Part shown: positions 1 to 17,497 of the stretch, piece after piece
Position numbering within the stretch: the first letter of the stretch is position 1
Layout of the letters: every line of letters starts with the position of its first letter
Origin: a virus
Lineage: Duplodnaviria > Heunggongvirae > Uroviricota > Caudoviricetes
Length of the DNA stretch: 17,497 nt
IMG/VR virus record: IMGVR_UViG_2681813135_000005
Reading direction: 5' to 3' (one strand)
The notes under the pieces: generated by a model
The model's input: only the letters and a program-made list of their open reading frames with translations
Told to the model about the DNA's origin: nothing
The model's database searches: none
Position numbers and translations under genes: made by a program

Positions 1-1284
1 TTACTTCTTCGCCTCTGCAACCACTTTACTACCCACGCCGCGGTTATTGTATTCCCACATGCGGTTGTAGTTAGTGTCATTCAGATTGCGCTGTATTTCG
101 TCGTTATCATCTACGCTGCCGGTATTACCCGCAAACGGACGATTAGAGATCACCGCATCGGCCCACGGTTTAGCCGTGTTAAAACCTTCGTTGATGGCGC
201 TATCACGGATCACCACCTGACCGTTGGTATTGGCATCAACATCCAGCGAGCGGCCCAGTTGCGCCACACCATCACCGAAAGCATTGAAACGGCTGTTTAC
301 GGCGAGGAAACCGTAGTAAATGTTGGACAGCGTAGCCGGTGCAAACACATACGCTTCTTGCTGAGTACGTGAGTTCACCACGCGGAATTCGGTGTTATCG
401 AACACCACTGCGCCGCGACCAGAAACGATATCCACATCCCCTTCAATGTAGCTGTTGGTCACCAGCGTACGCGGCTGACGATTCGTTTCCAGACGGTTCT
501 GCACACCGCTGTTGGTGACAAAGAAGGTGTTCTGACGACCGAGAATGTTAACGTTGTTAATCTGTACCTGGTCACCATCAGTACGCAGTGCCACCGCCGG
601 ATGGTTACCTGCATCTACGCTATCGCCCAGCGTGTTTTCGATGGTCAGATTTTGCAGTTGCAGGCCATTGTTTTGTGACCAGAAGACCGCAGAGCAGAGA
701 ACACCGATACTGTCGCTGCGTTTGCTCTGGCAGCTATCGTACATATACCACGCTGGTTTACCTGGCATATATTTGCCGCGCGGGTTGACGTCGTGACGCC
801 AGTCGGCAGGGCTCATGCCACCATCAAGGGAAAGCCCAATCTTCACATCAATCGGTTTTTCACCTGTACCGTACAGAGTAATTCCACCCGGAGCGGCAGG
901 GACATATACCGTTCCCTGATACTCACCAGGCATCACGGCAATATACTGGCGCTTGTTGGTACGCTTGATAATTGCCGCATCTACCGCCGCCTGAATCGTG
1001 GTATGCGTTACACCTTGAGTGCCCGCCGGGCCGACAACAAAGTCAGGTTGCGCAGGCAGGGTAATCGGGGAAGGATTCCACGCTGCAGCACCTGGTGTCA
1101 GGGATGCAAAATAGTGTTGAGCATCGAAATTCTGCGCTTCTTTTGCCGACAGAATCGGGCGAGAAGAGGTACCAGGCGCGGTTTGATCAGAAGGACGTTG
1201 ATCGGGCGGGGTTGAGCTACAGGCGGTCAGCGTCACGCCAAAAGCCAATGCCAGCGCCAGACGGGAAACTGAAAATGTGTTCAC
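1..1284 (-). CDS. ybhC: Lipoprotein YbhC (pectinesterase-like acyl-CoA thioesterase), host gene bordering attB-lambda
   Basis: Complete 427-aa ORF (ATG at 1284, TAA at 3..1). N-terminus has a signal peptide with lipobox LTAC. Sequence recognised from memory as E. coli YbhC, the gene next to the lambda attachment site. Confidence 0.85.
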   Translation of the reverse strand: MNTFSVSRLALALAFGVTLTACSSTPPDQRPSDQTAPGTSSRPILSAKEAQNFDAQHYFASLTPGAAAWNPSPITLPAQPDFVVGPAGTQGVTHTTIQAAVDAAIIKRTNKRQYIAVMPGEYQGTVYVPAAPGGITLYGTGEKPIDVKIGLSLDGGMSPADWRHDVNPRGKYMPGKPAWYMYDSCQSKRSDSIGVLCSAVFWSQNNGLQLQNLTIENTLGDSVDAGNHPAVALRTDGDQVQINNVNILGRQNTFFVTNSGVQNRLETNRQPRTLVTNSYIEGDVDIVSGRGAVVFDNTEFRVVNSRTQQEAYVFAPATLSNIYYGFLAVNSRFNAFGDGVAQLGRSLDVDANTNGQVVIRDSAINEGFNTAKPWADAVISNRPFAGNTGSVDDNDEIQRNLNDTNYNRMWEYNNRGVGSKVVAEAKK

Positions 1285-1325
1285 AGGTTGCTCCGGGCTA
1301 TGAAATAGAAAAATGAATCCGTTGA

Positions 1326-1418
1326 AGCCTGCTTTTTTATACTAAGTTGGCATTATAAAAAAGCATTGCTTATCAATTTGTTGCAACGAACAGGTCACTA
1401 TCAGTCAAAATAAAATCA
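1326..1418. other. attL: Lambda attL: 15-bp core GCTTTTTTATACTAA (1331-1345) plus P' arm with Int arm-type and IHF sites
   Basis: Exact lambda core sequence read in the window. The following GTTGGCATTATAAAAAAGCATTGCTTATCAATTTGTTGCAACGAACAGGTCACTATCAGTCAAAATAAAATCATTATTTG is the well-known lambda P' arm, the same sequence used in Gateway attL/attP sites. Confidence 0.9.
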
Positions 1419-2489
1419 TTATTTGATTTCAATTTTGTCCCACTCCCTGCCTCTGTCATCACGATACTGTGATGCCATGGTGTCCGACTTATGCCCGAGA
1501 AGATGTTGAGCAAACTTATCGCTTATCTGCTTCTCATAGAGTCTTGCAGACAAACTGCGCAACTCGTGAAAGGTAGGCGGATCCCCTTCGAAGGAAAGAC
1601 CTGATGCTTTTCGTGCGCGCATAAAATACCTTGATACTGTGCCGGATGAAAGCGGTTCGCGACGAGTAGATGCAATTATGGTTTCTCCGCCAAGAATCTC
1701 TTTGCATTTATCAAGTGTTTCCTTCATTGATATCCCGAGAGCATCAACATGCAATGTTGTTGGGATGGCAATTTTTACGCCTGTTTTGCTTTGCTCGACA
1801 TAAAGATATCCATCTACGATATCAGACCACTTCATTTCGCATAAATCACCAACTCGTTGCCCGGTAACAACAGCCAGTTCCATTGCAAGTCTGAGCCAAC
1901 ATGGTGATGATTCTGCTGCTTGATAAATTTTCAGGTATTCGTCAGCCGTAAGTCTTGATCTCCTTACCTCTGATTTTGCTGCGCGAGTGGCAGCGACAGG
2001 GTTTGTTGTTATATGGCCTTCAGCTATTGCCTCTCGGAATGCATCGCTCAGTGTTGATCTGATTAACTTGGCTGACGCCGCCTTGCCCTCGTCTATGTAT
2101 CCATTGAGCATTGCCGCAATTTCTTTTGTGGTGATGTCTTCAAGTGGAGCATCAGGCAGACCCCTCCTTATTGCTTTAATTTTGCTCATGTAATTTATGA
2201 GTGTCTTCTGCTTGATTCCTCTGCTGGCCAGGATTTTTTCGTAGCGATCAAGCCATGAATGTAACGTAACGGAATTATCACTGTTGATTCTCGCTGTCAG
2301 AGGCTTGTGTTTGTGTCCTGAAAATAACTCAATGTTGGCCTGTATAGCTTCAGTGATTGCGATTCGCCTGTCTCGGCCTAATCCAAACTCTTTACCCGTC
2401 CTTGGGTCCCTGTAGCAGTAATATCCATTGTTTCTTATATAAAGGTTAGGGGGTAAATCCCGGCGCTCATGACTTCGCCTTCTTCCCAT
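1419..2489 (-). CDS. int: Lambda-type integrase (tyrosine recombinase)
   Basis: 356-aa ORF beginning MGRRRSHERRDLPPNLYIRNNGYYCYRDPRTGKEFGLGRDRRIAITEAIQANIELF, recognised as phage lambda Int. Lies directly beside the P' arm of attL and overlaps xis as in lambda. Confidence 0.95.
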   Translation of the reverse strand: MGRRRSHERRDLPPNLYIRNNGYYCYRDPRTGKEFGLGRDRRIAITEAIQANIELFSGHKHKPLTARINSDNSVTLHSWLDRYEKILASRGIKQKTLINYMSKIKAIRRGLPDAPLEDITTKEIAAMLNGYIDEGKAASAKLIRSTLSDAFREAIAEGHITTNPVAATRAAKSEVRRSRLTADEYLKIYQAAESSPCWLRLAMELAVVTGQRVGDLCEMKWSDIVDGYLYVEQSKTGVKIAIPTTLHVDALGISMKETLDKCKEILGGETIIASTRREPLSSGTVSRYFMRARKASGLSFEGDPPTFHELRSLSARLYEKQISDKFAQHLLGHKSDTMASQYRDDRGREWDKIEIK

Positions 2490-2685
2490 TTCTGATCCTC
2501 TTCAAAAGGCTACCTGTTACTGGTCGATTTAAGTCAACCTTTACCGCTGATTCGTGGAACAGATATTCTCTTCCATCCTTAACCGGAGGAGGGAATATCC
2601 TGCATTCGCGCACCCATCGACGAACTGTTTCAAGGCTTCTTGGGCGTCGCTGGCGAGCGTTCCACTCCTGAAGTGTCAAGTACAT
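2467..2685 (-). CDS. xis: Lambda-type excisionase
   Basis: 72-aa ORF MYLTLQEWNARQRRPRSLETVRRWVRECRIFPPPVKDGREYLFHESAVKVDLNRPV..., matching lambda Xis in sequence and length. 3' end overlaps the int start. Confidence 0.9.
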   Translation of the reverse strand: MYLTLQEWNARQRRPRSLETVRRWVRECRIFPPPVKDGREYLFHESAVKVDLNRPVTGSLLKRIRNGKKAKS

Positions 2686-2703
2686 CGCAAAGTCTCCGCA
2701 ATT

Positions 2704-2723
2704 ACACGCAAGAAAAAACCGCC
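2704..2723 (-). terminator. Intrinsic terminator-like hairpin immediately upstream of xis (minus-strand sense)
   Basis: Top strand AAAAAA-CCGCC-ATCA-GGCGG. On the minus strand this is a GC-rich 5-bp stem with 4-nt loop followed by a run of six T. Confidence 0.5.
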
Positions 2724-2905
2724 ATCAGGCGGCTTGGTGTTCTTTCAGTTCTTCAATTCGAATATTGGTTACGTCTGCATGTGCTATCTGCGCCCACAGC
2801 ATCCAGTGGTCATAGCAGTCGCTGATGTTCTCGGCTTCGATAACTCTGTTGAATGGTTCTCCATTCTATTCACCTGTGACTCGGAAGTGCATTTATCATC
2901 TCCAT

Positions 2906-2960
2906 AAAAAAACTCGCCGTAGCGAGTTCAGATAAAAGAAATCCTCGTCAGTGCGAGGAT
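2906..2960 (-). terminator. Tandem intrinsic terminator hairpins (minus-strand sense)
   Basis: Hairpin ATCCTCG-TCAGTG-CGAGGAT (2941-2960) followed on the minus strand by TTCTTTTATC. Hairpin AACTCGC-CGTA-GCGAGTT (2911-2928) followed on the minus strand by TTTTTTT (top-strand A-run 2906-2910). Confidence 0.55.
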
Positions 2961-3132
2961 GCTGTTCATTGCTGCTATACACTTTTTTGCTCTCAACGTA
3001 AGCGGTAGCCCATTCTGTTGGGTTGGTGCAGTTGCTTTTAGGAAATGCTATTTACCCCTTAAATGTCGGCTGAAAGAGCTAAAATCCATGCAAAAAATTT
3101 ACGCAATTTTGTGTATTATTGTGCAGTAAGTA

Positions 3133-3735
3133 ATGAGCTATTTTCTGCGCAAAAAATGGATGGTAAATTTGTCCGGGTCAGGAAAAATTTTATGGGCGCT
3201 AAACATGAAAAAAGATTCGTATCCTTATTTGATTTGCATGACAGTTTCAGGGCTGATCTTTATTTTCCTTTTCTTCTGGTGGCGGGCAGATATCTACAGG
3301 GTCACGTTTCTTAATCAGAGTATATCCCACTATTACATTCTGTTTAGCATGGGAATAGCTTTTCTGTTATCTCTGTTTTGGGTTAAGAAGGGGATAGTAA
3401 AACAAAGCGGCTGGAAGAGTCTGTCAGCATACCTTAAGGTTTATGCAGGGATGTGCATATTTGCTGGATTTTTTCTGATTATACCCCTTACGACACTAAC
3501 TTATTTTTTGCCTGGAGAGACATCGTCTTACGTTGCACCGTATCGGTATACTTCCGGTAGTTCAAAAAGTTGTTCTGGAGCTGAGGTGGATGACCCCGAT
3601 CTACATGAGAATATTCGCATTTGCTATCCGTATGGCAATTATGAGTACGATAATATTATCTATGTTGAAAAGAAAATTAATATATTAGGTGCGGTAGTGA
3701 CATATGCACAGACCGCGCGTGATGATACTGAATGA
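3133..3735 (+). CDS. Hypothetical multi-pass membrane protein (AT-rich accessory gene in the ea/b-region position)
   Basis: 200-aa ORF on the strand opposite int/xis. Long hydrophobic segments (LICMTVSGLIFIFLFFWW, ILFSMGIAFLLSLFWV, AGMCIFAGFFLIIPLTTLTYFL) and a hydrophilic C-terminal domain. Visibly AT-rich. The true start may be an internal ATG at 3160 or 3205 (MKKDSYPYL...); no strong SD at any candidate. Confidence 0.6.
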   Translation: MSYFLRKKWMVNLSGSGKILWALNMKKDSYPYLICMTVSGLIFIFLFFWWRADIYRVTFLNQSISHYYILFSMGIAFLLSLFWVKKGIVKQSGWKSLSAYLKVYAGMCIFAGFFLIIPLTTLTYFLPGETSSYVAPYRYTSGSSKSCSGAEVDDPDLHENIRICYPYGNYEYDNIIYVEKKINILGAVVTYAQTARDDTE

Positions 3736-3769
3736 TATAGTATATAGCGGGCAAGTTTTAGTTAATTTA

Positions 3770-3806
3770 TCGAGGTAATATAATTTACCTCGACTCGTTT
3801 GTTCTG
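3770..3806 (+). terminator. Putative intrinsic terminator downstream of the membrane-protein gene
   Basis: Inverted repeat TCGAGGTAA-TATAAT-TTACCTCGA followed by T-rich CTCGTTTGTTCTGG. Confidence 0.4.
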
Positions 3807-3945
3807 GTATTAATATTTCGCTTTACGACCGATTTTTATCTGATGATATCATGCGGTTTTCATATACTGACTTACTGTCTTTTCTCCGTTAGCGATTTTC
3901 TCCTGCTCAGCGATGATTTTATCTTTGGCTTCTAGTTAATTTCGC

Positions 3946-4167
3946 TCACTTCGAACCTCTCTGTTTACTGATAAGCTCCAGATCTTGCTGGCAACTGGCA
4001 CAAGTCCGACAACCCTGAACGGCCAGTCGTCTTCGTTCATCTATCGGATCGCCACACTCACAACAATGAGTGGCAGATATAGCCTGGTGGTTCAGGCGGC
4101 GCATTTTTATTGCTGTGTTGCGCTGTAATTCTTCAATTTCTGATGCTGAATCAATTATGTCTGCCAT
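3946..4167 (-). CDS. DksA/TraR-family C4 zinc-finger protein (phage-encoded)
   Basis: 73-aa ORF with CxxC...17 residues...CxxC (CCECGDPIDERRRLAVQGCRTCASC), the hallmark of the TraR/DksA zinc-finger family. Confidence 0.75.
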   Translation of the reverse strand: MADIIDSASEIEELQRNTAIKMRRLNHQAISATHCCECGDPIDERRRLAVQGCRTCASCQQDLELISKQRGSK

Positions 4168-4221
4168 CTTTCATTAATCCCTGAATTGTTGGTTAATACG
4201 CTTGAGGGTGAATGCGAATAA

Positions 4222-4243
4222 TAAAAAAGGAGCCTGTAGCTCC
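4222..4243 (-). terminator. Intrinsic terminator (minus-strand sense) at the end of the leftward early operon
   Basis: Top strand AAAAAA-GGAGC-CTGTA-GCTCC. On the minus strand this is stem GGAGC/GCTCC followed by TTTTTTATT; it lies just downstream of the ORF ending at 4266. Confidence 0.6.
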
Positions 4244-4265
4244 CTGATGATTTTGCTTTTCATGT

Positions 4266-4481
4266 TCACCGTTCCTTAAAGACGCCGTTCAACATGCCGA
4301 TCGCCAGGCTTAAATGAGTCGGTGTGAATCCCATCAGCGTTACCGTTTCGCGGTGCTTCTTTAGTACGCTACGGCAAATGTCATCGACGTTTTTATCCGG
4401 AAACTGCTGTCTGGCTTTTTTGATTTCAGAATTAGCCTGACGGGCAATGCTGCGAAGGGCGTTTTCTTGCTGAGGTGTCAT
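4266..4481 (-). CDS. Small early-left protein (lambda orf60a/orf63/orf61-region family)
   Basis: 71-aa product MTPQQENALRSIARQANSEIKKARQQFPDKNVDDICRSVLKKHRETVTLMGFTPTHLSLAIGMLNGVFKER starting at the ATG at 4481. The longer 93-aa reading from 4547 is less likely. Position matches the small ORFs between exo and xis in lambda. Confidence 0.55.
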   Translation of the reverse strand: MTPQQENALRSIARQANSEIKKARQQFPDKNVDDICRSVLKKHRETVTLMGFTPTHLSLAIGMLNGVFKER

Positions 4482-4561
4482 TGAACAAGCCCCATGTCGG
4501 CAAGCATAAGCACACAGAATATGAAGCCCGCTGCCAGAAAAATGCATTCAGTGGTTGTCAT
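4478..4561 (-). CDS. Putative 27-aa hydrophobic micro-protein, translationally coupled on both sides
   Basis: ORF MTTTECIFLAAGFIFCVLMLADMGLVQ. Its ATG overlaps the stop of the upstream ORF (ATGA at 4561-4558) and its TGA overlaps the ATG of the downstream ORF (ATGA at 4481-4478). Below the ORF-track size cut-off. Confidence 0.3.
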   Translation of the reverse strand: MTTTECIFLAAGFIFCVLMLADMGLVQ

Positions 4562-4749
4562 ACCTGGTCTCTCTCATCTGCTTCTGCTTTCGCCACCATC
4601 ATTTCCAGCTTTTGTGAAAGGGATGCGGCTAACGTATGAAATTCTTCGTCTGTTTCTACTGGTATTGGCACAAACCTGACTCCAATTTGAGCGAGGCTAT
4701 GTGCCATCTCGATACTCGTTCTTAATTCAACGGGAGATGCTTTGTGCAT
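4558..4749 (-). CDS. Small early-left protein (lambda orf63-like)
   Basis: 63-aa [40 protein letters not shown]..., in the exo-proximal small-ORF cluster as in lambda. Confidence 0.6.
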   Translation of the reverse strand: MHKASPVELRTSIEMAHSLAQIGVRFVPIPVETDEEFHTLAASLSQKLEMMVAKAEADERDQV

Positions 4750-4910
4750 ACAGCTCCCCGTTTATTATTTATCTCCTCAGCCAGCCGCTGGGCTTTCAGC
4801 GGATTTCGGATAACAGAAAGGCCGGGAAATACCCAGCCTCGCTTTGTAACGGAGTAGACGAAAGTGATCGCGCCTACCCGGATATTATCGTGAGGATGCT
4901 TCATTGCCAT
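4722..4910 (-). CDS. Small early-left protein (lambda orf61-like)
   Basis: 62-aa [34 protein letters not shown]... with SD GGGAG 4 nt upstream of the ATG. Start overlaps the exo stop. Confidence 0.6.
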
Positions 4911-5581
4911 TGCTCCCCATATACAAAACCAATTTCAGCCAGTGCCTCGTCCATTTTTTCGATGAACTCCGGCACCATCTCGTCAAAACTCGCCATGTAC
5001 TTTTCATTCCGCTCAACCACGACGTAATGCAGGCCTTCACGCTTCATGCGCGGGTCATAGTTGGCAAAGTACCAGGCATCTTTTCGCGTCACCCACATGC
5101 TGTACTGCACCTGGGCCATGTAAGCCGATTTTATTGCCTCGAAACCACCGAGCCGGAATTTCATGAAATCCCGGGAGGTAAACGGGCATTTCAGTTCAAG
5201 GCCGTTGCCGTCACTGCATAAACCATCGGGAGAGCAGGCGGTGCGCATATTTTCGTCGCGATAGATGATCGGGGATTCAGTAATATTCACGCCGGAAGTG
5301 AATTCAAACAGGGTTCTGGCGTCGTTCTCGTACTGTTTTCCCCAGGCCAGCGCCTTAGCATTAACTTCCGGAGCCACACCGGTGCAAACCTCAGCCAGCA
5401 GGGTGTGGAAGTAGGACATTTTCATGTCAGGCCACTTCTTTCCTGAGCGGGGCTTTGCTATCACGTTGTGAACTTCTGAAGCGGTGATGACGCCGAGCCG
5501 TAATTTGTGCCATGCATCATCCCCCTGTTCGACAACTCTCACGTCGATCCCGGTACGCTGCAGGATAATGTCCGGTGTCAT
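4901..5581 (-). CDS. exo: Lambda exonuclease (Red-alpha)
   Basis: 226-aa [68 protein letters not shown]..., recognised as lambda Exo. Overlaps bet by ATGA. Confidence 0.95.
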
Positions 5582-6363
5582 GCTGCCACCTTCTGCTCAG
5601 TGGCTTTCTGTTTAAGGAATCCAAGAGCTTTCACTGCTTCGGCCTGTGTCAGTTCTGACGATGCGCGAATGTCGCGGCGAAATATCTGGGAACAGAGCGG
5701 CAATAAGTCGTCATCCCATGTTTTATCCAGGGCGATCAGCAGAGTGTTAATCTCCTGCATGGTTTCATCGTTAACCGGAGTGATGTCGCGTTCCGGCTGA
5801 CGTTCTGCAGTGTATGCAGTATTTTCGACAATGCGCTCGGCTTCATCCTTGTCATAGATACCAGCAAATCCGAAGGCCAGACGGGCACACTGAATCATGG
5901 CTTTATGCCGTAACATCCGTTTGGGATGCGACTGCCACGGCCCCGTGATTTCTCTGCCTTCGCGGGTTTTGAATGGTTCGCGGCGGCATTCATCCATCCA
6001 CTCGGTAACGCAGATCGGATGATTGCGGTCTTTGCGGTAAATCCGGCATGTGCAGGATTCGTTGTCCTGTTCAAAGTCCATGCCGTCAAACTGCTGGTTT
6101 TCGTTGATGATGCGGGACCAGCCATCAACGCCCACCACCGGAACGATGCCGTTCTGCTTATCAGGGAAGGCGTAAATTTCTTTCGTCCACGGATTAAGAC
6201 CGTACTGGTTGGCGACGATCAGCAATGCGATGAACTGCGCATCGCTGGCATCACCTTTAAATGCCGTCTGGCGAAGAGTGGTGATCAGTTCCTGTGGGTC
6301 GACAGAATCCATGCCGACTCGTTCAGCCAGCTTCCCAGCCAGCGTTGCGAGTGCTGTACTCAT
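5578..6363 (-). CDS. bet: Lambda Bet (Red-beta single-strand annealing protein)
   Basis: 261-aa [69 protein letters not shown]..., recognised as lambda Bet. Confidence 0.95.
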
Positions 6364-6368
6364 CCGTT

Positions 6369-6665
6369 TTATACCTCTGAATCAATATCAACCTGGTGGT
6401 GAGCAATGGTTTCAACCATGTACCGGATGTGTTCTGCCATGCGCTCCTGAAACTCAACATCGTCATCAAACGCACGGGTAATGGCTTTTTTGCTGACCCC
6501 GTGGCGTTGCAAATGATCGATGCATAGCGATTCAAACAGGTGCTGGGGCAGGCCTTTTTCCATGTCGTCTGCCAGTTCTGCCTCTTTCTCTTCACGGGCG
6601 ATCTGCTGGTAGTGACGCGCCCAGCTCTGAGCCTCAAGACGATCCTGAATGTAATAAGCGTTCAT
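6369..6665 (-). CDS. gam: Lambda Gam (RecBCD inhibitor), short GamS form
   Basis: 98-aa [59 protein letters not shown]..., matching the C-terminal 98 residues of lambda Gam. The upstream in-frame sequence contains stop codons. Confidence 0.9.
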
Positions 6666-6740
6666 GGCTGAACTCCTGAAAATGGCTGTGAAAATATCGC
6701 CCGCGAAATGCCAGGCTGATTAGGAAAACAGGAAAGGGGA

Positions 6741-7031
6741 TTAGTGATTCAGGCCGTTACCGCGTCCGTCGAGAAAAACTTCTACGAGCAAATCACGGGT
6801 ATAAGTGCGCTCGATGCCGCGATGCAGATAAAGCCGTCCGCGTAAATTAGCTGATGCAGTCCAGGTACCATCTTTGTGTTTGACCAGCATTCCTGGCATG
6901 ACCGCACCGCGATTAACGGTCTGCGTTCCGTAATGTTGATGAACCATAAAAACTCCTGCCCGTAAGCTGGGCTGCTGAACATATAGAGACTTCTGCGCGT
7001 ATTCAGGCGGTGGATGGCCGCCGGTTGTCAT
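6741..7031 (-). CDS. Hypothetical early protein, first ORF of the leftward (pL-like) operon, in the kil/cIII position
   Basis: 96-aa reading from the ATG at 7031 ([20 protein letters not shown]...[15 protein letters not shown]) with GAGGCGG upstream. The ORF track extends it to a TTG at 7151 (136 aa); that extension carries an Arg-rich stretch RLRGVRGVKRTRERR. Function not recognised. Confidence 0.4.
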
Positions 7032-7151
7032 AACTAAGCCGCCTCGTTGAAGCGACTGAGGTATAAAGTGTTGTGTTGATTTCAGCTGGTCACACCGACG
7101 TTCACGCGTCCGTTTCACCCCTCGCACTCCCCGAAGCCTGCTGAAATTCAA

Positions 7152-7310
7152 ACTGCGGATCTAAGCGGTCATCGCAACGGTGAAACAGGTGGTTACCGTA
7201 TCGTTGTGTCGTTGCGATGAATTTAATTTAAAACTATAGTTGTTTTATCGTCAACAACAAAAGTTGTTTTGTCGGTTGTTTTAAATATAACTGGTTGTAT
7301 TTAGGATGGA
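7152..7310 (-). promoter_or_regulatory. Leftward early promoter (pL-like) with OL-like operator repeats and a structured 5' leader
   Basis: Minus-strand TTGACG (7254-7249), 17-nt spacer, TTAAAT (7231-7226). Repeated AACAAC/GTTGTT-containing sites (AAAACTATAGTTGTTTT, CAACAAAAGTTGTTTT, CGGTTGTTTT, CTGGTTGTATTT). 10-bp perfect inverted repeat CATCGCAACG...CGTTGCGATG (7170-7219) begins at the predicted transcript start. Confidence 0.5.
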
Positions 7311-7393
7311 TTTATTTTGTGACTTGCATCGCATAGCGATAACTGAAGTGAGGTGTGGTGGTTTTTTGGACGGTATGAGTTATGAGGGGGAGG

Positions 7394-7420
7394 AAAAGAA
7401 AACCCGGCGCGGTTGCCGGG
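7394..7420 (-). terminator. Intrinsic terminator after the immunity-region lipoprotein gene
   Basis: Top strand AAAAGAAAA-CCCGGC-GCGGTT-GCCGGG. On the minus strand this is a GC-rich stem followed by TTTTCTTTT, placed 9 nt after the lipoprotein stop codon. Confidence 0.7.
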
Positions 7421-7428
7421 TATGATTA

Positions 7429-7809
7429 TCAGTCAGCCCAACCTGATTTCGAGTTTATTTGGGTTTCTGACATTGTGTATTTCTTAATCGTGTCATCGTT
7501 AAAAAGAATAGTAAGTTCTTTTTTCGTACCGTTCGTTCCATTATGGAATAATCCATAGAATGGAATAAAAGTGGTGCCATTAACTTTTACTTTTGCAAAG
7601 GCGTACTTCCAGATCTCGTTTCCACTGTCAGTATATGAAACAGCATCAGGAGAACCAAAGTAAGATTTAACCTCATTCTTGGTTGTTTTACCTTCCTGAA
7701 GTTTAGACTGGACACTAATTTCAGTTTCATTTTTGAGTTGCTGGTTGCCTGAAGAAGCACACCCAGCCAATACAGATGCCATCATGGCAGCGATTAGGAT
7801 TTTTCTCAT
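7429..7809 (-). CDS. Phage-encoded lipoprotein (SmpA/OmlA/BamE-like motif) in the rexAB position
   Basis: 126-aa ORF with signal peptide and lipobox (MRKILIAAMMASVLAGC). Segment KNEVKSYFGSPDAVSYTDSGNEIWKY resembles the BamE/SmpA-OmlA fold motif. AT-rich. Lies between the repressor gene and OL with its own terminator. Confidence 0.75.
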   Translation of the reverse strand: MRKILIAAMMASVLAGCASSGNQQLKNETEISVQSKLQEGKTTKNEVKSYFGSPDAVSYTDSGNEIWKYAFAKVKVNGTTFIPFYGLFHNGTNGTKKELTILFNDDTIKKYTMSETQINSKSGWAD

Positions 7810-8038
7810 TTTATGTTTCCATTCATTATAATCAGAAACATCTTAACATAATGATTCGAAATAAAAACCGCTACGAGATAGGGGGACATTTTGCTGACAG
7901 TAGCAACAAATCTCAGCTAACAACGAGAATATTTACTGAAATATGCAAACAGATTTGGCGTTCTTATAGAGAATTTAGTGCAATATCTAATCCGAGTGGT
8001 ATAAACCTTAACCTTCGCTCCCTTAAGTCGTAGATAAA

Positions 8039-8728
8039 TTAACCATGCTTCCTGTACGTCTGCGGCATGCTTCCAATGACCTTACCGAATATGAACACCC
8101 GGTTCATCTCGTCTTTCTCGATCGGGTCCCACGGCGAGTAGCTCTTGTTATCAGAGATAACCAGCAGCTTATCCTTCATCATTTGAAGACGTTTTACATG
8201 GGCAGTGTCGTCGTACAGAAACGCATAGATGCCATCACCGTCGAAAGATTTAACAGTGATATCAACGAACAGCAGGTCACCTGGTTCGATCGTCCCTGAC
8301 ATGCTGTCACCTCGCACGTTAATGATGCGGATATTTTCCGCCTTCCTGCCATCGAACATGTGACGAGCATCGTCAAACGAGTACTCAACCGAGCGTAGAA
8401 CTTCTACAAACTCACGGTTGATTACACCTGGCCCGGCACTGACTTCTATATCAAGAACGTCAATTTTGAAGTATTTGGAATGGCTGACAGTTGATTGTAT
8501 TGGTTGCACTGTACTGTCTGACATATTTCCAACGCCAGAAGATAACCATTCTGCGCGCACACCCAAAGCGTTCGCGATCTCCACGATTTTAGTTGTTTGG
8601 TTAGCTTTCCCTGTTTCGATTTTCTGAATAGCAGCCTGGCTAACCCCGACCAAATCCCCAAGCGCCTTTTGTGTAAGGCCTCGCGCTAATCTGGCTTCTT
8701 TAAGTCTTTCTGAGAGTGTTGTTTTCAT
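8039..8728 (-). CDS. CI-type prophage repressor (N-terminal HTH, C-terminal LexA/S24-like autoproteolysis domain)
   Basis: 229-aa ORF. N-terminal HTH (LTQKALGDLVGVSQAAIQKIETGK); C-terminal S24-like region with NVRGDSMSGTIEPGDLLFVD and a downstream lysine (HVKRL). No SD before the ATG, consistent with a leaderless pRM-type transcript. Not lambda cI. Confidence 0.85.
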   Translation of the reverse strand: MKTTLSERLKEARLARGLTQKALGDLVGVSQAAIQKIETGKANQTTKIVEIANALGVRAEWLSSGVGNMSDSTVQPIQSTVSHSKYFKIDVLDIEVSAGPGVINREFVEVLRSVEYSFDDARHMFDGRKAENIRIINVRGDSMSGTIEPGDLLFVDITVKSFDGDGIYAFLYDDTAHVKRLQMMKDKLLVISDNKSYSPWDPIEKDEMNRVFIFGKVIGSMPQTYRKHG

Positions 8729-8832
8729 AGATCAAATGTACAACCAAGGTTTTATTTCATCAAACGAAAATGGTTGTTGACTAAAAACAACCATAGTTTT
8801 AATCTTTATTCGGATTAACCACGGAGGTTGTT
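8729..8832. promoter_or_regulatory. Divergent pRM/pR-like promoter region with OR-like operators
   Basis: Between divergent repressor and cro-like genes. Sites AAAATGGTTGTTGAC and AACAACCATAGTTTT (reverse complement AAAACTATGGTTGTT, one mismatch from the OL site AAAACTATAGTTGTT). Plus-strand TTGACT, 17-nt spacer, TTAATC, then GGAGG and the ATG at 8833. Confidence 0.55.
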
Positions 8833-9063
8833 ATGAACCCAGCAATCAAAACAGCGATCAATATCGTTGGTTCACAAAAGAAACTAGGCGATGCCTGCGA
8901 AGTTTCACAGCAGGCCGTCTATAAGTGGCTTCACAACAAAGCAAAGGTATCCCCTGAACATGTCGGCAGCATTGTTACGGCTACTGGTGGAGTTGTGAAG
9001 GCATACCAGATTCGCCCGGATCTTCCGAAGTTGTTTCCACACACCGAAAAGAACGCAGCTTAA
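8833..9063 (+). CDS. Cro-like HTH regulator (YdaS/Cro family)
   Basis: 76-aa ORF with SD GGAGG. HTH-like segment KKLGDACEVSQQAVYKWLHNK. Divergent from the repressor gene, in the cro position. Confidence 0.65.
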   Translation: MNPAIKTAINIVGSQKKLGDACEVSQQAVYKWLHNKAKVSPEHVGSIVTATGGVVKAYQIRPDLPKLFPHTEKNAA

Positions 9064-9132
9064 ATTTCCATTTCACGCTCTTTAACAATAAGCAATCAAC
9101 TTAACAGTCAATTCAAACTAAAGGAGTCAATT

Positions 9133-9672
9133 ATGCAACCACTTACATACCAACAGACTAGCGGATTTATTCCGACTGCGGTGATAAATCGTTCTCAAAC
9201 AAAACAAGCTCCAGGCCACGAAAAAATCCGTGATGCCGTCCGCGCCTGGTCGGCTGTAGATAATCAGGATGTCGTTGCCGCACTCATTGTGAATGAGTAT
9301 CGGGAGCAGGGCGACGGCACCATCGATTTCCCTGATGATGTCAGCCGTGCACGCCAGAAGCTGTTCCGCTTCCTCGATAACAAATTCGATTCTGAAAAAT
9401 ACCGAAATAACGTGCGTGAACTGACCCCGGCAATTCTGGCGGTACTACCGCTGGAATATCGCGGTTACCTGGTTGAGCAGGATAGCTTCATGACTCGGTT
9501 GGCTGAAATGGAAAAGGAACTCAGTGAGGCAAAACAGGCTGTCATTCTCAACGCACCACGCCACCAGAAACTGAAGGAAATGAGTGAAGGTATTGTGTCG
9601 ATGTTTCGTGTGGACCCGGATCTGGCTGGTCCATTAATGGCGATGGTGACCACCATGCTGGGGGCAATATGA
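9133..9672 (+). CDS. YdaT-like protein in the cII position
   Basis: 179-aa ORF with SD AAGGAG. Contains LTPAILAVLPLEYRGYL, which resembles what I recall of the Rac-prophage YdaT family. Sits between cro-like and O. Confidence 0.5.
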   Translation: MQPLTYQQTSGFIPTAVINRSQTKQAPGHEKIRDAVRAWSAVDNQDVVAALIVNEYREQGDGTIDFPDDVSRARQKLFRFLDNKFDSEKYRNNVRELTPAILAVLPLEYRGYLVEQDSFMTRLAEMEKELSEAKQAVILNAPRHQKLKEMSEGIVSMFRVDPDLAGPLMAMVTTMLGAI

Positions 9673-9758
9673 CAGGTTCAGAAATGGCGAAAGTCGGTCT
9701 GCGGGAACAGAACCGACTTTCAGGTGCAAATCGTAACACACTCATTGCGGGAGGAATT

Positions 9759-10688
9759 ATGGCAAACACTGCTGAGATATTCAATTTTCCAGTGCCGGAT
9801 GCGGCACAAAAGGAGCCGCGCGTGGCAGATCTCGATGATGGTTATACGCGCATTGCAAATGAGTTGCTGGAAGCTGTGATGCTGGCCGGATTAACACAGC
9901 ACCAGCTTCTGGTCTTCCTGGCTGTCATGCGCAAAACATATGGCTTTAATAAAAAACTGGATTGGGTGAGCAACGAGCAACTTTCCGAGTTGACCGGGAT
10001 ATTGCCGCACAAGTGTTCTGCTGCAAAAAGTGTTCTGGTAAAGCGTGGGATTTTTATTCAGAGCGGGCGGAATATCGGCATTAATAATGTGGTCAGTGAA
10101 TGGTCAACATTACCCGAATCAGGTAAGAAAAATAAAGTTTACCTGAAAGAGGTAAATTTACCTGAATCAGGTAAGAAAAGTTTACCCAAATCAGGTAAAG
10201 GCACTTACCCGAATCAGGTAAACACAAAATACAAACTAACAAAAGACAATATAAAACCTTTTTCGTCCGAGAATTCTGGCGAATCCTCTGACCAACCAGA
10301 AAACGATCTTCCTGTGGAGAAACCAGATGCTGCAATTCAGAGCGGCAGCAGGTGGGGGACAGCAGAAGACCTGACCGCCGCAGAGTGGATGTTTGACATG
10401 GTGAAGACCATCGCGCCATCAGCCAGAAAACCGAATTTTGCAGGGTGGGCTAACGATATCCGCCTGATGCGTGAACGTGACGGCCGTAACCACCGCGACA
10501 TGTGCGTGCTGTTCCGCTGGGCATGCCAGGACAACTTCTGGTCCGGTAACGTGCTAAGTCCGGCCAAACTCCGCGACAAGTGGACCCAACTCGAAATCAA
10601 CCGTAACAAGCAACAGGCTGGCGTGATAGCCGGAAAATCAAAACTCGACCTGACAAACACTGACTGGATTTACGGGGTGGATTTATGA
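9759..10688 (+). CDS. O: Replication initiator O (divergent N-terminal origin-binding domain, lambda-like C-terminal domain)
   Basis: Start at the ATG at 9759 (SD GGAGG at 9749-9753), giving MANTAEIFNFPVPDAAQKEPRVADLDDGYTRIANELLEAVMLAGLTQHQLLVFLAVMRKTYGFNKK..., which aligns with the lambda O N-terminus. The C-terminal half (...SSENSGESSDQPENDL...WMFDMVKTIAPSARKPNFAGWANDIRLMRERDG...) is lambda-like. Iterons lie inside the gene. The track's 9669 start is an unlikely extension. Confidence 0.9.
   Translation: MANTAEIFNFPVPDAAQKEPRVADLDDGYTRIANELLEAVMLAGLTQHQLLVFLAVMRKTYGFNKKLDWVSNEQLSELTGILPHKCSAAKSVLVKRGIFIQSGRNIGINNVVSEWSTLPESGKKNKVYLKEVNLPESGKKSLPKSGKGTYPNQVNTKYKLTKDNIKPFSSENSGESSDQPENDLPVEKPDAAIQSGSRWGTAEDLTAAEWMFDMVKTIAPSARKPNFAGWANDIRLMRERDGRNHRDMCVLFRWACQDNFWSGNVLSPAKLRDKWTQLEINRNKQQAGVIAGKSKLDLTNTDWIYGVDL
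10110..10262. repeat. Phage replication origin: five iterons plus AT-rich region inside O
   Basis: Iterons TTACCCGAATCAGGTAAG (10110), TTTACCTGAAAGAGGTAAA (10138), TTTACCTGAATCAGGTAAG (10157), TTTACCCAAATCAGGTAAA (10181), CTTACCCGAATCAGGTAAA (10204), each an inverted repeat TTACC...GGTAA. Followed by AT-rich CACAAAATACAAACTAACAAAAGACAATATAAAACC. Confidence 0.8.
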
Positions 10689-11386
10689 AAAACATCGCCG
10701 CACAGATGGTTAACTTTGACCGTGAGCAGATGCGCCGGATCGCCAACAACATGCCGGAACAGTACGACGAAAAGCCGCAGGTACAACAGGTAGCGCAGAT
10801 CATCAATGGTGTGTTCAGCCAGTTACTGGCAACTTTCCCGGCGAGCCTGGCTAACCGGGACCAGAACGAACTGAACGAAATCCGCCGCCAGTGGGTTCTG
10901 GCTTTCCGGGAAAACGGGATCACCACGATGGAACAGGTTAACGCAGGAATGCGCGTAGCCCGTCGGCAGAATCGACCATTCCTGCCATCACCCGGGCAGT
11001 TTGTTGCCTGGTGCCGGGAAGAAGCATCCGTTACCGCCGGGCTGCCAAACGCCAGCGAGCTGGTTGATATGGTTTACGAGTATTGCCGGAAACGTGGCCT
11101 GTATCCAGATGCAGAGTCTTATCCGTGGAAATCAAACGCGCACTACTGGCTGGTTACCAACCTGTATCAGAACATGCGGGCCAATGCGCTGACTGATGCG
11201 GAATTACGGCGCAAGGCTGCCGATGAACTGGCCTGTATGACAGCGCGAATTAACCGTGGTGAGGCGATACCTGAACCAGTAAAACAACTTCCTGTCATGG
11301 GCGGGAGACCGCTTAATCGTGTTCAGGCTCTGGCGAAGATCGCAGAAATCAAAGCGAAGTTTGGGCTGAAAGGAGCAAGTGTATGA
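10685..11386 (+). CDS. P: Replication protein P (DnaB helicase loader)
   Basis: 233-aa ORF MKNIAAQMVNFDREQMRRIANNMPEQYDEKPQVQQVAQIINGVFSQLLATFPASLANRDQNE..., recognised as lambda P. ATGA overlap with O. Confidence 0.95.
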   Translation: MKNIAAQMVNFDREQMRRIANNMPEQYDEKPQVQQVAQIINGVFSQLLATFPASLANRDQNELNEIRRQWVLAFRENGITTMEQVNAGMRVARRQNRPFLPSPGQFVAWCREEASVTAGLPNASELVDMVYEYCRKRGLYPDAESYPWKSNAHYWLVTNLYQNMRANALTDAELRRKAADELACMTARINRGEAIPEPVKQLPVMGGRPLNRVQALAKIAEIKAKFGLKGASV

Positions 11387-11670
11387 CGGGCAAAGAGGCA
11401 ATTATTCATTACCTGGGGACTCATAAGAACTTCTGTGCGCAGGACGTTGCCGCGGTAACAGGCGCAACCGTAACCAGCATAAATCAGGCTGCGGCTAAAA
11501 TGGCGCGGTCAGGAATCCTGGTCGTTGATGGTAAGGTCTGGCGAACGGTGTATTACCGGTTCGCTACCAGAGAAGAACGGGAAGGAAAGGTGAGCACGAA
11601 TCTGATTTTTAAGGAGTGTCGTCAAAGTGCCGCGATGAAGCGGGTGTTGGCTTTATATGGAAGAGAGTAG
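11383..11670 (+). CDS. ren: Ren protein
   Basis: 95-aa ORF MTGKEAIIHYLGTHKNFCAQDVAAVTGATVTSINQAAAKMARSGILVVDGKVWRTVYYRFATREEREGK..., recognised as lambda-type Ren. ATGA overlap with P. Confidence 0.85.
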   Translation: MTGKEAIIHYLGTHKNFCAQDVAAVTGATVTSINQAAAKMARSGILVVDGKVWRTVYYRFATREEREGKVSTNLIFKECRQSAAMKRVLALYGRE

Positions 11671-11734
11671 GTATGAGCAATTATTGTTACTAATTTTAGT
11701 TTTACGACATTCGTGATAACTAAATAATTGATGT

Positions 11735-11989
11735 GTGGAACTGAATTATAAAGGGGATGATGTTTTGGGAAATAAAGAAAATATCGATTGTAAGCACACA
11801 AGAAGCTCATGCTATAAAAACAAGCAGATGAAAGATGTTATTTATATTACATTGCCTAAACTCACTGAAGAAGAAGTAGAAATTTTTAAGGGACCAATGC
11901 ATAAAGCATTGCTTGCAGGGATAAATGTTACAAAAAAGGCAGTTTCTGATGCCCTGCTAAACAAAGGGATAAAAGTTGAATTTAAATAG
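11735..11989 (+). CDS. Hypothetical small protein in the AT-rich cargo insertion (start uncertain)
   Basis: 84-aa ORF from a GTG at 11735, or 53 aa from the ATG at 11828 (MKDVIYITLPKLTEEEVEIFKG...). No clear SD for either. A 24-codon ORF with strong SD AAGGGGA starts at 11757 in another frame. Confidence 0.3.
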   Translation: MELNYKGDDVLGNKENIDCKHTRSSCYKNKQMKDVIYITLPKLTEEEVEIFKGPMHKALLAGINVTKKAVSDALLNKGIKVEFK

Positions 11990-12005
11990 AGTAATTCAGT
12001 GGCAA

Positions 12006-12033
12006 CAATAGCACTCATTTGTGAGTGCTATTG
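12006..12033. terminator. Hairpin between convergent cargo ORFs (putative bidirectional terminator)
   Basis: Perfect 12-bp inverted repeat CAATAGCACTCA-TTTG-TGAGTGCTATTG between the stop of the small plus-strand ORF (11989) and the stop of the 472-aa minus-strand ORF (12041). Followed on the plus strand by AAATTTATT. Confidence 0.5.
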
Positions 12034-12040
12034 AAATTTA

Positions 12041-13459
12041 TTAGAAAATAATGTTTGCTATATCCGAGATAGCATTTAAAGAACCTCTGTGGTCACTTCC
12101 TGTTTTAGGTAAAATATAGGAATATCGAGGGTCTTCATTATATGTTAACTTCCAGTGTTTTCCATCGCTTGACGCACTGAAACCTAAGTCCTTTAAATTT
12201 CTTTGTGTTGCGCTATCCATGCTTCTGTAACCTGTTAAAGTCCTTTTAAGTAATTGGCGGCGACTCTCGGTTTCTTTATTGTATTCATTATTGGCAATTA
12301 GGGATGATAAGATATGGTAGCTTCTACCAAATTCATTTTTATTTTTTATGGCAGTTTTTAGTGCGTCAATAATTATATTTTTGATTTCTCCATCAAAAAA
12401 ATCAGTCTCTTCACCAGCATTAAGCACAATGCTTCCTTGGGCTGAAGCTTGTGATTGAAGAGTGCGTACTCTGTGCTCTAAAGAGGAGATCTTATGCTTA
12501 AGATCTTCTATTTGGTCATCTTTCGCAACATTATCGGCTTCGTAAAGCGCCATCAGTTCGCGTGTGTATTCTCCTCTTTCTTTGAGTGAGTTAATAGAGT
12601 CTTTCGTTTTTCTGGTTTGTATCTCACTCCATCCACTATCTGAGACAGGAGCCATTGTAGTCGTAGCTCTTACAACATCATCAAATAACTCATCTTCAAA
12701 TTCTTTTGCGGTTTTCTCACCACGGCGATAAAAACTGATATTTTGACCCCGTGGCCAATAGATACCAACAGCACCAGCATAGGCATTTTTAGCATTTGTC
12801 TCATTTTTTAGCTTAATAGAAAATAGTCTATTGCTAGGCTCAATTAATACATGTGCTAATCCGCATACCTTTCTTGCAAGGCGTTCTGGGATGATATTGT
12901 GAGCATGTTCATTAAAAAAATACTTGGAGCTAACGTATATTATTGGTAGTCTGTTGTCAGTTTCACCATTTATAACTTTAGCTGCTATATTTAAATGTTC
13001 ATCAGTATCATCTAAGGAATGAGGTTCGACTGACACCTTGAAAATATCATCAAGACCACCAGAAAATTTATCAATCAATCTCATAACAACTAATGGTTTC
13101 TTAGGTTGCGGGGCTAGATAAGCTGCATCTTGGCTTACAACGCTAGATTCCACCTGAATCCACATGGTATCAGTTTTGAGATTTTTATTAATTGAAATAT
13201 CTGTTACCCATTTGTGTGGCTCAGATATTTTCGAATACCTAAAACAGCCTAAACTAGTATCTTTGTTTTTATAAGTTATTATATCAATTCTTTCATTTTT
13301 AGACTCTATGAAGTACTCCTCGCTTTTATAATCACATACTAATTGTGCTGGAATAAAAGTTGTATGTGGTGAGTCGTTTACCCAAGAAAAACATTCATTA
13401 AAGATCTCAGCTAGAGATGTGGAGTTTGAAACATAAAAACCAGTTGAGAAATATTTCAT
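12041..13459 (-). CDS. Large hypothetical protein (472 aa) of unrecognised family: cargo gene at the ren/ninB junction, candidate phage-defence or abortive-infection factor
   Basis: Uninterrupted 472-codon ORF with SD AAGGAA 5 nt before the ATG at 13459. Markedly AT-rich compared with flanking ren and ninB-like genes and transcribed against them. Central predicted coiled-coil (DDQIEDLKHKISSLEHRVRTLQSQASAQ) between an N-terminal region of about 290 aa and a C-terminal region of about 130 aa. No family recognised by eye. Confidence 0.8.
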   Translation of the reverse strand: MKYFSTGFYVSNSTSLAEIFNECFSWVNDSPHTTFIPAQLVCDYKSEEYFIESKNERIDIITYKNKDTSLGCFRYSKISEPHKWVTDISINKNLKTDTMWIQVESSVVSQDAAYLAPQPKKPLVVMRLIDKFSGGLDDIFKVSVEPHSLDDTDEHLNIAAKVINGETDNRLPIIYVSSKYFFNEHAHNIIPERLARKVCGLAHVLIEPSNRLFSIKLKNETNAKNAYAGAVGIYWPRGQNISFYRRGEKTAKEFEDELFDDVVRATTTMAPVSDSGWSEIQTRKTKDSINSLKERGEYTRELMALYEADNVAKDDQIEDLKHKISSLEHRVRTLQSQASAQGSIVLNAGEETDFFDGEIKNIIIDALKTAIKNKNEFGRSYHILSSLIANNEYNKETESRRQLLKRTLTGYRSMDSATQRNLKDLGFSASSDGKHWKLTYNEDPRYSYILPKTGSDHRGSLNAISDIANIIF

Positions 13460-13476
13460 GAAATTTCCTTATTAAA

Positions 13477-13494
13477 AATGAGATTAATCTCATT
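13477..13494 (-). promoter_or_regulatory. 18-bp perfect palindrome in the 5' region of the 472-aa gene (operator or attenuator-like hairpin)
   Basis: AATGAGATTAATCTCATT is its own reverse complement. It lies 18-35 nt upstream of the start codon; on the minus strand it is followed by TTTTT and then the SD. Confidence 0.45.
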
Positions 13495-13734
13495 GGCTAT
13501 GATAATTGTTACCCTCCTTTGGATCTAGTGTTCATTTGACATAAGAACCTATTGATTCATCATAATCAACTCGCCATAATCATGTCATCGGAGCCTGAAC
13601 AACTCCGGTGACTTCTGCGCTTTGAGGGGACTCAAAGTGCAAACGACAATCAGAACACCTTTCAACCAGTCACAGATGCAGAAATGCACCTGCGATATCT
13701 TGCATCCAACGTTTGACCTCTGCGGAGGTGAAGC

Positions 13735-14190
13735 GTGAACCTCCCACAAGATGGTATCAAATTGCATCGCGGTAACTTCACCGCTATCGGTCGGCAGATC
13801 CAGCCTTATCTGGAGGACGGCAAATGCTTTCGCATGGTGCTTAAACCGTGGCGCGAGAGACGCAGTCTTTCCCAGAATGCACTCAGCCACATGTGGTACA
13901 GCGAAATCAGTGAATACCTCATCAGCAAGGGTAAAACGTTCGCCACTCCAGCTTGGGTAAAAGATGCTCTCAAACACACATATCTCGGTTATGAAACCAA
14001 AGACCTGGTTGATGTCGTAACCGGTGATATCACCACTATCCAGTCGTTACGCCATACCTCCGATCTTGATACCGGAGAGATGTATGTCTTCCTGTGTAAG
14101 GTTGAAGCCTGGGCGGTGAATATTGGCTGCCACCTGACTATTCCGCAGAGCTGCGAGTTCCAGCTGCTCCGCGACAAGCAGGAGGCGTAA
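13735..14190 (+). CDS. ybcN: NinB/YbcN-like protein (nin-region recombination/DNA-binding family)
   Basis: 151-aa ORF from GTG at 13735 with SD GGAGG. Sequence recalled as DLP12 YbcN-like; [17 protein letters not shown] parallels lambda NinB RSLDQNRKLW. Confidence 0.7.
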
Positions 14191-14360
14191 TGGCTACACC
14201 GCTTATTCGTGTCATGAACGGACACATCTACAGAGTACCAGATCGTCGTAAGCGTAAACCGGAGCTGAAGCCTTCCGAAATACCAACACTGCTCGGATAT
14301 ACCGCCAGCCTGGTTGATAAAAAATGGTTGCGACTGGCAGCAAGGAGGAATCATGGCTGA
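14190..14360 (+). CDS. ninE: NinE-like small protein (56 aa)
   Basis: [64 protein letters not shown] overlap with the upstream gene, SD GGAGG, and ATGGCTGA overlap with the downstream gene. Below the ORF-track cut-off. Confidence 0.7.
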   Translation: MATPLIRVMNGHIYRVPDRRKRKPELKPSEIPTLLGYTASLVDKKWLRLAARRNHG

Positions 14361-14643
14361 TTTGAGAAAAGCAGCGCGTAGTCGGGAATGCCAGGTAAGA
14401 ATCCCTGGCGTATGTAATGGCAACCCTGAAACGTCTGTACTGGCACATATCCGGCTGACTGGATTGTGCGGCACCGGTACCAAACCGCCAGACCTGATTG
14501 CCACCATTGCATGTTCTGCCTGCCACGACGAAATCGACCGCCGCACACATTTTGTCGATGCTGCATATGCAAAAGAATGCGCGCTGGAAGGTATGGCGAG
14601 AACACAGGTTATCTGGCTGAAAGAGGGGGTTATTAAGGCGTGA
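14353..14643 (+). CDS. ybcO: YbcO-like Cys-rich protein (DUF1364-type, putative zinc-binding nuclease)
   Basis: Start at the ATG at 14353 preceded by AGGAGG, giving [64 protein letters not shown].... Conserved Cys/His pattern. Confidence 0.7.
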
Positions 14644-15002
14644 ATACCTACAGCATCACATTACCCTGGCCTCCGAGCAATAATCGCTATTACCGCCATA
14701 ATCGCGGGCGCACGCACGTCAGCGCAGAGGGGCAGGCATACCGCGATAACGTCGCCCGAATCATTAAAAACGCAATGCTGGATATCGGCCTGGCTATGCC
14801 TGTGAAAATCCGCATTGAGTGCCACATGCCGGATCGCCGTCGCCGTGACCTGGATAATCTGCAAAAAGCCGCTTTTGACGCACTCACTAAAGCAGGTTTC
14901 TGGCTGGATGATGCTCAGGTCGTTGATTACCGCGTTGTGAAGATGCCTGTTACCAAAGGTGGGAGGCTGGAACTGACCATCACCGAAATGGGGAATGAAT
15001 GA
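14640..15002 (+). CDS. rusA: RusA Holliday-junction resolvase
   Basis: 120-aa [107 protein letters not shown]..., recognised as E. coli/lambdoid RusA. Confidence 0.9.
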
Positions 15003-15139
15003 TGTTTGAGTTTTATATGGCAGAACGTCTTCGCCACCGCTGGGGGCGTCTGCGCTTATATCGTTTCCCCGGTTCTGTTTTGACCGATTACCGAATACTG
15101 AAGAATTACGCCAAAACCCTGACAGGAGCAGGAGTATGA
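14999..15139 (+). CDS. ylcG: YlcG-like small protein (46 aa)
   Basis: [49 protein letters not shown] overlapping the rusA stop (ATGA). Resembles DLP12 YlcG as recalled. Below the ORF-track cut-off. Confidence 0.6.
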
Positions 15140-15224
15140 AGTCAGAGATAACAATCAACTAATACTGTTTTGTTGATTTTTGCTTGTAATTGGCGTTCTG
15201 GTCTGATTTTTGTGGAGTAAGTTG

Positions 15225-15272
15225 ATGCGTGATATTCAGATGGTTCTTGAGCGTTGGGGAGCGTGGGCGGCT
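15225..15272 (+). CDS. Late antiterminator Q (QuuD-like), 5' fragment only, cut by the assembly gap
   Basis: ATG at 15225 encodes MRDIQMVLERWGAWAA, recalled as the N-terminus of a Q-type antiterminator, then runs into N at 15273. The position after rusA-ylcG is as in DLP12. Confidence 0.5.
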
Positions 15273-15282
15273 ANNNNNNNNN
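15273..15282. other. Assembly gap (10 N) joining prophage sequence to an unrelated chromosomal locus
   Basis: Literal run of 10 n characters. Phage genes on the left, host REP/terminator/yidB on the right. Confidence 0.95.
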
Positions 15283-15318
15283 NAATCTTGCAATGTATTG
15301 AATTTTCATGATTTTGTA

Positions 15319-15349
15319 GGCCGGATAAGGCGTTCACGCCGCATCCGGC
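15319..15349. repeat. REP (repetitive extragenic palindromic) element
   Basis: GGCCGGATAAGGCGTTCACGCCGCATCCGGC matches the enterobacterial REP consensus in reverse orientation. Confidence 0.75.
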
Positions 15350-15366
15350 AAGAAGCTATAAGAAAA

Positions 15367-15395
15367 GGGCGGAGATCATCTCCGCCCTTTTTATT
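15367..15395 (+). terminator. Intrinsic terminator upstream of yidB (likely terminator of the preceding host gene, gyrB in E. coli K-12 order)
   Basis: GGGCGGAGAT-C-ATCTCCGCCC perfect stem followed by TTTTTATTT. Confidence 0.75.
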
Positions 15396-15469
15396 TCTGC
15401 AATCCGCAATTATCATCCCGCAAATCTATACTTTTTGGGTCAACACGTAACGCTTTACAGGTGATTATC

Positions 15470-15868
15470 ATGGGGCTTTTTGATGAAGTTGTCGGTGCCT
15501 TTCTGAAAGGCGATGCGGGGAAATATCAGGCTATTTTAAGTTGGGTTGAGGAGCAGGGCGGCATTCAGGTGCTGCTGGAAAAACTGCAAAGTGGCGGCTT
15601 AGGGGCCATTCTCTCAACCTGGCTGAGTAATCAACAGGGCAATCAATCGGTTAGTGGCGAGCAACTGGAATCGGCGCTCGGCACAAATGCGGTGTCCGAT
15701 CTTGGACAAAAACTTGGCGTGGATACCAGTACAGCTTCCAGTTTACTGGCAGAACAATTGCCGAAGATTATTGATGCGCTCTCACCGCAAGGTGAAGTGT
15801 CTCCACAAGCCAATAACGATCTGCTTTCCGCAGGCATGGAACTGCTGAAAGGGAAACTCTTCCGCTAA
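15470..15868 (+). CDS. yidB: YidB (DUF937 family protein)
   Basis: 132-aa product MGLFDEVVGAFLKGDAGKYQAILSWVEEQGGIQVLLEKLQSGGLGAILSTWLSN... from the ATG at 15470, recognised as E. coli YidB. The track's GTG at 15461 adds three residues. Confidence 0.85.
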   Translation: MGLFDEVVGAFLKGDAGKYQAILSWVEEQGGIQVLLEKLQSGGLGAILSTWLSNQQGNQSVSGEQLESALGTNAVSDLGQKLGVDTSTASSLLAEQLPKIIDALSPQGEVSPQANNDLLSAGMELLKGKLFR

Positions 15869-15880
15869 GCAAATGGGGAG

Positions 15881-15910
15881 CATGCAACCCGCGTTGCATC
15901 CCCCTTTTCC
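15881..15910 (+). terminator. Putative terminator or attenuator hairpin between yidB and yidA
   Basis: ATGCAAC-CCGC-GTTGCAT hairpin followed by CCCCCTTTTCCC. Confidence 0.35.
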
Positions 15911-15982
15911 CTCGGGTGTTGTACTGATTTTTGAGCGGAATCGCGTTAGCATGGGTCAGGAACTAATCTACCTGGGGAACTC

Positions 15983-16795
15983 ATGGCTATCAAACTCATT
16001 GCTATCGATATGGATGGCACCCTTCTGCTACCCGATCACACCATTTCACCCGCCGTTAAAAATGCGATTGCCGCAGCTCGCGCCCGTGGCGTGAATGTCG
16101 TGCTAACGACGGGTCGCCCTTATGCAGGTGTTCACAATTACCTGAAAGAGCTGCATATGGAACTGCCGGGCGACTACTGCATTACTTATAACGGCGCGCT
16201 GGTACAGAAGGCCGCTGATGGTAGCACCGTGGCGCAAACCGCTCTCAGCTATGACGACTACCGTTTCCTGGAAAAACTCTCTCGCGAAGTCGGTTCTCAT
16301 TTCCACGCCCTGGACCGCACCACGCTGTACACCGCCAACCGTGATATCAGCTACTACACGGTGCATGAATCCTTCGTTGCCACAATTCCGCTGGTGTTCT
16401 GCGAAGCGGAGAAAATGGACCCCAATACCCAGTTCCTGAAAGTGATGATGATTGATGAACCCGCCATCCTCGACCAGGCTATCGCGCGTATTCCGCAGGA
16501 AGTGAAAGAGAAATATACCGTGCTGAAAAGTGCGCCGTACTTCCTCGAAATCCTCGATAAACGCGTTAACAAAGGTACGGGGGTGAAATCACTGGCCGAC
16601 GTGTTAGGTATTAAACCGGAAGAAATCATGGCGATTGGCGATCAGGAAAACGATATCGCAATGATTGAATATGCAGGCGTCGGTGTGGCGATGGATAACG
16701 CTATTCCTTCAGTGAAAGAAGTGGCGAACTTTGTCACCAAATCTAACCTTGAAGATGGCGTGGCGTTTGCTATTGAGAAGTATGTGCTGAATTAA
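15983..16795 (+). CDS. yidA: HAD-superfamily (Cof-type) sugar phosphatase YidA
   Basis: 270-aa ORF MAIKLIAIDMDGTLLLPDHTISPAVKNAIAAARARGVNVVLTTGRPYAGVHNYL... with HAD motif I DMDGTLL and a C-terminal GDQENDIAM motif. Recognised as E. coli YidA. Confidence 0.9.
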   Translation: MAIKLIAIDMDGTLLLPDHTISPAVKNAIAAARARGVNVVLTTGRPYAGVHNYLKELHMELPGDYCITYNGALVQKAADGSTVAQTALSYDDYRFLEKLSREVGSHFHALDRTTLYTANRDISYYTVHESFVATIPLVFCEAEKMDPNTQFLKVMMIDEPAILDQAIARIPQEVKEKYTVLKSAPYFLEILDKRVNKGTGVKSLADVLGIKPEEIMAIGDQENDIAMIEYAGVGVAMDNAIPSVKEVANFVTKSNLEDGVAFAIEKYVLN

Positions 16796-16840
16796 TCTGT
16801 GGGCGGGCAAACAGCATAAACGCGTTTGCCCGCTTACTGA

Positions 16841-17497
16841 TTATTGGTTTACTGCATATACAACCAGAAATTGCAGCGGTGCAGTAATGATGTCCAGCGT
16901 AACAGTCACTGGCAGTAATGCTGCGGAAACACCATCCGGAATGCCTCTGGGTGAATAGTATTCATAAAATCGCACTTTAAATGGATGGTAGAACGCCATC
17001 ACCTTTGAGTAATCCATGTTTTTATTTTTCTCATGGATTGTGCCTTTTAGGTTTTCCAGTGACCTGGTACAGTGTTGAACACCACAGGCAAAACCATAAT
17101 GCGTTGCCAGTGCCTTTTCTTCTTCGTTATTCCAGTAGTAGTAAAGCGATATTGTGCCGGTAAATTTCTTTTTCCCCGCATTTAAAACAAATCTTGCGTC
17201 ATCGGCAACCTGAATATTGTGCCGGTTAAGTGCTGGATCATTGAGCATCTTAACGATGTCATCGGCACCATCAGTGATAAGGTAATCCAGCGATTCCCCT
17301 ACAAAAACATAGCCTTTTGTTCCATTACTATCTTTTGCCTGCGATAGCCCAGTGATGGTGTCTGACTGCGATTGATACTTTCCTGAACTACCCTTTGCGG
17401 TATGGGAAACCAGAGCATACGAGATACAGCCTGAAAGCATCAGCGCCAGTGGGAATAAACCGGCAGCCTTAAAAAATCCCTTAAAATTCAACTTCAT
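16841..17497 (-). CDS. yidX: Predicted lipoprotein YidX
   Basis: 218-aa ORF starting at the last base of the window (ATG 17497..17495), [24 protein letters not shown]... with lipobox. Gene order yidB-yidA-yidX matches the E. coli chromosome. Confidence 0.8.

Follow-up and report, generated by a model that had tools for sequence, protein, structure and literature searches.

A gene for a small membrane protein of 176 amino acids (aa), located in an AT-rich segment of a lambda/434-type prophage, belongs by its sequence to a family known as System #4 '3 TM' or PHROG 1416. Members of this family ride in the accessory slots of two unrelated temperate phages, namely between xis and exo in lambdoid phages and between gpA and gpQ in P2-like phages. 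The lambdoid cassette was probably captured from a P2-like phage together with a piece of the hotspot boundary, which has decayed since then. With regard to function, an exclusion of superinfecting phages at the cell envelope is tentatively favoured.

The window, i.e. the whole stretch of 17,497 nucleotides that was analysed, begins within ybhC and continues into a prophage of the lambda/434 type, which occupies the attachment site of lambda. The features in and around the segment are the following (positions are those of the window).

1-1284, minus strand: ybhC, at the window start
1419-2489, minus strand: int, prophage gene
2467-2685, minus strand: xis, prophage gene
2725-2892, minus strand: ORF55 (homologue of lambda p35), left conserved flank, a pseudogene here (alignment with E. 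coli 042, 434 and mEp332)
2910-2929, minus strand: terminator-like hairpin followed by seven T (terminator scan and folding)
2941-2960, minus strand: terminator hairpin, the 't-L4' of GenBank M60848, at which lambda homology stops (scan, folding and blastn)
2961-3933, no strand: variable AT-rich segment of 973 bp in the slot of lambda ea8.5 and ea22 (blastn and composition)
3070-3125, plus strand: probable decayed relic of the P2-like backbone that borders the gpA-gpQ hotspot, made up of an A-tract and three 10-bp-phased decamers (consensus match)
3133-3204, plus strand: in-frame upstream extension of the 200-aa ORF, probably untranslated (starts of homologues and position of the -10 element)
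3161-3169, plus strand: candidate extended -10 element TGgTAAATT (conservation in homologous copies)
3205-3735, plus strand: coding sequence for 176 aa plus stop codon, three transmembrane (TM) helices followed by a predicted periplasmic OB-like beta-barrel (homologues, AF2 and dN/dS)
3770-3793, plus strand: stem-loop with a 9-bp stem 35 nt past the stop codon, possibly a weak intrinsic terminator (scan and folding)
3946-4167, minus strand: TraR/DksA-type zinc-finger gene, right conserved flank (Pfam PF01258, E = 5e-9)
4227-4245, minus strand: terminator hairpin with six T behind it, preceding the TraR gene when read in the pL direction (scan and folding)
4266-4547, minus strand: ORF at the position of orf61, prophage gene

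Further prophage genes on the minus strand are orf63, orf60a, exo, bet and gam. The interval between ORF55 and the TraR gene is one stretch read from the plus strand, while its neighbours are all encoded on the minus strand, and the coding sequence is thus antisense to the int/xis (pL) operon. In ORF55 codon 9 is changed from TGG to TAG (2866-2868), and no intact minus-strand ORF is left at this place. In addition, the stem at 2910-2929 has been made perfect by a 2-nt deletion and a C to T exchange, both specific to the window in comparison to E. coli 042, 434 and mEp332.

The initial annotation had described an AT-rich region in the slot of lambda ea8.5/ea22, with a plus-strand gene running against int and xis between minus-strand terminators, and had read it as a moron; the observations are all borne out, and the moron reading is supported. 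The GC content is 0.34-0.41 over 2850-3900 compared to 0.44-0.53 on either side, and the coding sequence itself has 0.39 compared to about 0.50 in the flanks. In blastn comparisons with lambda and E. coli FELIX_MS75 only 2686-2960 and 3934-4268 align; the lambda DNA missing in between is exactly ea8.5 plus ea22, and both relatives carry minus-strand genes of the ea8.5/ea22 type between the same ORF55 and TraR flanks. The terminator scan found nine terminator-like sites in total where two were expected, and the framing hairpins on the minus strand (2910-2929, 2941-2960 and 4227-4245) include structures that fold far past shuffled controls (z = -4.2 and -4.1). The hairpin at 3770-3793, which had been regarded as terminator-like, has the stem (-18.7 kcal/mol, z = -2.6) but a weak T-tail, the sequence after the stem-loop being CTCGTTTGTT. 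A search of Rfam over 2600-4400 gave no meaningful match.

The segment is thus replaced in close relatives between conserved flanks, and its base composition deviates from the surroundings, as is typical for morons. Furthermore, purifying selection on the gene, its antisense position, its presence or absence in relatives, the copies in P2-like phages and in chromosomal islets, and an element resembling a -10 box that travels with the gene in most of the mobile or island copies all support the reading of 2961-3933 as a self-contained accessory cassette, antisense in the distal pL operon.

The longest ORF on the plus strand covers 3133-3735 and comprises 200 aa. It had been proposed as the gene in this extent; the frame is real, but its start at 3133 is probably wrong. 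The start that is invariant in the family corresponds to Met25 of the long ORF, the ATG at 3205, and leads to a protein of 176 aa beginning with MKK-SYP. Among 5.8 billion proteins 74 relatives were found, of which those outside E. coli lambdoids have 169-180 aa at a query coverage of 88%; a few sequences in the alignment are extended at the N-terminus, and their extensions are unrelated. Since the non-lambdoid homologues start at Met25 or carry such unrelated extensions, and since the extension of the long ORF precedes the predicted -10 element, the part from 3133 to 3204 is probably untranslated, and the true start is almost certainly the ATG at 3205.

The homologues share 42-78% identity and come from five genera. 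Pairwise dN/dS values are 0.08-0.16 wherever dS is unsaturated, which excludes a chance frame and indicates that the gene is under strong purifying selection. When 1.84 billion representatives were searched exhaustively with a profile, 61 matches came up, nearly all of them short proteins of similar size or fragments, with no informative fusion among them. One large match (P0122, 3074 aa, E = 3.8e-8) was rejected since it looks like a repeat artefact. As judged from these searches, the family is small, narrow and confined to enterobacteria.

A second plus-strand ORF of 56 aa at 2959-3129, listed as 'putative membrane protein' in 434 and mEp332, is not considered credible. It extends across both the terminator and the P2 relic, its first ~110 nt have no counterpart in the copies from P2 contexts, and it matches no family in PHROG, PADLOC and further profile searches.

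A strict scan for the sigma-70 consensus detected no promoter upstream of 3205. However, seven of the eight copies examined from mobile elements or islands, among them the one in the Cedecea islet, carry the motif TGnTAA(A/G/T)TT at a distance of 35-42 nt upstream of the ATG, and in the copy of Klebsiella michiganensis it is replaced by TACAAT. Within the window the pattern TGnTAAnTT occurs three times against 1.2 expected, which is not significant alone. The element at 3161-3169 is therefore regarded as a conserved candidate promoter, from which a transcript start near 3176 is predicted. Since the ATGs at 3133 and 3160 precede this position, it agrees with a start at Met25.

The protein had been described as a multi-pass membrane protein. 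Three TM helices are indeed predicted, but they are joined by a soluble beta domain, so that it is not simply multi-pass. An AF2 model with the family alignment (pLDDT 84 for the whole protein) shows helices at residues 5-33, 38-61 and 69-101 followed by five strands, and hydropathy windows agree with the three helices. Together the strands make up an OB-like beta-barrel of about 70 aa, which is conserved in the family; modelled alone, the C-terminal 79 residues reach a pLDDT of 90. Loop 2 is rich in lysine; its net charge, taken over the family, is +3.5, and that of the C-domain is -0.9. Two invariant cysteines, C123 and C140, are located at the outer ends of neighbouring strands. By the positive-inside rule and this cysteine pair, the protein is predicted to be oriented N-in with three TM helices and a periplasmic, disulfide-bonded C-domain. 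Measured by column entropy, the C-domain varies least (0.95) and TM2 and TM3 vary most (1.7-1.8). Since conservation is thus strongest in the periplasmic part, this is probably the surface with which the protein works.

Residues 113-200 of the long ORF match PHROG 1416 with E = 7e-51, a family without assigned function in that library. Sequence searches of Pfam, NCBIfam and PDB gave no match for the protein, and PADLOC-DB v2.0.0 held no defence family matching at E up to 1. Weak structural neighbours in BFVD are a 2TM effector rich in beta-strands (E = 0.34) and an NfeD-like viral protein (E = 0.26).

Homologues with 55-78% identity are flanked by gene Q (portal) and gene A (replication) in P2-like prophages of Salmonella, Klebsiella michiganensis, Enterobacter hormaechei and E. 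coli. In P2 this interval holds old and tin, and by the definition of Rousset et al. (2022, PMC9122126) it is an anti-phage hotspot. Table S5B of the same study lists as System #4 a single protein without Pfam domain, denoted '3 TM', with 470 occurrences in E. coli (PMC9122126). BLASTP aligns System #4 with the window protein at 52% identity over 168 of 176 aa (E = 5e-57); both have three TM helices and share the motif CSGA...ICYP. Other relatives borne by P2-like phages are closer to the window protein, at 57-78% identity. By these matches the window protein is a member of the System #4 family and of PHROG 1416. The two differ in their hosts, which are a P2-like myovirus for System #4 and a lambdoid phage for the window gene. 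In P2-like phages the family occurs as single-gene cargo, in four loci directly after the boundary repeats. The cargo of the hotspot is mixed, since its commonest entry is the partition pair StbA/StbB, which is not a defence system, and SieB-family genes are listed there as well (PMC9122126).

The most divergent relatives (42-48% identity) are chromosomal genes of Klebsiella and Enterobacter mori with a host-like GC content of 0.52-0.55, and they are located beside a LysR gene; the chromosomal neighbourhoods are not conserved between one another. Such relatives fit a housekeeping role in the envelope as well as a role in defence. The Cedecea copy is part of a small islet and has no boundary repeats.

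In comparison to the P2-borne copies, DNA similarity of the window begins ~130 nt upstream of the ATG. This part contains three decamers in 10-bp phase, with the cores TTACGCA, TTGTGTA and TTGTGCA. Perfect TTGTGCA repeats are present in four P2-like loci (L010, L011, L025 and L026), where the gene follows within ~110 nt, and in P2 equivalent repeats precede old, where the mapped old-tin promoter overlaps with them in its upstream part. Of the 56 positions in 3070-3125, 42 are identical to the P2-like consensus; the best match elsewhere in the window reaches 27 of 56.

When viral contigs were scanned for this triple repeat, more than 120 of them matched. In the loci examined the sequence up to and including the repeats looks conserved, whereas 84 distinct sequences follow the third repeat; where downstream ORFs could be called (55 cases), none belongs to this 3-TM family and several are unrelated cargo proteins. 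These findings identify the repeats as P2-like backbone at the edge of the hotspot. A role of the decamers as activator or operator of the gene was rejected, as they recur before unrelated sequences, and the label 'CII site' given to part of them in the CPT 434 record is overturned by the match to the P2-like backbone. The relic at 3070-3125 suggests that the lambdoid cassette was copied from a P2-like hotspot, and a capture from a P2-like phage with a boundary piece that has since decayed is the probable course of events.

The sequence as such is already on record. The same gene is found at the same position in phage 434, where it was named 'ORF-22+' (GenBank M60848; CPT_434_36, OL657226), in mEp332 and in 2B8, and the proteins are 99.4-100% identical over 176 aa. 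At the DNA level the region 2890-3945 (1056 bp) has 98.5% identity to phage 434 and 99.5% to mEp332. Phage 434 differs by an additional ORF114 between xis and ORF55, which is missing in the window, and the window differs from 434 by the ORF55 pseudogene and one altered terminator. The records of 434, mEp332 and 2B8 annotate three starts (200, 188 and 176 aa), none with a function, and database names for the protein are only 'hypothetical' or 'transmembrane protein'. No function is assigned in any of the libraries searched, and literature searches by protein accession as well as on mEp332, the 434 genome and lambdoid hotspots brought up no functional study. Neither the gene's connection to the P2 hotspot nor the boundary relic appears to be described in the literature searched. 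Among 5426 complete E. coli genomes at least 905, E. coli 042 being one of them, contain the region. In the prophage at ybhC of an O157:H7 strain int is frameshifted and bet truncated, and the gene is intact.

The most likely function is in our opinion an exclusion of superinfecting phages at the envelope level, which would protect the lysogen, although we hold this with less than even confidence. It is suggested by the conserved domain facing the periplasm, the recurrent residence between gpA and gpQ and the retention in decayed prophages. In the lysogen, where pL is silenced by repression, an extended -10 promoter belonging to the gene itself (~3161-3169) would drive its transcription, an expression logic that would be the same as for sieB of lambda and P22. 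The lysine-rich loop is predicted to be cytoplasmic, and loop 1 and the OB-like barrel are predicted to be displayed on the periplasmic face of the inner membrane. There the barrel may bind the incoming genome-delivery apparatus, or an inner-membrane component used by it, by which DNA entry would be blocked. The presence of one family in siphovirus and myovirus prophages argues against a classic self-exclusion tuned to a single injection machinery. A wider and somewhat more speculative proposal is that the family, with its three TM helices and periplasmic OB domain, represents a new and very common single-gene anti-phage system which blocks genome entry from the periplasmic side of the inner membrane and is portable from the old/tin hotspot of P2-like phages to the ea region of lambdoid phages.

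Some observations count against exclusion. Neither PADLOC nor Pfam or NCBIfam contains a match. Within the supplementary tables of Rousset et al. (2022) considered here, the System #4 sequence is listed in Table S5B only and not in the table of tested systems (PMC9122126).

Close behind exclusion, because of the LysR-adjacent chromosomal relatives and the mixed cargo of the hotspot, stands a role unrelated to phages, though it is in itself rather unlikely. The protein would in this case be a lysogenic-conversion or fitness factor whose periplasmic domain modulates a process of the host envelope, such as a stress response or an inner-membrane transporter or enzyme. Alternatively, as an orphan immunity protein, it would neutralise an incoming toxin, either a bacteriocin or a type VI effector with its site of action in the periplasm or membrane. 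Homologues with host-like GC content beside LysR in Klebsiella and Enterobacter and the islet copy in Cedecea would be in line with this, as would the gene's persistence in decayed prophages and the conservation of just the periplasmic surface; that hotspots hold non-defence cargo too speaks for it and at the same time against exclusion. However, profile and sequence searches revealed no similarity to a known immunity, stress or conversion family, the chromosomal neighbourhoods differ from one another, and the phage-borne copies recur between gpQ and gpA of P2-like phages, four of them directly after the boundary repeats.

An abortive-infection effector of a single gene, which would depolarise or permeabilise the inner membrane on sensing infection and kill the cell before phage release, is improbable. 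TM proteins of defence hotspots are often suicide effectors (PMC9122126), and one of the weak BFVD neighbours is an effector of 2TM type. This structural match is far from significant, and in the P2-like loci examined the gene has no constant association with a sensor domain or a partner gene. Moreover, the TM helices are the least and the soluble periplasmic domain the most conserved parts of the protein, so that a pore fits poorly. A role of the DNA or RNA itself, with the transcript or the AT-rich segment and its terminators regulating distal pL (int/xis retroregulation, antisense) and an incidental protein, is most improbable, because a dN/dS of ~0.1 means selection on the protein, which is also kept in P2-like and chromosomal contexts without a pL operon, and Rfam gave no match, even though pL-direction terminators flank the segment, the segment is antisense to pL, and P22 has the antisense aI RNA in the equivalent region.

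Apart from the question of function, the gene deserves attention for its abundance, with at least 905 E. coli genomes carrying the lambdoid version and 470 occurrences of the family counted in the P2 hotspot (PMC9122126). It is present in the classic phage 434 and in O157:H7, yet its function is unassigned. If the anti-phage reading is true, both the cargo that ranks fourth by frequency in the P2 hotspot and an orphan ORF of 434 known for 35 years would receive a function. Defence or exclusion of this kind would add a compact mechanism at the envelope to a field dominated by cytoplasmic sensors of nucleic acids. Furthermore, the 56-bp relic of the P2 boundary can be regarded as a probable trace left when cargo passed between accessory hotspots belonging to two unrelated families of temperate phages, which bears on the spread of moron and defence cargo.

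With regard to known systems, the layout of the gene is like that of sieB in lambda and P22. These are plus-strand exclusion genes inside the leftward pL operon that have their own promoter and are expressed in the lysogen, and the P22 record annotates both the sieB promoter and the RNA start. However, sieB is positioned between ral and N, and the window gene between ORF55 and the TraR gene. The proteins are not related either (hhalign probability 0.1%, no match to Pfam SieB). SieB aborts lytic development rather than acting at the periplasmic face.

The order of TM helices and a small OB-like barrel is found in NfeD-like proteins (PF01957) as well. Nevertheless, none of 19 members of the window protein's family matches the PF01957 profile at E up to 1, and no SPFH partner gene lies beside the window gene. 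Unlike in NfeD-like proteins, the OB-like domain is placed in the periplasm, on the basis of the charge bias and the invariant cysteine pair.

P22 SieA, HK97 gp15 and T4 Imm are superinfection-exclusion proteins of the inner membrane which block DNA entry. To our knowledge, none of them possesses an OB-like periplasmic domain, and SieA, the only one of the three that was compared, has no homology to the window protein (hhalign probability 0.2%). They are small inner-membrane proteins of phages or prophages with an expression independent of the lytic programme, as is predicted for the window protein, and in this respect they are proposed as its possible functional analogues.

On its left side, the segment carrying the three-transmembrane (3TM) gene, a putative moron of the prophage, is flanked by ORF55, a homologue of lambda p35 located on the minus strand (2725-2892). 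Codon 9 of ORF55 contains a nonsense change, TGG to TAG, which reads CCA to CTA on the plus strand (2866-2868); E. coli 042, phage 434 and mEp332 all keep the gene intact. Compared to the same three sequences, the adjoining stretch at 2904-2929 shows a C to T change and a deletion of 2 nt. Both changes together make the 6-bp core of its hairpin perfect, with seven T behind it, and result in a stronger predicted terminator of the minus strand.

The conserved right flank comprises the TraR/DksA zinc-finger gene. The region including this gene (3934-4268) is 97% identical to lambda NC_001416 (L028 2881-3215, corresponding to 30380-30714 of the record), in whose annotation no gene is entered between ea22 and orf61.

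Homologues of the 3TM gene also exist in P2-like phages, in the gpA-gpQ interval which harbours old/tin in P2. In the P2-like viral contigs (L030-L149), the common backbone segment ends in an A-tract and three TTGTGCA decamers phased by 10 bp, exactly at the cos-proximal edge of this hotspot. P2 itself (L150 3953-3985) possesses ATGCA-type repeats in place of the decamers at the same site, and these overlap the mapped old-tin promoter on its upstream side. The repeats at the hotspot edge may represent a promoter element, a packaging element or a recombination boundary. In the P2-like prophages of Klebsiella michiganensis (L022-L024 3281-6623) the hotspot contains, alongside the 3TM gene, an AAA_16 protein of 790 aa and a protein of 279 aa for which no domain match is on record, transcribed on the opposite strand; these may form a separate defence system.

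At the right end, the homology to prophages stops near 15273, beyond genes of the ybcN/ybcO/rusA type, and from about 15285 the sequence is 100% identical to yidB-yidA-yidX (the whole end region spanning about 15273-17497). The prophage has thus been reduced to a remnant of about 14 kb that lacks late genes. Its junction with the yid locus, which on the K-12 map is far from ybhC, implies that either the chromosome has been rearranged or the join arose in the assembly.

Two further genes of the remnant come into consideration as cargo:

12041-13459, minus strand, 472-aa ORF between ren and the nin-region genes
7429-7809, minus strand, 126-aa ORF between kil and the repressor

No Pfam domain was found in the 472-aa ORF; among the candidate defence models of PADLOC, HEC-07 matches it at E = 1e-9. 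It is likely a second defence cargo of this prophage; in phage PhiR26_1, its position is occupied by PD-lambda-1. The 126-aa ORF possibly represents another envelope moron, having a weak match to the BamE domain (E = 1.6e-4, below the Pfam cut-off), and at the matching position of PhiR26_1 a 'putative lipoprotein' is annotated.

Follow-up and report, generated by a model that had tools for sequence, protein, structure and literature searches.

Organization of the early-left region

The window analysed here, a stretch of 17,497 nucleotides, comes from a lambda-like prophage lacking an N gene and spans its early region. On its minus strand we find, in this order, a cI-like gene for a repressor of the S24-peptidase type (8039-8728), a gene for a lipoprotein-like product of 126 amino acids (7429-7809) with its own terminator (7421-7402), the early-left promoter pL, a leader of around 270 nt, and then kil, gam, bet and exo. 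Beyond exo, the same strand continues with small ORFs of the lambda type, a TraR-like gene, xis and int. The plus strand carries a cro gene of the YdaS type (8833-9063), a YdaT-type gene and O/P-like replication genes.

Read from the sequence, pL is a sigma-70 promoter on the minus strand (7254-7226) with the -35 element TTGACG at 7254-7249, a 17-nt spacer and the -10 element TTAAAT at 7231-7226. A promoter scan reports the same site with an 18-nt spacer (TTGACG/TAAATT). Based on this promoter, the predicted +1 of the transcript is A7218. Two operator-like repeats (OL; repeat families D1 and D3), AACTATAGTTGTTTTATCG and AACAAAAGTTGTTTTGTCG, occupy positions 7232-7250 and 7256-7274 and are spaced 24 bp apart; inverted copies are found at 8762-8811 (families D3, I1, I2 and I4), between the cI-like and the cro/YdaS-like genes. 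In sequence, pL is almost the same as the divergent pR region at 8770-8811 (families I1 and I2). Since the OL-type repeats recur in inverted orientation beside cro, we consider pL/OL a genuine counterpart of pR/OR. A preliminary description of this DNA had proposed a pL equivalent based on the promoter and the operator-like repeats; the promoter is present with the 17-nt spacing given there, and its operators are shared with pR.

The first real gene of the pL operon is kil (6741-6947, minus strand), which encodes a cell-division inhibitor of the Rac KilR type with 68 amino acids (PHROG 294, E = 1e-37). This is the typical length in the family of kil homologues Pfam PF27398 and also the length of distant Kil homologues, and PGAP annotates the same 68-amino-acid kil in O157:H7 EC4115. 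The gam gene (6665-6369, minus strand) comes after kil, so the order previously put forward downstream of pL, namely a gene in the position of kil followed by gam, bet and exo, is correct, with a Rac-type kil at its head. Further along, xis (2685-2467, minus strand, start codon at 2685; Pfam Exc) precedes int.

The pL transcript would thereby open with three non-coding RNA modules, all on the minus strand: a 5′-terminal hairpin that we call HP0 (7220-7169), a mid-leader element or MLE (7173-7080) and a structured motif upstream of kil (7064-7006).

A few other features of the window were recorded. A minus-strand ORF of 472 amino acids (12041-13459) lies between ren and the nin region, in the place of the annotated PD-lambda-1 defence gene of PhiR26_1, and looks like a defence moron within the pR operon. 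Three further inverted repeats, all perfect, have 12-13 bp and short loops; they lie just past the int stop at 1419 (1330-1365), just downstream of the stop of the 472-amino-acid ORF at 12041 (12006-12033) and in the nin region (15363-15391); they are likely terminators or binding sites. Finally, the late pR operon contains a run of 10 N (15274-15283), probably masked or unresolved bases.

Coding potential of the leader and search for nut signals

We aligned 90 unique leaders together with kil. Nucleotide diversity at the three codon positions of kil is 0.021, 0.024 and 0.090, the expected excess at third positions. The two candidate frames of the leader display no codon periodicity (0.039/0.027/0.047 and 0.026/0.013/0.023), and the leader carries frame-breaking indels of 1, 2 and 5 nt. 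A tblastn search with phage 21 N, HK022 Nun, lambda N and P22 gp24 gave a best E value of 0.17. The PGAP annotation of O157:H7 EC4115 calls nothing in the leader, and in PhiR26_1, whose leader is 99.5% identical, Q is annotated and no N is found among the 20 kb examined. The earlier statement that no N-like ORF follows pL is thus upheld, the leader having no codon signature and tblastn returning noise only.

One stretch of the leader nonetheless mimics an RNA-binding motif of the N type. Translated on the minus strand, positions 7032-7118 give the arginine-rich sequence KRTRERRCDQLK, and some records annotate a 'Kil' of 125 amino acids. The leader could accordingly be imagined to encode a small N-like arginine-rich protein that starts at GTG 7118, in frame with kil (MKRTRERRCDQLK..., with the stretch KRTRERR). 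The translation is similar to the arginine-rich motifs found in N of lambda and of P22, the annotated 125-amino-acid 'Kil' of PhiR26_1 starts at the position of this GTG, and 12 of the 90 variants have ATG there. Against such a protein, the frame is without codon periodicity and is disrupted by the 1- and 5-nt indels; variants replace Arg by Trp or by Cys, and one (L121) has an in-frame stop. Moreover, the GTG is the only candidate start in the leader and reads GTG-TAA in a second clade of leaders described below, while the 57-amino-acid extension is covered by no family match and distant Kil homologues keep to 68 amino acids. We regard this ORF as not coding and the idea as effectively refuted: the arginine-rich stretch is an artefact of CGN-rich RNA structure. 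Likewise, a poly-proline leader peptide, MTTGGHPPP at 7031, was discarded, for the peptide is not conserved in four loci (L154, L145, L150 and L387) while the RNA hairpin is kept.

The search for nut-like boxA and boxB motifs that the preliminary description had recommended found none in the pL leader, where neither a boxA, with up to 3 mismatches allowed, nor a boxB is present; the only perfect boxA lies on the pR side.

A hairpin at the predicted start of the transcript

HP0 begins at the predicted +1 and consists of an 11-bp perfect stem with a 30-nt loop. Its arms CATCGCAACG...CGTTGCGATG (7219-7170) had been described as a 10-bp inverted repeat enclosing 30 nt at the start of the transcript; the repeat is there, and pairing even extends to 11 bp (7220-7169). 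Structure prediction of the start of the leader, also proposed earlier and run here on an 83-nt stretch, gives -20.8 kcal/mol with z = -2.7. The rarity of the repeat was dropped as an argument: with 0.17 perfect inverted repeats of at least 11 bp and a loop of at most 40 nt expected per shuffled window, it is unremarkable. Two things lead us to judge HP0 real, its place at the predicted +1 and its retention in 113 of 120 related IMG/VR loci. Two promoter types are found upstream of HP0, and the stem begins at the predicted +1 under both. In most relatives the stem has 9 bp, the top pair being A-C there.

The loop of HP0 evolves about neutrally, with a diversity of 0.098 versus 0.090 at third codon positions of kil in the 90 aligned leaders. 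Inner base pairs predicted within the loop were rejected, as the majority variant does not preserve them. The shorter stem of most relatives, the unconserved inner pairs and the near-neutral loop speak against HP0 as a complex functional RNA. HP0 is missing from the second MLE clade, which has the rest of the element, and is replaced in relatives. Other N-less pL leaders of Enterobacteriaceae start with CAUC, with a hairpin a few nt later; some of these 5′ hairpins share with HP0 a CAAC/GUUG core, and the pairs on either side of it covary, as in GACAAC-N9-GUUGUC. A hairpin at the 5′ end is thus a recurring but simple feature of such leaders.

A stem-loop that begins at +1 is a classic mRNA-stabilising arrangement. 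HP0 is most likely an accessory 5′ stem-loop. It may shield the 5′ end of a long-lived leader RNA from decay that depends on the 5′ end; alternatively, it may insulate the fold of the MLE against upstream sequence.

A conserved mid-leader element

The MLE is a non-coding RNA of 94 nt that is found by nhmmer with E = 4e-31 and in a single copy in the window. Diversity in the 90 leaders is 0.038 at 7151-7056 (most of the MLE and the spacer after it), 0.019 at 7055-6995 and 0.023 at 6994-6948, which is near the level of non-synonymous sites of kil. We attribute these low values to the two structured modules in this part of the leader, the MLE and the kil-upstream motif.

A profile search of IMG/VR contigs uncovered the second MLE clade in 12 unique contexts with at least 7 different immunity regions. 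When nhmmer was run on all of the roughly 400 fetched loci, just these two clades were found and no third one. The RNAalifold consensus of 20 unique sequences consists of two abutting stem-loops on the minus strand, I at 7167-7123 and II at 7122-7084, with 99.1% of cells paired and 3 compensatory pairs, which may reflect very few evolutionary events given that the MLE is known in two clades. The covariation score is 0.153 compared to 0.082 in shuffles (0 of 500 as high) and at most 0.046 in slid controls. Single sequences fold no better than shuffled ones (z = 0.17 and -0.28), and an alternative long-range helix of AUUUCAGCAGG with CCAGCUGAAAU is equally well paired with wobble changes only; it might form a loop-to-tail pseudoknot. 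With ordinary single-sequence energies and a rival helix, the fold with two stem-loops is provisional.

The leader is widespread. The stretch 6990-7225, which includes the MLE, is present in 2227 of 5426 complete E. coli genomes, with O157:H7 EC4115, O104:H4 C227-11 and an ST131 strain among them, and the same leader occurs in isolated phages (4A7, Perceval, 1W, 3W and the PhiR series). The pR operon contains no second copy of HP0 or of the MLE that could be an analogue of putR or nutR. In the literature searched, which did not cover a 2011 survey of put-like RNAs, we found no account of lambdoid phages with antiterminator RNAs of another class.

We also noted that the 10-mer AATTCAAACT occurs on the plus strand both at 7145-7154 and at 9110-9119, just upstream of the ribosome-binding site of the YdaT-like gene. 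The pL leader RNA is thereby complementary to the pR transcript near this ribosome-binding site; the match may be due to chance.

Tests for membership in the put family and other RNA families

The preliminary description had raised the possibility of a protein-independent RNA antiterminator of the kind described for the put sites of HK022, with HP0 as the element. For comparison we rebuilt a put set from GenBank with HK022 putL and putR, HK639, CobraSix, PdC23, phiEt88, S9-5 and UPF_BP1; its residue numbering agrees with the cryo-EM paper (PMC9378689). A covariance model of these 8 put RNAs, run with filters off, has no match in 7220-6940 at E ≤ 10. The best score of the put model in the window is a weak match on the plus strand at 9791-9854 (13.8 bits, rough E = 0.04), which lies within the O-like gene, is without the put core and was set aside as probably due to chance. 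A regular expression for the core motif (GAACGGC ... GUCGG ... CAAU) recovers each of the 8 positive controls; it also matches 22 of 71 other loci, and it is absent from all 92 loci with this leader.

Accordingly, the proposed comparison with HK022 putL and putR is negative for both the covariance model and the core motif. HP0 does not hold up as a put site of the HK022 type, being a single stem with a near-neutral loop that has no put-model match and is absent from the second clade. The broader idea of RNA-based antitermination is retained in part: that the N-less leader may carry such an element has comparative support through the MLE, and HP0 as this element is not supported. As the MLE matches neither the put model nor the put core motif, we would class it as working like put rather than as a put.

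Rfam yields no match at gathering scores in the whole window and nothing relevant at E ≤ 10 over 6600-9300. The ops sequence of RfaH (GGCGGTAGnnTG) was likewise rejected, its sole near match in the leader (7006-7017) having 2 mismatches and lying on the template strand, with counts at chance level.

Replacement of putL and association with terminators

Leaders of the second clade open with the same first 60 nt or so as HK639. Two IMG/VR loci (L401 and L410) have the pL, the operators and the first ~60 nt of the HK639 leader, and then the MLE in the place of putL; the GenBank record of HK639 annotates the feature at this slot as a putL-like antiterminator RNA. In two loci, L328 and L404, the sequence returns to HK639 immediately 3′ of the MLE cassette. 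With the MLE in the place of putL between HK639-like flanks, the two are alternative cassettes for one slot. Such positional replacement suggests that the MLE and putL may be functionally equivalent.

These phages have a common layout: pL, put or MLE, genes, an intrinsic terminator, the kil-upstream motif and kil. Among 76 loci of that layout, 22 have put and 7 have the MLE.

In the window, the preliminary description had placed several intrinsic terminators between pL and xis, and we indeed find four, all on the minus strand. The first strong one (4245-4227; AGGGAGC-TAC-GGCTCCTT, then TTTTATTATT) has the same offset of ~2935 nt in every listed locus of the W type, the MLE type of this window. 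It is followed by two tandem terminators at 2960-2941 and 2929-2910 and by a fourth at 2735-2716, which ends 30 nt ahead of the xis start codon. The promoter scan shows no promoter-like site between this last terminator and xis.

We then compared the number of sense-strand intrinsic terminators within 5 kb downstream across operons. At least one is found in 96% of 46 W-type MLE operons, in 6 of 6 second-clade MLE operons and in 21 of 21 put operons, versus 6% of 78 N-less operons that have neither the MLE nor put (Fisher p = 2e-25, 1e-6 and 4e-17, respectively, values that overstate independence because the loci are related to one another). The N-less operons with neither element tend to have antisense terminators instead. 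The direction of the association between MLE or put and terminators is clear despite this kinship. For the W type, the recombination module is lambda-like, so that its terminators could simply be inherited.

The kil-upstream motif and other leader RNAs

The structured motif upstream of kil is composed of AUAC, a covarying hairpin HP1, UUAUGACAACC and a second hairpin HP2 (GGCGG-CCAUCCA-CCGCC). We found 68 unique variants across phages of Enterobacteriaceae, HK639 among them, with no match in Rfam. HP1 has compensatory changes at seven base pairs, and the motif is not coding. Judged by eye in the sequences inspected, an intrinsic terminator stands directly before the motif in most other phages; an automatic strict scan finds one in 20% of loci. 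HP2 is annotated as a terminator in the GenBank record of HK639. Since the motif travels with kil and is present in HK639, which bears put, it is unlikely to be an antiterminator and is probably specific for kil.

A different covarying leader RNA was observed between pL and kil in L138, L144, L157 and around 30 other N-less loci. It measures ~100 nt and has the form CCACC...GGCAGGACGCC-CACGAAGUAGC-CCGG...GGCAUACGAA...CCGG-AUGAGGUGG. Operons of this type have almost no sense-strand terminators.

A boxA on the pR side

On the plus strand, a perfect 13-nt boxA of the rrn type (CGCTCTTTAACAA) lies at 9076-9088, 13 nt past the stop of the cro/YdaS-like gene and in the position of nutR. No boxB-like hairpin follows it. 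The boxA is found in 42 of 95 related loci, and the pR operon may use an rrn-like antitermination that depends on Nus factors. In phage 4A7 (L003, 7225-7275), a boxA-like sequence TTGTTTAAC lies between cro and a cII-like gene and is followed 12 nt later by the hairpin GCCGC-CUAAUCU-GCGGC, the loop of which resembles phage 21 boxB (CUAACC). The portion of 4A7 examined has no annotated N gene.

Proposed mechanism and alternatives

From these comparisons we infer that the MLE, and not HP0, would be a cis-acting antiterminator RNA working like put of HK022 and HK639. As it emerges from RNA polymerase, the MLE would fold, probably into a pair of irregular stem-loops side by side, and would stay with the elongation complex. 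The complex would then pass the intrinsic terminators at 4245-4227, 2960-2910 and 2735-2716, and such read-through would allow expression of the distal genes, xis and int included. As the MLE has no put-model match, a put-like contact with the polymerase at the zinc-binding domain of beta′ would be pure analogy. A need for read-through is apparent from the four good terminators between pL and xis; xis and int might also be expressed by low-level read-through or from unrecognised promoters.

What carries this reading is the anatomy of the locus, a non-coding leader that is conserved and shows covariation, the exchange of putL for the MLE as a cassette and the link with downstream terminators. 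Based on this comparative support, we give a probability of about one half to a new RNA family that acts like put, represented by the MLE and with HP0 as an accessory. A more far-reaching version appears to us somewhat less likely than not, namely that the MLE founds another family of antiterminator RNAs, different from put in structure and independent of protein, which reprogram E. coli RNA polymerase in cis. The MLE would then be interchangeable with put as a cassette and would operate in the prophages that bear the leader.

An alternative with some weight, which we nevertheless hold to be unlikely, is that the leader governs kil, or how stable the early-left mRNA is, and that processive antitermination plays no part. 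HP0, the MLE and the kil-upstream motif would then influence how the toxic kil message decays, is processed or is translated, while the operon would end at its terminators and leave xis and int to leak-through or to other promoters. An operon that really terminates had also been considered in the preliminary description. Such an arrangement fits well with the genes nearest to pL, as kil, gam, bet and exo all precede the terminator at 4245-4227 and need no read-through. It also fits with the gene-specific look of the kil-upstream motif, which accompanies kil in many phages including HK639 with its put, with HP0 at the predicted +1 as expected for a stabiliser, and with the short, hairpin-first leaders of many other N-less pL-kil operons. 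However, it leaves unexplained why the MLE sits in the exact putL slot, upstream of other genes and ~0.7-1.9 kb from kil, and why it shares with put the association with terminators. Nor does it account easily for the strong terminator 30 nt ahead of xis with no promoter-like site in between.

The MLE or HP0 could instead be a nut-like loading site for an antiterminator that acts in trans, either a phage protein that has escaped recognition or the Nus factors of the host, as in rrn operons. Signals of the Nus-factor type do exist on the pR side, where the boxA at 9076-9088 recurs in 42 of the 95 related loci and relatives of the 4A7 type combine a boxA-like sequence with a boxB hairpin like that of phage 21. 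The pL leader itself, however, is without a boxA even at 3 mismatches, the window has one MLE copy with no similar element in the pR operon, and no N-like ORF was found. In addition, the leader is combined with a wide range of unrelated immunity and pR modules, which would confine a dedicated partner protein to a small shared segment in which none is seen. We therefore regard a loading site as improbable. Even less probable in our opinion is that the inverted repeat acts as DNA, as a protein-binding site or as a recombination junction between immunity and kil modules. Similarity between phages of different immunity does start at or within the repeat, and 7 of 120 loci have a junction inside the HP0 loop. 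Nevertheless, the substitutions commonly seen in the 5′ arm (C7219 to U and A7218 to G) keep G-U pairs only in RNA of the pL sense, other leader classes have hairpins of different sequence with compensatory changes at the same position, and the arms of HP0 are unlike the operators.

If the MLE acts as proposed, a second and unrelated put-like RNA would help to define which features of antiterminator RNAs are essential and would offer a new handle on the control of pausing and termination by nascent RNA. It would also explain how excision and recombination genes are expressed across terminators in very common N-less lambda-like prophages. Prophages with this leader are present in about 40-41% of complete E. 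coli genomes, major pathogen lineages included. The MLE is small and precisely delimited, and putL of HK639 offers a natural counterpart for swaps.

Comparison with known systems

The arrangement is close to the N/nut system of lambda in its operators and pL, its leader, the kil-gam-bet-exo order, the terminators ahead of xis-int and a boxA in the position of nutR. It differs in that there is no N gene here, the pL leader is without boxA and boxB, and the boxA of pR is without a boxB hairpin.

HP0 resembles 5′ stabilisers of the ompA type in that it begins at the predicted +1 and would leave no unpaired 5′ tail; in contrast, its loop is unusually long (30 nt) and its start site is a predicted one.

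To our knowledge, there are very few examples of processive antitermination by RNA only, the put family and the EAR RNA of Bacillus. EAR (eps-associated RNA) is a cis-acting leader RNA for terminator read-through in a long operon, like the proposed MLE. The organism and the sequence are unrelated, and Rfam gives no relevant match here even at E ≤ 10.

The put RNAs are the nearest comparison. They act in cis on terminators with no phage protein needed, and mutations in the zinc-binding domain of beta′ (rpoC), for example Y75N, block them. The MLE is without the invariant GAACGGC, GUCGG, GGAUGA and CAAU of put, and its stems differ in length and sequence. On the other hand, like put it belongs to a lambdoid phage without N and follows closely on the early-left promoter. 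Both are non-coding RNAs of 70-95 nt for which two adjoining irregular stem-loops are predicted, in the MLE provisionally. As a precedent for exchange between systems, put can serve the genes of lambda in the hybrid phage O276 (PMC6256539). Like the put of HK639, the MLE is present as a single copy in the left operon; it occupies the exact putL slot in leaders of the HK639 type, and sense-strand terminators lie downstream of both.

Follow-up and report, generated by a model that had tools for sequence, protein, structure and literature searches.

A conserved SEN1984-family lipoprotein gene carried as cargo between the repressor gene and OL of a lambda-like Escherichia coli prophage, and its possible role in phage exclusion

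Phage HK97 encodes gp15, an inner-membrane protein that reportedly excludes superinfecting phages at DNA entry. Cor of phages HK022, phi80 and N15 and Llp of phage T5 are small, moron-like phage lipoproteins with a lipobox, and according to record annotation and the literature they act in the envelope and block the receptor FhuA. The interval between cI and N is a mosaic hotspot, which holds rexAB in lambda and bstA in BTP1 (PMC8585504). In Salmonella Enteritidis, the excisable pathogenicity island ROD21 includes the uncharacterised gene SEN1984 (PMC10655114, PMC3198454), the product of which was predicted to be BamE-like by Phyre2 modelling (PMC10655114).

The DNA analysed here, called the window below, is the whole stretch of 17,497 nucleotides. 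It contains a prophage in which a gene for a 126-aa lipoprotein lies between the repressor gene and the leftward operators. The features of the gene and of the immunity region around it were assigned as follows.

7224..7304, minus strand: OL operators and leftward promoter pL (TTGACG, spacer of 17-18 nt, TTAAAT or TAAATT)
7392..7421, minus strand: intrinsic terminator (CCCGGC-loop-GCCGGG and T-run), a backbone feature common to sibling phages
7422..8038, no strand assigned: cargo segment from the cI stop codon to the backbone terminator, delimited by alignment with PhiR34_1 (empty slot) and PhiR5_1 (HipA/HipD)
7429..7809, minus strand: lipoprotein coding sequence (126 aa and stop codon), phrog_3135 or 'SEN1984 family lipoprotein', with a predicted BamE/BLIP-type fold
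7537..7569, minus strand: codons for the nearly invariant family-specific hairpin FIPFYGLFHNG (residues 81-91), inside an insertion relative to BamE
7759..7809, minus strand: signal peptide and lipobox (MRKILIAAMMASVLAG before C17), with Ala at +2
7840..7848, minus strand: extended -10 promoter-like element TGTTAAGAT, 39 nt 5' of the ATG, travelling with the gene
7859..7885, minus strand: decayed remnant of an upstream terminator hairpin that the Citrobacter and Salmonella S107 cassettes have in intact form
8039..8728, minus strand: cI-type repressor gene (HTH_3 and Peptidase_S24), on the same strand as the lipoprotein gene and upstream of it
8735..8811, no strand assigned: OR operators with pR, the operator sequence being as at OL

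The repressor gene is divergent from a YdaS-type cro gene (8833..9063), and a YdaT-type cII gene is also present. The operator-like repeat AAAACAACTATAGTTTT (7230-7246) recurs in nearly identical form, as AAAACAACCATAGTTTT, between cI and cro, and each of the two overlaps a TTGAC(G/T) -35 hexamer; OL and pL were therefore placed at approximately 7224-7304. The lipoprotein gene thereby lies between cI and OL/pL in the position of lambda rexAB, as a first-pass annotation of this DNA had proposed. The strong terminator that this annotation had placed 3' of the gene was likewise recovered as an intrinsic one, formed by a G+C-rich hairpin of seven pairs and a subsequent T-run. No Rfam family was detected in the window. 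In the adjoining region between pL and kil (7031-7220, minus strand), no N-like gene was seen; the leader of approximately 190 nt contains a perfect 11-bp inverted repeat (7169-7179 and 7210-7220), and the kil reading frame probably starts at ATG 7031 rather than at TTG 7151.

The extent of the cargo was determined by alignment with sibling phages of the same immunity type, and the contents of the slot were compared among phages and prophages with the same or a closely related backbone. Backbone homology with the siblings breaks off after position 7421, having included kil, pL/OL and the terminator, and is restored precisely at 8039, the stop codon of cI; the cargo between these points is 617 bases long. 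The slot is empty in PhiR34_1 and in an ST131 prophage, holds HipA/HipD in PhiR5_1 and the toxin-antitoxin pair GevT/GevA in PhiR47_2, is occupied by two-gene sets of unknown function in PhiR30_1, PhiR68_2, Perceval and strain 02E060, and contains the gene for a 337-aa unknown protein in strain JB2. A literature search for GevT/GevA returned unrelated papers only. The two-gene cargo consists of a protein of about 340 aa and a smaller one of about 140-170 aa; in Perceval, where the smaller protein is annotated as a transmembrane protein, the pair resembles RexA/RexB in size and order. Of 5426 complete E. coli genomes, 1862 had the backbone segment 7160-7421 and 69 had the lipoprotein cargo, every time beside the repressor gene.

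The gene was further compared with the Hendrix/Juhala description of a moron. It is inserted between sites that are adjacent in relatives (PhiR34_1 and ST131 prophages, which are without the gene), and its base composition is unlike that of its flanks (38% GC in the gene and 36% in segment 7422-8038, versus 47% in cI and 52% in kil-exo). As to a promoter and terminator of its own, the extended -10 element travels with the gene, but the downstream terminator in the window belongs to the backbone, since homology with the siblings includes it, and it is regarded as ending the immunity transcript with any content of the slot. The lipoprotein gene is a single-gene, moron-type cargo of the repressor-downstream hotspot in a very common lambda-like E. 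coli prophage backbone.

Outside the immunity region, a 472-aa ORF (12041-13459, minus strand) follows ren in a very AT-rich block (11550-13650, 32-36% GC); Pfam gave nothing for it and PADLOC a weak match to the candidate defence family HEC-07 (E 1e-9), and PhiR26_1 has at the same place a gene annotated PD-lambda-1. The 12041-13459 region is probably a second slot for defence cargo. The C-terminus of the J protein of the host phage matched those of long-tailed Stx1a/Stx2c phages, Perceval and cdtI, and was less than 60% identical to most other matched J proteins; the comparison gave no assignment of a receptor. A run of 10 N at 15274-15283 marks a scaffold gap, and the sequence beyond it (15284-17497) is the core chromosomal yidB-yidA-yidX region, which has no relation to the left end of the window, the ybhC/attB-lambda side. 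The N run and the unrelated flanks indicate that the window joins two contigs, and the late genes of the prophage are missing from it; the truncation of the prophage at approximately 15.27 kb is only apparent and reflects the scaffold gap.

The coding sequence corresponds to the AT-rich 126-aa lipoprotein gene with lipobox LAGC that had been described at first, and the lipidated residue would be Cys17. The N-terminus of the product reads MRKILIAAMMASVLAG followed by CASSGN, and the signal peptide is composed of MRK (two basic residues), a 13-residue hydrophobic core and the lipobox LAG in front of C17. The lipobox was defined as [LVI][ASTVI][GAS]C at the end of an N-terminal signal peptide; it is present in the 126-aa protein and in 106 of 122 distant homologues. 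Among the same 122 homologues, the +2 residue was A, S, G, V or T and in no case Asp. Because Ala and not Asp occupies +2, the Lol-avoidance rule of E. coli predicts that the 126-aa lipoprotein is sorted via Lol to the outer membrane.

Window positions 7100-8800 matched Escherichia phage PhiR26_1 (PV340555.1) at 99.8%, and the same ORF is annotated there as 'hypothetical protein / putative lipoprotein'. When the gene was compared with 15 homologues from other genera, pN was 0.09-0.20 and pS 0.72-0.94, with synonymous sites saturated, and dN/dS was approximately 0.05 in the two pairs for which it was computable. The ORF is a real gene under strong purifying selection.

No terminator was called between cI and the lipoprotein gene in the window, including at the decayed hairpin (7859-7885), and read-through from the repressor promoter is therefore expected. 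Of 40 homologue loci, 17 have the sequence TGnTAnnAT at 39-51 nt 5' of the start codon, compared with a mean of 0.65 and a maximum of 3 in 1000 shuffles, and the extended -10 element persists as TGCTACGAT or TGCTACCAT in copies that are merely 47-67% identical. In alignments with the copies of Salmonella phage S107 and Citrobacter prophages, homology begins approximately 80 nt before the ATG and includes the invariant ATGTTAAGATG; an intact terminator hairpin precedes the extended -10 element in these copies, which are homologous cassettes with flanking terminators. In two other prophages, the lipoprotein gene lies 48 nt after cI and is without the extended -10 element, an arrangement that amounts to an operon fusion. 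From the read-through and from the gene's own conserved extended -10 element, we infer that the lipoprotein is probably synthesised in lysogens, and the expression together with the repressor that had been suggested from the DNA is in this respect a sound deduction.

The promoter scan gave no classical -35/-10 sigma-70 promoter for the lipoprotein gene, and the conserved element fits an extended -10 promoter. A sigma-E reading of TCTGAT upstream of the gene was rejected by eye, since no fitting -35 region accompanies it and the Citrobacter copies read TCCGAT. The conserved 5' leader (7810-7839, minus strand) contains a short palindrome, ATTATAAT, which is GATTGCAATC in relatives (loci L002, L004, L020 and L023), and this palindrome could be an operator for another regulator. 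A leader hairpin that hides the ribosome-binding site (stem of 4-6 bp, UUUCC/GGAAA) was also considered and was discarded after RNAalifold gave four pairs, -0.46 kcal/mol and almost no covariation. On the plus strand, a promoter-like match at 7803-7832 (TTCTCA, 18-nt spacer, TATAAT; 10 of 12 positions) is directed antisense into the 3' end of cI and overlaps the leader palindrome; it may be due to chance.

A remote homology search, which the first-pass annotation had named as a check, matched the protein over its full length to phrog_3135 in PHROGs (E 2.9e-48, residues 1-124 on profile positions 1-114), and in E. coli genomes the 100%-identical DNA stretch bears the PGAP name 'SEN1984 family lipoprotein'. 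The family comprised 1332 cluster representatives at 50% identity (E up to 1e-3). A literature search found no functional or experimental study of SEN1984, phrog_3135 or phage SmpA/OmlA lipoproteins, and the phrog_3135/SEN1984 family is catalogued yet uncharacterised. A profile search of PDB sequences with the lipoprotein gave nothing significant, and none of the PADLOC defence-protein models matched it at E up to 1. The NCBIfam matches were set aside as sub-threshold N-terminal lipoprotein signals, the best of which was Ag473 (27.9 bits, cut-off 100).

The AlphaFold2 model of the lipoprotein had a mean pLDDT of 79, with values above 90 over most of the domain and of 54-72 at residues 71-90, which include most of the FIPFYGLFHNG hairpin. 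The modelled fold is of the BamE/BLIP type, with a three-stranded sheet and two helices packed on top, and the matches in the viral structure library were SmpA/OmlA lipoproteins of Pseudomonas phages PP9W2 and B3. The structural relatives OsmE and BamE are both envelope-homeostasis lipoproteins, and the fold is common also to BLIP and BtiO. The BamE/SmpA-OmlA-like motif reported for the protein at first was thus retained at the level of the modelled fold, whereas membership in the Pfam BamE family (PF04355) was not, the score of 21.8 bits being under the gathering cut-off of 23.2. Identity to BamE of E. coli MG1655 was 24%, with the motifs lined up, and a 12-residue insertion (VNGTTFIPFYGL) relative to BamE was located in the hairpin between strands 1 and 2. 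The most conserved element of the lipoprotein family is F81-I-P-F-Y-G-L-F-H-N-G91. The orthology test separated the prophage gene from MG1655 bamE, which adjoins recN; the prophage protein is a BamE-fold lipoprotein and not a BamE orthologue. RefSeq names for the same gene vary, with 'outer membrane protein assembly factor BamE' on most copies and 'BamD', 'hypothetical protein' or, in newer records, 'SEN1984 family lipoprotein' on others, and the names 'BamE' and 'BamD' on copies of this gene are over-annotations.

Two readings of the function proceed from the fold. The protein might be a BamE mimic that docks on BAM at the BamD/BamA site of BamE and changes outer-membrane protein assembly or the conformation of BamA, with the possible effects of helping to assemble barrel proteins of the prophage, lowering receptors, or blocking users of BamA such as short-tailed Stx phages and CDI toxins. 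This reading is judged improbable: the identity is no more than 24%, the Pfam score lies under the cut-off, the 12-residue insertion is absent from BamE, and many carrier phages are without barrel-protein morons. By analogy with BLIP, a beta-lactamase inhibitor, and with the T6SS immunity protein BtiO, the product might instead be a periplasmic inhibitor or immunity protein that uses the hairpin as its binding loop, and a T6SS effector, a bacteriocin, a tail-borne cell-wall hydrolase or a tape-measure protein would be candidate targets. The analogy is at the level of the fold, no effector or toxin gene was seen beside any homologue in the loci surveyed, and a conflict-driven target should cause faster change than the observed pN/pS; such an activity is accordingly considered quite doubtful. 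Just as little weight is given to a joint version of the two, in which a phage-borne BamE mimic or BLIP-like binder would grip an envelope machine such as BAM with its invariant aromatic hairpin and remodel the surface from the periplasm, excluding phages or toxins for which BamA or freshly assembled receptors are required, and in which the cassette would move among the chromosome and the repressor and tape-measure slots.

The positions of homologues were surveyed in the best 80 viral contigs (at least 79% identical). In 54 of these 80, the gene is downstream of a repressor gene, and 31 of the 54 are not near-identical to the window and have several different repressors. The gene adjoins the tape-measure gene in at least 18 of the best 80; among the 8 unclassified contigs, several also have it in the tail module. 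When one genome per species was taken (33 loci), 5 homologues were in the repressor slot and at least 7 beside the tape-measure gene. Among individual phages, the homologue precedes the tape-measure gene in Klebsiella RAH1, Pseudomonas U7 and Alteromonas P24 and is beside the integrase gene in Pseudomonas Lodos. The slot between the tail-chaperone and tape-measure genes is the site of the HK97 gp15 moron.

A stable location between the major-tail/orf55 and tape-measure genes, often beside an antirepressor gene, was seen for the homologue in RAH1-like siphophages (Klebsiella, Raoultella, Phytobacter, Biostraticola and Pantoea) and in a related prophage of Serratia (loci L003, L026, L027, L034, L035 and L105-L136). 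In Rac-like prophages (loci L004-L007, L020-L023, L028 and L082-L137), the lipoprotein gene is regularly followed by an opposite-strand ORF of 65-97 aa, which is homologous to orf56 of S107 and is absent from the window, and then by KilR.

Several homologues (50-80% identical) are at chromosomal loci with no recognised phage genes nearby, where the neighbours are genes for a Trp/Tyr permease, an MFS transporter, a short-chain dehydrogenase and CopD. From these ordinary neighbourhoods and from the occurrence in ROD21 it follows that the family need not be phage-directed and that a general envelope role is possible. They also bear on the reading of the gene as a host-fitness or virulence moron, like lambda Bor and Lom, that would alter or strengthen the lysogen's envelope (resistance to serum or complement, tolerance of stress or detergent, colonisation) and have no direct effect on phages. 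This reading is somewhat unlikely. It draws on the homologues that stand alone in the chromosome, on the location of SEN1984 in an excisable pathogenicity island, on the envelope-homeostasis function of OsmE and BamE, and on several virulence-type envelope morons in the same prophage (Bor, Lom, an OmpD/NmpC-like porin and an omptin), but it has to be set against the recurrence of the gene in two slots in which genes for phage exclusion or defence are known, the resemblance of sibling cargo in the slot to defence or toxin-antitoxin systems, and the lack of any reported phenotype for SEN1984.

A role of the lipoprotein in the envelope is well supported. As to the form of this role, we tentatively prefer, at somewhat under an even chance, a lysogen-expressed binder that is anchored in the outer membrane, faces the periplasm and engages a conserved envelope component through its hairpin and sheet, so that other phages are blocked at adsorption or DNA entry. 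In such a mechanism, the gene would be transcribed in the lysogen from two promoters, its own extended -10 element and, by read-through, that of the repressor, and transcription would stop at the backbone terminator before OL/pL. After cleavage and lipidation at Cys17, the protein would be directed to the outer membrane, where it would by default face the periplasm on a tether of approximately 15 residues. The conserved hairpin and the sheet face may then bind an envelope component, either an outer-membrane protein or a part of the periplasmic path of incoming tails; because the lipoprotein sequence is strongly conserved, a host target is favoured over a fast-evolving phage partner. The lysogen would thereby become refractory to other phages at adsorption or DNA entry, in a manner like that of Cor and Llp and with a protein unrelated to both. 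The exclusion reading is made plausible, by analogy, by the recurrence of the gene in two slots, the repressor slot and the tape-measure slot, that house exclusion or defence genes elsewhere. Against it, position in a hotspot is circumstantial evidence, and such slots also house virulence and fitness genes.

The repressor-downstream slot belongs to a backbone found in about one third of complete E. coli genomes, and its cargo is swapped freely; the function of each cargo bears on what prophages give their hosts. Both slots in which the lipoprotein family recurs are occupied elsewhere by genes with proven exclusion function. Were the family to exclude phages, it would add to the exclusion lipoproteins a third, unrelated group with a BamE-type fold, and it would be relevant to the prediction of host range for phage therapy in Enterobacteriaceae. 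A protein that acted on BAM would be a natural tool to probe outer-membrane biogenesis, and if the reading as a BamE mimic or BLIP-like binder held, a new exclusion principle would be at hand. The BamE/BamD naming in RefSeq is a widespread annotation error and is corrected here.

Compared with known systems, the likeness of the prophage lipoprotein to BamE (SmpA/OmlA, a subunit of the BAM complex) consists in the fold and the aligned motifs; it differs in its 12-residue hairpin insertion, in an identity of no more than 24% and in being prophage cargo, whereas E. coli bamE lies beside recN. SEN1984 and phrog_3135 belong to the same protein family as the prophage lipoprotein, and the BamE-likeness of SEN1984 is a prediction. 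HK97 gp15 shares its slot with the more distant and some of the close homologues of the lipoprotein, which have their own terminator there, but it is a protein of 62 aa with no similarity to the prophage lipoprotein. Lambda rexA-rexB and bstA of Salmonella BTP1 occupy the same slot as the prophage gene and are transcribed with or next to the repressor in lysogens (PMC8585504). They are, however, cytoplasmic or inner-membrane abortive-infection systems, in contrast to a single secreted lipoprotein with no similarity to them.

With regard to Cor and Llp, the first-pass annotation had called an envelope lipoprotein expressed with the repressor the classic arrangement for exclusion proteins of this kind. 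That statement is inaccurate, and the argument built on it fails because neither gene is beside a repressor gene: HK022 cor follows a J-like tail gene, and T5 llp is beside, and divergent from, the receptor-binding gene oad. The precursors of Cor and Llp are 77 aa long, compared with 126 aa for the prophage lipoprotein, the fold of which is predicted to be BamE-like. In hhalign comparisons, residues 1-22 only, i.e. the signal peptide, were aligned with HK022 Cor and residues 1-29 only with T5 Llp (probability 40%), no Cor PHROG was matched, and HK97 gp15 gave no alignment with the family profile; kinship with Cor, Llp and HK97 gp15 was rejected, as nothing beyond the signal peptide aligns. A functional analogy with Cor and Llp, in which a small prophage lipoprotein acts on the envelope, is possible.

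Follow-up and report, generated by a model that had tools for sequence, protein, structure and literature searches.

A divergent cassette, with cI on one side and cro and cII on the other, spans positions 8039 to 9672 of the window (the whole 17,497-nucleotide stretch of viral DNA analysed here), as read from the list of open reading frames, and O, P and ren come next. The first-pass annotation had described it as a non-lambda immunity module, made of a CI-type repressor, a Cro-like gene and a YdaT-like gene in the cII position, among lambda-like Red, P and ren genes. This description was borne out. The three reading frames are present at 8039–8728 (minus strand), 8833–9063 (plus strand) and 9133–9672 (plus strand); Pfam, PHROGs and structure comparison agree with the three assignments, and homology searches with all three proteins indicated that none is lambda's, the 179-residue product of the last gene falling in the Pfam YdaT family. 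Compared with a prophage that carries a 100% lambda CII, P is 98%, ren 89% and O 65% identical, and the Red genes match the sizes and order of the annotated lambda exonuclease, Bet and Gam in a related E. coli prophage.

The repressor, its predicted operators and Cro

The cI gene (8039–8728, minus strand) encodes an SOS-type repressor of 229 residues, which matches HTH_3 (5.4e-13) and Peptidase_S24 (1.2e-18) in Pfam and is named CI-like repressor in PHROGs. Its N-terminal helix-turn-helix (HTH) domain is 434-like, as indicated by a match to the 434 repressor in the PDB (4.5e-9). In its translation we read a candidate Ala-Gly self-cleavage site (VSA/GPG) as well as the Ser (GDSM) and the Lys (VKRL) of the S24 family. 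Together, these motifs fit a LexA/CI-type repressor predicted to cleave itself, and RecA-stimulated self-cleavage would lead to prophage induction.

The 104-bp region between cI and cro contains three operator-like sites (OR, 8740–8800): OR3 (ACAACCAAGGTTTT, 8740–8753), OR2 (ACAACCATTTTCGT on the minus strand, 8764–8777) and OR1 (ACAACCATAGTTTT, 8787–8800). Two candidate promoters were read from the sequence around them. PR (8777–8805, plus strand) would consist of TTGACT (8777–8782), a 17-nt spacer containing OR1 and TAATCT (8800–8805), the first base of its −35 element being the end of OR2. PRM (8763–8735, minus strand) would consist of TTGATG (8763–8758), which adjoins OR2, a 17-nt spacer and TACATT (8740–8735). 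Because the cI ATG lies only 7 nt past this −10 element, the cI mRNA is predicted to be leaderless, as demonstrated for lambda cI and for paaR2 of CP-933P (PMC8630535).

A search with a 14-mer operator pattern, whose two exact copies in the window are those used to derive it, returned OL1 as a one-mismatch copy. Combined with reading of the sequence, it pointed to a left operator and promoter region at 7226–7298 (minus strand), with a PL candidate (TTGACG at 7254–7249, 17-nt spacer, TTAAAT at 7231–7226) and the putative sites OL1 (ACAACTATAGTTTT, 7243–7230), OL2 (ACAACTTTTGTTGT, 7267–7254) and OL3 (ACAACCAGTTATAT, 7298–7285). This arrangement parallels that of PR and OR. CI, made from its predicted leaderless PRM transcript, would bind 14-bp ACAAC-type operators, three in OR and three in OL, through its 434-like HTH domain and thereby repress PR and PL. 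A length of 14 bp and ACAA...TTGT/TTTT ends are shared with the operators of 434, and ACAA-N6-TTGT is matched exactly by OL2. In contrast, the recognition helix reads QAAIQK against QQSIEQ in 434, the operators have different inner bases, and Cro is of the P22/YdaS type rather than a 434 Cro; on these grounds we presume heteroimmunity to 434.

PL is followed by a leader of about 280 nt and then by kil. There is no N gene, whereas phi80 has N and nut sites. The folding of this leader, taken as 275 nt, was no more stable than that of shuffled sequence (z = −0.7), so that a put-like RNA is unsupported, and an Rfam search of the window gave no match to the oop, nut or put families. Between OL and cI, a gene for a 126-residue lipoprotein (7429–7809, minus strand; 'BamE' or 'SEN1984 family lipoprotein' in RefSeq), with its own terminator at 7421–7402, holds the slot of lambda rexAB.

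The Cro-like protein (8833–9063, plus strand; 76 residues) matches YdaS_toxin (PF15943; 6.6e-17, 61.5 bits, cut-off 30) and, more weakly, P22_Cro. It belongs to phrog_35, transcriptional repressor, and its PDB match is Xfaso-1 Cro (3bd1, 5.5e-3). A profile score above cut-off and a position divergent from the repressor across the operator region make it a member of the P22-Cro/YdaS family, which would bind CI's operators for lytic growth.

The 179-residue protein

The protein encoded at 9133–9672 (plus strand) was assigned as a phi80-type CII of the YdaT family from Pfam, PHROGs, an alignment with phi80 and a predicted structure. It matches YdaT_toxin (PF06254; 4.3e-30, 104.5 bits, cut-off 21) over residues 67–154 and gave no match to the lambda CII family in the same Pfam search; in PHROGs it falls in phrog_163, 'CII-like transcriptional activator' (1.4e-66). 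Its gene lies between cro and the replication genes, as expected for a cII. The first-pass annotation had left its role between toxin and CII-like regulator, to be decided by alignment with a characterised CII activator and by toxicity. The alignment spoke for CII: over residues 1–179 the protein is 66% identical to the cII annotated in phi80 records, with gene order kept, and it is also similar to the cII of mEp237, HK639 and HK225. The cII gene of phi80 was defined genetically. Our literature search found no experimental study of the 179-residue protein or of another CII of the phi80 type.

The AlphaFold (AF2) model of the monomer (pLDDT 77.8) retrieved only YdaT structures in Foldseek, those of CP-933P (8bt1) and Rac (3c4r), with a probability of 1.00 and target-normalised TM-scores of 0.65–0.67. 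In this model, residues 1–25 are predicted to be disordered and residues 29–113 form a five-helix (POU-like) HTH domain (helices 29–43, 45–59, 70–82, 88–104 and 107–113), in which 70–82 (SRARQKLFRFLD) is the recognition helix. A long helix (119–138) and two extra C-terminal helices (143–178) follow, and the equivalent of helix alpha-6 of YdaT is present. YdaT assembles into tetramers made up of two dimers that bind DNA (PMC9986795), and the CII described here is probably tetrameric as well. With the YdaS/YdaT pairs of CP-933P and Rac, the module shares the Pfam families, the predicted fold and the position after Cro and before the replication genes. Yet, the 179-residue protein is only 26–27% identical to these YdaT proteins, to which it adds the disordered N-terminal extension (about 25 residues) and the two C-terminal helices, and its repressor partner is an S24 self-cleaving CI instead of RacR or PaaR2. 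With lambda CII it shares the proposed role and position, but no sequence or family relationship.

We considered the possibility that YdaS and YdaT form a toxin-antitoxin or toxin-repressor pair, the 179-residue protein mainly killing or arresting the host once CI is lost. Such a function is what the names suggest (YdaS_toxin and YdaT_toxin in Pfam, 'toxin YdaT domain-containing protein' for this very protein in RefSeq), and expression of Rac YdaT caused filamentation and death (PMC11879457). The toxin names, however, go back to a toxin-antitoxin pair predicted computationally, and a study from 2010 obtained no evidence in support of that prediction (PMC5917428). Moreover, the toxicity of Rac YdaT has been put down to misregulation of the host gene rcsA (PMC11879457), CP-933P YdaT is non-toxic (PMC8630535, PMC9986795), and lambda CII is likewise toxic on overproduction (PMC5917428). 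The fold predicted for the 179-residue protein, an HTH DNA-binding domain with an oligomerisation helix, also argues against a toxin, as do the place of its gene in the cro–cII–O order of deposited temperate phages, including phi80 with its annotated cII, and the fact that PADLOC returned no match. We regard a toxin function as very improbable. Since Rac YdaT is toxic when overexpressed, some toxicity of the 179-residue protein on forced expression is possible.

Most likely, the 179-residue protein is the CII-like lysogeny regulator of the phage, an HTH transcription factor of the YdaT family rather than a toxin. On the debate over toxin versus CII, raised by the first-pass annotation, the literature has for the most part come down on the side of a CII-like transcription factor (PMC5917428, PMC8630535, PMC9986795 and PMC11879457). 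In the papers on Rac and CP-933P, YdaT is already regarded as a regulator of CII type that binds DNA; the module is thus a further case of a known switch type, and reading it as a toxin-antitoxin pair is not favoured. We put at about 80% the probability that the cassette makes up a complete phi80-class immunity switch of lambdoid type, which has a specificity of its own and the 179-residue protein as its CII. Filing the gene in this way, in place of its RefSeq toxin label, avoids false toxin-antitoxin calls.

The early region of phi80 (cI, gene 30/cro, cII, M3 RNA, genes 15 and 14; X13065, JX871397) has the same gene order. It also carries a foreign gene between OL and cI and the slot for an M3/oop-like RNA between cII and the replication gene. 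The replication genes are of the lambda O/P type here, unlike those of phi80, and the immunity differs because the cI DNA-binding domain, the operators and cro are unrelated. PhiR26_1, a temperate phage, carries a 99.9% identical module, and the same module occurs in five further deposited phages, several of them with a laboratory E. coli as the listed host. About 40% of complete E. coli genomes hold DNA matching part of the region; the host of the prophage is E. coli.

Downstream of cII, the O frame that opens at 9669 is probably an upstream extension of a lambda-like O starting at 9759. A promoter scan, positional alignment and a hairpin pointed to a candidate M3/oop-like small RNA running from about 9747 to 9688 on the minus strand. 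Its promoter (TTGAAT-17-CATAAT, 9784–9756) would overlap the O start codon with its −10 element. The candidate aligns by position with the annotated M3 RNAs of phi80 and HK639, and its hairpin is followed by no clear U-run; our confidence in such an RNA at 9688–9784 is moderate.

A predicted leftward promoter within the 179-residue protein gene

In lambda, the site of the activator lies within the 5' end of the activator's own gene and the leftward transcript is antisense to cro. The sites of lambda CII are direct repeats (TTGC-N6-TTGC), those of YdaT proteins inverted ones. Around cro and cII, a search for TTGC-N6-TTGC came back empty. A single exact copy in the window (TTGCGTGTAATTGC, 2698–2711) stands in front of lambda-type xis/int, and we take it to be the PI CII site of lambda; we do not expect it to serve the resident CII.

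CP-933P YdaT is an activator of a leftward promoter and recognises TTGATT-N6-AATCAA (PMC8630535, PMC9986795). Rac YdaT binds ATGATT-N6-AATCAA and raises leftward transcription 29-fold (PMC11879457). Conservation within the gene of the 179-residue protein suggested a corresponding promoter, PRE, at 9155–9198 on the minus strand, composed of a degenerate YdaT box (TTGAGAACGATTTATCAC, 9198–9181), a 20-nt spacer and a −10 element, TAGTCT (9160–9155). The predicted promoter lies within the first 22 codons, with the box centred at −41.5, and would start near 9148 in the direction of cro and cI. Synonymous-site conservation amounted to 0.75–0.84 over codons 1–12 and 0.58–0.65 over codons 13–22, against mostly 0.4–0.6 elsewhere in the gene. 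Among 33 non-redundant genes, the core of the box (TGAT...TC) was kept in all 33, and so were T at −12, A at −11 and T at −7, which makes T-A-n-n-n-T an invariant pattern; one of these three bases is a third codon position in a codon whose second position varies.

The box in the window is weak, matching at 8/12 positions, and the composite of box, spacer and −10 element occurs once, versus 0.17 expected. The same arrangement, with the 20-nt spacer and TAnnnT, was found exactly in Rac and in the Klebsiella phage ST405-OXA48phi1.2, while in Tritos, a CP-933P-type phage, it fits only with a spacer of 21 nt. Rac, CP-933P and the module described here would thus share a box, a 20–21-nt spacer and a TAnnnT hexamer on the leftward strand, with TTGATT-N6-AATCAA as operator consensus. 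In Rac and CP-933P-type phages a strong box overlaps the ydaT start codon, whereas here it is degenerate and within the coding sequence. These findings suggest that CII, following infection, occupies a weak box of YdaT type in its own first 22 codons, in the geometry of a class II activator at a leftward promoter, and that the PRE transcript runs antisense through cro into cI, by which repression would be established.

Part of the 5' conservation in the gene may reflect translation-initiation constraints or the use of a recombination junction. In the published models, the promoter that YdaT activates has another location, at a distance of 190 bp from the box for Rac and upstream of it for CP-933P.

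Alternatively, the 179-residue protein might be a CII analogue that acts on a distant promoter or by looping, the conserved 5' bases serving translation or recombination. This would agree with the model published for Rac, where a reverse promoter within ydaS is some 190 bp downstream of the box and activation is assigned to PracR4 (PMC11879457), with the two DNA-binding dimers of tetrameric YdaT (PMC9986795), and with a homology breakpoint between the window and 4A7 that falls exactly at the cII ATG. A weak antisense promoter-like site detected within cro by promoter scan (8999–8971) and half-site repeats at the start of cro (8841–8862) speak for it too. Yet, PracR4 is a BProm prediction, its reporter construct also included box-adjacent sequence, and the text consulted of PMC11879457 leaves the YdaT-induced start unmapped. 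The cro-start repeats, for their part, are missing in 4A7, whose CII is nearly identical. Finally, the invariant bases are the three most important positions of a −10 hexamer and stand at a fixed 20 nt from the box in divergent subfamilies. We consider action at a distance unlikely and retain the promoter predicted within the gene.

A direct repeat, TTGAYY-N6-TTGATT (8844–8861 and 9094–9111, minus strand), was considered as a lambda-style CII site and rejected because it is absent from 4A7, whose CII is 97% identical to the 179-residue protein. A third exact copy sits in a host yidB-like gene.

A candidate YdaT operator in the nin region

A candidate YdaT operator of perfect sequence, together with a promoter, lies at 13552–13580 (plus strand), upstream of ylcH/ybcN and 4.4 kb from the gene of the 179-residue protein. 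The operator, TTGATT-N6-AATCAA (TTGATTCATCATAATCAA, 13552–13569), covers the −35 element and the spacer of the promoter (TTGATT-17-CATAAT, −10 at 13575–13580). It is the one exact YdaT box in 17.5 kb, against about 0.001 expected by simple arithmetic. The operator recurs in phi80-type phages and in DLP12 of E. coli K-12; when the corresponding position is compared in PhiR26_1, phi80, DLP12 and an E. coli prophage, the half-sites prove conserved and the spacer variable. The 179-residue CII would probably also bind this operator, and could then repress the ylcH/ybcN promoter and damp rightward expression toward Q, which would match lambda PaQ in outcome.

The palindrome could also be the operator of another regulator, of host or nin origin, or a plain part of the promoter, its match to YdaT being due to coincidence and linkage. 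In every case the box is linked to the promoter of ybcN, at a fixed 183 bp upstream of the gene, and it travels together with ybcN. A box was present in 45/54 loci with a YdaT-type cII and in 0/46 with a lambda-type cII, but ybcN itself was found in only 1/46 of the latter, so that the association is confounded by phage lineage and not decisive. When box-bearing viral loci with a cII detected upstream were counted, 27 had a YdaT-type and 3 a lambda-type cII, and one locus of each type shared an identical degenerate variant of the box. In DLP12 the box is retained, and the stretch examined there has no annotated cII. On the other hand, the box equals the footprinted CP-933P operator at 12/12 positions with the same spacing, its half-sites are kept and its spacers free across >20 variants, and the phi80 genome as a whole has no other site within 2 mismatches. 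The recognition helices are similar, SRARQKLFRF here and ARNTQKIFRW in CP-933P, and the linkage holds across cII genes only 49–70% identical and differing replication modules. We find a different regulator or a plain promoter part somewhat improbable, though a serious competitor to an operator for CII.

The predicted leftward promoter and this candidate operator are two elements that go beyond the literature searched. From them we derive a tentative model, to which we give slightly less than even odds: YdaT-family CII proteins would be class II activators at a promoter adjoining their box (box, 20-nt spacer, TAnnnT) and not at the promoters proposed in the Rac and CP-933P papers; those of phi80 type would have, over ylcH/ybcN, a second, high-affinity operator through which rightward expression toward Q is damped, as a counterpart of lambda PaQ built on protein and operator; and Rac YdaT, since DLP12 of K-12 keeps the same perfect box, would regulate ylcH-ybcN-rusA-quuD of DLP12. 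Our literature search found no link between YdaT and ybcN, and the Rac literature searched made no mention of DLP12 nin genes responding to YdaT. If the model is true, the whole YdaT family would have a simple promoter architecture, the published location of Rac and CP-933P activation would be revised, a second regulatory target would tie the late-gene pathway to the lysogeny decision, and two cryptic prophages of K-12, Rac and DLP12, would be linked by cross-talk. At the homologous nin-region promoter of phi80, the box is palindromic and reads TTGATA-N6-TATCAA.

The phi80-class immunity region

The first-pass annotation had described a non-lambda immunity module made of a CI-type repressor, a Cro-like gene and a YdaT-like gene in the cII position, and this description is right. 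The three reading frames are found where it had set them, cI at 8039-8728 on the minus strand, the cro-like gene at 8833-9063 and the 179-aa gene at 9133-9672, both on the plus strand and followed by O, P and ren in that order. None of the three proteins (0/3) matched a lambda family in comparisons with Pfam and PHROGs profiles. cI comprises HTH_3 and Peptidase_S24 domains (Pfam). The Cro-like protein scores above the curated Pfam threshold for PF15943 (YdaS), with P22_Cro as a weaker match. The 179-aa protein does so for PF06254 (YdaT) with 104.5 bits, and its PHROGs match is PHROG 163, 'CII-like transcriptional activator' (1.4e-66). The lambda-like character ascribed to P and ren also held, these being 98% and 89% identical, and O 65%, to the genes of a prophage with 100% lambda CII. 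The module is of an ordinary kind, namely an immunity region of the phi80 class whose CII belongs to the YdaT family; the gain over the first description lies in two specific, testable predictions on the sites of action of YdaT-family regulators.

The 104-bp spacer between cI and cro contains three operator-like sites of 14 bp, built on ACAACC half-sites and read from the sequence as OR3 (8740-8753), OR2 (8764-8777) and OR1 (8787-8800), as well as candidates for PR (TTGACT-17-TAATCT) and PRM (TTGATG-17-TACATT). A matching PL/OL set is predicted at 7226-7298, left of a lipoprotein gene. Since the -10 of the putative PRM ends 6 nt before the cI ATG, the cI mRNA is predicted to be leaderless, as demonstrated for lambda cI and CP-933P paaR2 (PMC8630535). 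The N-terminal domain of cI resembles the 434 repressor (4.5e-9) and OL2 conforms to ACAA-N6-TTGT, the 434 consensus, but the recognition helix is unlike that of 434, so that a separate immunity is expected. In the cI translation, VSA/GPG would be the cleavage site, and GDSM and VKRL would provide the Ser/Lys dyad, expected of an SOS-inducible repressor.

The lipoprotein gene (126 aa, 7429-7809, minus strand, terminator at 7421-7402) lies between OL and cI, in the slot occupied by rexAB in lambda and by gene 40A in phi80. It shows a weak BamE match, bears the RefSeq name 'SEN1984 family lipoprotein' and may function in lysogenic conversion or exclusion. Downstream of PL (6741-7298, minus strand), an untranslated leader of ~280 nt, which folds no better than shuffled sequence (z = -0.7), precedes a 68-aa Kil, assigned through a phrog_294 match to residues 60-136 of a 136-aa ORF; no N gene was found in this interval. 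The GC hairpin found at the cro stop of phi80, HK639 and 4A7, at a guess a nutR element, is missing from the cro-cII spacer of the window.

The temperate phage PhiR26_1 is 99.9% identical over 7400-9700, and five further deposited phages have the cI-cro part in common at 96-97%. Of 5426 complete E. coli genomes, 2228 contain DNA matching part of the region and 58 the full cassette. In phage 4A7 and its relatives, cII (97%) and the C-terminal domain of cI (87%) are shared with the window, whereas the cI DNA-binding helix region, the operators and cro all differ. Homology with 4A7 breaks at 8595, within the HTH domain, and at 9132, exactly at the cII ATG, which delimits an immunity-specific cassette of ~8596-9131.

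The YdaT-family protein in the cII position

From gene context, YdaS and YdaT have been equated with Cro and CII, and their toxin names traced to a computational toxin-antitoxin prediction (Jobling, PMC5917428). The YdaT of CP-933P was shown to be non-toxic and to activate a leftward promoter (Jurenas et al., PMC8630535); a YdaT tetramer structure and a footprint on TTGATT-N6-AATCAA have been obtained (Prolic-Kalinsek et al., PMC9986795). For the YdaT of Rac, binding to ATGATT-N6-AATCAA at the ydaT start codon, a 29-fold rise in leftward transcription and toxicity through host rcsA have been reported (Wons et al., PMC11879457). In view of this work, the module of the window joins an already known kind. 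A toxin reading of the 179-aa protein is disfavoured, though toxicity on overexpression is possible.

Over residues 1-179, the protein shares 66% identity with the annotated phi80 cII product; with the CII proteins of mEp237, HK639, HK225 and CobraSix the identity is 50-73%. The gene order is also that of phi80: OL, foreign gene, cI, OR, cro (gene 30), cII, M3 RNA, replication genes. The solved YdaT proteins are distant by sequence (8bt1, 5.5e-4; 3c4r, 1.1e-3), yet they were the only Foldseek matches of an AlphaFold model based on 34 homologues (pLDDT 77.8, <50 for residues 1-25), with probability 1.00, target-normalised TM-scores of 0.65-0.67 and 26-27% identity. The model has a five-helix HTH domain with recognition helix 70-82 (SRARQKLFRFLD, versus ARNTQKIFRWLD in CP-933P YdaT) and a long helix at 119-138. 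Unlike the solved proteins, it has two C-terminal helices (143-178), and its N-terminal 25 residues, predicted to be disordered, are lacking in Rac and CP-933P YdaT.

A candidate M3/oop-like RNA (about 9747 to 9688; promoter TTGAAT-17-CATAAT) aligns in position with the annotated M3 RNAs of phi80 and HK639, and the -10 of its promoter overlaps the ATG at 9759, the lambda-like O start (MANTAEIF). The 339-aa O frame opens 30 codons further upstream, overlapping the cII stop, and as this extension (9669-9758) covers the candidate RNA, it is probably untranslated.

A predicted leftward promoter within cII

In a non-redundant set of 33 phi80-type cII genes, drawn from phages and from genomes of at least 10 enterobacterial genera, synonymous-codon conservation was 0.75-0.84 for codons 1-12 and 0.58-0.65 for codons 13-22, versus mostly 0.4-0.6 elsewhere in cII. 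Besides the promoter proposed below, translation-initiation constraints, or the use of this segment as a recombination junction, are possible causes. The invariant bases of the leftward strand at 9160-9155 read T-A-n-T-n-T; positions -12, -11 and -7 of this putative -10 element are kept in 33/33 genes and -9 in 88%. One invariant base is the third of its codon, where the second base and the encoded amino acid vary. Twenty nt upstream lies an 18-bp box (9198-9181) with a core, TGAT...TC, present in 33/33 genes and a rare ATA isoleucine codon kept in 27 of them. We infer that this box, centred at -41.5 as for a class II activator, is a YdaT operator in weakened form, and that a leftward promoter (PRE) adjoins it inside the 5' end of cII. 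The window has a single copy of the composite motif (0.17 expected), and the disordered N-terminal 25 residues coincide with this element.

The same arrangement of box, 20 nt and hexamer is seen in Rac (TATGAT) and Klebsiella phage ST405-OXA48phi1.2 (TAGCAT), whereas in Tritos, a phage of CP-933P type, 20 nt leads to GTAGTT and a fit (TAGTTT) requires a 21-nt spacer. Activation in Rac was assigned to PracR4, 190 bp from the box, from a BProm prediction and a reporter including box-adjacent sequence (PMC11879457), so that a PRE adjoining the box is still compatible with those data.

A putative operator before ylcH and ybcN, and other sites

The window contains one exact TTGATT-N6-AATCAA, at 13552-13569 (~0.001 expected by arithmetic). 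It overlies the -35 (TTGATT) and spacer of a promoter that precedes a 33-codon ylcH-like frame and ybcN, TTGATT-17-CATAAT; identical hexamers are marked as a putative promoter in the phage 82 record X92588. The half-sites are constant while the spacer varies (TCCAAT in PhiR26_1, TGCGAT in an E. coli prophage, TTGGGA in K-12 DLP12), and phi80 has at this spot TTGATA-N6-TATCAA, the sole site in its genome with no more than two mismatches. Among IMG/VR loci with the box and a cII gene detected upstream, 27 had a YdaT-type cII (49-100% identity, varied replication modules) and 3 a lambda-type one. Conversely, the box, always 183 bp upstream of ybcN, was present in 45/52 YdaT-cII loci with ybcN versus 0/46 lambda-cII loci, an association confounded by lineage since ybcN itself occurs in only 1/46 of the latter. 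What argues most strongly for the site is that it is exactly identical to an experimentally footprinted operator, and we put the probability that the window CII binds this predicted site at about 60%. Centred at -26.5, the box would mediate repression; a delay of nin/Q expression is a speculative role. No literature link between YdaT and ybcN was found.

In DLP12 (stretch L409 of K-12, 3785-3802; NC_000913.3, about 572284), a perfect box, TTGATTTTGGGAAATCAA, and CATAAT precede ylcH-ybcN, and no cII is annotated in the stretch read around it. As Rac YdaT binds the box consensus in vitro, it is predicted to regulate the DLP12 nin genes. In many prophages with 4A7-type immunity (L036, a 4A7-type locus, and about 29 others), a near-perfect box, TTGATAATGACAAATCAA, overlaps the start codon of cro at position 2237, which is 264 nt before cII; at this place the window has only AATCAA/GATCAA half-sites (8844-8860). 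It may be the counterpart of the YdaT footprint reported over the Rac ydaS start.

Between ren and ninB lies a 472-aa ORF (12041-13459, minus strand) of low G+C (0.33-0.38), with no Pfam match and a weak one (1e-9) to PADLOC HEC-07; because PhiR26_1 carries 'PD-lambda-1' in this slot, it is likely an anti-phage defence gene. Prophage homology stops near 15273, right after rusA/ylcG-type genes. Beyond it, 15319-15393 is a REP-like element (an naRNA4 match of 47 bits, short of the gathering score), 15461-15868 a YidB-like gene and 15983-16795 a HAD hydrolase. As 15274-17497 contains no Q, lysis or structural genes, the prophage looks truncated or rearranged. No YdaT-type promoter motif was found near int or xis of the window. 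Although the resident cII is of phi80/YdaT type, the lambda-type xis is preceded, 12 nt upstream of its ATG, by an exact lambda-style TTGC-N6-TTGC site, TTGCGTGTAATTGC (2698-2711, minus strand), which we take to match the PI CII site of lambda.

What the first reader, a model, noticed from the sequence alone, without database searches (positions are those of the whole stretch)
10110..10262. Replication origin with five TTACC...GGTAA iterons inside O
Five 18-19 bp inverted-repeat iterons at 19-28 bp spacing, followed by an AT-rich tract, lie in the middle of the O gene. This is the lambdoid ori architecture, but the iteron sequence differs from lambda's, implying a different O-ori specificity.
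Basis: partly seen in the sequence, partly recalled or inferred. Interest (0 to 1): 0.5.

Follow-up and report, generated by a model that had tools for sequence, protein, structure and literature searches.

The report
Lambdoid prophage origin, non-lambda iterons
This is the replication origin of a lambda-like prophage, built exactly like phage lambda's origin inside the O gene but with different initiator-binding repeats; it is an ordinary and very common variant of a well-understood system.

Summary
Five 17-bp dyad-symmetric repeats (TTACC-N7-GGTAA) start at 10110, 10139, 10158, 10182 and 10205. An A-rich, 22% GC tract follows at 10222-10260. All of it lies inside a lambda-type O gene, directly after its origin-binding domain, and a lambda-type P gene follows.

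Repeats 2-5 align in register with lambda's four iterons (spacing 19/24/23 vs 20/24/23). Near-identity to lambda (about 95%) begins at the right edge of the AT tract.

The repeats are DNA signals, not a peptide repeat. They are read in two reading frames. Their arms are invariant in 12 diverged Enterobacterales loci (96/96 third-codon positions), while third positions of the adjacent domain are 48% identical.

The predicted recognition-helix motif tracks the iteron type: LPHKCSAAKS with TTACC, HHTH with TTAGC in HK97, PVKRCNEAK with TCCCT in lambda. A distinct O-ori specificity is therefore well supported in silico but untested.

This allele occurs in 2271 of 5426 complete E. coli genomes and in about 15 isolated phages. 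The same binding-domain-plus-iteron cassette is joined to P-, DnaC/IstB- and Toprim-type partners in other genera.

Verdict: a new, or simply undescribed, member of a known kind. Interest is low. Whether it equals the classical phage 82 origin could not be checked.

The parts
9759..10688 (+). O gene (replication initiator). The probable true start is ATG 9759 (309 aa). Databases annotate the upstream ATG 9669 (339 aa).
   Evidence: Pfam Phage_rep_O, E = 8.6e-34. BLASTP vs lambda O gives 1e-143, and lambda Met1 aligns to the Met encoded at 9759. GGAGG at 9750-9754 lies 4 nt before ATG 9759.
9819..10103 (+). Coding region of the O N-terminal origin-binding domain (predicted winged helix). The predicted recognition helix PHKCSAAKSVLVK is encoded at about 10005-10043.
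   Evidence: Pfam match at aa 51-145 of the 339-aa ORF. The AF2 model has pLDDT 83-94 over residues 40-118, with H72-79, H83-95 and a beta hairpin at 99-108. The best PDB fold matches are CRP/FNR and MarR winged-helix domains, though weakly (E about 4e-3).
10110..10126 (+). Iteron 1, TTACCCGAATCAGGTAA. This is the extra upstream iteron with no lambda counterpart; it corresponds to a 10-aa insertion relative to lambda O.
10139..10155 (+). Iteron 2, TTACCTGAAAGAGGTAA. It aligns with lambda ITN1.
10158..10174 (+). Iteron 3, TTACCTGAATCAGGTAA. It has perfect 6-bp arms and aligns with lambda ITN2.
10182..10198 (+). Iteron 4, TTACCCAAATCAGGTAA. It aligns with lambda ITN3.
10205..10221 (+). Iteron 5, TTACCCGAATCAGGTAA. 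It aligns with lambda ITN4.
10222..10260 (+). A-rich AT tract, the presumed DNA-unwinding element: ACACAAAATACAAACTAACAAAAGACAATATAAAACCTT.
   Evidence: GC 22.5% and AT skew +0.68, the extreme of the O region. About 75% identical to lambda's AT-rich tract. 77-90% identical across 12 diverged loci. The motif ACACAAAAGACA..ACAAAAGA is shared with lambda, 933W, P22, HK97 and SEN34.
10262..10688 (+). O linker and C-terminal domain, lambda type (the P-interacting domain in lambda). The mosaic joint with lambda-like sequence starts here.
   Evidence: About 95% nucleotide identity to lambda from TTCGTC(C/A)GAGAATTC onward. About 97% amino-acid identity.
10685..11386 (+). P gene (helicase loader that recruits DnaB). 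Its start overlaps the O stop.
   Evidence: Pfam Phage_lambda_P, E = 9.5e-62.

Best explanation
The segment 10110-10260 is the bidirectional (theta) replication origin of a lambda-like prophage integrated at att-lambda. By analogy with lambda, the mechanism would run as follows. Dimers of the prophage's own O protein bind each 17-bp dyad-symmetric iteron through the N-terminal winged-helix domain, with the TTACC and GGTAA half-sites 12 bp apart centre to centre. The four or five bound dimers assemble into an O-some that bends and wraps the DNA. This destabilises the adjacent A-rich tract on supercoiled DNA that is being transcribed from pR. The lambda-type C-terminal domain of O then docks the P-DnaB complex. 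Host DnaK, DnaJ and GrpE release DnaB, and host primase and Pol III start synthesis. What differs from lambda is only the specificity pair, meaning the recognition helix and wing of O together with the iteron sequence. This O should fire this origin and not ori-lambda, and vice versa, while its P-interaction domain and P itself should be interchangeable with lambda's. Shown here: the anatomy, its register with lambda, DNA-level selection on the iterons, co-inheritance of binding domain and iterons, and co-variation of the recognition-helix motif with iteron type. Inferred from lambda biochemistry: binding, O-some formation, unwinding, P-DnaB recruitment and the specificity itself.
For: 1. Five iterons plus an AT tract lie at the stated coordinates, with none expected by chance.
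2. They sit inside an O gene with a Phage_rep_O domain, followed by a Phage_lambda_P gene.
3. Iterons 2-5 align column for column with lambda ITN1-4. Spacing is 19/24/23 vs 20/24/23, and the AT tract is about 75% identical.
4. Mosaic structure: the O N-terminal domain is about 45% identical to lambda's and the C-terminal domain about 97%. The joint falls at the right edge of the AT tract.
5. The repeats are read in two frames, as LPESGK/LPKSGK and as VYLKEVN/TYPNQVN, so the repeat is a property of the DNA.
6. In 12 loci from Klebsiella, Kluyvera, Enterobacter, Pseudocitrobacter, Pantoea, Xenorhabdus and Providencia, the O domain is 74-88% identical in protein and 48% identical at third codon positions. 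The iteron arms are 100% conserved, including 96/96 third-codon positions in iterons that were not used to find the loci. Fisher p is about 1e-29. Spacers are only 69% identical.
7. The 19/24/23 core spacing is fixed in all but two of the arrays found (Arsenophonus nasoniae and Ca. Sodalis differ), while extra upstream iterons vary the total from 4 to 9.
8. HKCSAAKS in the predicted recognition helix is invariant in all TTACC-type proteins. HK97 and SEN34 (TTAGC-N7-GCTAA) carry HHTH at that position, and lambda (TCCCT-N7-AGGGA) carries PVKRCNEAK.
9. The motif occurs nowhere else in the window, so it is not an operator.
Against: There is no experimental evidence for O binding or origin activity for this allele. 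No open-access paper contains these iteron sequences, and no solved structure of any O protein exists. The conservation statistic is inflated by shared ancestry and by finding the loci through one exact 17-mer. The fold matches to winged-helix proteins are weak (E about 4e-3; TM normalised to the query 0.36-0.50). The arms are the same pentamers as in P22 gene 18 iterons (TTTACC-RRATC-GGTAAA) and differ by one symmetric base pair from the HK97 type. Partial cross-recognition with those types therefore cannot be excluded. Whether the extra upstream iteron 1 is bound or needed is unknown. In Stx phages the extra iterons bind O weakly yet are required (PMC7466680).
Confidence: 0.9

Rival explanations
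1. The repeats are only the DNA shadow of a repetitive, flexible peptide linker (LPESGKK...) between the two O domains and have no function as DNA.
For: The region encodes a low-complexity, Lys/Ser/Pro/Gly-rich linker, and the array is variable in length among relatives.
Against: The same 17-mer is translated in two different frames into unrelated peptides. Synonymous positions in the arms are invariant (96/96), against 48% in the neighbouring domain. The spacing is conserved to the base pair and is not a multiple of 3.
Confidence: 0.02
2. The array is an O-binding site set, but in this element it acts mainly as a relic, or as a titration or incompatibility site, rather than as an active origin (a defective prophage).
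For: Many carriers are prophages of unknown viability. Some carry damaged versions: a 23-bp deletion with a frameshifted O in E. coli PEC240, and a 5'-truncated O in Sakai Sp8. The window shows only the early region up to a scaffold gap.
Against: In the window, O, P, cI, cro, int and xis are all intact ORFs. The identical module, at 98-99.9% identity, is present in plaque-forming isolated phages such as PhiR26_1, 4A7, Lambda_4C10, Perceval, 1W and 3W.
Confidence: 0.05
3. The origin is real but its specificity is not distinct. It is functionally the same group as an already characterised type, either the P22 gene 18 or HK97 O types or the classical phage 82 origin.
For: The arms are the same pentamers as in P22 iterons, and the HK97 type differs by one symmetric base pair. 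The arrangement 'type-specific O N-terminus with lambda-compatible O C-terminus and P' is what classical genetics reported for phage 82 (Furth & Yates 1978, as cited in PMC6022878; the details are from memory). The window's nin region is 95.4% identical to phage 82.
Against: P22 iterons have a 5-bp rather than a 7-bp centre, and the P22-type helix motif is different (APTKCSTAKN). HK97 and SEN34 carry HHTH instead of LPHKC. No phage 82 origin sequence was found in the phage collection searched; the one phage 82 record retrieved (X92588) covers only the nin region. Mosaicism means that nin-region identity says nothing about O.
Confidence: 0.35

Closest known systems
ori-lambda with the O and P proteins of phage lambda
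   Same: The iterons lie inside O directly after the origin-binding domain. Each iteron has 5+7+5 dyad geometry. The spacing register matches (19/24/23 vs 20/24/23). The AT-rich tract is A-rich and about 75% identical. The O C-terminal domain is about 97% identical, and the P gene is lambda-type.
   Different: The iteron sequence differs (TTACCYGAATCAGGTAA vs ATCCCTCAAAACGAGGGA). The O N-terminal domain is about 45% identical, with recognition-helix motif LPHKCSAAKS vs PVKRCNEAK. There is one extra upstream iteron, seen as a 10-aa insertion.
Origins of Stx phages 933W and P27 (six lambda-type iterons)
   Same: A lambda-type origin expanded by extra upstream iterons, which lengthen the O protein (PMC7466680).
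   Different: The Stx iterons are of the lambda sequence type and are bound by lambda O (PMC7466680). Here the sequence type itself is different.
P22 gene 18 origin (gp18 with the DnaB-type helicase gp12)
   Same: Repeats lie inside the initiator gene. The half-site pentamers are the same (TTACC / GGTAA) and the centre is GAATC-like. The AT-rich tract ACACAAAAGACAATA..ACAAAAGACAATA is almost identical.
   Different: The half-sites are 2 bp closer together (5-bp centre). The helix motif is different (APTKCSTAKN). The C-terminal domain and the partner protein differ, the partner being a helicase instead of P.
HK97 / SEN34 O-type origins (TTAGC-N7-GCTAA)
   Same: The 5+7+5 geometry and the AT tract are the same. 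SEN34 also has a lambda-type C-terminus and P. The first 40 residues of SEN34 O are nearly identical to those of this O.
   Different: One symmetric base pair per half-site differs (TTAGC vs TTACC). The recognition-helix motif is HHTH(C/V) rather than LPHKC.
phi80 gp15 origin
   Same: Four annotated gp15-binding repeats lie inside gene 15, followed by an AT-rich tract and the shared TCGTCCGAGAATTCTG flank.
   Different: The repeats are TTCCCGAAAACGGGAA (5+6+5) at 20/21/21 spacing, and the partner is gp14.

Membership tests
Lambdoid O-type replication origin (ori-lambda architecture) | A tandem array of at least 4 iterons of about 17-19 bp, each with internal dyad symmetry | tested here: met
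   There are five TTACC-N7-GGTAA repeats, with 0 expected by chance.
Lambdoid O-type replication origin (ori-lambda architecture) | The array lies inside the initiator gene, immediately downstream of the region coding the N-terminal origin-binding domain | tested here: met
   The Phage_rep_O match ends at nt 10103 and the first iteron starts at 10110. This is the same position as in lambda.
Lambdoid O-type replication origin (ori-lambda architecture) | A strand-asymmetric AT-rich tract of about 40 bp directly to the right of the last iteron | tested here: met
   Positions 10222-10260 have GC 22.5% and AT skew +0.68 and are about 75% identical to lambda's tract.
Lambdoid O-type replication origin (ori-lambda architecture) | A two-domain initiator (N-terminal DNA-binding domain, C-terminal partner-recruiting domain) followed by a helicase loader or helicase gene | tested here: met
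   Phage_rep_O plus a lambda-type C-terminus, followed by a Phage_lambda_P gene. The N-terminal domain is predicted to be a winged helix.
Lambdoid O-type replication origin (ori-lambda architecture) | The iterons are under selection as DNA, independently of the protein they encode | tested here: met
   They are read in two frames. 96/96 arm third-codon positions are conserved, against 48% in the flanking domain. Spacers are 69% identical.
Lambdoid O-type replication origin (ori-lambda architecture) | The initiator binds the iterons, and replication depends on O, P and the iterons | not testable with these tools
   This needs EMSA or footprinting and a mini-replicon assay. No published data were found.
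rep-lambda specificity group (lambda, 434, 933W, P27) | Iteron consensus ATCCCTCAAAACGAGGGA, recognised by lambda O | tested here: not met
   The arms are TTACC/GGTAA instead of TCCCT/AGGGA, and the O N-terminal domain is about 45% identical.
P22 gene 18 specificity group | Iterons TTTACC-RRATC-GGTAAA (5-bp centre) with the gp18-type recognition-helix motif | tested here: not met
   The centre is 7 bp here, and the helix motif is LPHKCSAAKS rather than APTKCSTAKN.
HK97 / SEN34 O specificity group | Iterons TTAGC-N7-GCTAA with an HHTH helix motif | tested here: not met
   Position 4 of each half-site differs, and the helix motif differs.
Phage 82 origin (rep82) | Identity of the iterons and the O N-terminus with the published ori82 sequence | not testable with these tools
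   No phage 82 origin record was found in the phage collection searched; the one phage 82 record retrieved (X92588) covers only the nin region. The 1979-81 papers were not found in the paper library.

The most novel reading that the evidence does not exclude
The winged-helix domain, the TTACC iterons and the AT tract form a self-contained 'origin cassette' that moves as a unit across Enterobacterales. It is plugged onto at least four unrelated C-terminal recruiting domains, whose partners are P, DnaC/IstB-like or Toprim-type proteins. Its strength would be tuned by 48-bp (29+19) iteron duplications, giving 4 to 9 copies. Because this single specificity is present in about 42% of complete E. 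coli genomes, sometimes with several matching places per genome, one induced prophage's O could fire the origins of co-resident, even defective, prophages in trans. That would link prophage-prophage interactions and in-situ amplification of virulence or defence loci to shared origin type.
Probability: 0.3. Interest if true: 0.35.

Novelty: new member of a known kind. Interest (0 to 1): 0.15.

Why it matters
It mainly confirms textbook modularity: origin specificity resides in the O N-terminus together with its iterons, and partner specificity resides in the C-terminus. There are three practical uses. First, this origin type can now be annotated in thousands of E. coli, Klebsiella, Enterobacter and other prophages, where only 'replication protein' is currently annotated. 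Second, it provides a candidate orthogonal O/ori pair that should remain compatible with lambda P, which could be useful for lambda-dv-like plasmids. Third, the natural series lambda / HK97 / P22 / this type, with one-bp or 2-bp-spacing differences and matched helix motifs, is a neat system for mapping the recognition code of O proteins, for which no structure exists.

Tried and rejected
1. A sequence search of O against all PDB chains found nothing, even at E <= 1.
2. A full-text search for the five iteron strings found no paper. Four further literature searches, plus one on replication modules, returned only lambda, Stx and P22/L work and nothing on this type.
3. I tried to decide whether this is ori82. 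The one phage 82 record I retrieved from the phage collection (X92588) covers only the nin region. That region is 95.4% identical to the window, but mosaicism makes this uninformative for O.
4. The GTDB scan with the exact 17-mer returned 108 loci. Most are single hits in unrelated phyla. About 70 such hits are expected by chance for a 17-mer in 596 Gb on both strands, so they were discarded. Only arrays in Enterobacterales were kept.
5. I suspected that the prophage was truncated and fused to yidB-yidA-yidX. This turned out to be a 10-N scaffold joint at 15274-15283.
6. Phage D2 looked like a natural domain-swap experiment (window-type residues 1-81 plus a lambda recognition helix and lambda iterons). 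Its O is 1 nt out of frame and annotated as two CDS, so it was not used as evidence.
7. The homologous-protein search of the N-terminal domain returned mostly short partial proteins. It was used only to build an alignment for AF2 and to read the helix-motif and iteron-peptide classes.

Full report
**1. The observation**

Reading 9900-10500 and running the repeat finder show five direct repeats. Each has internal dyad symmetry:
- TTACCCGAATCAGGTAA at 10110
- TTACCTGAAAGAGGTAA at 10139
- TTACCTGAATCAGGTAA at 10158
- TTACCCAAATCAGGTAA at 10182
- TTACCCGAATCAGGTAA at 10205

Start-to-start spacing is 29/19/24/23 bp. The degenerate pattern TTACCYNAAWSAGGTAA (one mismatch allowed) hits only these five sites in the 17.5-kb window, with 0 expected in 200 shuffles. 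It is therefore neither chance nor an operator motif used elsewhere in the window. Immediately to the right, 10220-10259 has the lowest GC (22.5%) and the strongest A-over-T skew (+0.68) of the whole O region. The only slip is '19-28 bp', which should be 19-29 bp.

**2. Context**

The repeats lie in ORF 9669-10688. Residues 51-145 of that ORF match Pfam Phage_rep_O (E = 8.6e-34). The next ORF, 10685-11386, is Phage_lambda_P (E = 9.5e-62).

Against lambda O, the alignment starts at the Met encoded at 9759, which aligns with lambda Met1. That ATG is preceded by GGAGG at 9750-9754. The real protein is therefore probably 309 aa, while databases annotate 339 aa.

The N-terminal domain is about 45% identical to lambda's. 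From SSENSGESSDQ onward the proteins are about 97% identical.

The window is a prophage at att-lambda:
- ybhC at 1-1284
- attL core GCTTTTTTATACTAA at 1331-1345
- int, xis, exo, bet, gam
- cI at 8039-8728
- a YdaS-like cro and a YdaT-like 'cII'
- O, P, ren
- a nin region 95% identical to phage 82's

A run of 10 N at 15274-15283 is a scaffold joint. The yidB-yidA-yidX genes to its right are unrelated.

**3. Register with lambda**

A DNA alignment with the annotated lambda origin shows the following:
- Window iterons 2-5 fall column for column on lambda ITN1-4. Spacing is 19/24/23 vs 20/24/23.
- Iteron 1 is an extra upstream copy that accounts for a 10-residue insertion.
- The AT tract is about 75% identical.
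- From TTCGTC(C/A)GAGAATTC (about 10262) the two sequences are about 95% identical.

The mosaic joint thus sits exactly at the right edge of the AT tract. The origin-binding domain, the iterons and part of the AT tract are inherited together as the variable cassette.

**4. The repeats are DNA signals**

The five iterons occupy two reading frames. They are translated as LPESGK or LPKSGK (iterons 1, 3, 4) and as VYLKEVN or TYPNQVN (iterons 2, 5).

A scan of one genome per species (GTDB) with the exact 17-mer gave 108 loci. About 70 single hits are expected by chance, and the single hits in distant phyla were discarded. Arrays of the motif were found only in Enterobacterales:
- Pseudocitrobacter
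- Kluyvera
- Enterobacter (two loci)
- Klebsiella
- Pantoea (three loci)
- Xenorhabdus (two loci)
- Providencia
- Arsenophonus
- Sodalis

In all but two of them (Arsenophonus nasoniae and Ca. Sodalis differ) the last four iterons keep the 19/24/23 spacing and the same frames. The total number ranges from 4 to 9. Kluyvera has 9, through repeated 48-bp (29+19) units.

Compared with the window, 12 of these loci show:

| Region | Identity to window |
|---|---|
| O domain, protein | 74-88% |
| O domain, third codon positions | 48% |
| Iteron arms | 100% in 11 loci, 97% in one |
| Arm third-codon positions, three iterons per locus not used to define the array | 96/96 |
| Iteron centres | 86% |
| Spacers | 69% |
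| First 30 nt of AT tract | 84% |

Fisher p for arm third positions against domain third positions is about 1e-29. This figure is inflated by shared ancestry and by ascertainment through one exact 17-mer, but the contrast is unambiguous.

Natural deletions behave as expected for unequal exchange between iterons. One is a 23-bp loss that frameshifts O, in E. coli PEC240. The other is a 24-bp in-frame loss that leaves four iterons, in strain 2024CK-00188. The second resembles lambda's r-type ori deletions (PMC6022878).

**5. Specificity**

An AF2 model of O residues 1-118 has pLDDT 83-94 from residue 40 onward. It gives a winged-helix topology: helix 72-79, helix 83-95 (PHKCSAAKSVLVK) and a beta hairpin at 99-108. 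The best PDB fold matches are CRP/FNR and MarR winged-helix domains, though only weakly (E about 4e-3). No O protein has a solved structure detectable by sequence.

The motif at the start of the predicted recognition helix tracks the iteron type:

| Helix motif | Iteron type | Where |
|---|---|---|
| HKCSAAKS (invariant) | TTACC-N7-GGTAA | every TTACC-type protein |
| HHTH(C/V) | TTAGC-N7-GCTAA | HK97, SEN34 |
| PVKRCNEAK | TCCCT-N7-AGGGA | lambda |
| APTKCSTAKN | TTTACC-RRATC-GGTAAA | P22 type |

SEN34 O is nearly identical to this O over its first 40 residues. It also has the lambda-type C-terminus, but it diverges across the helix-turn-helix and has the other iterons.

The window type has the same 5+7+5 geometry as lambda and HK97. 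It differs from HK97 by one symmetric base pair per half-site. It differs from P22 by 2 bp in half-site spacing. A distinct O-ori specificity is therefore the best reading, although cross-recognition with the nearest types is untested.

**6. Modularity**

The same binding-domain-plus-iteron cassette is fused to different C-terminal domains, each followed by a different partner:
- Lambda-type C-terminus with P: window and Pantoea alvi.
- A second C-terminal type with an IstB/DnaC-like AAA+ protein: Klebsiella phage RCIP0034, Pseudocitrobacter, Kluyvera, Xenorhabdus.
- A third type with a Toprim protein: Providencia.
- A fourth type with a P-like protein: Arsenophonus.

This is the known lambdoid pattern. 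Specificity for ori lies in the N-terminus and specificity for the partner lies in the C-terminus (Furth & Yates 1978, cited in PMC6022878; general statement in PMC8022706).

**7. How common and how new**

The N-terminus-plus-iteron segment (9759-10300) is present at 80% coverage or more in 2271 of 5426 complete E. coli genomes. Carriers include ST131 and O104:H4; O157:H7 Sakai prophage Sp8 carries a 74%-coverage, 5'-truncated copy. About 15 isolated phages share the O gene at 97-99.9% nucleotide identity: PhiR26_1, Lambda_4C10, 4A7, Perceval, 1W, 3W, Turner and others. In those records the gene is called 'replication protein O' and no origin is annotated.

No accessible paper contains these iteron sequences. 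I could not consult the 1979-81 papers on the phi80 and 82 origins, and no phage 82 origin sequence was found in the collection searched. From memory only, phage 82 has a type-specific O N-terminus combined with a lambda-compatible C-terminus and P, and 'four or five' repeats. This allele may therefore be the classical rep82 type.

**8. Verdict**

The finding is real and correctly interpreted. It is a standard lambdoid origin of a specificity class different from lambda. It is very widespread and has not been explicitly described in the literature available to me. The mechanism is inferred by close analogy with lambda. Binding, unwinding and specificity remain to be shown experimentally. Interest is low.

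Noticed in passing
window 15274-15283: This is a run of 10 N, a scaffold joint. To the left is the lambdoid prophage, whose nin region ends just after rusA. To the right are the unrelated chromosomal genes yidB (15461-15868), yidA (15983-16795) and yidX (16841-17497, minus strand). No complete E. coli genome has this junction, so the apparent prophage truncation is an assembly artefact.
   Followed up: yes
window 1-2685: The prophage sits at att-lambda. ybhC is at 1-1284 (minus strand), the exact lambda att core GCTTTTTTATACTAA is at 1331-1345, and a 356-aa integrase (1419-2489) and xis (2467-2685) follow.
   Followed up: partly
window 12041-13459 (minus strand): A 472-aa ORF lies between ren and the nin region. 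It has no Pfam or NCBIfam match and only a weak PADLOC hit (HEC-07, E = 1e-9). In close relatives the same slot holds a DUF4041 gene annotated as PD-lambda-1. This suggests a variable defence or moron slot that here carries an uncharacterised gene.
   Followed up: partly
window 8833-9672: The immunity-right genes are Rac-like rather than lambda-like. The cro analogue matches YdaS_toxin (E = 6.6e-17). The 179-aa protein in the cII position matches YdaT_toxin (E = 4.3e-30), and its stop overlaps the database-annotated O start.
   Followed up: no
window 13564-15129: The nin region is 95.4% identical to phage 82 record X92588 (orf151 / ybcN, orf56 / ninE, orf96 / ybcO, rus, orf45).
   Followed up: partly
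L006 (phage D2, OM475427) 1001-2022: This is a hybrid O gene. The first 336 nt are window-type (98.8% identity) and the rest is 100% lambda, including the lambda iterons. The joint falls at about codon 82, the start of the predicted recognition helix. It is 1 nt out of frame and is annotated as two CDS, so it is either a sequencing error or a dead recombinant.
   Followed up: partly
L007 (E. coli PEC240), L008 (E. coli 2024CK-00188), L029 (Kluyvera sichuanensis): The iteron number varies by unequal exchange. A 23-bp loss gives a frameshifted O pseudogene. A 24-bp in-frame loss leaves four iterons. Nine iterons arise through repeated 48-bp (29+19) units.
   Followed up: partly
window 10090-10101 and 10283-10294: An imperfect 12-nt inverted repeat (TGGTCAGTGAAT / ATCCTCTGACCA, 83% complementary) brackets the whole iteron-plus-AT-tract segment. 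Its significance is unknown and it may be chance.
   Followed up: no
one search hit list (proteins P0001-P0120): Most database proteins matching the O N-terminal domain are partial, at 70-206 aa. Many appear to end within or near the iteron-encoded segment. This may reflect short-read assemblies breaking at the iteron array, or at the lambda-like C-terminal half shared between co-resident prophages.
   Followed up: no

Follow-up and report, generated by a model that had tools for sequence, protein, structure and literature searches.

The 472-aa protein encoded in the AT-rich DNA between ren and ybcN/ninB of a lambda-like (lambdoid) prophage of E. coli is probably a single-polypeptide anti-phage protein of the abortive-infection type, built on the scaffold of HEC-07 (Hma-embedded candidate 07) with a swapped effector. 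A preceding reading of the DNA (the sequence-only reading) had suspected a prophage-encoded anti-phage or abortive-infection factor. This is supported by homology to HEC-07, by a HicA-type tail and by contexts in cargo sites and defence islands, from which we infer the function. The window, i.e. the whole stretch of DNA that was analysed, comprises 17,497 nucleotides. Its features at the junction are compiled in Table 1.

Table 1. Features at the ren/ninB junction of the window (aa positions refer to the 472-aa protein)
Feature	Position	Strand	Basis or remark
ren, left flank	11383..11670	+	'Ren protein' annotation in identical E. coli record
AT-rich foreign cassette, ~1.9 kb, ren / ybcN(ninB) junction	11651..13551		GC dip, limits of backbone homology
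Small conserved gene, 53 codons	11828..11989	+	Conserved ORF, co-directional with early-right operon, convergent with 472-aa gene
Hairpin, 12-bp stem, 4-nt loop, between the convergent genes	12006..12033		Sequence, terminator-like
472-aa gene, HEC-07-like protein with HicA-like C-terminus	12041..13459	-	WP_042028685.1 'hypothetical protein'
aa 414-472, HicA-like alpha-beta-beta-beta-alpha domain	12044..12220	-	Near-invariant G433, invariant H435 (Gly-x-His)
aa 341-413, family-specific helical subdomain	12221..12439	-	Invariant E351, E358, R379
aa 273-340, long helix, predicted coiled coil	12440..12643	-	AF2 helices 277-294, 300-335
aa 121-272, thioredoxin-fold domain without CxxC	12644..13099	-	Invariant G200, A202, H203, E207, G229, P236
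aa 1-120, beta-sheet and helix domain, START/Bet v 1-like fold	13100..13459	-	Conserved W26, S30, P31
Shine-Dalgarno AAGGA	13466..13470	-	6 nt upstream of ATG, read from sequence
Perfect 18-bp palindrome AATGAGATTAATCTCATT, 5' leader	13477..13494		Sequence inspection
Lambdoid backbone, conserved	13552..13734	+	Matches phage 82 putative promoter, repeat, orf33/ylcH region upstream of ybcN
Best sigma-70-like match toward 472-aa gene, ATGACA-18-TATGAT	13559..13588	-	10/12, consensus match only
ybcN (NinB-like), right flank	13735..14190	+	Pfam NinB E=2e-4

The cassette and its two genes

A foreign cassette separates ren from ybcN/ninB in this prophage. Both genes had been named as flanks before and were confirmed at the positions of Table 1. 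Their adjacency in lambda was verified as well; they lie 73 bp apart there. The GC content of 0.32-0.38 over positions 11600-13600, compared with 0.50-0.56 on either side, agrees with the visibly AT-rich insert described earlier. For the cassette as such the values are 0.33-0.37 against 0.52. In a four-way alignment lambdoid homology was lost within the final few ren codons, at about position 11650. From 13552-13564 onward the backbone is again homologous to that of phage 82 and other lambdoids. The insert had been placed at 11671-13734. Foreign DNA is indeed present, but its extent is about 11651-13551, since 13552-13734 is lambdoid backbone, within which a ylcH-like pseudogene is annotated in identical records.

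The entire cassette was found in 23 of 5,426 complete E. coli genomes. Four elements compared at the ren/ninB slot carried four different cargos, which bears out the junction as an exchange point. For prophage DLP12 of K-12 the cargo named earlier, emrE and others, was confirmed (emrE-ylcJ-ybcK-ybcL-ybcM), and another element carries an acyltransferase and a lipoprotein there. The cassette is best explained as a moron that occupies a variable slot, the ren/ninB junction of a lambdoid prophage. Two assumptions about the prophage itself were discarded. The DLP12/argU locus (3 kb identical to strain EFF60) was ruled out as its site, the prophage adjoining ybhC. A truncation of the prophage after ylcG with fusion to yidB was ruled out, as ten N's at 15274-15283 mark a scaffold gap there.

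The long minus-strand ORF was confirmed as intact, with an ATG start. The Shine-Dalgarno sequence, the palindromic 5' element and the convergent terminator hairpin reported with it were all located. The palindrome may serve as an operator or form a hairpin in the RNA. It is kept in the same cassette lineage (L022) and missing upstream of a 77%-identical homologue in a different element; as a family-wide feature it was rejected, being limited to one cassette lineage. The candidate promoter sits at the joint of cassette and backbone and is conserved beside the cassette in L022. With a dN/dS of 0.13 against the Edwardsiella orthologue, the 472-aa gene is under purifying selection. Disruption of the ORF in related prophages, which the sequence-only reading would have held against a defence role, was not found; the gene is intact even in a badly decayed relative with an IS3 next door.

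The cassette had been regarded as a single cargo gene. This does not hold, because a second conserved gene of 53 codons is convergent to the large one. Its mechanical and PGAP ORF opens at GTG 11735 (84 aa), and conservation was observed only from M32 on. Over its 53 aa the product is 68% identical to that of the corresponding ORF in an Edwardsiella lambdoid prophage, with a dN/dS of 0.32. The gene accompanies the lambdoid versions of the cassette only. Neither for the 53-codon gene nor for the 84-aa ORF was a match detected in Pfam, PHROG, PADLOC or NCBIfam, or a plasmid relative found. The PGAP name 'phospholipase D-like', given to one variant of the 84-aa ORF, had no support in the searches. 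The hairpin between the two genes looks like a terminator and could act bidirectionally. Its pairing is retained in the Edwardsiella cassette, since two stem positions changed on both sides.

Relationship to HEC-07 and distribution of the family

The AF2 model of the 472-aa protein reached a pLDDT of 82.8. The central coiled-coil predicted before appears in the model as a long helix (aa 277-335), with only coiled-coil noise in Pfam; aa 273-340 are probably an oligomerisation element. The thioredoxin-like domain contains the motifs 'G.AHV.VEP' and 'GIYWP'. For aa 341-413 structure and sequence searches gave no informative match. Pfam and NCBIfam searches with the full-length protein yielded nothing but coiled-coil noise. 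Profile searches of PDB sequences, run both for the whole family and for its C-terminal part, retrieved coiled coils and chance matches only and no HicA. A confident match to a structural or housekeeping protein, the result named beforehand as contradicting a defence role, was not found. All public copies of the protein are named "hypothetical", and a literature search retrieved no paper citing its accessions.

The statement that the protein matches no family that can be named is superseded by the match to the PADLOC models of HEC-07 over the N-terminal half. HEC-07 is among seven candidates reducing plaquing in E. coli (Payne et al., bioRxiv 10.1101/2024.01.29.577857). It is described there as a protein in which an AdoMetDC-like domain is combined with a thioredoxin-like domain lacking CxxC and with an RNase of RelE type. 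In the text consulted, its mechanism is based on structural similarity only, with no mutant data. The PADLOC models PDLC04159-04161 and the tested protein WP_033943166.1 of P. aeruginosa were used as references. PDLC04161 matched the window protein with E=1e-9 at model positions 107-366 of 553 (47% covered). The HEC-07 models were matched by all 35 family members (best 1.9e-14), and PDLC04159 was also matched by 15. Alignment of the family with WP_033943166.1 by hhalign resulted in 95% probability and E=2e-8 to 4e-8 over 225-227 columns, with aa 82-321 of the window protein opposite aa 102-351 of HEC-07. BLASTP against WP_033943166.1 yielded no better than E=2e-4 at 25% identity. On the basis of these profile matches, HEC-07 is a remote homologue of the 472-aa protein in the START-like domain, in the thioredoxin-like domain lacking CxxC and in the first part of the coiled coil.

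Both are single-gene systems of about 470-550 aa. In each, a thioredoxin-like domain devoid of CxxC precedes a coiled coil, and the C-terminus is a toxin-type RNase domain, which is putative in the 472-aa protein; the N-terminal domain is alpha/beta in HEC-07 and probably so in the 472-aa protein. Homology can be followed from where the N-domain ends to where the coiled coil begins and includes 'G.AHV' and, at the coiled-coil start, 'EL..LYE.DN', but identity amounts to 18-25% only and the last ~150 residues are unrelated. No alignment with the HEC-07 models goes beyond profile position 369 of 553. A comparison of the two C-termini by hhalign gave 0.4% probability and a local score of 13.1, within the shuffle range. 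The tail of HEC-07 is RelE/YhaV-like with a conserved His (H543) ten residues from the C-terminus, whereas the 472-aa family has the helical subdomain followed by the HicA-like domain, with the His 37 residues from the end. Relative to HEC-07, the alignments show the putative effector to be replaced, a RelE-like RNase there and a HicA-like tail here. In addition, HEC-07 was found embedded in Hma systems; the 472-aa gene, in contrast, is cargo of prophages, satellites or ICEs.

The family comprises 3,518 cluster representatives and at least 130 species in several phyla, and relatives are carried by 31 IMG/VR viral contigs. Among 13 homologue contexts, 11 were cargo sites of prophages, satellites or ICEs or defence islands. 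These included two lambdoid P/nin junctions, two P4-like or primase islands and the P2-like S/V site. Prophage ends beside HipA-like kinases and an ICE cargo site were further contexts, and the defence islands contained Mrr, DndB/GmrSD_N, MTase/HNH or Schlafen-ATPase/Fic as neighbours. The other two contexts were ordinary chromosomal neighbourhoods. Across the 13 contexts no conserved partner gene, no antitoxin or immunity partner and no HicB-like neighbour was found. The 472-aa protein is none of the P4-hotspot systems named in 2026 (Crouga, Bandua, Aernus, Toga, Reve, Hailong). Toga, the sole single-protein candidate with coiled-coil-like matches, was rejected as an SMC-head AAA ATPase.

The HicA-like tail and alternative explanations

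HicA is known for a dsRBD fold and a catalytic Gly-x-His motif (PMC11594946). The tail of the 472-aa protein has a predicted alpha-beta-beta-beta-alpha order of elements, which is probably the dsRBD-like topology of HicA (PF07927, COG1724; E. coli HicA, PDB 6HPB). The Gly-x-His of both is located in the beta1-beta2 turn and aligned residue for residue. H435 did not vary among 35 full-length or among 42 tail sequences, and G433 was conserved in at least 90%. The alignment of the 42 tails with E. coli HicA by hhalign gave 84% probability and E=7e-6, with H435 on the catalytic His23. The score of 29.8 compares with 9.2±2.1 for shuffled sequences (z=9.9) and was reached by none of 300 shuffles. 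Matches to the PADLOC 'HicA-like' models were detected in six of the 35 members (best 2.6e-5). With Pfam HicA_toxin the matches were in register and sub-threshold (E 0.005-0.2, best 17.3 bits vs a cut-off of 27), and the window protein itself had no match to this model; for scale, E. coli HicA scores 30.9 bits.

A reciprocal PHROG bridge between the tail and HicA was established via phrog_2053, phrog_353 and phrog_18430, and toxin PHROGs were also matched. Nearest in sequence to the C-terminal domain is phrog_2053, consisting of 72-aa phage proteins and weakly matched by E. coli HicA, with E from 1.9e-9 (window protein) to 1.9e-16. Unlike the tail, these are standalone small phage proteins, and they are uncharacterised. 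A word-indexed search with the tail alignment retrieved internal-Met fragments of full-length family genes only and no standalone HicA-like proteins. With E. coli HicA as phmmer query no other HicA of the PDB was retrieved; therefore, sequence searches are limited for this family. Taken at the level of sequence, the tail is shown to be related to HicA with the catalytic motif conserved. Differences concern the architecture, HicA being a free toxin of 50-100 aa and the tail only the terminal 59 residues of a much longer chain (472 aa). Furthermore, a HicB antitoxin gene is absent here, the scores stay under the Pfam threshold and the RNase activity is only putative.

As the HicA-type domain stems from a toxin-antitoxin family, the protein might be a cis-fused toxin-antitoxin or addiction module or a stress-responsive RNase, stabilising the mobile element or modulating host physiology. 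The occurrence on many kinds of mobile elements and the two homologues in ordinary chromosomal settings would suit this explanation. We regard it as unlikely, because the N-terminal module has a homologue, HEC-07, for which an anti-phage phenotype was measured, and because lambdoid, P2-like and P4-like elements carry the gene in their specific cargo slots, with restriction-type genes alongside. Nor was a labile antitoxin partner or an autoregulatory HicB-type gene found nearby.

The dsRBD fold of HicA (PMC11594946) also allows the C-terminal domain to be read as a non-catalytic RNA-binding module of dsRBD type. The protein would then sense or bind nucleic acid, and any effector activity would lie elsewhere, for instance around H203/E207 or in a partner. 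Invariant residues do cluster in the thioredoxin-like domain, too (G200, A202, H203, E207), and the 'G.AHV' motif is common to the family and HEC-07. However, none of the family sequences compared lacks the His that lines up with HicA's catalytic one, and at least 90% keep a Gly two positions ahead of it; moreover, HEC-07 has another RNase toxin fold at the same architectural position. This makes a non-catalytic domain quite improbable.

A gene serving the phage (anti-defence, host takeover, lysis-lysogeny accessory) or a neutral hitch-hiking moron would fit the early region of a temperate phage with ren and nin, phage accessory functions, as neighbours and other slot cargos that are not obviously defensive (emrE; acyltransferase and lipoprotein), but is very unlikely given transcription opposing the early operon, the strong family-wide conservation (dN/dS, see above), an intact gene in a degraded prophage, occurrence in an ICE and non-phage defence islands, and functional PHROG matches to toxin-type families only.

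Possible mode of action and significance

For the anti-phage protein with a swapped effector, we infer a defence phenotype, RNase activity, autoinhibition, a trigger and expression in the lysogen. The START-like and thioredoxin-like domains, homologous to those of HEC-07, would form the sensing and regulatory module, and the central coiled coil would mediate a dimer or oligomer. The HicA-like domain with Gly433-x-His435 would be the effector, a ribosome-independent RNase kept inactive in cis without a separate antitoxin. A phage-derived trigger would free the RNase, leading to RNA degradation and a stop of translation in the infected cell. Transcription would rely on the gene's own signals and run antisense to the early-right operon, and we propose that the protein can for this reason be produced in the lysogen. 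How self-toxicity is avoided is conjecture, since no antitoxin or immunity partner was found.

CapRel(SJ46) is a prophage-borne defence protein with fused toxin and sensor, acting by tRNA pyrophosphorylation. It offers an analogy, as a toxin domain of toxin-antitoxin type is restrained by a fused domain which doubles as phage sensor. Folds and chemistry are unrelated, tRNA pyrophosphorylation there and a putative RNase here.

A wider interpretation can be advanced only tentatively. The START-like, thioredoxin-like and coiled-coil parts might be a reusable phage-sensing chassis for antitoxin-less RNase toxins, with a RelE-type tail in HEC-07 and a HicA-type tail in the 472-aa family, and the lambdoid form is possibly self-silencing. 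If true, such immune proteins would form a modular class in which sensor and toxin share one chain. In the lambdoid version, read-through transcription at lytic entry may silence or neutralise the prophage's own defence gene. Such a layer is possible because of the antisense placement in the early-right operon, the conserved hairpin and the co-inherited 53-aa gene.

The ren/ninB junction of lambdoid prophages is documented here as a cargo slot comparable to the hotspots of P2 and P4. If the protein defends, the known systems would gain a widespread family that counts thousands of sequence clusters, spans several phyla and is common on phages and satellites. At present its members are annotated as "hypothetical", and defence classifiers recognise half of the protein only. 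The effector swap is a natural experiment, in which a shared sensor scaffold carries RelE-like or HicA-like tails. A comparison of both could reveal what the START-like/thioredoxin-like module senses and how an RNase of toxin-antitoxin type stays silent without an antitoxin.

Position, borders and cargo of the cassette

An AT-rich foreign insertion between ren and the YbcN/NinB-like gene had been described in the sequence-only reading, with an intact minus-strand ORF of 472 codons, its own Shine-Dalgarno sequence, a palindromic 5' element and a terminator hairpin. All these elements were found, and both flanking genes lie where described (see the table). The GC content is 0.32-0.38 over ~11600-13600 vs 0.50-0.56 on both sides, AAGGA is located 6 nt ahead of the ATG of the 472-aa gene, the palindrome is perfect over 18 bp and the hairpin has a 12-bp stem. 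In lambda, ren and ninB are indeed adjacent, with a spacing of 73 bp. Of the proposed interval 11671-13734, the foreign insertion stood but the right border did not, as the last 180 bp are backbone. Furthermore, the cassette carries a second gene instead of the single one claimed.

Four lambdoid elements can be aligned up to ~11650, in the final ren codons, and diverge completely beyond. Phage 82 and many lambdoid phages become homologous again from 13552-13564 onwards. Thus, the foreign cassette comprises ~11651-13551. The backbone on its right flank corresponds to an annotated putative promoter, a repeat and orf33 (ylcH) of phage 82, upstream of orf151 (ybcN). Conservation of the palindrome is limited to the cassette's own lineage.

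Coordinates of features in the window and predicted parts of the 472-aa protein
Feature	Position	Strand	Remark
ybhC	1-1284		integration-site neighbour
Integrase	1419-2489		next to ybhC
126-aa ORF	7429-7809	-	between kil/gam region and repressor
cII-position gene	9133-9672	+	after cro-like gene
ren	11383-11670		
Mechanical ORF	11735-11989		84 codons
53-aa gene	11828-11989	+	second cassette gene
Hairpin	12006-12033		between the convergent genes
472-aa gene	12041-13459	-	
Palindrome	13477-13494		
~75-bp backbone segment	13552-13630		normally precedes ylcH/ybcN
YbcN/NinB-like gene	13735-14190		
Q antiterminator gene	ATG at 15226		contig ends within gene
Ten N's	15274-15283		scaffold gap
yidB-yidA-yidX	15284-17497		unrelated core chromosome
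Protein part 1	aa 1-~120		beta-sheet and helix domain
Protein part 2	aa ~121-272		alpha/beta domain
Protein part 3	aa 277-335		long helix
Protein part 4	aa 358-424		four helices
Protein part 5	C-terminal end		beta-beta-beta-alpha unit

The mechanical ORF is conserved only from an internal Met at 11828. The 53 residues starting there show 68% identity to the equivalent ORF of an Edwardsiella prophage (dN/dS 0.32). This 53-aa gene is convergent to the 472-aa gene, and both are co-inherited in E. coli and Edwardsiella lambdoid prophages; in Edwardsiella the hairpin between them is maintained via two compensatory stem changes. The 53-aa gene is missing from every non-lambdoid context among the 13 loci examined for the 472-aa family. 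The PGAP name of one variant, 'phospholipase D-like domain-containing protein', found no support in library searches.

The ren-ybcN junction is a cargo slot whose contents vary by element. K-12 DLP12 carries emrE-ylcJ-ybcK-ybcL-ybcM, in agreement with the cargo noted earlier for this prophage, strain 16F5M1D1 two small unknown genes, phage PhiR30_1 an acyltransferase and a lipoprotein, and UID2309220033 the same cassette as the window prophage plus two more genes. In UID2309220033 the ~75-bp backbone segment (~3230-3330 in L022, a locus of the same cassette lineage) directly adjoins the cassette, although the two further genes, for a P22AR C-terminal domain protein and a hypothetical protein, are inserted after it. 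Possibly it serves as a common linker through which cargo modules are swapped by homologous exchange.

Over 3 kb including the cassette, the sequence is 100% identical to E. coli EFF60, whose prophage is located at the argU/DLP12 site. The window begins in ybhC and matches prophages integrated there, e.g. in strain JS01. Therefore, the cassette occurs in lambdoid prophages at no fewer than two integration sites and has moved between them. Only 23 of 5,426 complete E. coli genomes contain the whole cassette, and none of the sequenced phage records of the phage collection does. Q, lysis and structural genes only seem to be lost, which is due to the assembly and not to biology: the ten N's join the prophage contig to an unrelated one, hence prophage completeness is not readable from the window.

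Two further genes were observed in this prophage. The gene at the cII position encodes a YdaT_toxin domain (Pfam E=4e-30), not a lambda-type CII. The 126-aa ORF shows a weak, just sub-threshold BamE-like match (Pfam E=1.6e-4) and may encode a small lipoprotein moron of the immunity-left region; close to this site, JS01 carries another gene, of 912 bp.

The 472-aa family and its relation to HEC-07

With Pfam and NCBIfam, nothing except coiled-coil noise was obtained for the 472-aa protein. All public copies are named 'hypothetical protein', and no paper citing its accessions was found in the literature searched. No family could be named from the sequence alone either, but the protein is a member of a large family with constant architecture and matches HEC-07 over part of its length. 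A word-indexed search gave 75 matches, an exhaustive profile search 3,518 cluster representatives at E<=1e-3 (1,042 at E<=1e-30). Among the 150 of the 3,518 matches listed, nearly all align over the full length and have 460-480 aa. At least 130 species-representative genomes of Alpha-, Beta- and Gammaproteobacteria, Planctomycetota, Verrucomicrobiota, Acidobacteriota, Gemmatimonadota and Nitrospirota contain relatives, as do 31 IMG/VR viral contigs. The alignment of 35 family members, spanning down to 24% identity, contains 19 invariant columns. Comparison with the Edwardsiella orthologue (81% identical) gave a dN/dS of 0.13, i.e. the gene is under purifying selection. An AlphaFold2 model built from the family alignment (pLDDT 82.8) comprises five parts, with the long helix at the place of the central coiled coil predicted before.

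HEC-07 was the sole match in the PADLOC library (E=1e-9), and its models were matched by 35/35 aligned family members (best 1.9e-14). According to Payne et al. (bioRxiv 10.1101/2024.01.29.577857), HEC-07 is a single gene embedded in Hma systems and one of seven candidates that lowered the plaquing of coliphages (BASEL or classic) in E. coli. Three domains are reported there: one AdoMetDC-like, one thioredoxin-like but lacking CxxC, and at the C-terminus an RNase of the RelE family that resembles HP0892 and has a conserved H543. The tested protein is WP_033943166.1 (Table S2 of Payne et al.), used here with its full 549 residues. In profile-sequence comparison the family aligned in register with it (95% probability, E=2e-8 to 4e-8, ~18% identity), aa 82-321 of the window protein corresponding to aa 102-351 of HEC-07; the motifs 'G.AHV' and 'EL..LYE.DN' are common to both.

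In contrast, the C-terminal regions are unrelated (hhalign probability 0.4%). For all family members the HEC-07 model alignments stop by profile position 369 of 553, and the full-length alignment ends at HEC-07 residue ~350. The HEC-07 tail shows a weak likeness to YhaV, a RelE-superfamily toxin, in agreement with the publication. Its defining RelE-type effector is absent from the 472-aa protein, which can best be regarded as a new version of the HEC-07 kind with a swapped effector.

The HicA-like tail

For the last 59 residues an alpha-beta-beta-beta-alpha fold is predicted, the same order as in the dsRBD-type topology described for HicA (PMC11594946). The PADLOC 'HicA-like' model was matched by 6/35 members (best 2.6e-5), always at the extreme C-terminus. 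Pfam HicA_toxin gave matches in consistent register in 4/10 divergent tails, all below its cut-off. The tails also match phrog_2053 (72-aa phage proteins; E down to 2e-16) and two families labelled 'toxin', phrog_353 and phrog_18430; HicA of E. coli itself matches phrog_353 (9e-11) and phrog_2053 (0.01). A profile search of PDB sequences did not match HicA, which, like the low Pfam scores, weakens the link. Compared directly with E. coli HicA (PDB 6HPB), a 42-sequence tail profile gave 84% probability (E=7e-6). The score was 29.8, whereas 300 shuffles of the HicA sequence gave 9.2±2.1 and at most 19.9 (z=9.9), and reversed HicA and the HEC-07 tail were at noise level.

Invariant H435 falls on HicA His23, with near-invariant G433 two residues earlier. 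The catalytic Gly-x-His motif, required for toxicity and RNase activity of HicA according to mutagenesis (PMC11594946), is thus kept. Judged by these alignments, the tail is HicA-like. Canonical HicA is standalone and HicB-paired, whereas the 472-aa protein is neither and scores sub-threshold.

Genomic contexts and proposed function

Relatives were surveyed at 13 loci. In an Edwardsiella lambdoid prophage the gene has the same P/nin position, is likewise antisense and is accompanied by the small convergent gene. Other mobile elements are a DUF927-primase island with the gene beside an integrase (at two or more chromosomal sites), a P4-like satellite together with an OLD-family nuclease, a P2-like Serratia prophage between gpS and gpV, and the cargo region of a Dickeya ICE. 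Elsewhere it stands in an island beside Mrr, two methyltransferases, HNH, DndB/GmrSD_N and RadC, beside Schlafen-like ATPases and Fic, or adjoining uvrB and Xre-type regulators in Caulobacter; two loci are ordinary chromosomal neighbourhoods. At Pseudomonas prophage edges it accompanies a HipA-like kinase and a HIRAN-like protein. This pair, a HipA_C-like kinase (~326 aa) and a protein of 235-248 aa that matches HIRAN weakly, precedes the gene in two different prophage settings (L008 4114-7410, L033 6094-9413) and may represent a second defence module travelling along, or form a functional trio with the gene. No neighbour gene is conserved across the 13 contexts, so the 472-aa protein appears to work alone. 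Both cassette genes have stayed intact in strain G4/9, although its prophage is badly degraded, with an IS3 adjoining.

The evidence best supports a defence protein made of a single chain. The analysis itself shows the arrangement of the domains, both homologies, the exchanged effector, the retained catalytic motif, purifying selection and the settings among mobile elements and defence genes, whereas phenotype, RNase activity, autoinhibition and trigger are what we infer. The part common with HEC-07 would be a sensor or regulatory module, the coiled coil would serve oligomerisation, and the HicA-type RNase effector would be silent in cis until infection. There is less support for an addiction or stress RNase, for a non-catalytic RNA-binding tail with activity elsewhere, and for a gene serving the phage itself. 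Since it is placed in antisense within the early-right operon, behind the hairpin, the gene could, speculatively, be silenced by pR read-through in lytic growth. The protein is not among the P4-hotspot systems named in 2026.

The protein makes a good defence candidate that is widespread and can be tested directly, and one scaffold with two different toxin tails offers the most useful handle on mechanism.

Follow-up and report, generated by a model that had tools for sequence, protein, structure and literature searches.

The gene for an uncharacterised 472-aa protein in a lambdoid prophage of Escherichia coli is preceded by an 18-bp perfect palindrome, AATGAGATTAATCTCATT, which contains an exact match to the RcsB box, and this site probably adds one more case to a familiar type, the repressive RcsB box. 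To the reading that the dyad works as an operator of the RcsB-box type, bound by RcsB or an RcsB-like protein and repressing by roadblock, we give about an even chance. The original prediction had named an operator for a dimeric regulator as one of two possible roles of the palindrome, and this role is supported here with RcsB as the candidate, as the box is exact, stands at a fixed distance in nine diverged leaders and changes at its degenerate positions. The start site of transcription, the binding of RcsB and the sign of the regulation are what we infer from sequence comparison. The coordinates of all features are given in Table 1.

Table 1. Features of the cassette that carries the 472-aa gene, in positions of the window.
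Feature	Position	Strand	Remarks
Palindrome AATGAGATTAATCTCATT	13477..13494	.	7-bp arms AATGAGA / TCTCATT, variable 4-bp centre
14-bp core TGAGATTAATCTCA	13479..13492	.	Exact match to RcsB box, AGA in both half-sites; candidate RcsB operator
-10-like hexamer TATCAT	13499..13504	-	17 nt after -35-like hexamer, 4 nt before palindrome
-35-like hexamer TAGATC	13522..13527	-	Inside conserved motif CACTAGATC (13530-13522)
Shine-Dalgarno AAGGAA	13465..13470	-	5 nt before ATG; AAGG kept in relatives
Cassette-specific AT-rich DNA upstream of dyad	13495..13549	.	Holds promoter-like hexamers; lambdoid homology resumes at about 13550
472-aa cargo gene	12041..13459	-	WP_042028685.1, annotated hypothetical protein; candidate anti-phage defence gene
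12-bp-stem hairpin CAATAGCACTCA-TTTG-TGAGTGCTATTG	12006..12033	.	Just beyond stop codon of 472-aa gene

The window, by which we mean the whole analysed stretch of 17,497 nucleotides, is an E. coli lambdoid prophage, and a query of 3,001 bp taken from it (11300-14300) is 100% identical to strain EFF60. The genes are arranged in the order CI-like repressor (8039-8728), cro, O, P and ren (11383-11670), followed on the other strand by the 472-aa gene, and beyond it ybcN/ninB (13735-14190), ninE, rusA and Q. The island of the 472-aa gene has a GC content of 0.30-0.40 compared with 0.50-0.58 in the flanks. Only 23 of 5,426 complete E. coli genomes have a match over 80% or more of the 3-kb cassette query; in 3,736 genomes just parts of it are matched. 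In other lambdoid prophages the interval between ren and ybcN (about 11671-13549 in the window) carries other cargo, either two minus-strand hypothetical genes or emrE together with a ybcK recombinase (L196, L197), and by these gene contents it is a cargo hotspot of lambdoid prophages. The homology to the backbone resumes only at about 13550, and therefore the palindrome is part of the cargo cassette. All 75 relatives of the 472-aa protein that were found are uncharacterised. They are encoded in lambdoid P-ninB intervals, in the gpA-portal interval of P2-like elements, beside P4-like primases, in an ICE and on small Klebsiella plasmids, and the neighbourhoods of these relatives show that the cassette moves as a single gene; no homologue was found in isolated phage genomes. 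The protein has no Pfam family and shows a weak partial match (E = 1e-9, residues 83-334) to the PADLOC candidate HEC-07, which is described as consisting of an AdoMetDC-like N-terminal domain, a thioredoxin-like domain and a C-terminal RelE-like RNase domain (bioRxiv 10.1101/2024.01.29.577857). Sequence matches in the PDB were restricted to coiled coils and a Foldseek search of the PDB gave nothing significant, while the fold model and the searches together point to thioredoxin-like and SRPBCC-like folds and a coiled coil. A literature search by the accession of the protein returned no paper. A role in phage defence is plausible for this candidate. The strong hairpin just beyond the stop codon lies between the 472-aa gene and a convergent 84-aa ORF (11735-11989, plus strand) and is probably a bidirectional terminator that is common to both and ends the cassette. 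The 84-aa ORF is AT-rich and without a Pfam or PADLOC match; in one RefSeq genome it is labelled “phospholipase D-like domain-containing protein” and in others hypothetical.

The palindrome is identical to its own reverse complement and, just as originally predicted, lies 18-35 nt upstream of the ATG (13459-13457) of the minus-strand gene. Next to it on the coding strand comes TTT, which together with the last two bases of the stem gives the described run of five T, and then AAT and the Shine-Dalgarno sequence AAGGAA (13470-13465). It is the longest perfect palindrome of the window, with halves of 7 bp in the runner-up. Nevertheless, palindromes with halves of at least 9 bp arose in 41 of 500 dinucleotide-preserving shuffles of the window, and for the window as a whole an 18-bp palindrome by itself is only modestly unlikely. 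Around the palindrome the DNA is AT-rich (local GC 0.30-0.36), and calculated from this local composition about 1e-3 such palindromes are expected in a leader of ~125 nt. It had also been proposed to look for further copies of the half-site; the search gave five copies of the 7-mer in the window against about three expected, which is not significant, and a second copy of the 18-mer with up to three mismatches is absent from the whole window. A shorter palindrome of 12 bp, ATTTCATGAAAT (13453-13464), lies across the ATG of this gene. The identical 12-mer occurs again at 5158-5169 and, beyond the window, where the Edwardsiella homologue (L014) starts; probably it is a by-product of the spacer and the Met-Lys codons.

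That the 18-bp palindrome is more than a product of chance follows from comparative evidence, because its arms are conserved in diverged leaders. For this comparison, the upstream regions of all available relatives of the 472-aa gene were used. Counterparts of the dyad are present at the same place in the leaders of proteins that are 71-77% identical, namely AATGAGA-AAAC-TCTCATT in L005, AATGGGA-ATAA-TCTCATT in L022, AATGAGG-ATAG-TCTCATT in L137, AATGAGA-ATAG-TCTTATT in L017, AATGAGA-ATAT-TCTTATA in L020, TATAGGA-AACA-TCTTATT in L016, and AATGAGA-AAAA-TCTAATT in L136. The four central bases are TTAA in the window and AAAC, ATAA, ATAG, ATAT, AACA, AAAA or TTTT in the relatives. By this comparison the conserved unit is a 7-4-7 dyad with a free centre, and the perfection over 18 bp is incidental. 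In the leader alignment (A2) the two arms have mean pairwise identities of 0.77 and 0.73, compared with 0.32-0.41 in the neighbouring spacers, and they are the best conserved non-coding blocks of the diverged leaders.

Two further blocks upstream of the dyad are conserved almost as well, a -35-like block (C)ACTAGAT(C/T) with an identity of 0.70 and a -10-like block TAT(C/T)AT or TACCAT with 0.67. The 17-nt spacer between them (0.41) and the 4-5 nt from the -10-like block to the dyad (0.32) have drifted without indels, and the -10-like hexamer occurs as TATCAT, TATTAT or TACCAT at constant spacing in eight of eleven aligned leaders. Because the hexamers are conserved at a constant 17-nt spacing while the spacers have diverged, the start of transcription is predicted at about 13491-13494, on the first bases of the dyad. 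The -35-like hexamer TAGATC agrees with TTGACA in three of six positions only and is hence absent from the list of a consensus promoter scan. The earlier description of the palindrome as sitting between the promoter region and the ribosome-binding site is thus roughly right, but the dyad overlaps the predicted +1 rather than following it at some distance. In L016, a deletion of 8 nt sets the -10-like element directly against the stem. The best hit of the scan, ATGACA-18-TATGAT (13588-13559), was rejected as the promoter of the gene; it lies in the backbone shared with cassette-less prophages, is not conserved with the gene, and can be at most a secondary source of transcripts. Just outside the cassette junction, the backbone also contains an inverted repeat with 6-bp arms, TTGATT-ATGATG-AATCAA (13552-13569; minus strand TTGATTATGATGAATCAA), which is partly conserved in prophages with other cargo and has promoter-like hexamers on both strands. 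An upstream ORF starting from an AUG inside the left arm was likewise discarded, its length and frame differing among the leaders of the relatives. The closest relative, in a prophage of Edwardsiella tarda (L014) and with a protein that is 81% identical, keeps the -35-like and -10-like blocks (CACTAGAAC ... TATTAT). However, 35 nt before the start codon it has AATGTCGGTAATGCGGAT instead of the dyad, which forms neither a box nor a stable hairpin, and the element is therefore dispensable for the gene.

The consensus of the RcsB box, TN(G/A)GAN4TC(T/C)NA, was derived from crystal structures of the rprA and flhDC P1 sites and from EMSA mutagenesis (PMC7913699). The 14-bp core TGAGATTAATCTCA shares all specified bases (TGAGA...TCT.A) with the crystallised rprA site TGAGACGAATCTGA. 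We scanned 200 nt upstream of every homologue for the exact box and 80 nt with one mismatch allowed. The window type, L005, L022, L017, L020, L016, L136 and L018 all have an exact box 31-34 nt upstream of the start codon. Across the nine leader variants with a box, the proteins of which are 68-100% identical, 71 of 72 positions specified by the consensus conform, the exception being L137, where one mismatch (TGAGG) is combined with an intact stem; a half-site change of the TGAGG type was reported to diminish the binding of RcsB (PMC7913699). T3, G6, T12, C13 and A16 are invariant in all nine variants, and the variation falls on the N (G/A; C/T/A), R (A/G) and Y (T/C) positions. Counted as events, eight substitutions are allowed by the box and one is not, corresponding to a binomial p of about 4e-4 if 30% are assumed to be allowed by chance. 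The box of L016, TAGGAAACATCTTA, is identical at 13 of 14 positions to the crystallised flhDC site TAGGAAAAATCTTA. Furthermore, L141 has a near-canonical box of the RcsAB type, TAAGAATAATCCTA, at -61. The Rcs system is described as belonging to the Enterobacteriaceae (PMC7913699, PMC5758874). In line with this literature, the hosts of the box-bearing elements, which are Enterobacterales, can be taken to encode RcsB; those that could be named are Siccibacter, Pantoea and Scandinavium, besides E. coli for the window itself. No RcsB box was found within 200 nt upstream of the gene in 20 non-enterobacterial homologues. It is also absent from the close enterobacterial relatives L014, L003, L019 and L140 and from the 49% group, and control by RcsB is therefore dispensable.

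A single match to the box carries little weight. The consensus holds about 14 bits, which means roughly one chance match per 16 kb and 0.94 expected matches per window, and RcsB was reached after other regulators had been tried, which carries a look-elsewhere cost. The window contains three exact boxes against these 0.94, and the remaining two bracket the start of the second minus-strand cargo gene. In these AT-rich loci exact boxes have a background rate of 1.2e-4 per position. In the Scandinavium prophage (L018), the leader of which is otherwise unalignable, an exact box (TAAGATTTTTCCCA) nevertheless lies within 2 nt of the same position, with a chance probability of about 5e-4. It is very unlikely that the palindrome is a chance or relic product of AT-rich DNA without a function of its own and that it owes its conservation to shared leader ancestry. 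Such a product would agree with the equally long palindromes in 41 of 500 window shuffles, with an RcsB consensus expected about once per window and with the several relatives that do without the element, but not with arms that are kept at 0.73-0.77 next to spacers at 0.32-0.41 in the same alignment, nor with the box of L018.

The two additional boxes of the window, TAGGATTTTTCTCA and TCAGAAACATCTTA (7795-7808 and 7832-7845), are located at the start of a gene for a 126-aa BamE-like lipoprotein (7429-7809, minus strand) downstream of cI. One of them overlaps the ATG and the other lies 1 nt upstream of a perfect TATAAT (7830-7825, minus strand). Among the 69 E. coli copies identity is at least 99%, too high to reveal whether the sites are conserved. 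If they were true sites, several cargo genes of one prophage would be wired into the Rcs regulon.

An alternative that has to be weighed is that the element acts as RNA, in the form of a stem-loop of 7 bp with which the mRNA would begin and which would protect it from 5′-end-dependent decay (RppH, RNase E) or tune translation, the DNA palindrome being no more than a template. The predicted start on the first bases of the stem fits this well. The stem is part of both the MFE and the centroid fold and is the only consensus structure given by RNAalifold, with 92% of cells paired, two pairs changed on both sides in A2 and a covariation score that 20 of 500 shuffles reached. Moreover, 57 of 63 stem pairs are kept over the nine variants, the loop is free in sequence and constant in length, and the transitions in the arms are mostly compatible with G.U pairing on the sense strand, and pair 4-15 is G-C, then G.U, then A-U across the relatives. 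However, the stem has little stability (-5.0 kcal/mol for the window sequence, between -5.4 and -2.2 for the relatives), and no compensatory change is seen in its invariant pairs 3-16, 6-13 and 7-12. Folding of the complete leader does not surpass that of shuffled sequences (z = +0.66), and in L016 the 8-nt deletion could leave the stem incompletely transcribed. In Rfam no family was matched, the best hit having E = 3.5 and 18.7 bits against a gathering score of 41.2. The sequences that discriminate favour the DNA reading two to one, because L136 (TGAGAAAAATCTAA) and L018 keep eight of eight box positions while the stem is lost (0 kcal/mol in the former, only four of seven pairs with two A.C mismatches in the latter), and L137 does the reverse by keeping the pairing and weakening the box. 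The RcsB-box reading also explains the invariance of T3, G6, T12, C13 and A16. Yet the degenerate positions of the box pair with each other in the hairpin as well, and most of the substitutions, being G.U-compatible transitions, fit an RNA equally. We regard a function as RNA as unlikely, though as a rival to be taken seriously; operator and RNA hairpin are not mutually exclusive.

The second role named in the original prediction, an attenuator hairpin keeping a potentially toxic gene silent, is not borne out. As an intrinsic attenuator, the hairpin and the U-run would end most transcripts before the ribosome-binding site and thereby keep a toxic gene low, and the arrangement of a stem followed by UUU (five U including the end of the stem) between promoter and Shine-Dalgarno sequence resembles this at first sight; likewise, the same motif with longer T-runs forms terminator-like dyads in unrelated viral contigs. 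However, the 7-bp stem has only two G-C pairs at its -5.0 kcal/mol and was passed over by the terminator scan. Nor has the T-run been kept: it reads TTATCAAT in the 99%-identical E. coli copy (L034), where the U-run is broken (UUAUCAAU), TATAATT in L017 and ATAATAA in L020, and it is missing in the P4-like relatives. A start at the stem would leave no upstream RNA for anti-terminator alternatives, and in two relatives the box is retained where the hairpin is lost. Taken together, attenuation is extremely improbable. The leaders of the Pseudomonas-type homologues (L042-L046, L074-L076, L106) have a different inverted repeat (TTCC/CTCC ... GGAG/GGAA) some 10-30 nt ahead of the start codon. It would pair the Shine-Dalgarno sequence and is 82% paired, a value reached by 86 of 500 shuffles; in L074 its arms have 9 bp, CATGATCCC...GGGATCATG, with the start codon included.

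A dyad of this kind could also be the operator of a dimeric protein other than RcsB, i.e., of another regulator of the NarL/FixJ type, of an unknown host factor, or of the 472-aa protein acting as an autorepressor. The symmetry, the constant 4-bp spacing, the invariant T-GA/TC-A and the overlap with the predicted +1 would suit any such protein, and for a single-gene cassette autoregulation would have the appeal of making it self-contained. Nevertheless, the fold model and the searches revealed no DNA-binding domain and no helix-turn-helix match in the 472-aa protein, and the variable positions of the dyad coincide with those that RcsB specifically leaves free. Nor did other genes in viral contigs have the motif upstream of them; a scan of these contigs with AATGAGANNNNTCTCATTTT gave 53 stretches comprising the E. 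coli cassette itself and unrelated chance or terminator-like dyads. A prophage CI/Cro operator was rejected as well, since the half-sites of the immunity region, ACAACCA/TGGTTGT, are unrelated to the dyad and the 18-mer has no second copy. Three copies of these half-sites are located between cI and cro (8741-8797) and presumably represent the OR operators of the repressor of this prophage. Fur, CRP, FNR, LexA, TrpR, NarL and others do not fit in spacing or half-site. An operator for another dimeric protein is quite unlikely.

Under the RcsB-box reading, an RcsB dimer or an RcsB-containing heterodimer of the Rcs envelope-stress phosphorelay of the host would bind TGAGA-N4-TCTCA. The site overlaps the predicted start (+1 to about +14) of the weak sigma-70 promoter of the cassette, TAGATC-17-TATCAT, so that bound RcsB would hinder the formation of the open complex or promoter escape and would also block readthrough from upstream. 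The candidate defence gene would accordingly be turned down, and most strongly upon Rcs activation. Roadblock repression is associated with RcsB boxes that lie in 5′-UTRs, as in flhDC, or beyond the start, and in seven of ten RcsB-repressed genes of Salmonella the motif lies downstream of the start site or of the ATG (PMC7913699). An activating geometry, with the box centred near -41.5 or at -53 to -33 as in rprA, was rejected, as the start would then fall ~15 nt inside the conserved ORF. The further suggestion that the gene is silent until triggered is not implied by such a site, since a roadblock by RcsB would lower expression even further once the envelope-stress relay is on. Why a defence gene should be repressed under envelope stress is not obvious as a design. 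If true, intracellular immunity would go down while Rcs builds up protection at the surface, with capsule up and flagella down. For Serratia, an inverse coupling of Rcs and CRISPR-Cas has reportedly been found.

Most defence genes carried as cargo by prophages and satellites are assumed to be constitutive. What makes the site interesting is where it lies, within a portable module of promoter and operator that belongs to an uncharacterised candidate defence gene. Together with the ribosome-binding site, promoter and operator would form one compact unit that travels with the gene among lambdoid, P2-like and P4-like elements of Enterobacterales. It is possible, if somewhat less than probable, that the whole represents a mobile single-gene candidate defence cassette with a portable RcsB operator, which plugs into the envelope-stress relay of any enterobacterial host, be it from a prophage, a satellite or an ICE. 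A conserved operator for a host regulator within a mobile promoter-leader module would, if true, mean a defence gene wired to a stress pathway of the host, and a prophage target would be added to the Rcs regulon. Should the element work as RNA instead, it is a leader hairpin of an ordinary sort. In either case, promoter, dyad and ribosome-binding site provide a defined handle for expressing and studying this uncharacterised 472-aa family of phage-defence hotspots.

Several known systems are comparable with the element. Operators of the lac O1 type are dyads over +1 to about +20 that are themselves transcribed; the dyad of the window is alike in overlapping +1, but sequence and regulator family are unrelated. 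Bacterial mRNAs are stabilised by 5′-terminal hairpins of the ompA type. The likeness consists in a short hairpin at or within a few nucleotides of the predicted 5′ end, with a single-stranded A/U-rich stretch and then the Shine-Dalgarno sequence behind it; however, the stem of the window is far less stable, no longer forms in two relatives whose DNA consensus is intact and has no covariation at the invariant pairs. The RcsAB box of capsule and EPS promoters has the consensus TaAGaatatTCcta (PMC4325325), to which the boxes of L141 (13 of 14 positions) and L020 (TGAGAATATTCTTA, 12 of 14) come close. Boxes of this type are usually found well upstream, activating together with RcsA, and the box of L141 is placed unlike that of the window type. 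The rprA box is identical to the site of the window at every specified base, but it lies at -53 to -33 and activates, whereas activation is implausible for the site of the window. The RcsB/RcsAB box in the 5′-UTR of flhDC of E. coli and Salmonella follows the same 5-4-5 pseudo-palindromic consensus as the site described here; it is placed within the transcribed leader, shortly behind the promoter, and acts negatively on transcription (PMC7913699, PMC5829831). In contrast to flhDC with its long 5′-UTR, the site of the window is fully symmetric, each half containing AGA, and extends over the predicted +1 of a leader of ~35 nt. Finally, flhDC is a core chromosomal operon, whereas the site of the window, a candidate operator, belongs to a mobile cargo gene of a prophage.

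Follow-up and report, generated by a model that had tools for sequence, protein, structure and literature searches.

Does the DNA considered here, a window of 17,497 nt in which a lambdoid prophage is followed by 10 Ns and then by the chromosomal genes yidB, yidA, and yidX, describe the order of genes in a bacterial chromosome or the way in which a draft genome was put together? The N run almost certainly is a spacer joining two contigs of a draft Escherichia coli assembly and does not represent a biological junction. This reading follows from the identity of each flank with its own native locus, from the fact that the flanks are not neighbors in complete genomes, and from clonal sibling assemblies, in which the break recurs and is followed by other partners.

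The source record and its two flanks

The window corresponds to positions 2,166,112-2,183,608 of the GenBank WGS record JRRS01000180.1, with 0 mismatches in 17,497 nt, and this record belongs to the draft assembly GCA_001413485.1. The 10 Ns are the sole non-ACGT run of the window, and its features are collected in Table 1 together with the corresponding ends in sibling assemblies. Sequence archives recognize 10 N as the minimum gap, and Velvet writes any estimated gap under 10 bp as 10 N; by such assembler conventions, a 10-N run can represent a very small estimated gap. The run is of a fixed length, since every gap in the sibling loci likewise consists of exactly 10 N. The use of 10 Ns for marking scaffolding gaps is documented as a generic statement (bioRxiv 10.1101/2021.10.11.463225), and literature searches on the WGS prefixes yielded no publication or description of the assembly method for the JRR and JRS series.

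Table 1. Features of the 17,497-nt window and course of the equivalent locus in sibling assemblies (positions of siblings are given as window equivalents).
Feature or assembly	Position	Strand	Evidence or content
ybhC	1..1284	(-)	427-aa ORF; same annotation in JS01 and K-12; chromosomal gene left of attB-lambda
lambda att core GCTTTTTTATACTAA (attL)	1331..1345	(+)	sole exact match in window; 0 expected by chance
Lambdoid prophage, left and early arm	1419..15139		Pfam matches; collinear with JS01, EFF60, and PhiR26_1 annotations; source-record gene calls
Q (QuuD-type) antiterminator, 5' fragment	15225..15273	(+)	49 nt = 16 codons + 1 base; left contig end
10-N run, almost certainly a spacer between separately assembled contigs	15274..15283		exactly 10 N; same in JRRS01000180.1
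gyrB-yidB BIME, right-hand part	15284..15349	(+)	right contig start; left REP and gyrB 3' end missing
BIME linker, single copy	15284..15319	(+)	
REP hairpin	15320..15349	(+)	fold dG -20.9 kcal/mol, z -4.3
Intrinsic-terminator-like hairpin and T run	15362..15392	(+)	14-bp stem; fold dG -23.3 kcal/mol, z -5.95
yidB	15470..15868	(+)	PF20159; ATCC 8739 and K-12 annotation
yidA (HAD sugar phosphatase)	15983..16795	(+)	Hydrolase_3 PF08282, 4e-67
yidX	16841..17497	(-)	annotation
JRSK	left end 15207		10 N, then truncated tRNA gene beside asnB-nag
JRSD	left end 15265		10 N, then yhdP-rng-mre
JRRY	left end 15265		10 N, then lysis and cold-shock region of another prophage
JRRZ	left end 15269		10 N, then gltP-nrf
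JRRJ	left end 15269		10 N, then another prophage, reversed
JRSE	left end 15271		10 N, then nanR-nanA
JRSG	left end 15271		10 N, then DUF1435-fhuF-dnaT
JRSL01000235	ends at 15271		free 5,560-nt contig; no partner
JRRN, JRRM	read through, no Ns		complete Q of 127 aa and porin, plus holin-lysozyme-Rz in JRRM; JS01 and PhiR26_1 are collinear here
JRSN	reads through, no Ns		Q of 125 aa (second allele) followed by lipocalin gene; same arrangement in EFF60

The left contig contains ybhJ, ybhC, attL, and the early region of the prophage. Prophage genes are arranged in the order int-xis-exo-bet-gam-kil-cI-cro-cII-O-P-ren-ybcN-ninE-ybcO-rusA-ylcG, as they are in annotated prophages of complete genomes and in phage PhiR26_1, and a 472-aa orphan is encoded between ren and ybcN. 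The repressor is of the S24 type, and O, P, and RusA are also recognized by Pfam. The integrase is of the lambda type with an arm-binding domain (PF09003 and PF00589) and is encoded adjacent to ybhC. Integration at attB-lambda is evident from the lambda-type Int and Xis beside ybhC and from the 15-bp att core. No second att core that could mark attR is present anywhere in the window and, as the right flank is wholly chromosomal, neither late genes nor any other phage DNA are found in the window to the right of the gap. The initial annotation had stated that late genes and attR are not represented, and this is correct.

The same annotation had proposed that Q is cut by the N run after 16 codons, which agrees with what is observed. 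The ATG at 15225 opens MRDIQMVLERWGAWAA, and 16 codons plus one base (A, 15273) precede the Ns. These 49 nt and the spacer upstream of them recur unchanged at the start of Q in EFF60, JS01, PhiR26_1, and three GTDB genomes, where the gene is intact and encodes 125-127 aa. Since the intact homolog of EFF60, which shares these 49 nt, scores 2e-51 on the Pfam family Phage_antitermQ (PF06530), the fragment is the start of a Q gene. A full-length Q would be a protein of about 118 aa that matches the PF06530 profile; the window has 16 codons, and the fragment as written is not a functional member of the family. When contigs of GTDB species representatives, among which the source record does not figure, were scanned with the last 82 nt of the left flank, three matches were obtained, all of which continue into an intact Q. 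Public gene calls of the source record list a 16-aa partial Q "gene" that ends at the gap and matches PF06530 weakly (source-record locus 15467-15515); the artifact has therefore spread into protein databases. Gap-crossing ORFs had been predicted to be artifacts, and the ORF at 15229-15450 of the mechanical ORF list, which runs across the Ns, is indeed artifactual and meaningless.

On the other side of the gap, the 2,214 nt at positions 15284-17497 are 100% identical to E. coli ATCC 8739 throughout, and the match begins 53 nt past the gyrB stop codon. A REP element, a terminator, and the genes yidB, yidA, and yidX had been announced for this flank; the REP and a terminator-like hairpin were recovered by folding and the genes by Pfam or annotation. 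The first REP of ATCC 8739 sits within the 53 nt after the gyrB stop, and the right flank of the window begins 4 nt past that REP. The hairpin at 15320-15349 and this upstream partner in ATCC 8739 together make up a BIME. REP elements are multi-copy, and queries containing the REP match a median of at least about 37-40 places per genome. The hairpin at 15362-15392 stands downstream of gyrB in intact genomes, gyrB itself lying outside the window. It was seen by folding and is not listed by the consensus terminator scan, which may have a blind spot near N runs or for stems that are extended by A-U pairs. The gyrB-yidB BIME is polymorphic (window 15284-15322; ATCC 8739 locus 2948-3000): the right contig opens with a 39-nt linker, a single-copy sequence that is present in only 2,702 of 5,426 complete genomes. 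In some complete genomes, IS1 or IS200 is inserted in or near yidB.

Neighbors of the flanks in finished genomes and in clonal siblings

Among 5,426 complete E. coli genomes, none has the two flanks adjacent to each other, adjacency being defined as a place that covers at least 80% of a junction-spanning query, and gyrB, the BIME, and yidB are contiguous in 5,325 of them. Each flank agrees with its native locus right up to the Ns, and this combination of collinear flanks that are never adjacent characterizes an assembly artifact. Signs of a real rearrangement are missing: the Ns interrupt the joint, and no end of an IS or other mobile element and no other foreign DNA are found at either edge of the gap. 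In K-12, ybhC is located at 805,998-807,281 (ybhC/attB-lambda region, 805,998-807,433) and yidB at 3,877,067-3,877,465 beside gyrB (3,877,067-3,880,119). The initial annotation was therefore right in placing the yidB locus next to gyrB and far from attB-lambda, as the shorter arc between ybhC and yidB measures 1.57 Mb. Moreover, the relative orientation of the two loci in K-12 is opposite to that in the window, and a real joint would therefore need an inversion leaving very unequal replichores.

The most telling evidence comes from sibling assemblies of the same organism, NCBI WGS assemblies JRRJ to JRSN, which were reached via exact matches of protein sequences of the window in public assemblies. 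Over 13-15 kb of ybhC and prophage, thirteen siblings do not differ from the window at a single position, and they therefore represent one clone. In eight other scaffolded siblings, a 10-N gap occurs at the equivalent of positions 15207-15271 and is followed by different loci (Table 1). Including the window itself, breaks fall at 15207-15273, that is within 66 nt, and at least eight partners are joined (at least seven if the partner in the window is left out). One further sibling has a free contig end at this point, and three siblings read through it. As the break recurs within 66 nt in assemblies of one clone and the partner is different each time, it is a property of the assemblies and not of the chromosome. 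The earlier proposal that the juxtaposition is a scaffolding join thus holds for the join being a product of assembly. Its statement that the prophage is truncated holds only for the record, as siblings read through to Q, porin, and lysis genes. Sibling assemblies carry Q, porin, lysis, and tail fragments and indicate that the organism possesses Q and late genes.

Implausible joins are not confined to this locus. Truncated nikC-nikD-nikE-nikR genes follow the prophage porin in one case and, in another, reversed tail T and chaperone genes stand beside gmhB. Near its end, the 4.67-Mb record JRRN01000033 contains four pieces of 112-121 nt that are chained by 10 N. The non-syntenic 10-N joins of which these are examples lie in the sibling loci L021 (17755-20930), L022 (18865-19923), and L024 (19393-19402). 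Scaffolding is to be regarded as unreliable throughout the JRRJ-JRSN series.

Ends of the contigs and rival explanations

Why would the left contig stop at this point in so many assemblies? The two Q alleles of the siblings share their initial 83 nt, up to the window equivalent of 15307, without a difference and diverge by about 8% thereafter. One allele encodes 127 aa and is followed by the porin (loci L021 and L022, 15467-15850), the other one encodes 125 aa and is followed by the lipocalin gene (L024, 15467-15844). In different siblings, each of them is contiguous with the same left arm, free of SNPs, and probably at least one of the two read-throughs is chimeric. Position 15207 is polymorphic; from 15208 onward, EFF60 and JS01 match exactly. 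Complete genomes have a median of 3 places (maximum 11) with DNA of the Q-porin-lysis type and a median of 1 for the nin region immediately before it. The partners joined in JRRY and JRRJ reveal that the clone has other lambdoid prophages. Most likely, other lambdoid or cryptic prophages of this genome contain near-identical copies of the Q region, which short reads could not cross, so that a short-read assembler would lose its path inside the first 80 nt or so of Q. We infer such a repeat as the cause of the left break, the second copy of Q being taken from sibling assemblies.

The left ends at 15207, 15265, 15269, 15271, and 15273 all have the same parity. This is suggestive of ends at a constant plus an odd k that was chosen per sample, and fits a repeat overlap of k-1 on the left. 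An equivalent overlap of k-1 was considered for the start of the right contig and was rejected, as the 39 nt with which this contig opens are a single-copy sequence in complete genomes. The right contig may start where it does owing to low coverage, to trimming, or to an insertion in the BIME that is specific to the strain.

Taken together, the left contig would stop 49 nt into Q, the right contig would start inside the gyrB-yidB BIME, and the assembly pipeline would have set these two non-neighboring contigs side by side, separated by 10 Ns. The chromosome itself most likely has an intact Q followed by the late region of the prophage, and gyrB ahead of yidB. As regards the cause of the break and the type of joining software, both are inferred by us. 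A variant of this reading holds that the join, still artifactual, arose when contigs were simply strung together or ordered with a 10-N linker of fixed length and not by scaffolding with read pairs. It would agree with record lengths of 1-4.7 Mb, with the short pieces split by 10 N at the end of JRRN01000033, with gaps of exactly 10 N throughout these loci, and with partners that look arbitrary. However, dozens to hundreds of records exist per assembly (numbers up to 246, with free contigs of 5.6 and 17 kb), which is more like the output of a scaffolder, and we consider concatenation possible, yet the less probable course. It is a sub-variant that does not contradict the proposed explanation, and the join is an artifact either way.

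The alternative to an artifactual join would be a real junction, caused by a strain-specific large rearrangement such as an inversion between IS or prophage copies in Q and in the gyrB-yidB spacer, with a short repeat hidden by the Ns. Read pairs may have lent the join some support during scaffolding, 10 Ns can stand for a very small estimated gap, and the orientation of the flanks would keep both of them on the leading strand, as an inversion across origin or terminus would. Yet the breakpoint would have to coincide within a few bases with a generic break of the sibling assemblies, where clonal siblings stop within the same 66 nt and are joined to no fewer than seven further loci, or continue across Q. 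Nor is the adjacency known from any of the 5,426 complete genomes, and the gap edges display neither an IS end nor novel sequence. On K-12 coordinates, an inversion from 0.81 Mb to 3.88 Mb would leave replichores of about 0.85 and 3.8 Mb, and a strong imbalance of replichores is strongly deleterious. A real junction is therefore very improbable, and more improbable still is a genuine fusion of the Q region to the gyrB-yidB spacer in the strain of GCA_001413485.1 through a rearrangement spanning about 1.6 or 3.1 Mb, the Ns lying over a short repeat. Least credible of all is that the Ns mask 10 real bases and that the prophage is truly deleted from codon 17 of Q onward and fused to the region upstream of yidB. 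The contig collection is described as having some stretches masked as N runs, which could speak for masking; the same 10 Ns are nevertheless present in the independently retrieved GenBank copy, and masking is rejected for this reason. In addition, unrelated partners follow 10-N runs at the corresponding position of sibling records, and ten bases could restore neither the frame of Q nor the 53 nt that separate the right flank from the gyrB stop.

Accepting the N run as a contig-join spacer has practical consequences. As it stands, the record misleads annotators into a prophage that is truncated in Q and devoid of late genes and attR, into a seemingly novel gene neighborhood of Q and yidB, and into spurious ORFs across the gap. 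JRRS01000180.1 and the JRRJ-JRSN records are to be split at every 10-N run before prophage completeness, synteny, or rearrangements are called. The value of the case lies in quality control only, as it concerns a database artifact and no biological novelty. It resembles the scaffold gaps and repeat-induced misjoins of other short-read drafts in its fixed N run, in flanks that are collinear with references and not with each other, and in a break at multi-copy prophage DNA that recurs in independent assemblies of one clone. There is no difference in kind from ordinary scaffold gaps; what is unusual is the clarity of the case, provided by at least 13 clonal siblings with different partners.

Related prophages and further genes of the early arm

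Prophages and phages related to that of the window illustrate what the record lacks. E. coli JS01, which has a closely related prophage at ybhC, matches 90% of window positions 1-15273 (ybhC and prophage) at 98.3% identity, and phage PhiR26_1 matches 67% of the window prophage at 98.1%. Past the break point, both encode Q, porin, holin, lysozyme, and Rz, and JS01 encodes terminase, head, and tail genes as well. Both are complete across Q, in contrast to the window record. DLP12, the cryptic prophage of E. coli K-12, has the genes ybcN-ninE-ybcO-rusA-ylcG-quuD-nmpC-essD-rrrD and thereby the same order of the nin region and a Q of the quuD type. The 127-aa allele of the siblings and its upstream spacer match the quuD region of DLP12 exactly over 583 nt, from ylcG to quuD. 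The truncation of DLP12 in the 565-586 kb interval of K-12 is due to real deletions and IS5 and is found in continuous sequence, whereas that of the window prophage coincides with Ns and a contig end, in a prophage with a lambda-type Int at ybhC/attB-lambda.

Three further observations concern genes of the early arm. The genes at 8833-9063 (+) and 9133-9672 (+), in the positions of cro and cII, carry the Pfam names YdaS_toxin and YdaT_toxin. Their PHROGs are a Cro-like repressor and a CII-like activator, and the annotation of PhiR26_1 calls them Cro and cII; the libraries disagree in naming, which does not constitute evidence for a toxin-antitoxin pair.

A 200-aa ORF at 3133-3735 (+) is located between xis and ea-type genes on the strand opposite to the early-left operon. 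It has no match in PADLOC, and the gene call at the sibling locus has no Pfam family on record. Only its C-terminal 88 aa match phrog_1416, of unknown function (7e-51). Among the loci examined, the ORF is present in the JR-prefixed sibling assemblies and absent from other relatives of the prophage.

The 472-aa orphan at 12041-13459 (-) lies on the opposite strand in the "moron" slot from ren to nin, which in phage PhiR26_1 is occupied by the defense gene PD-lambda-1. An identification as PD-lambda-1 was rejected, as the two have no sequence similarity despite the common slot. The orphan has no Pfam match, and its PHROG match, of unknown function, comprises the final 57 aa only. A weak PADLOC match (1e-9, residues 83-334) connects it to the candidate defense family HEC-07, and exactly the same protein is widespread, occurring in 888 blocks of the collection. 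The orphan is a candidate for a prophage-encoded defense gene.
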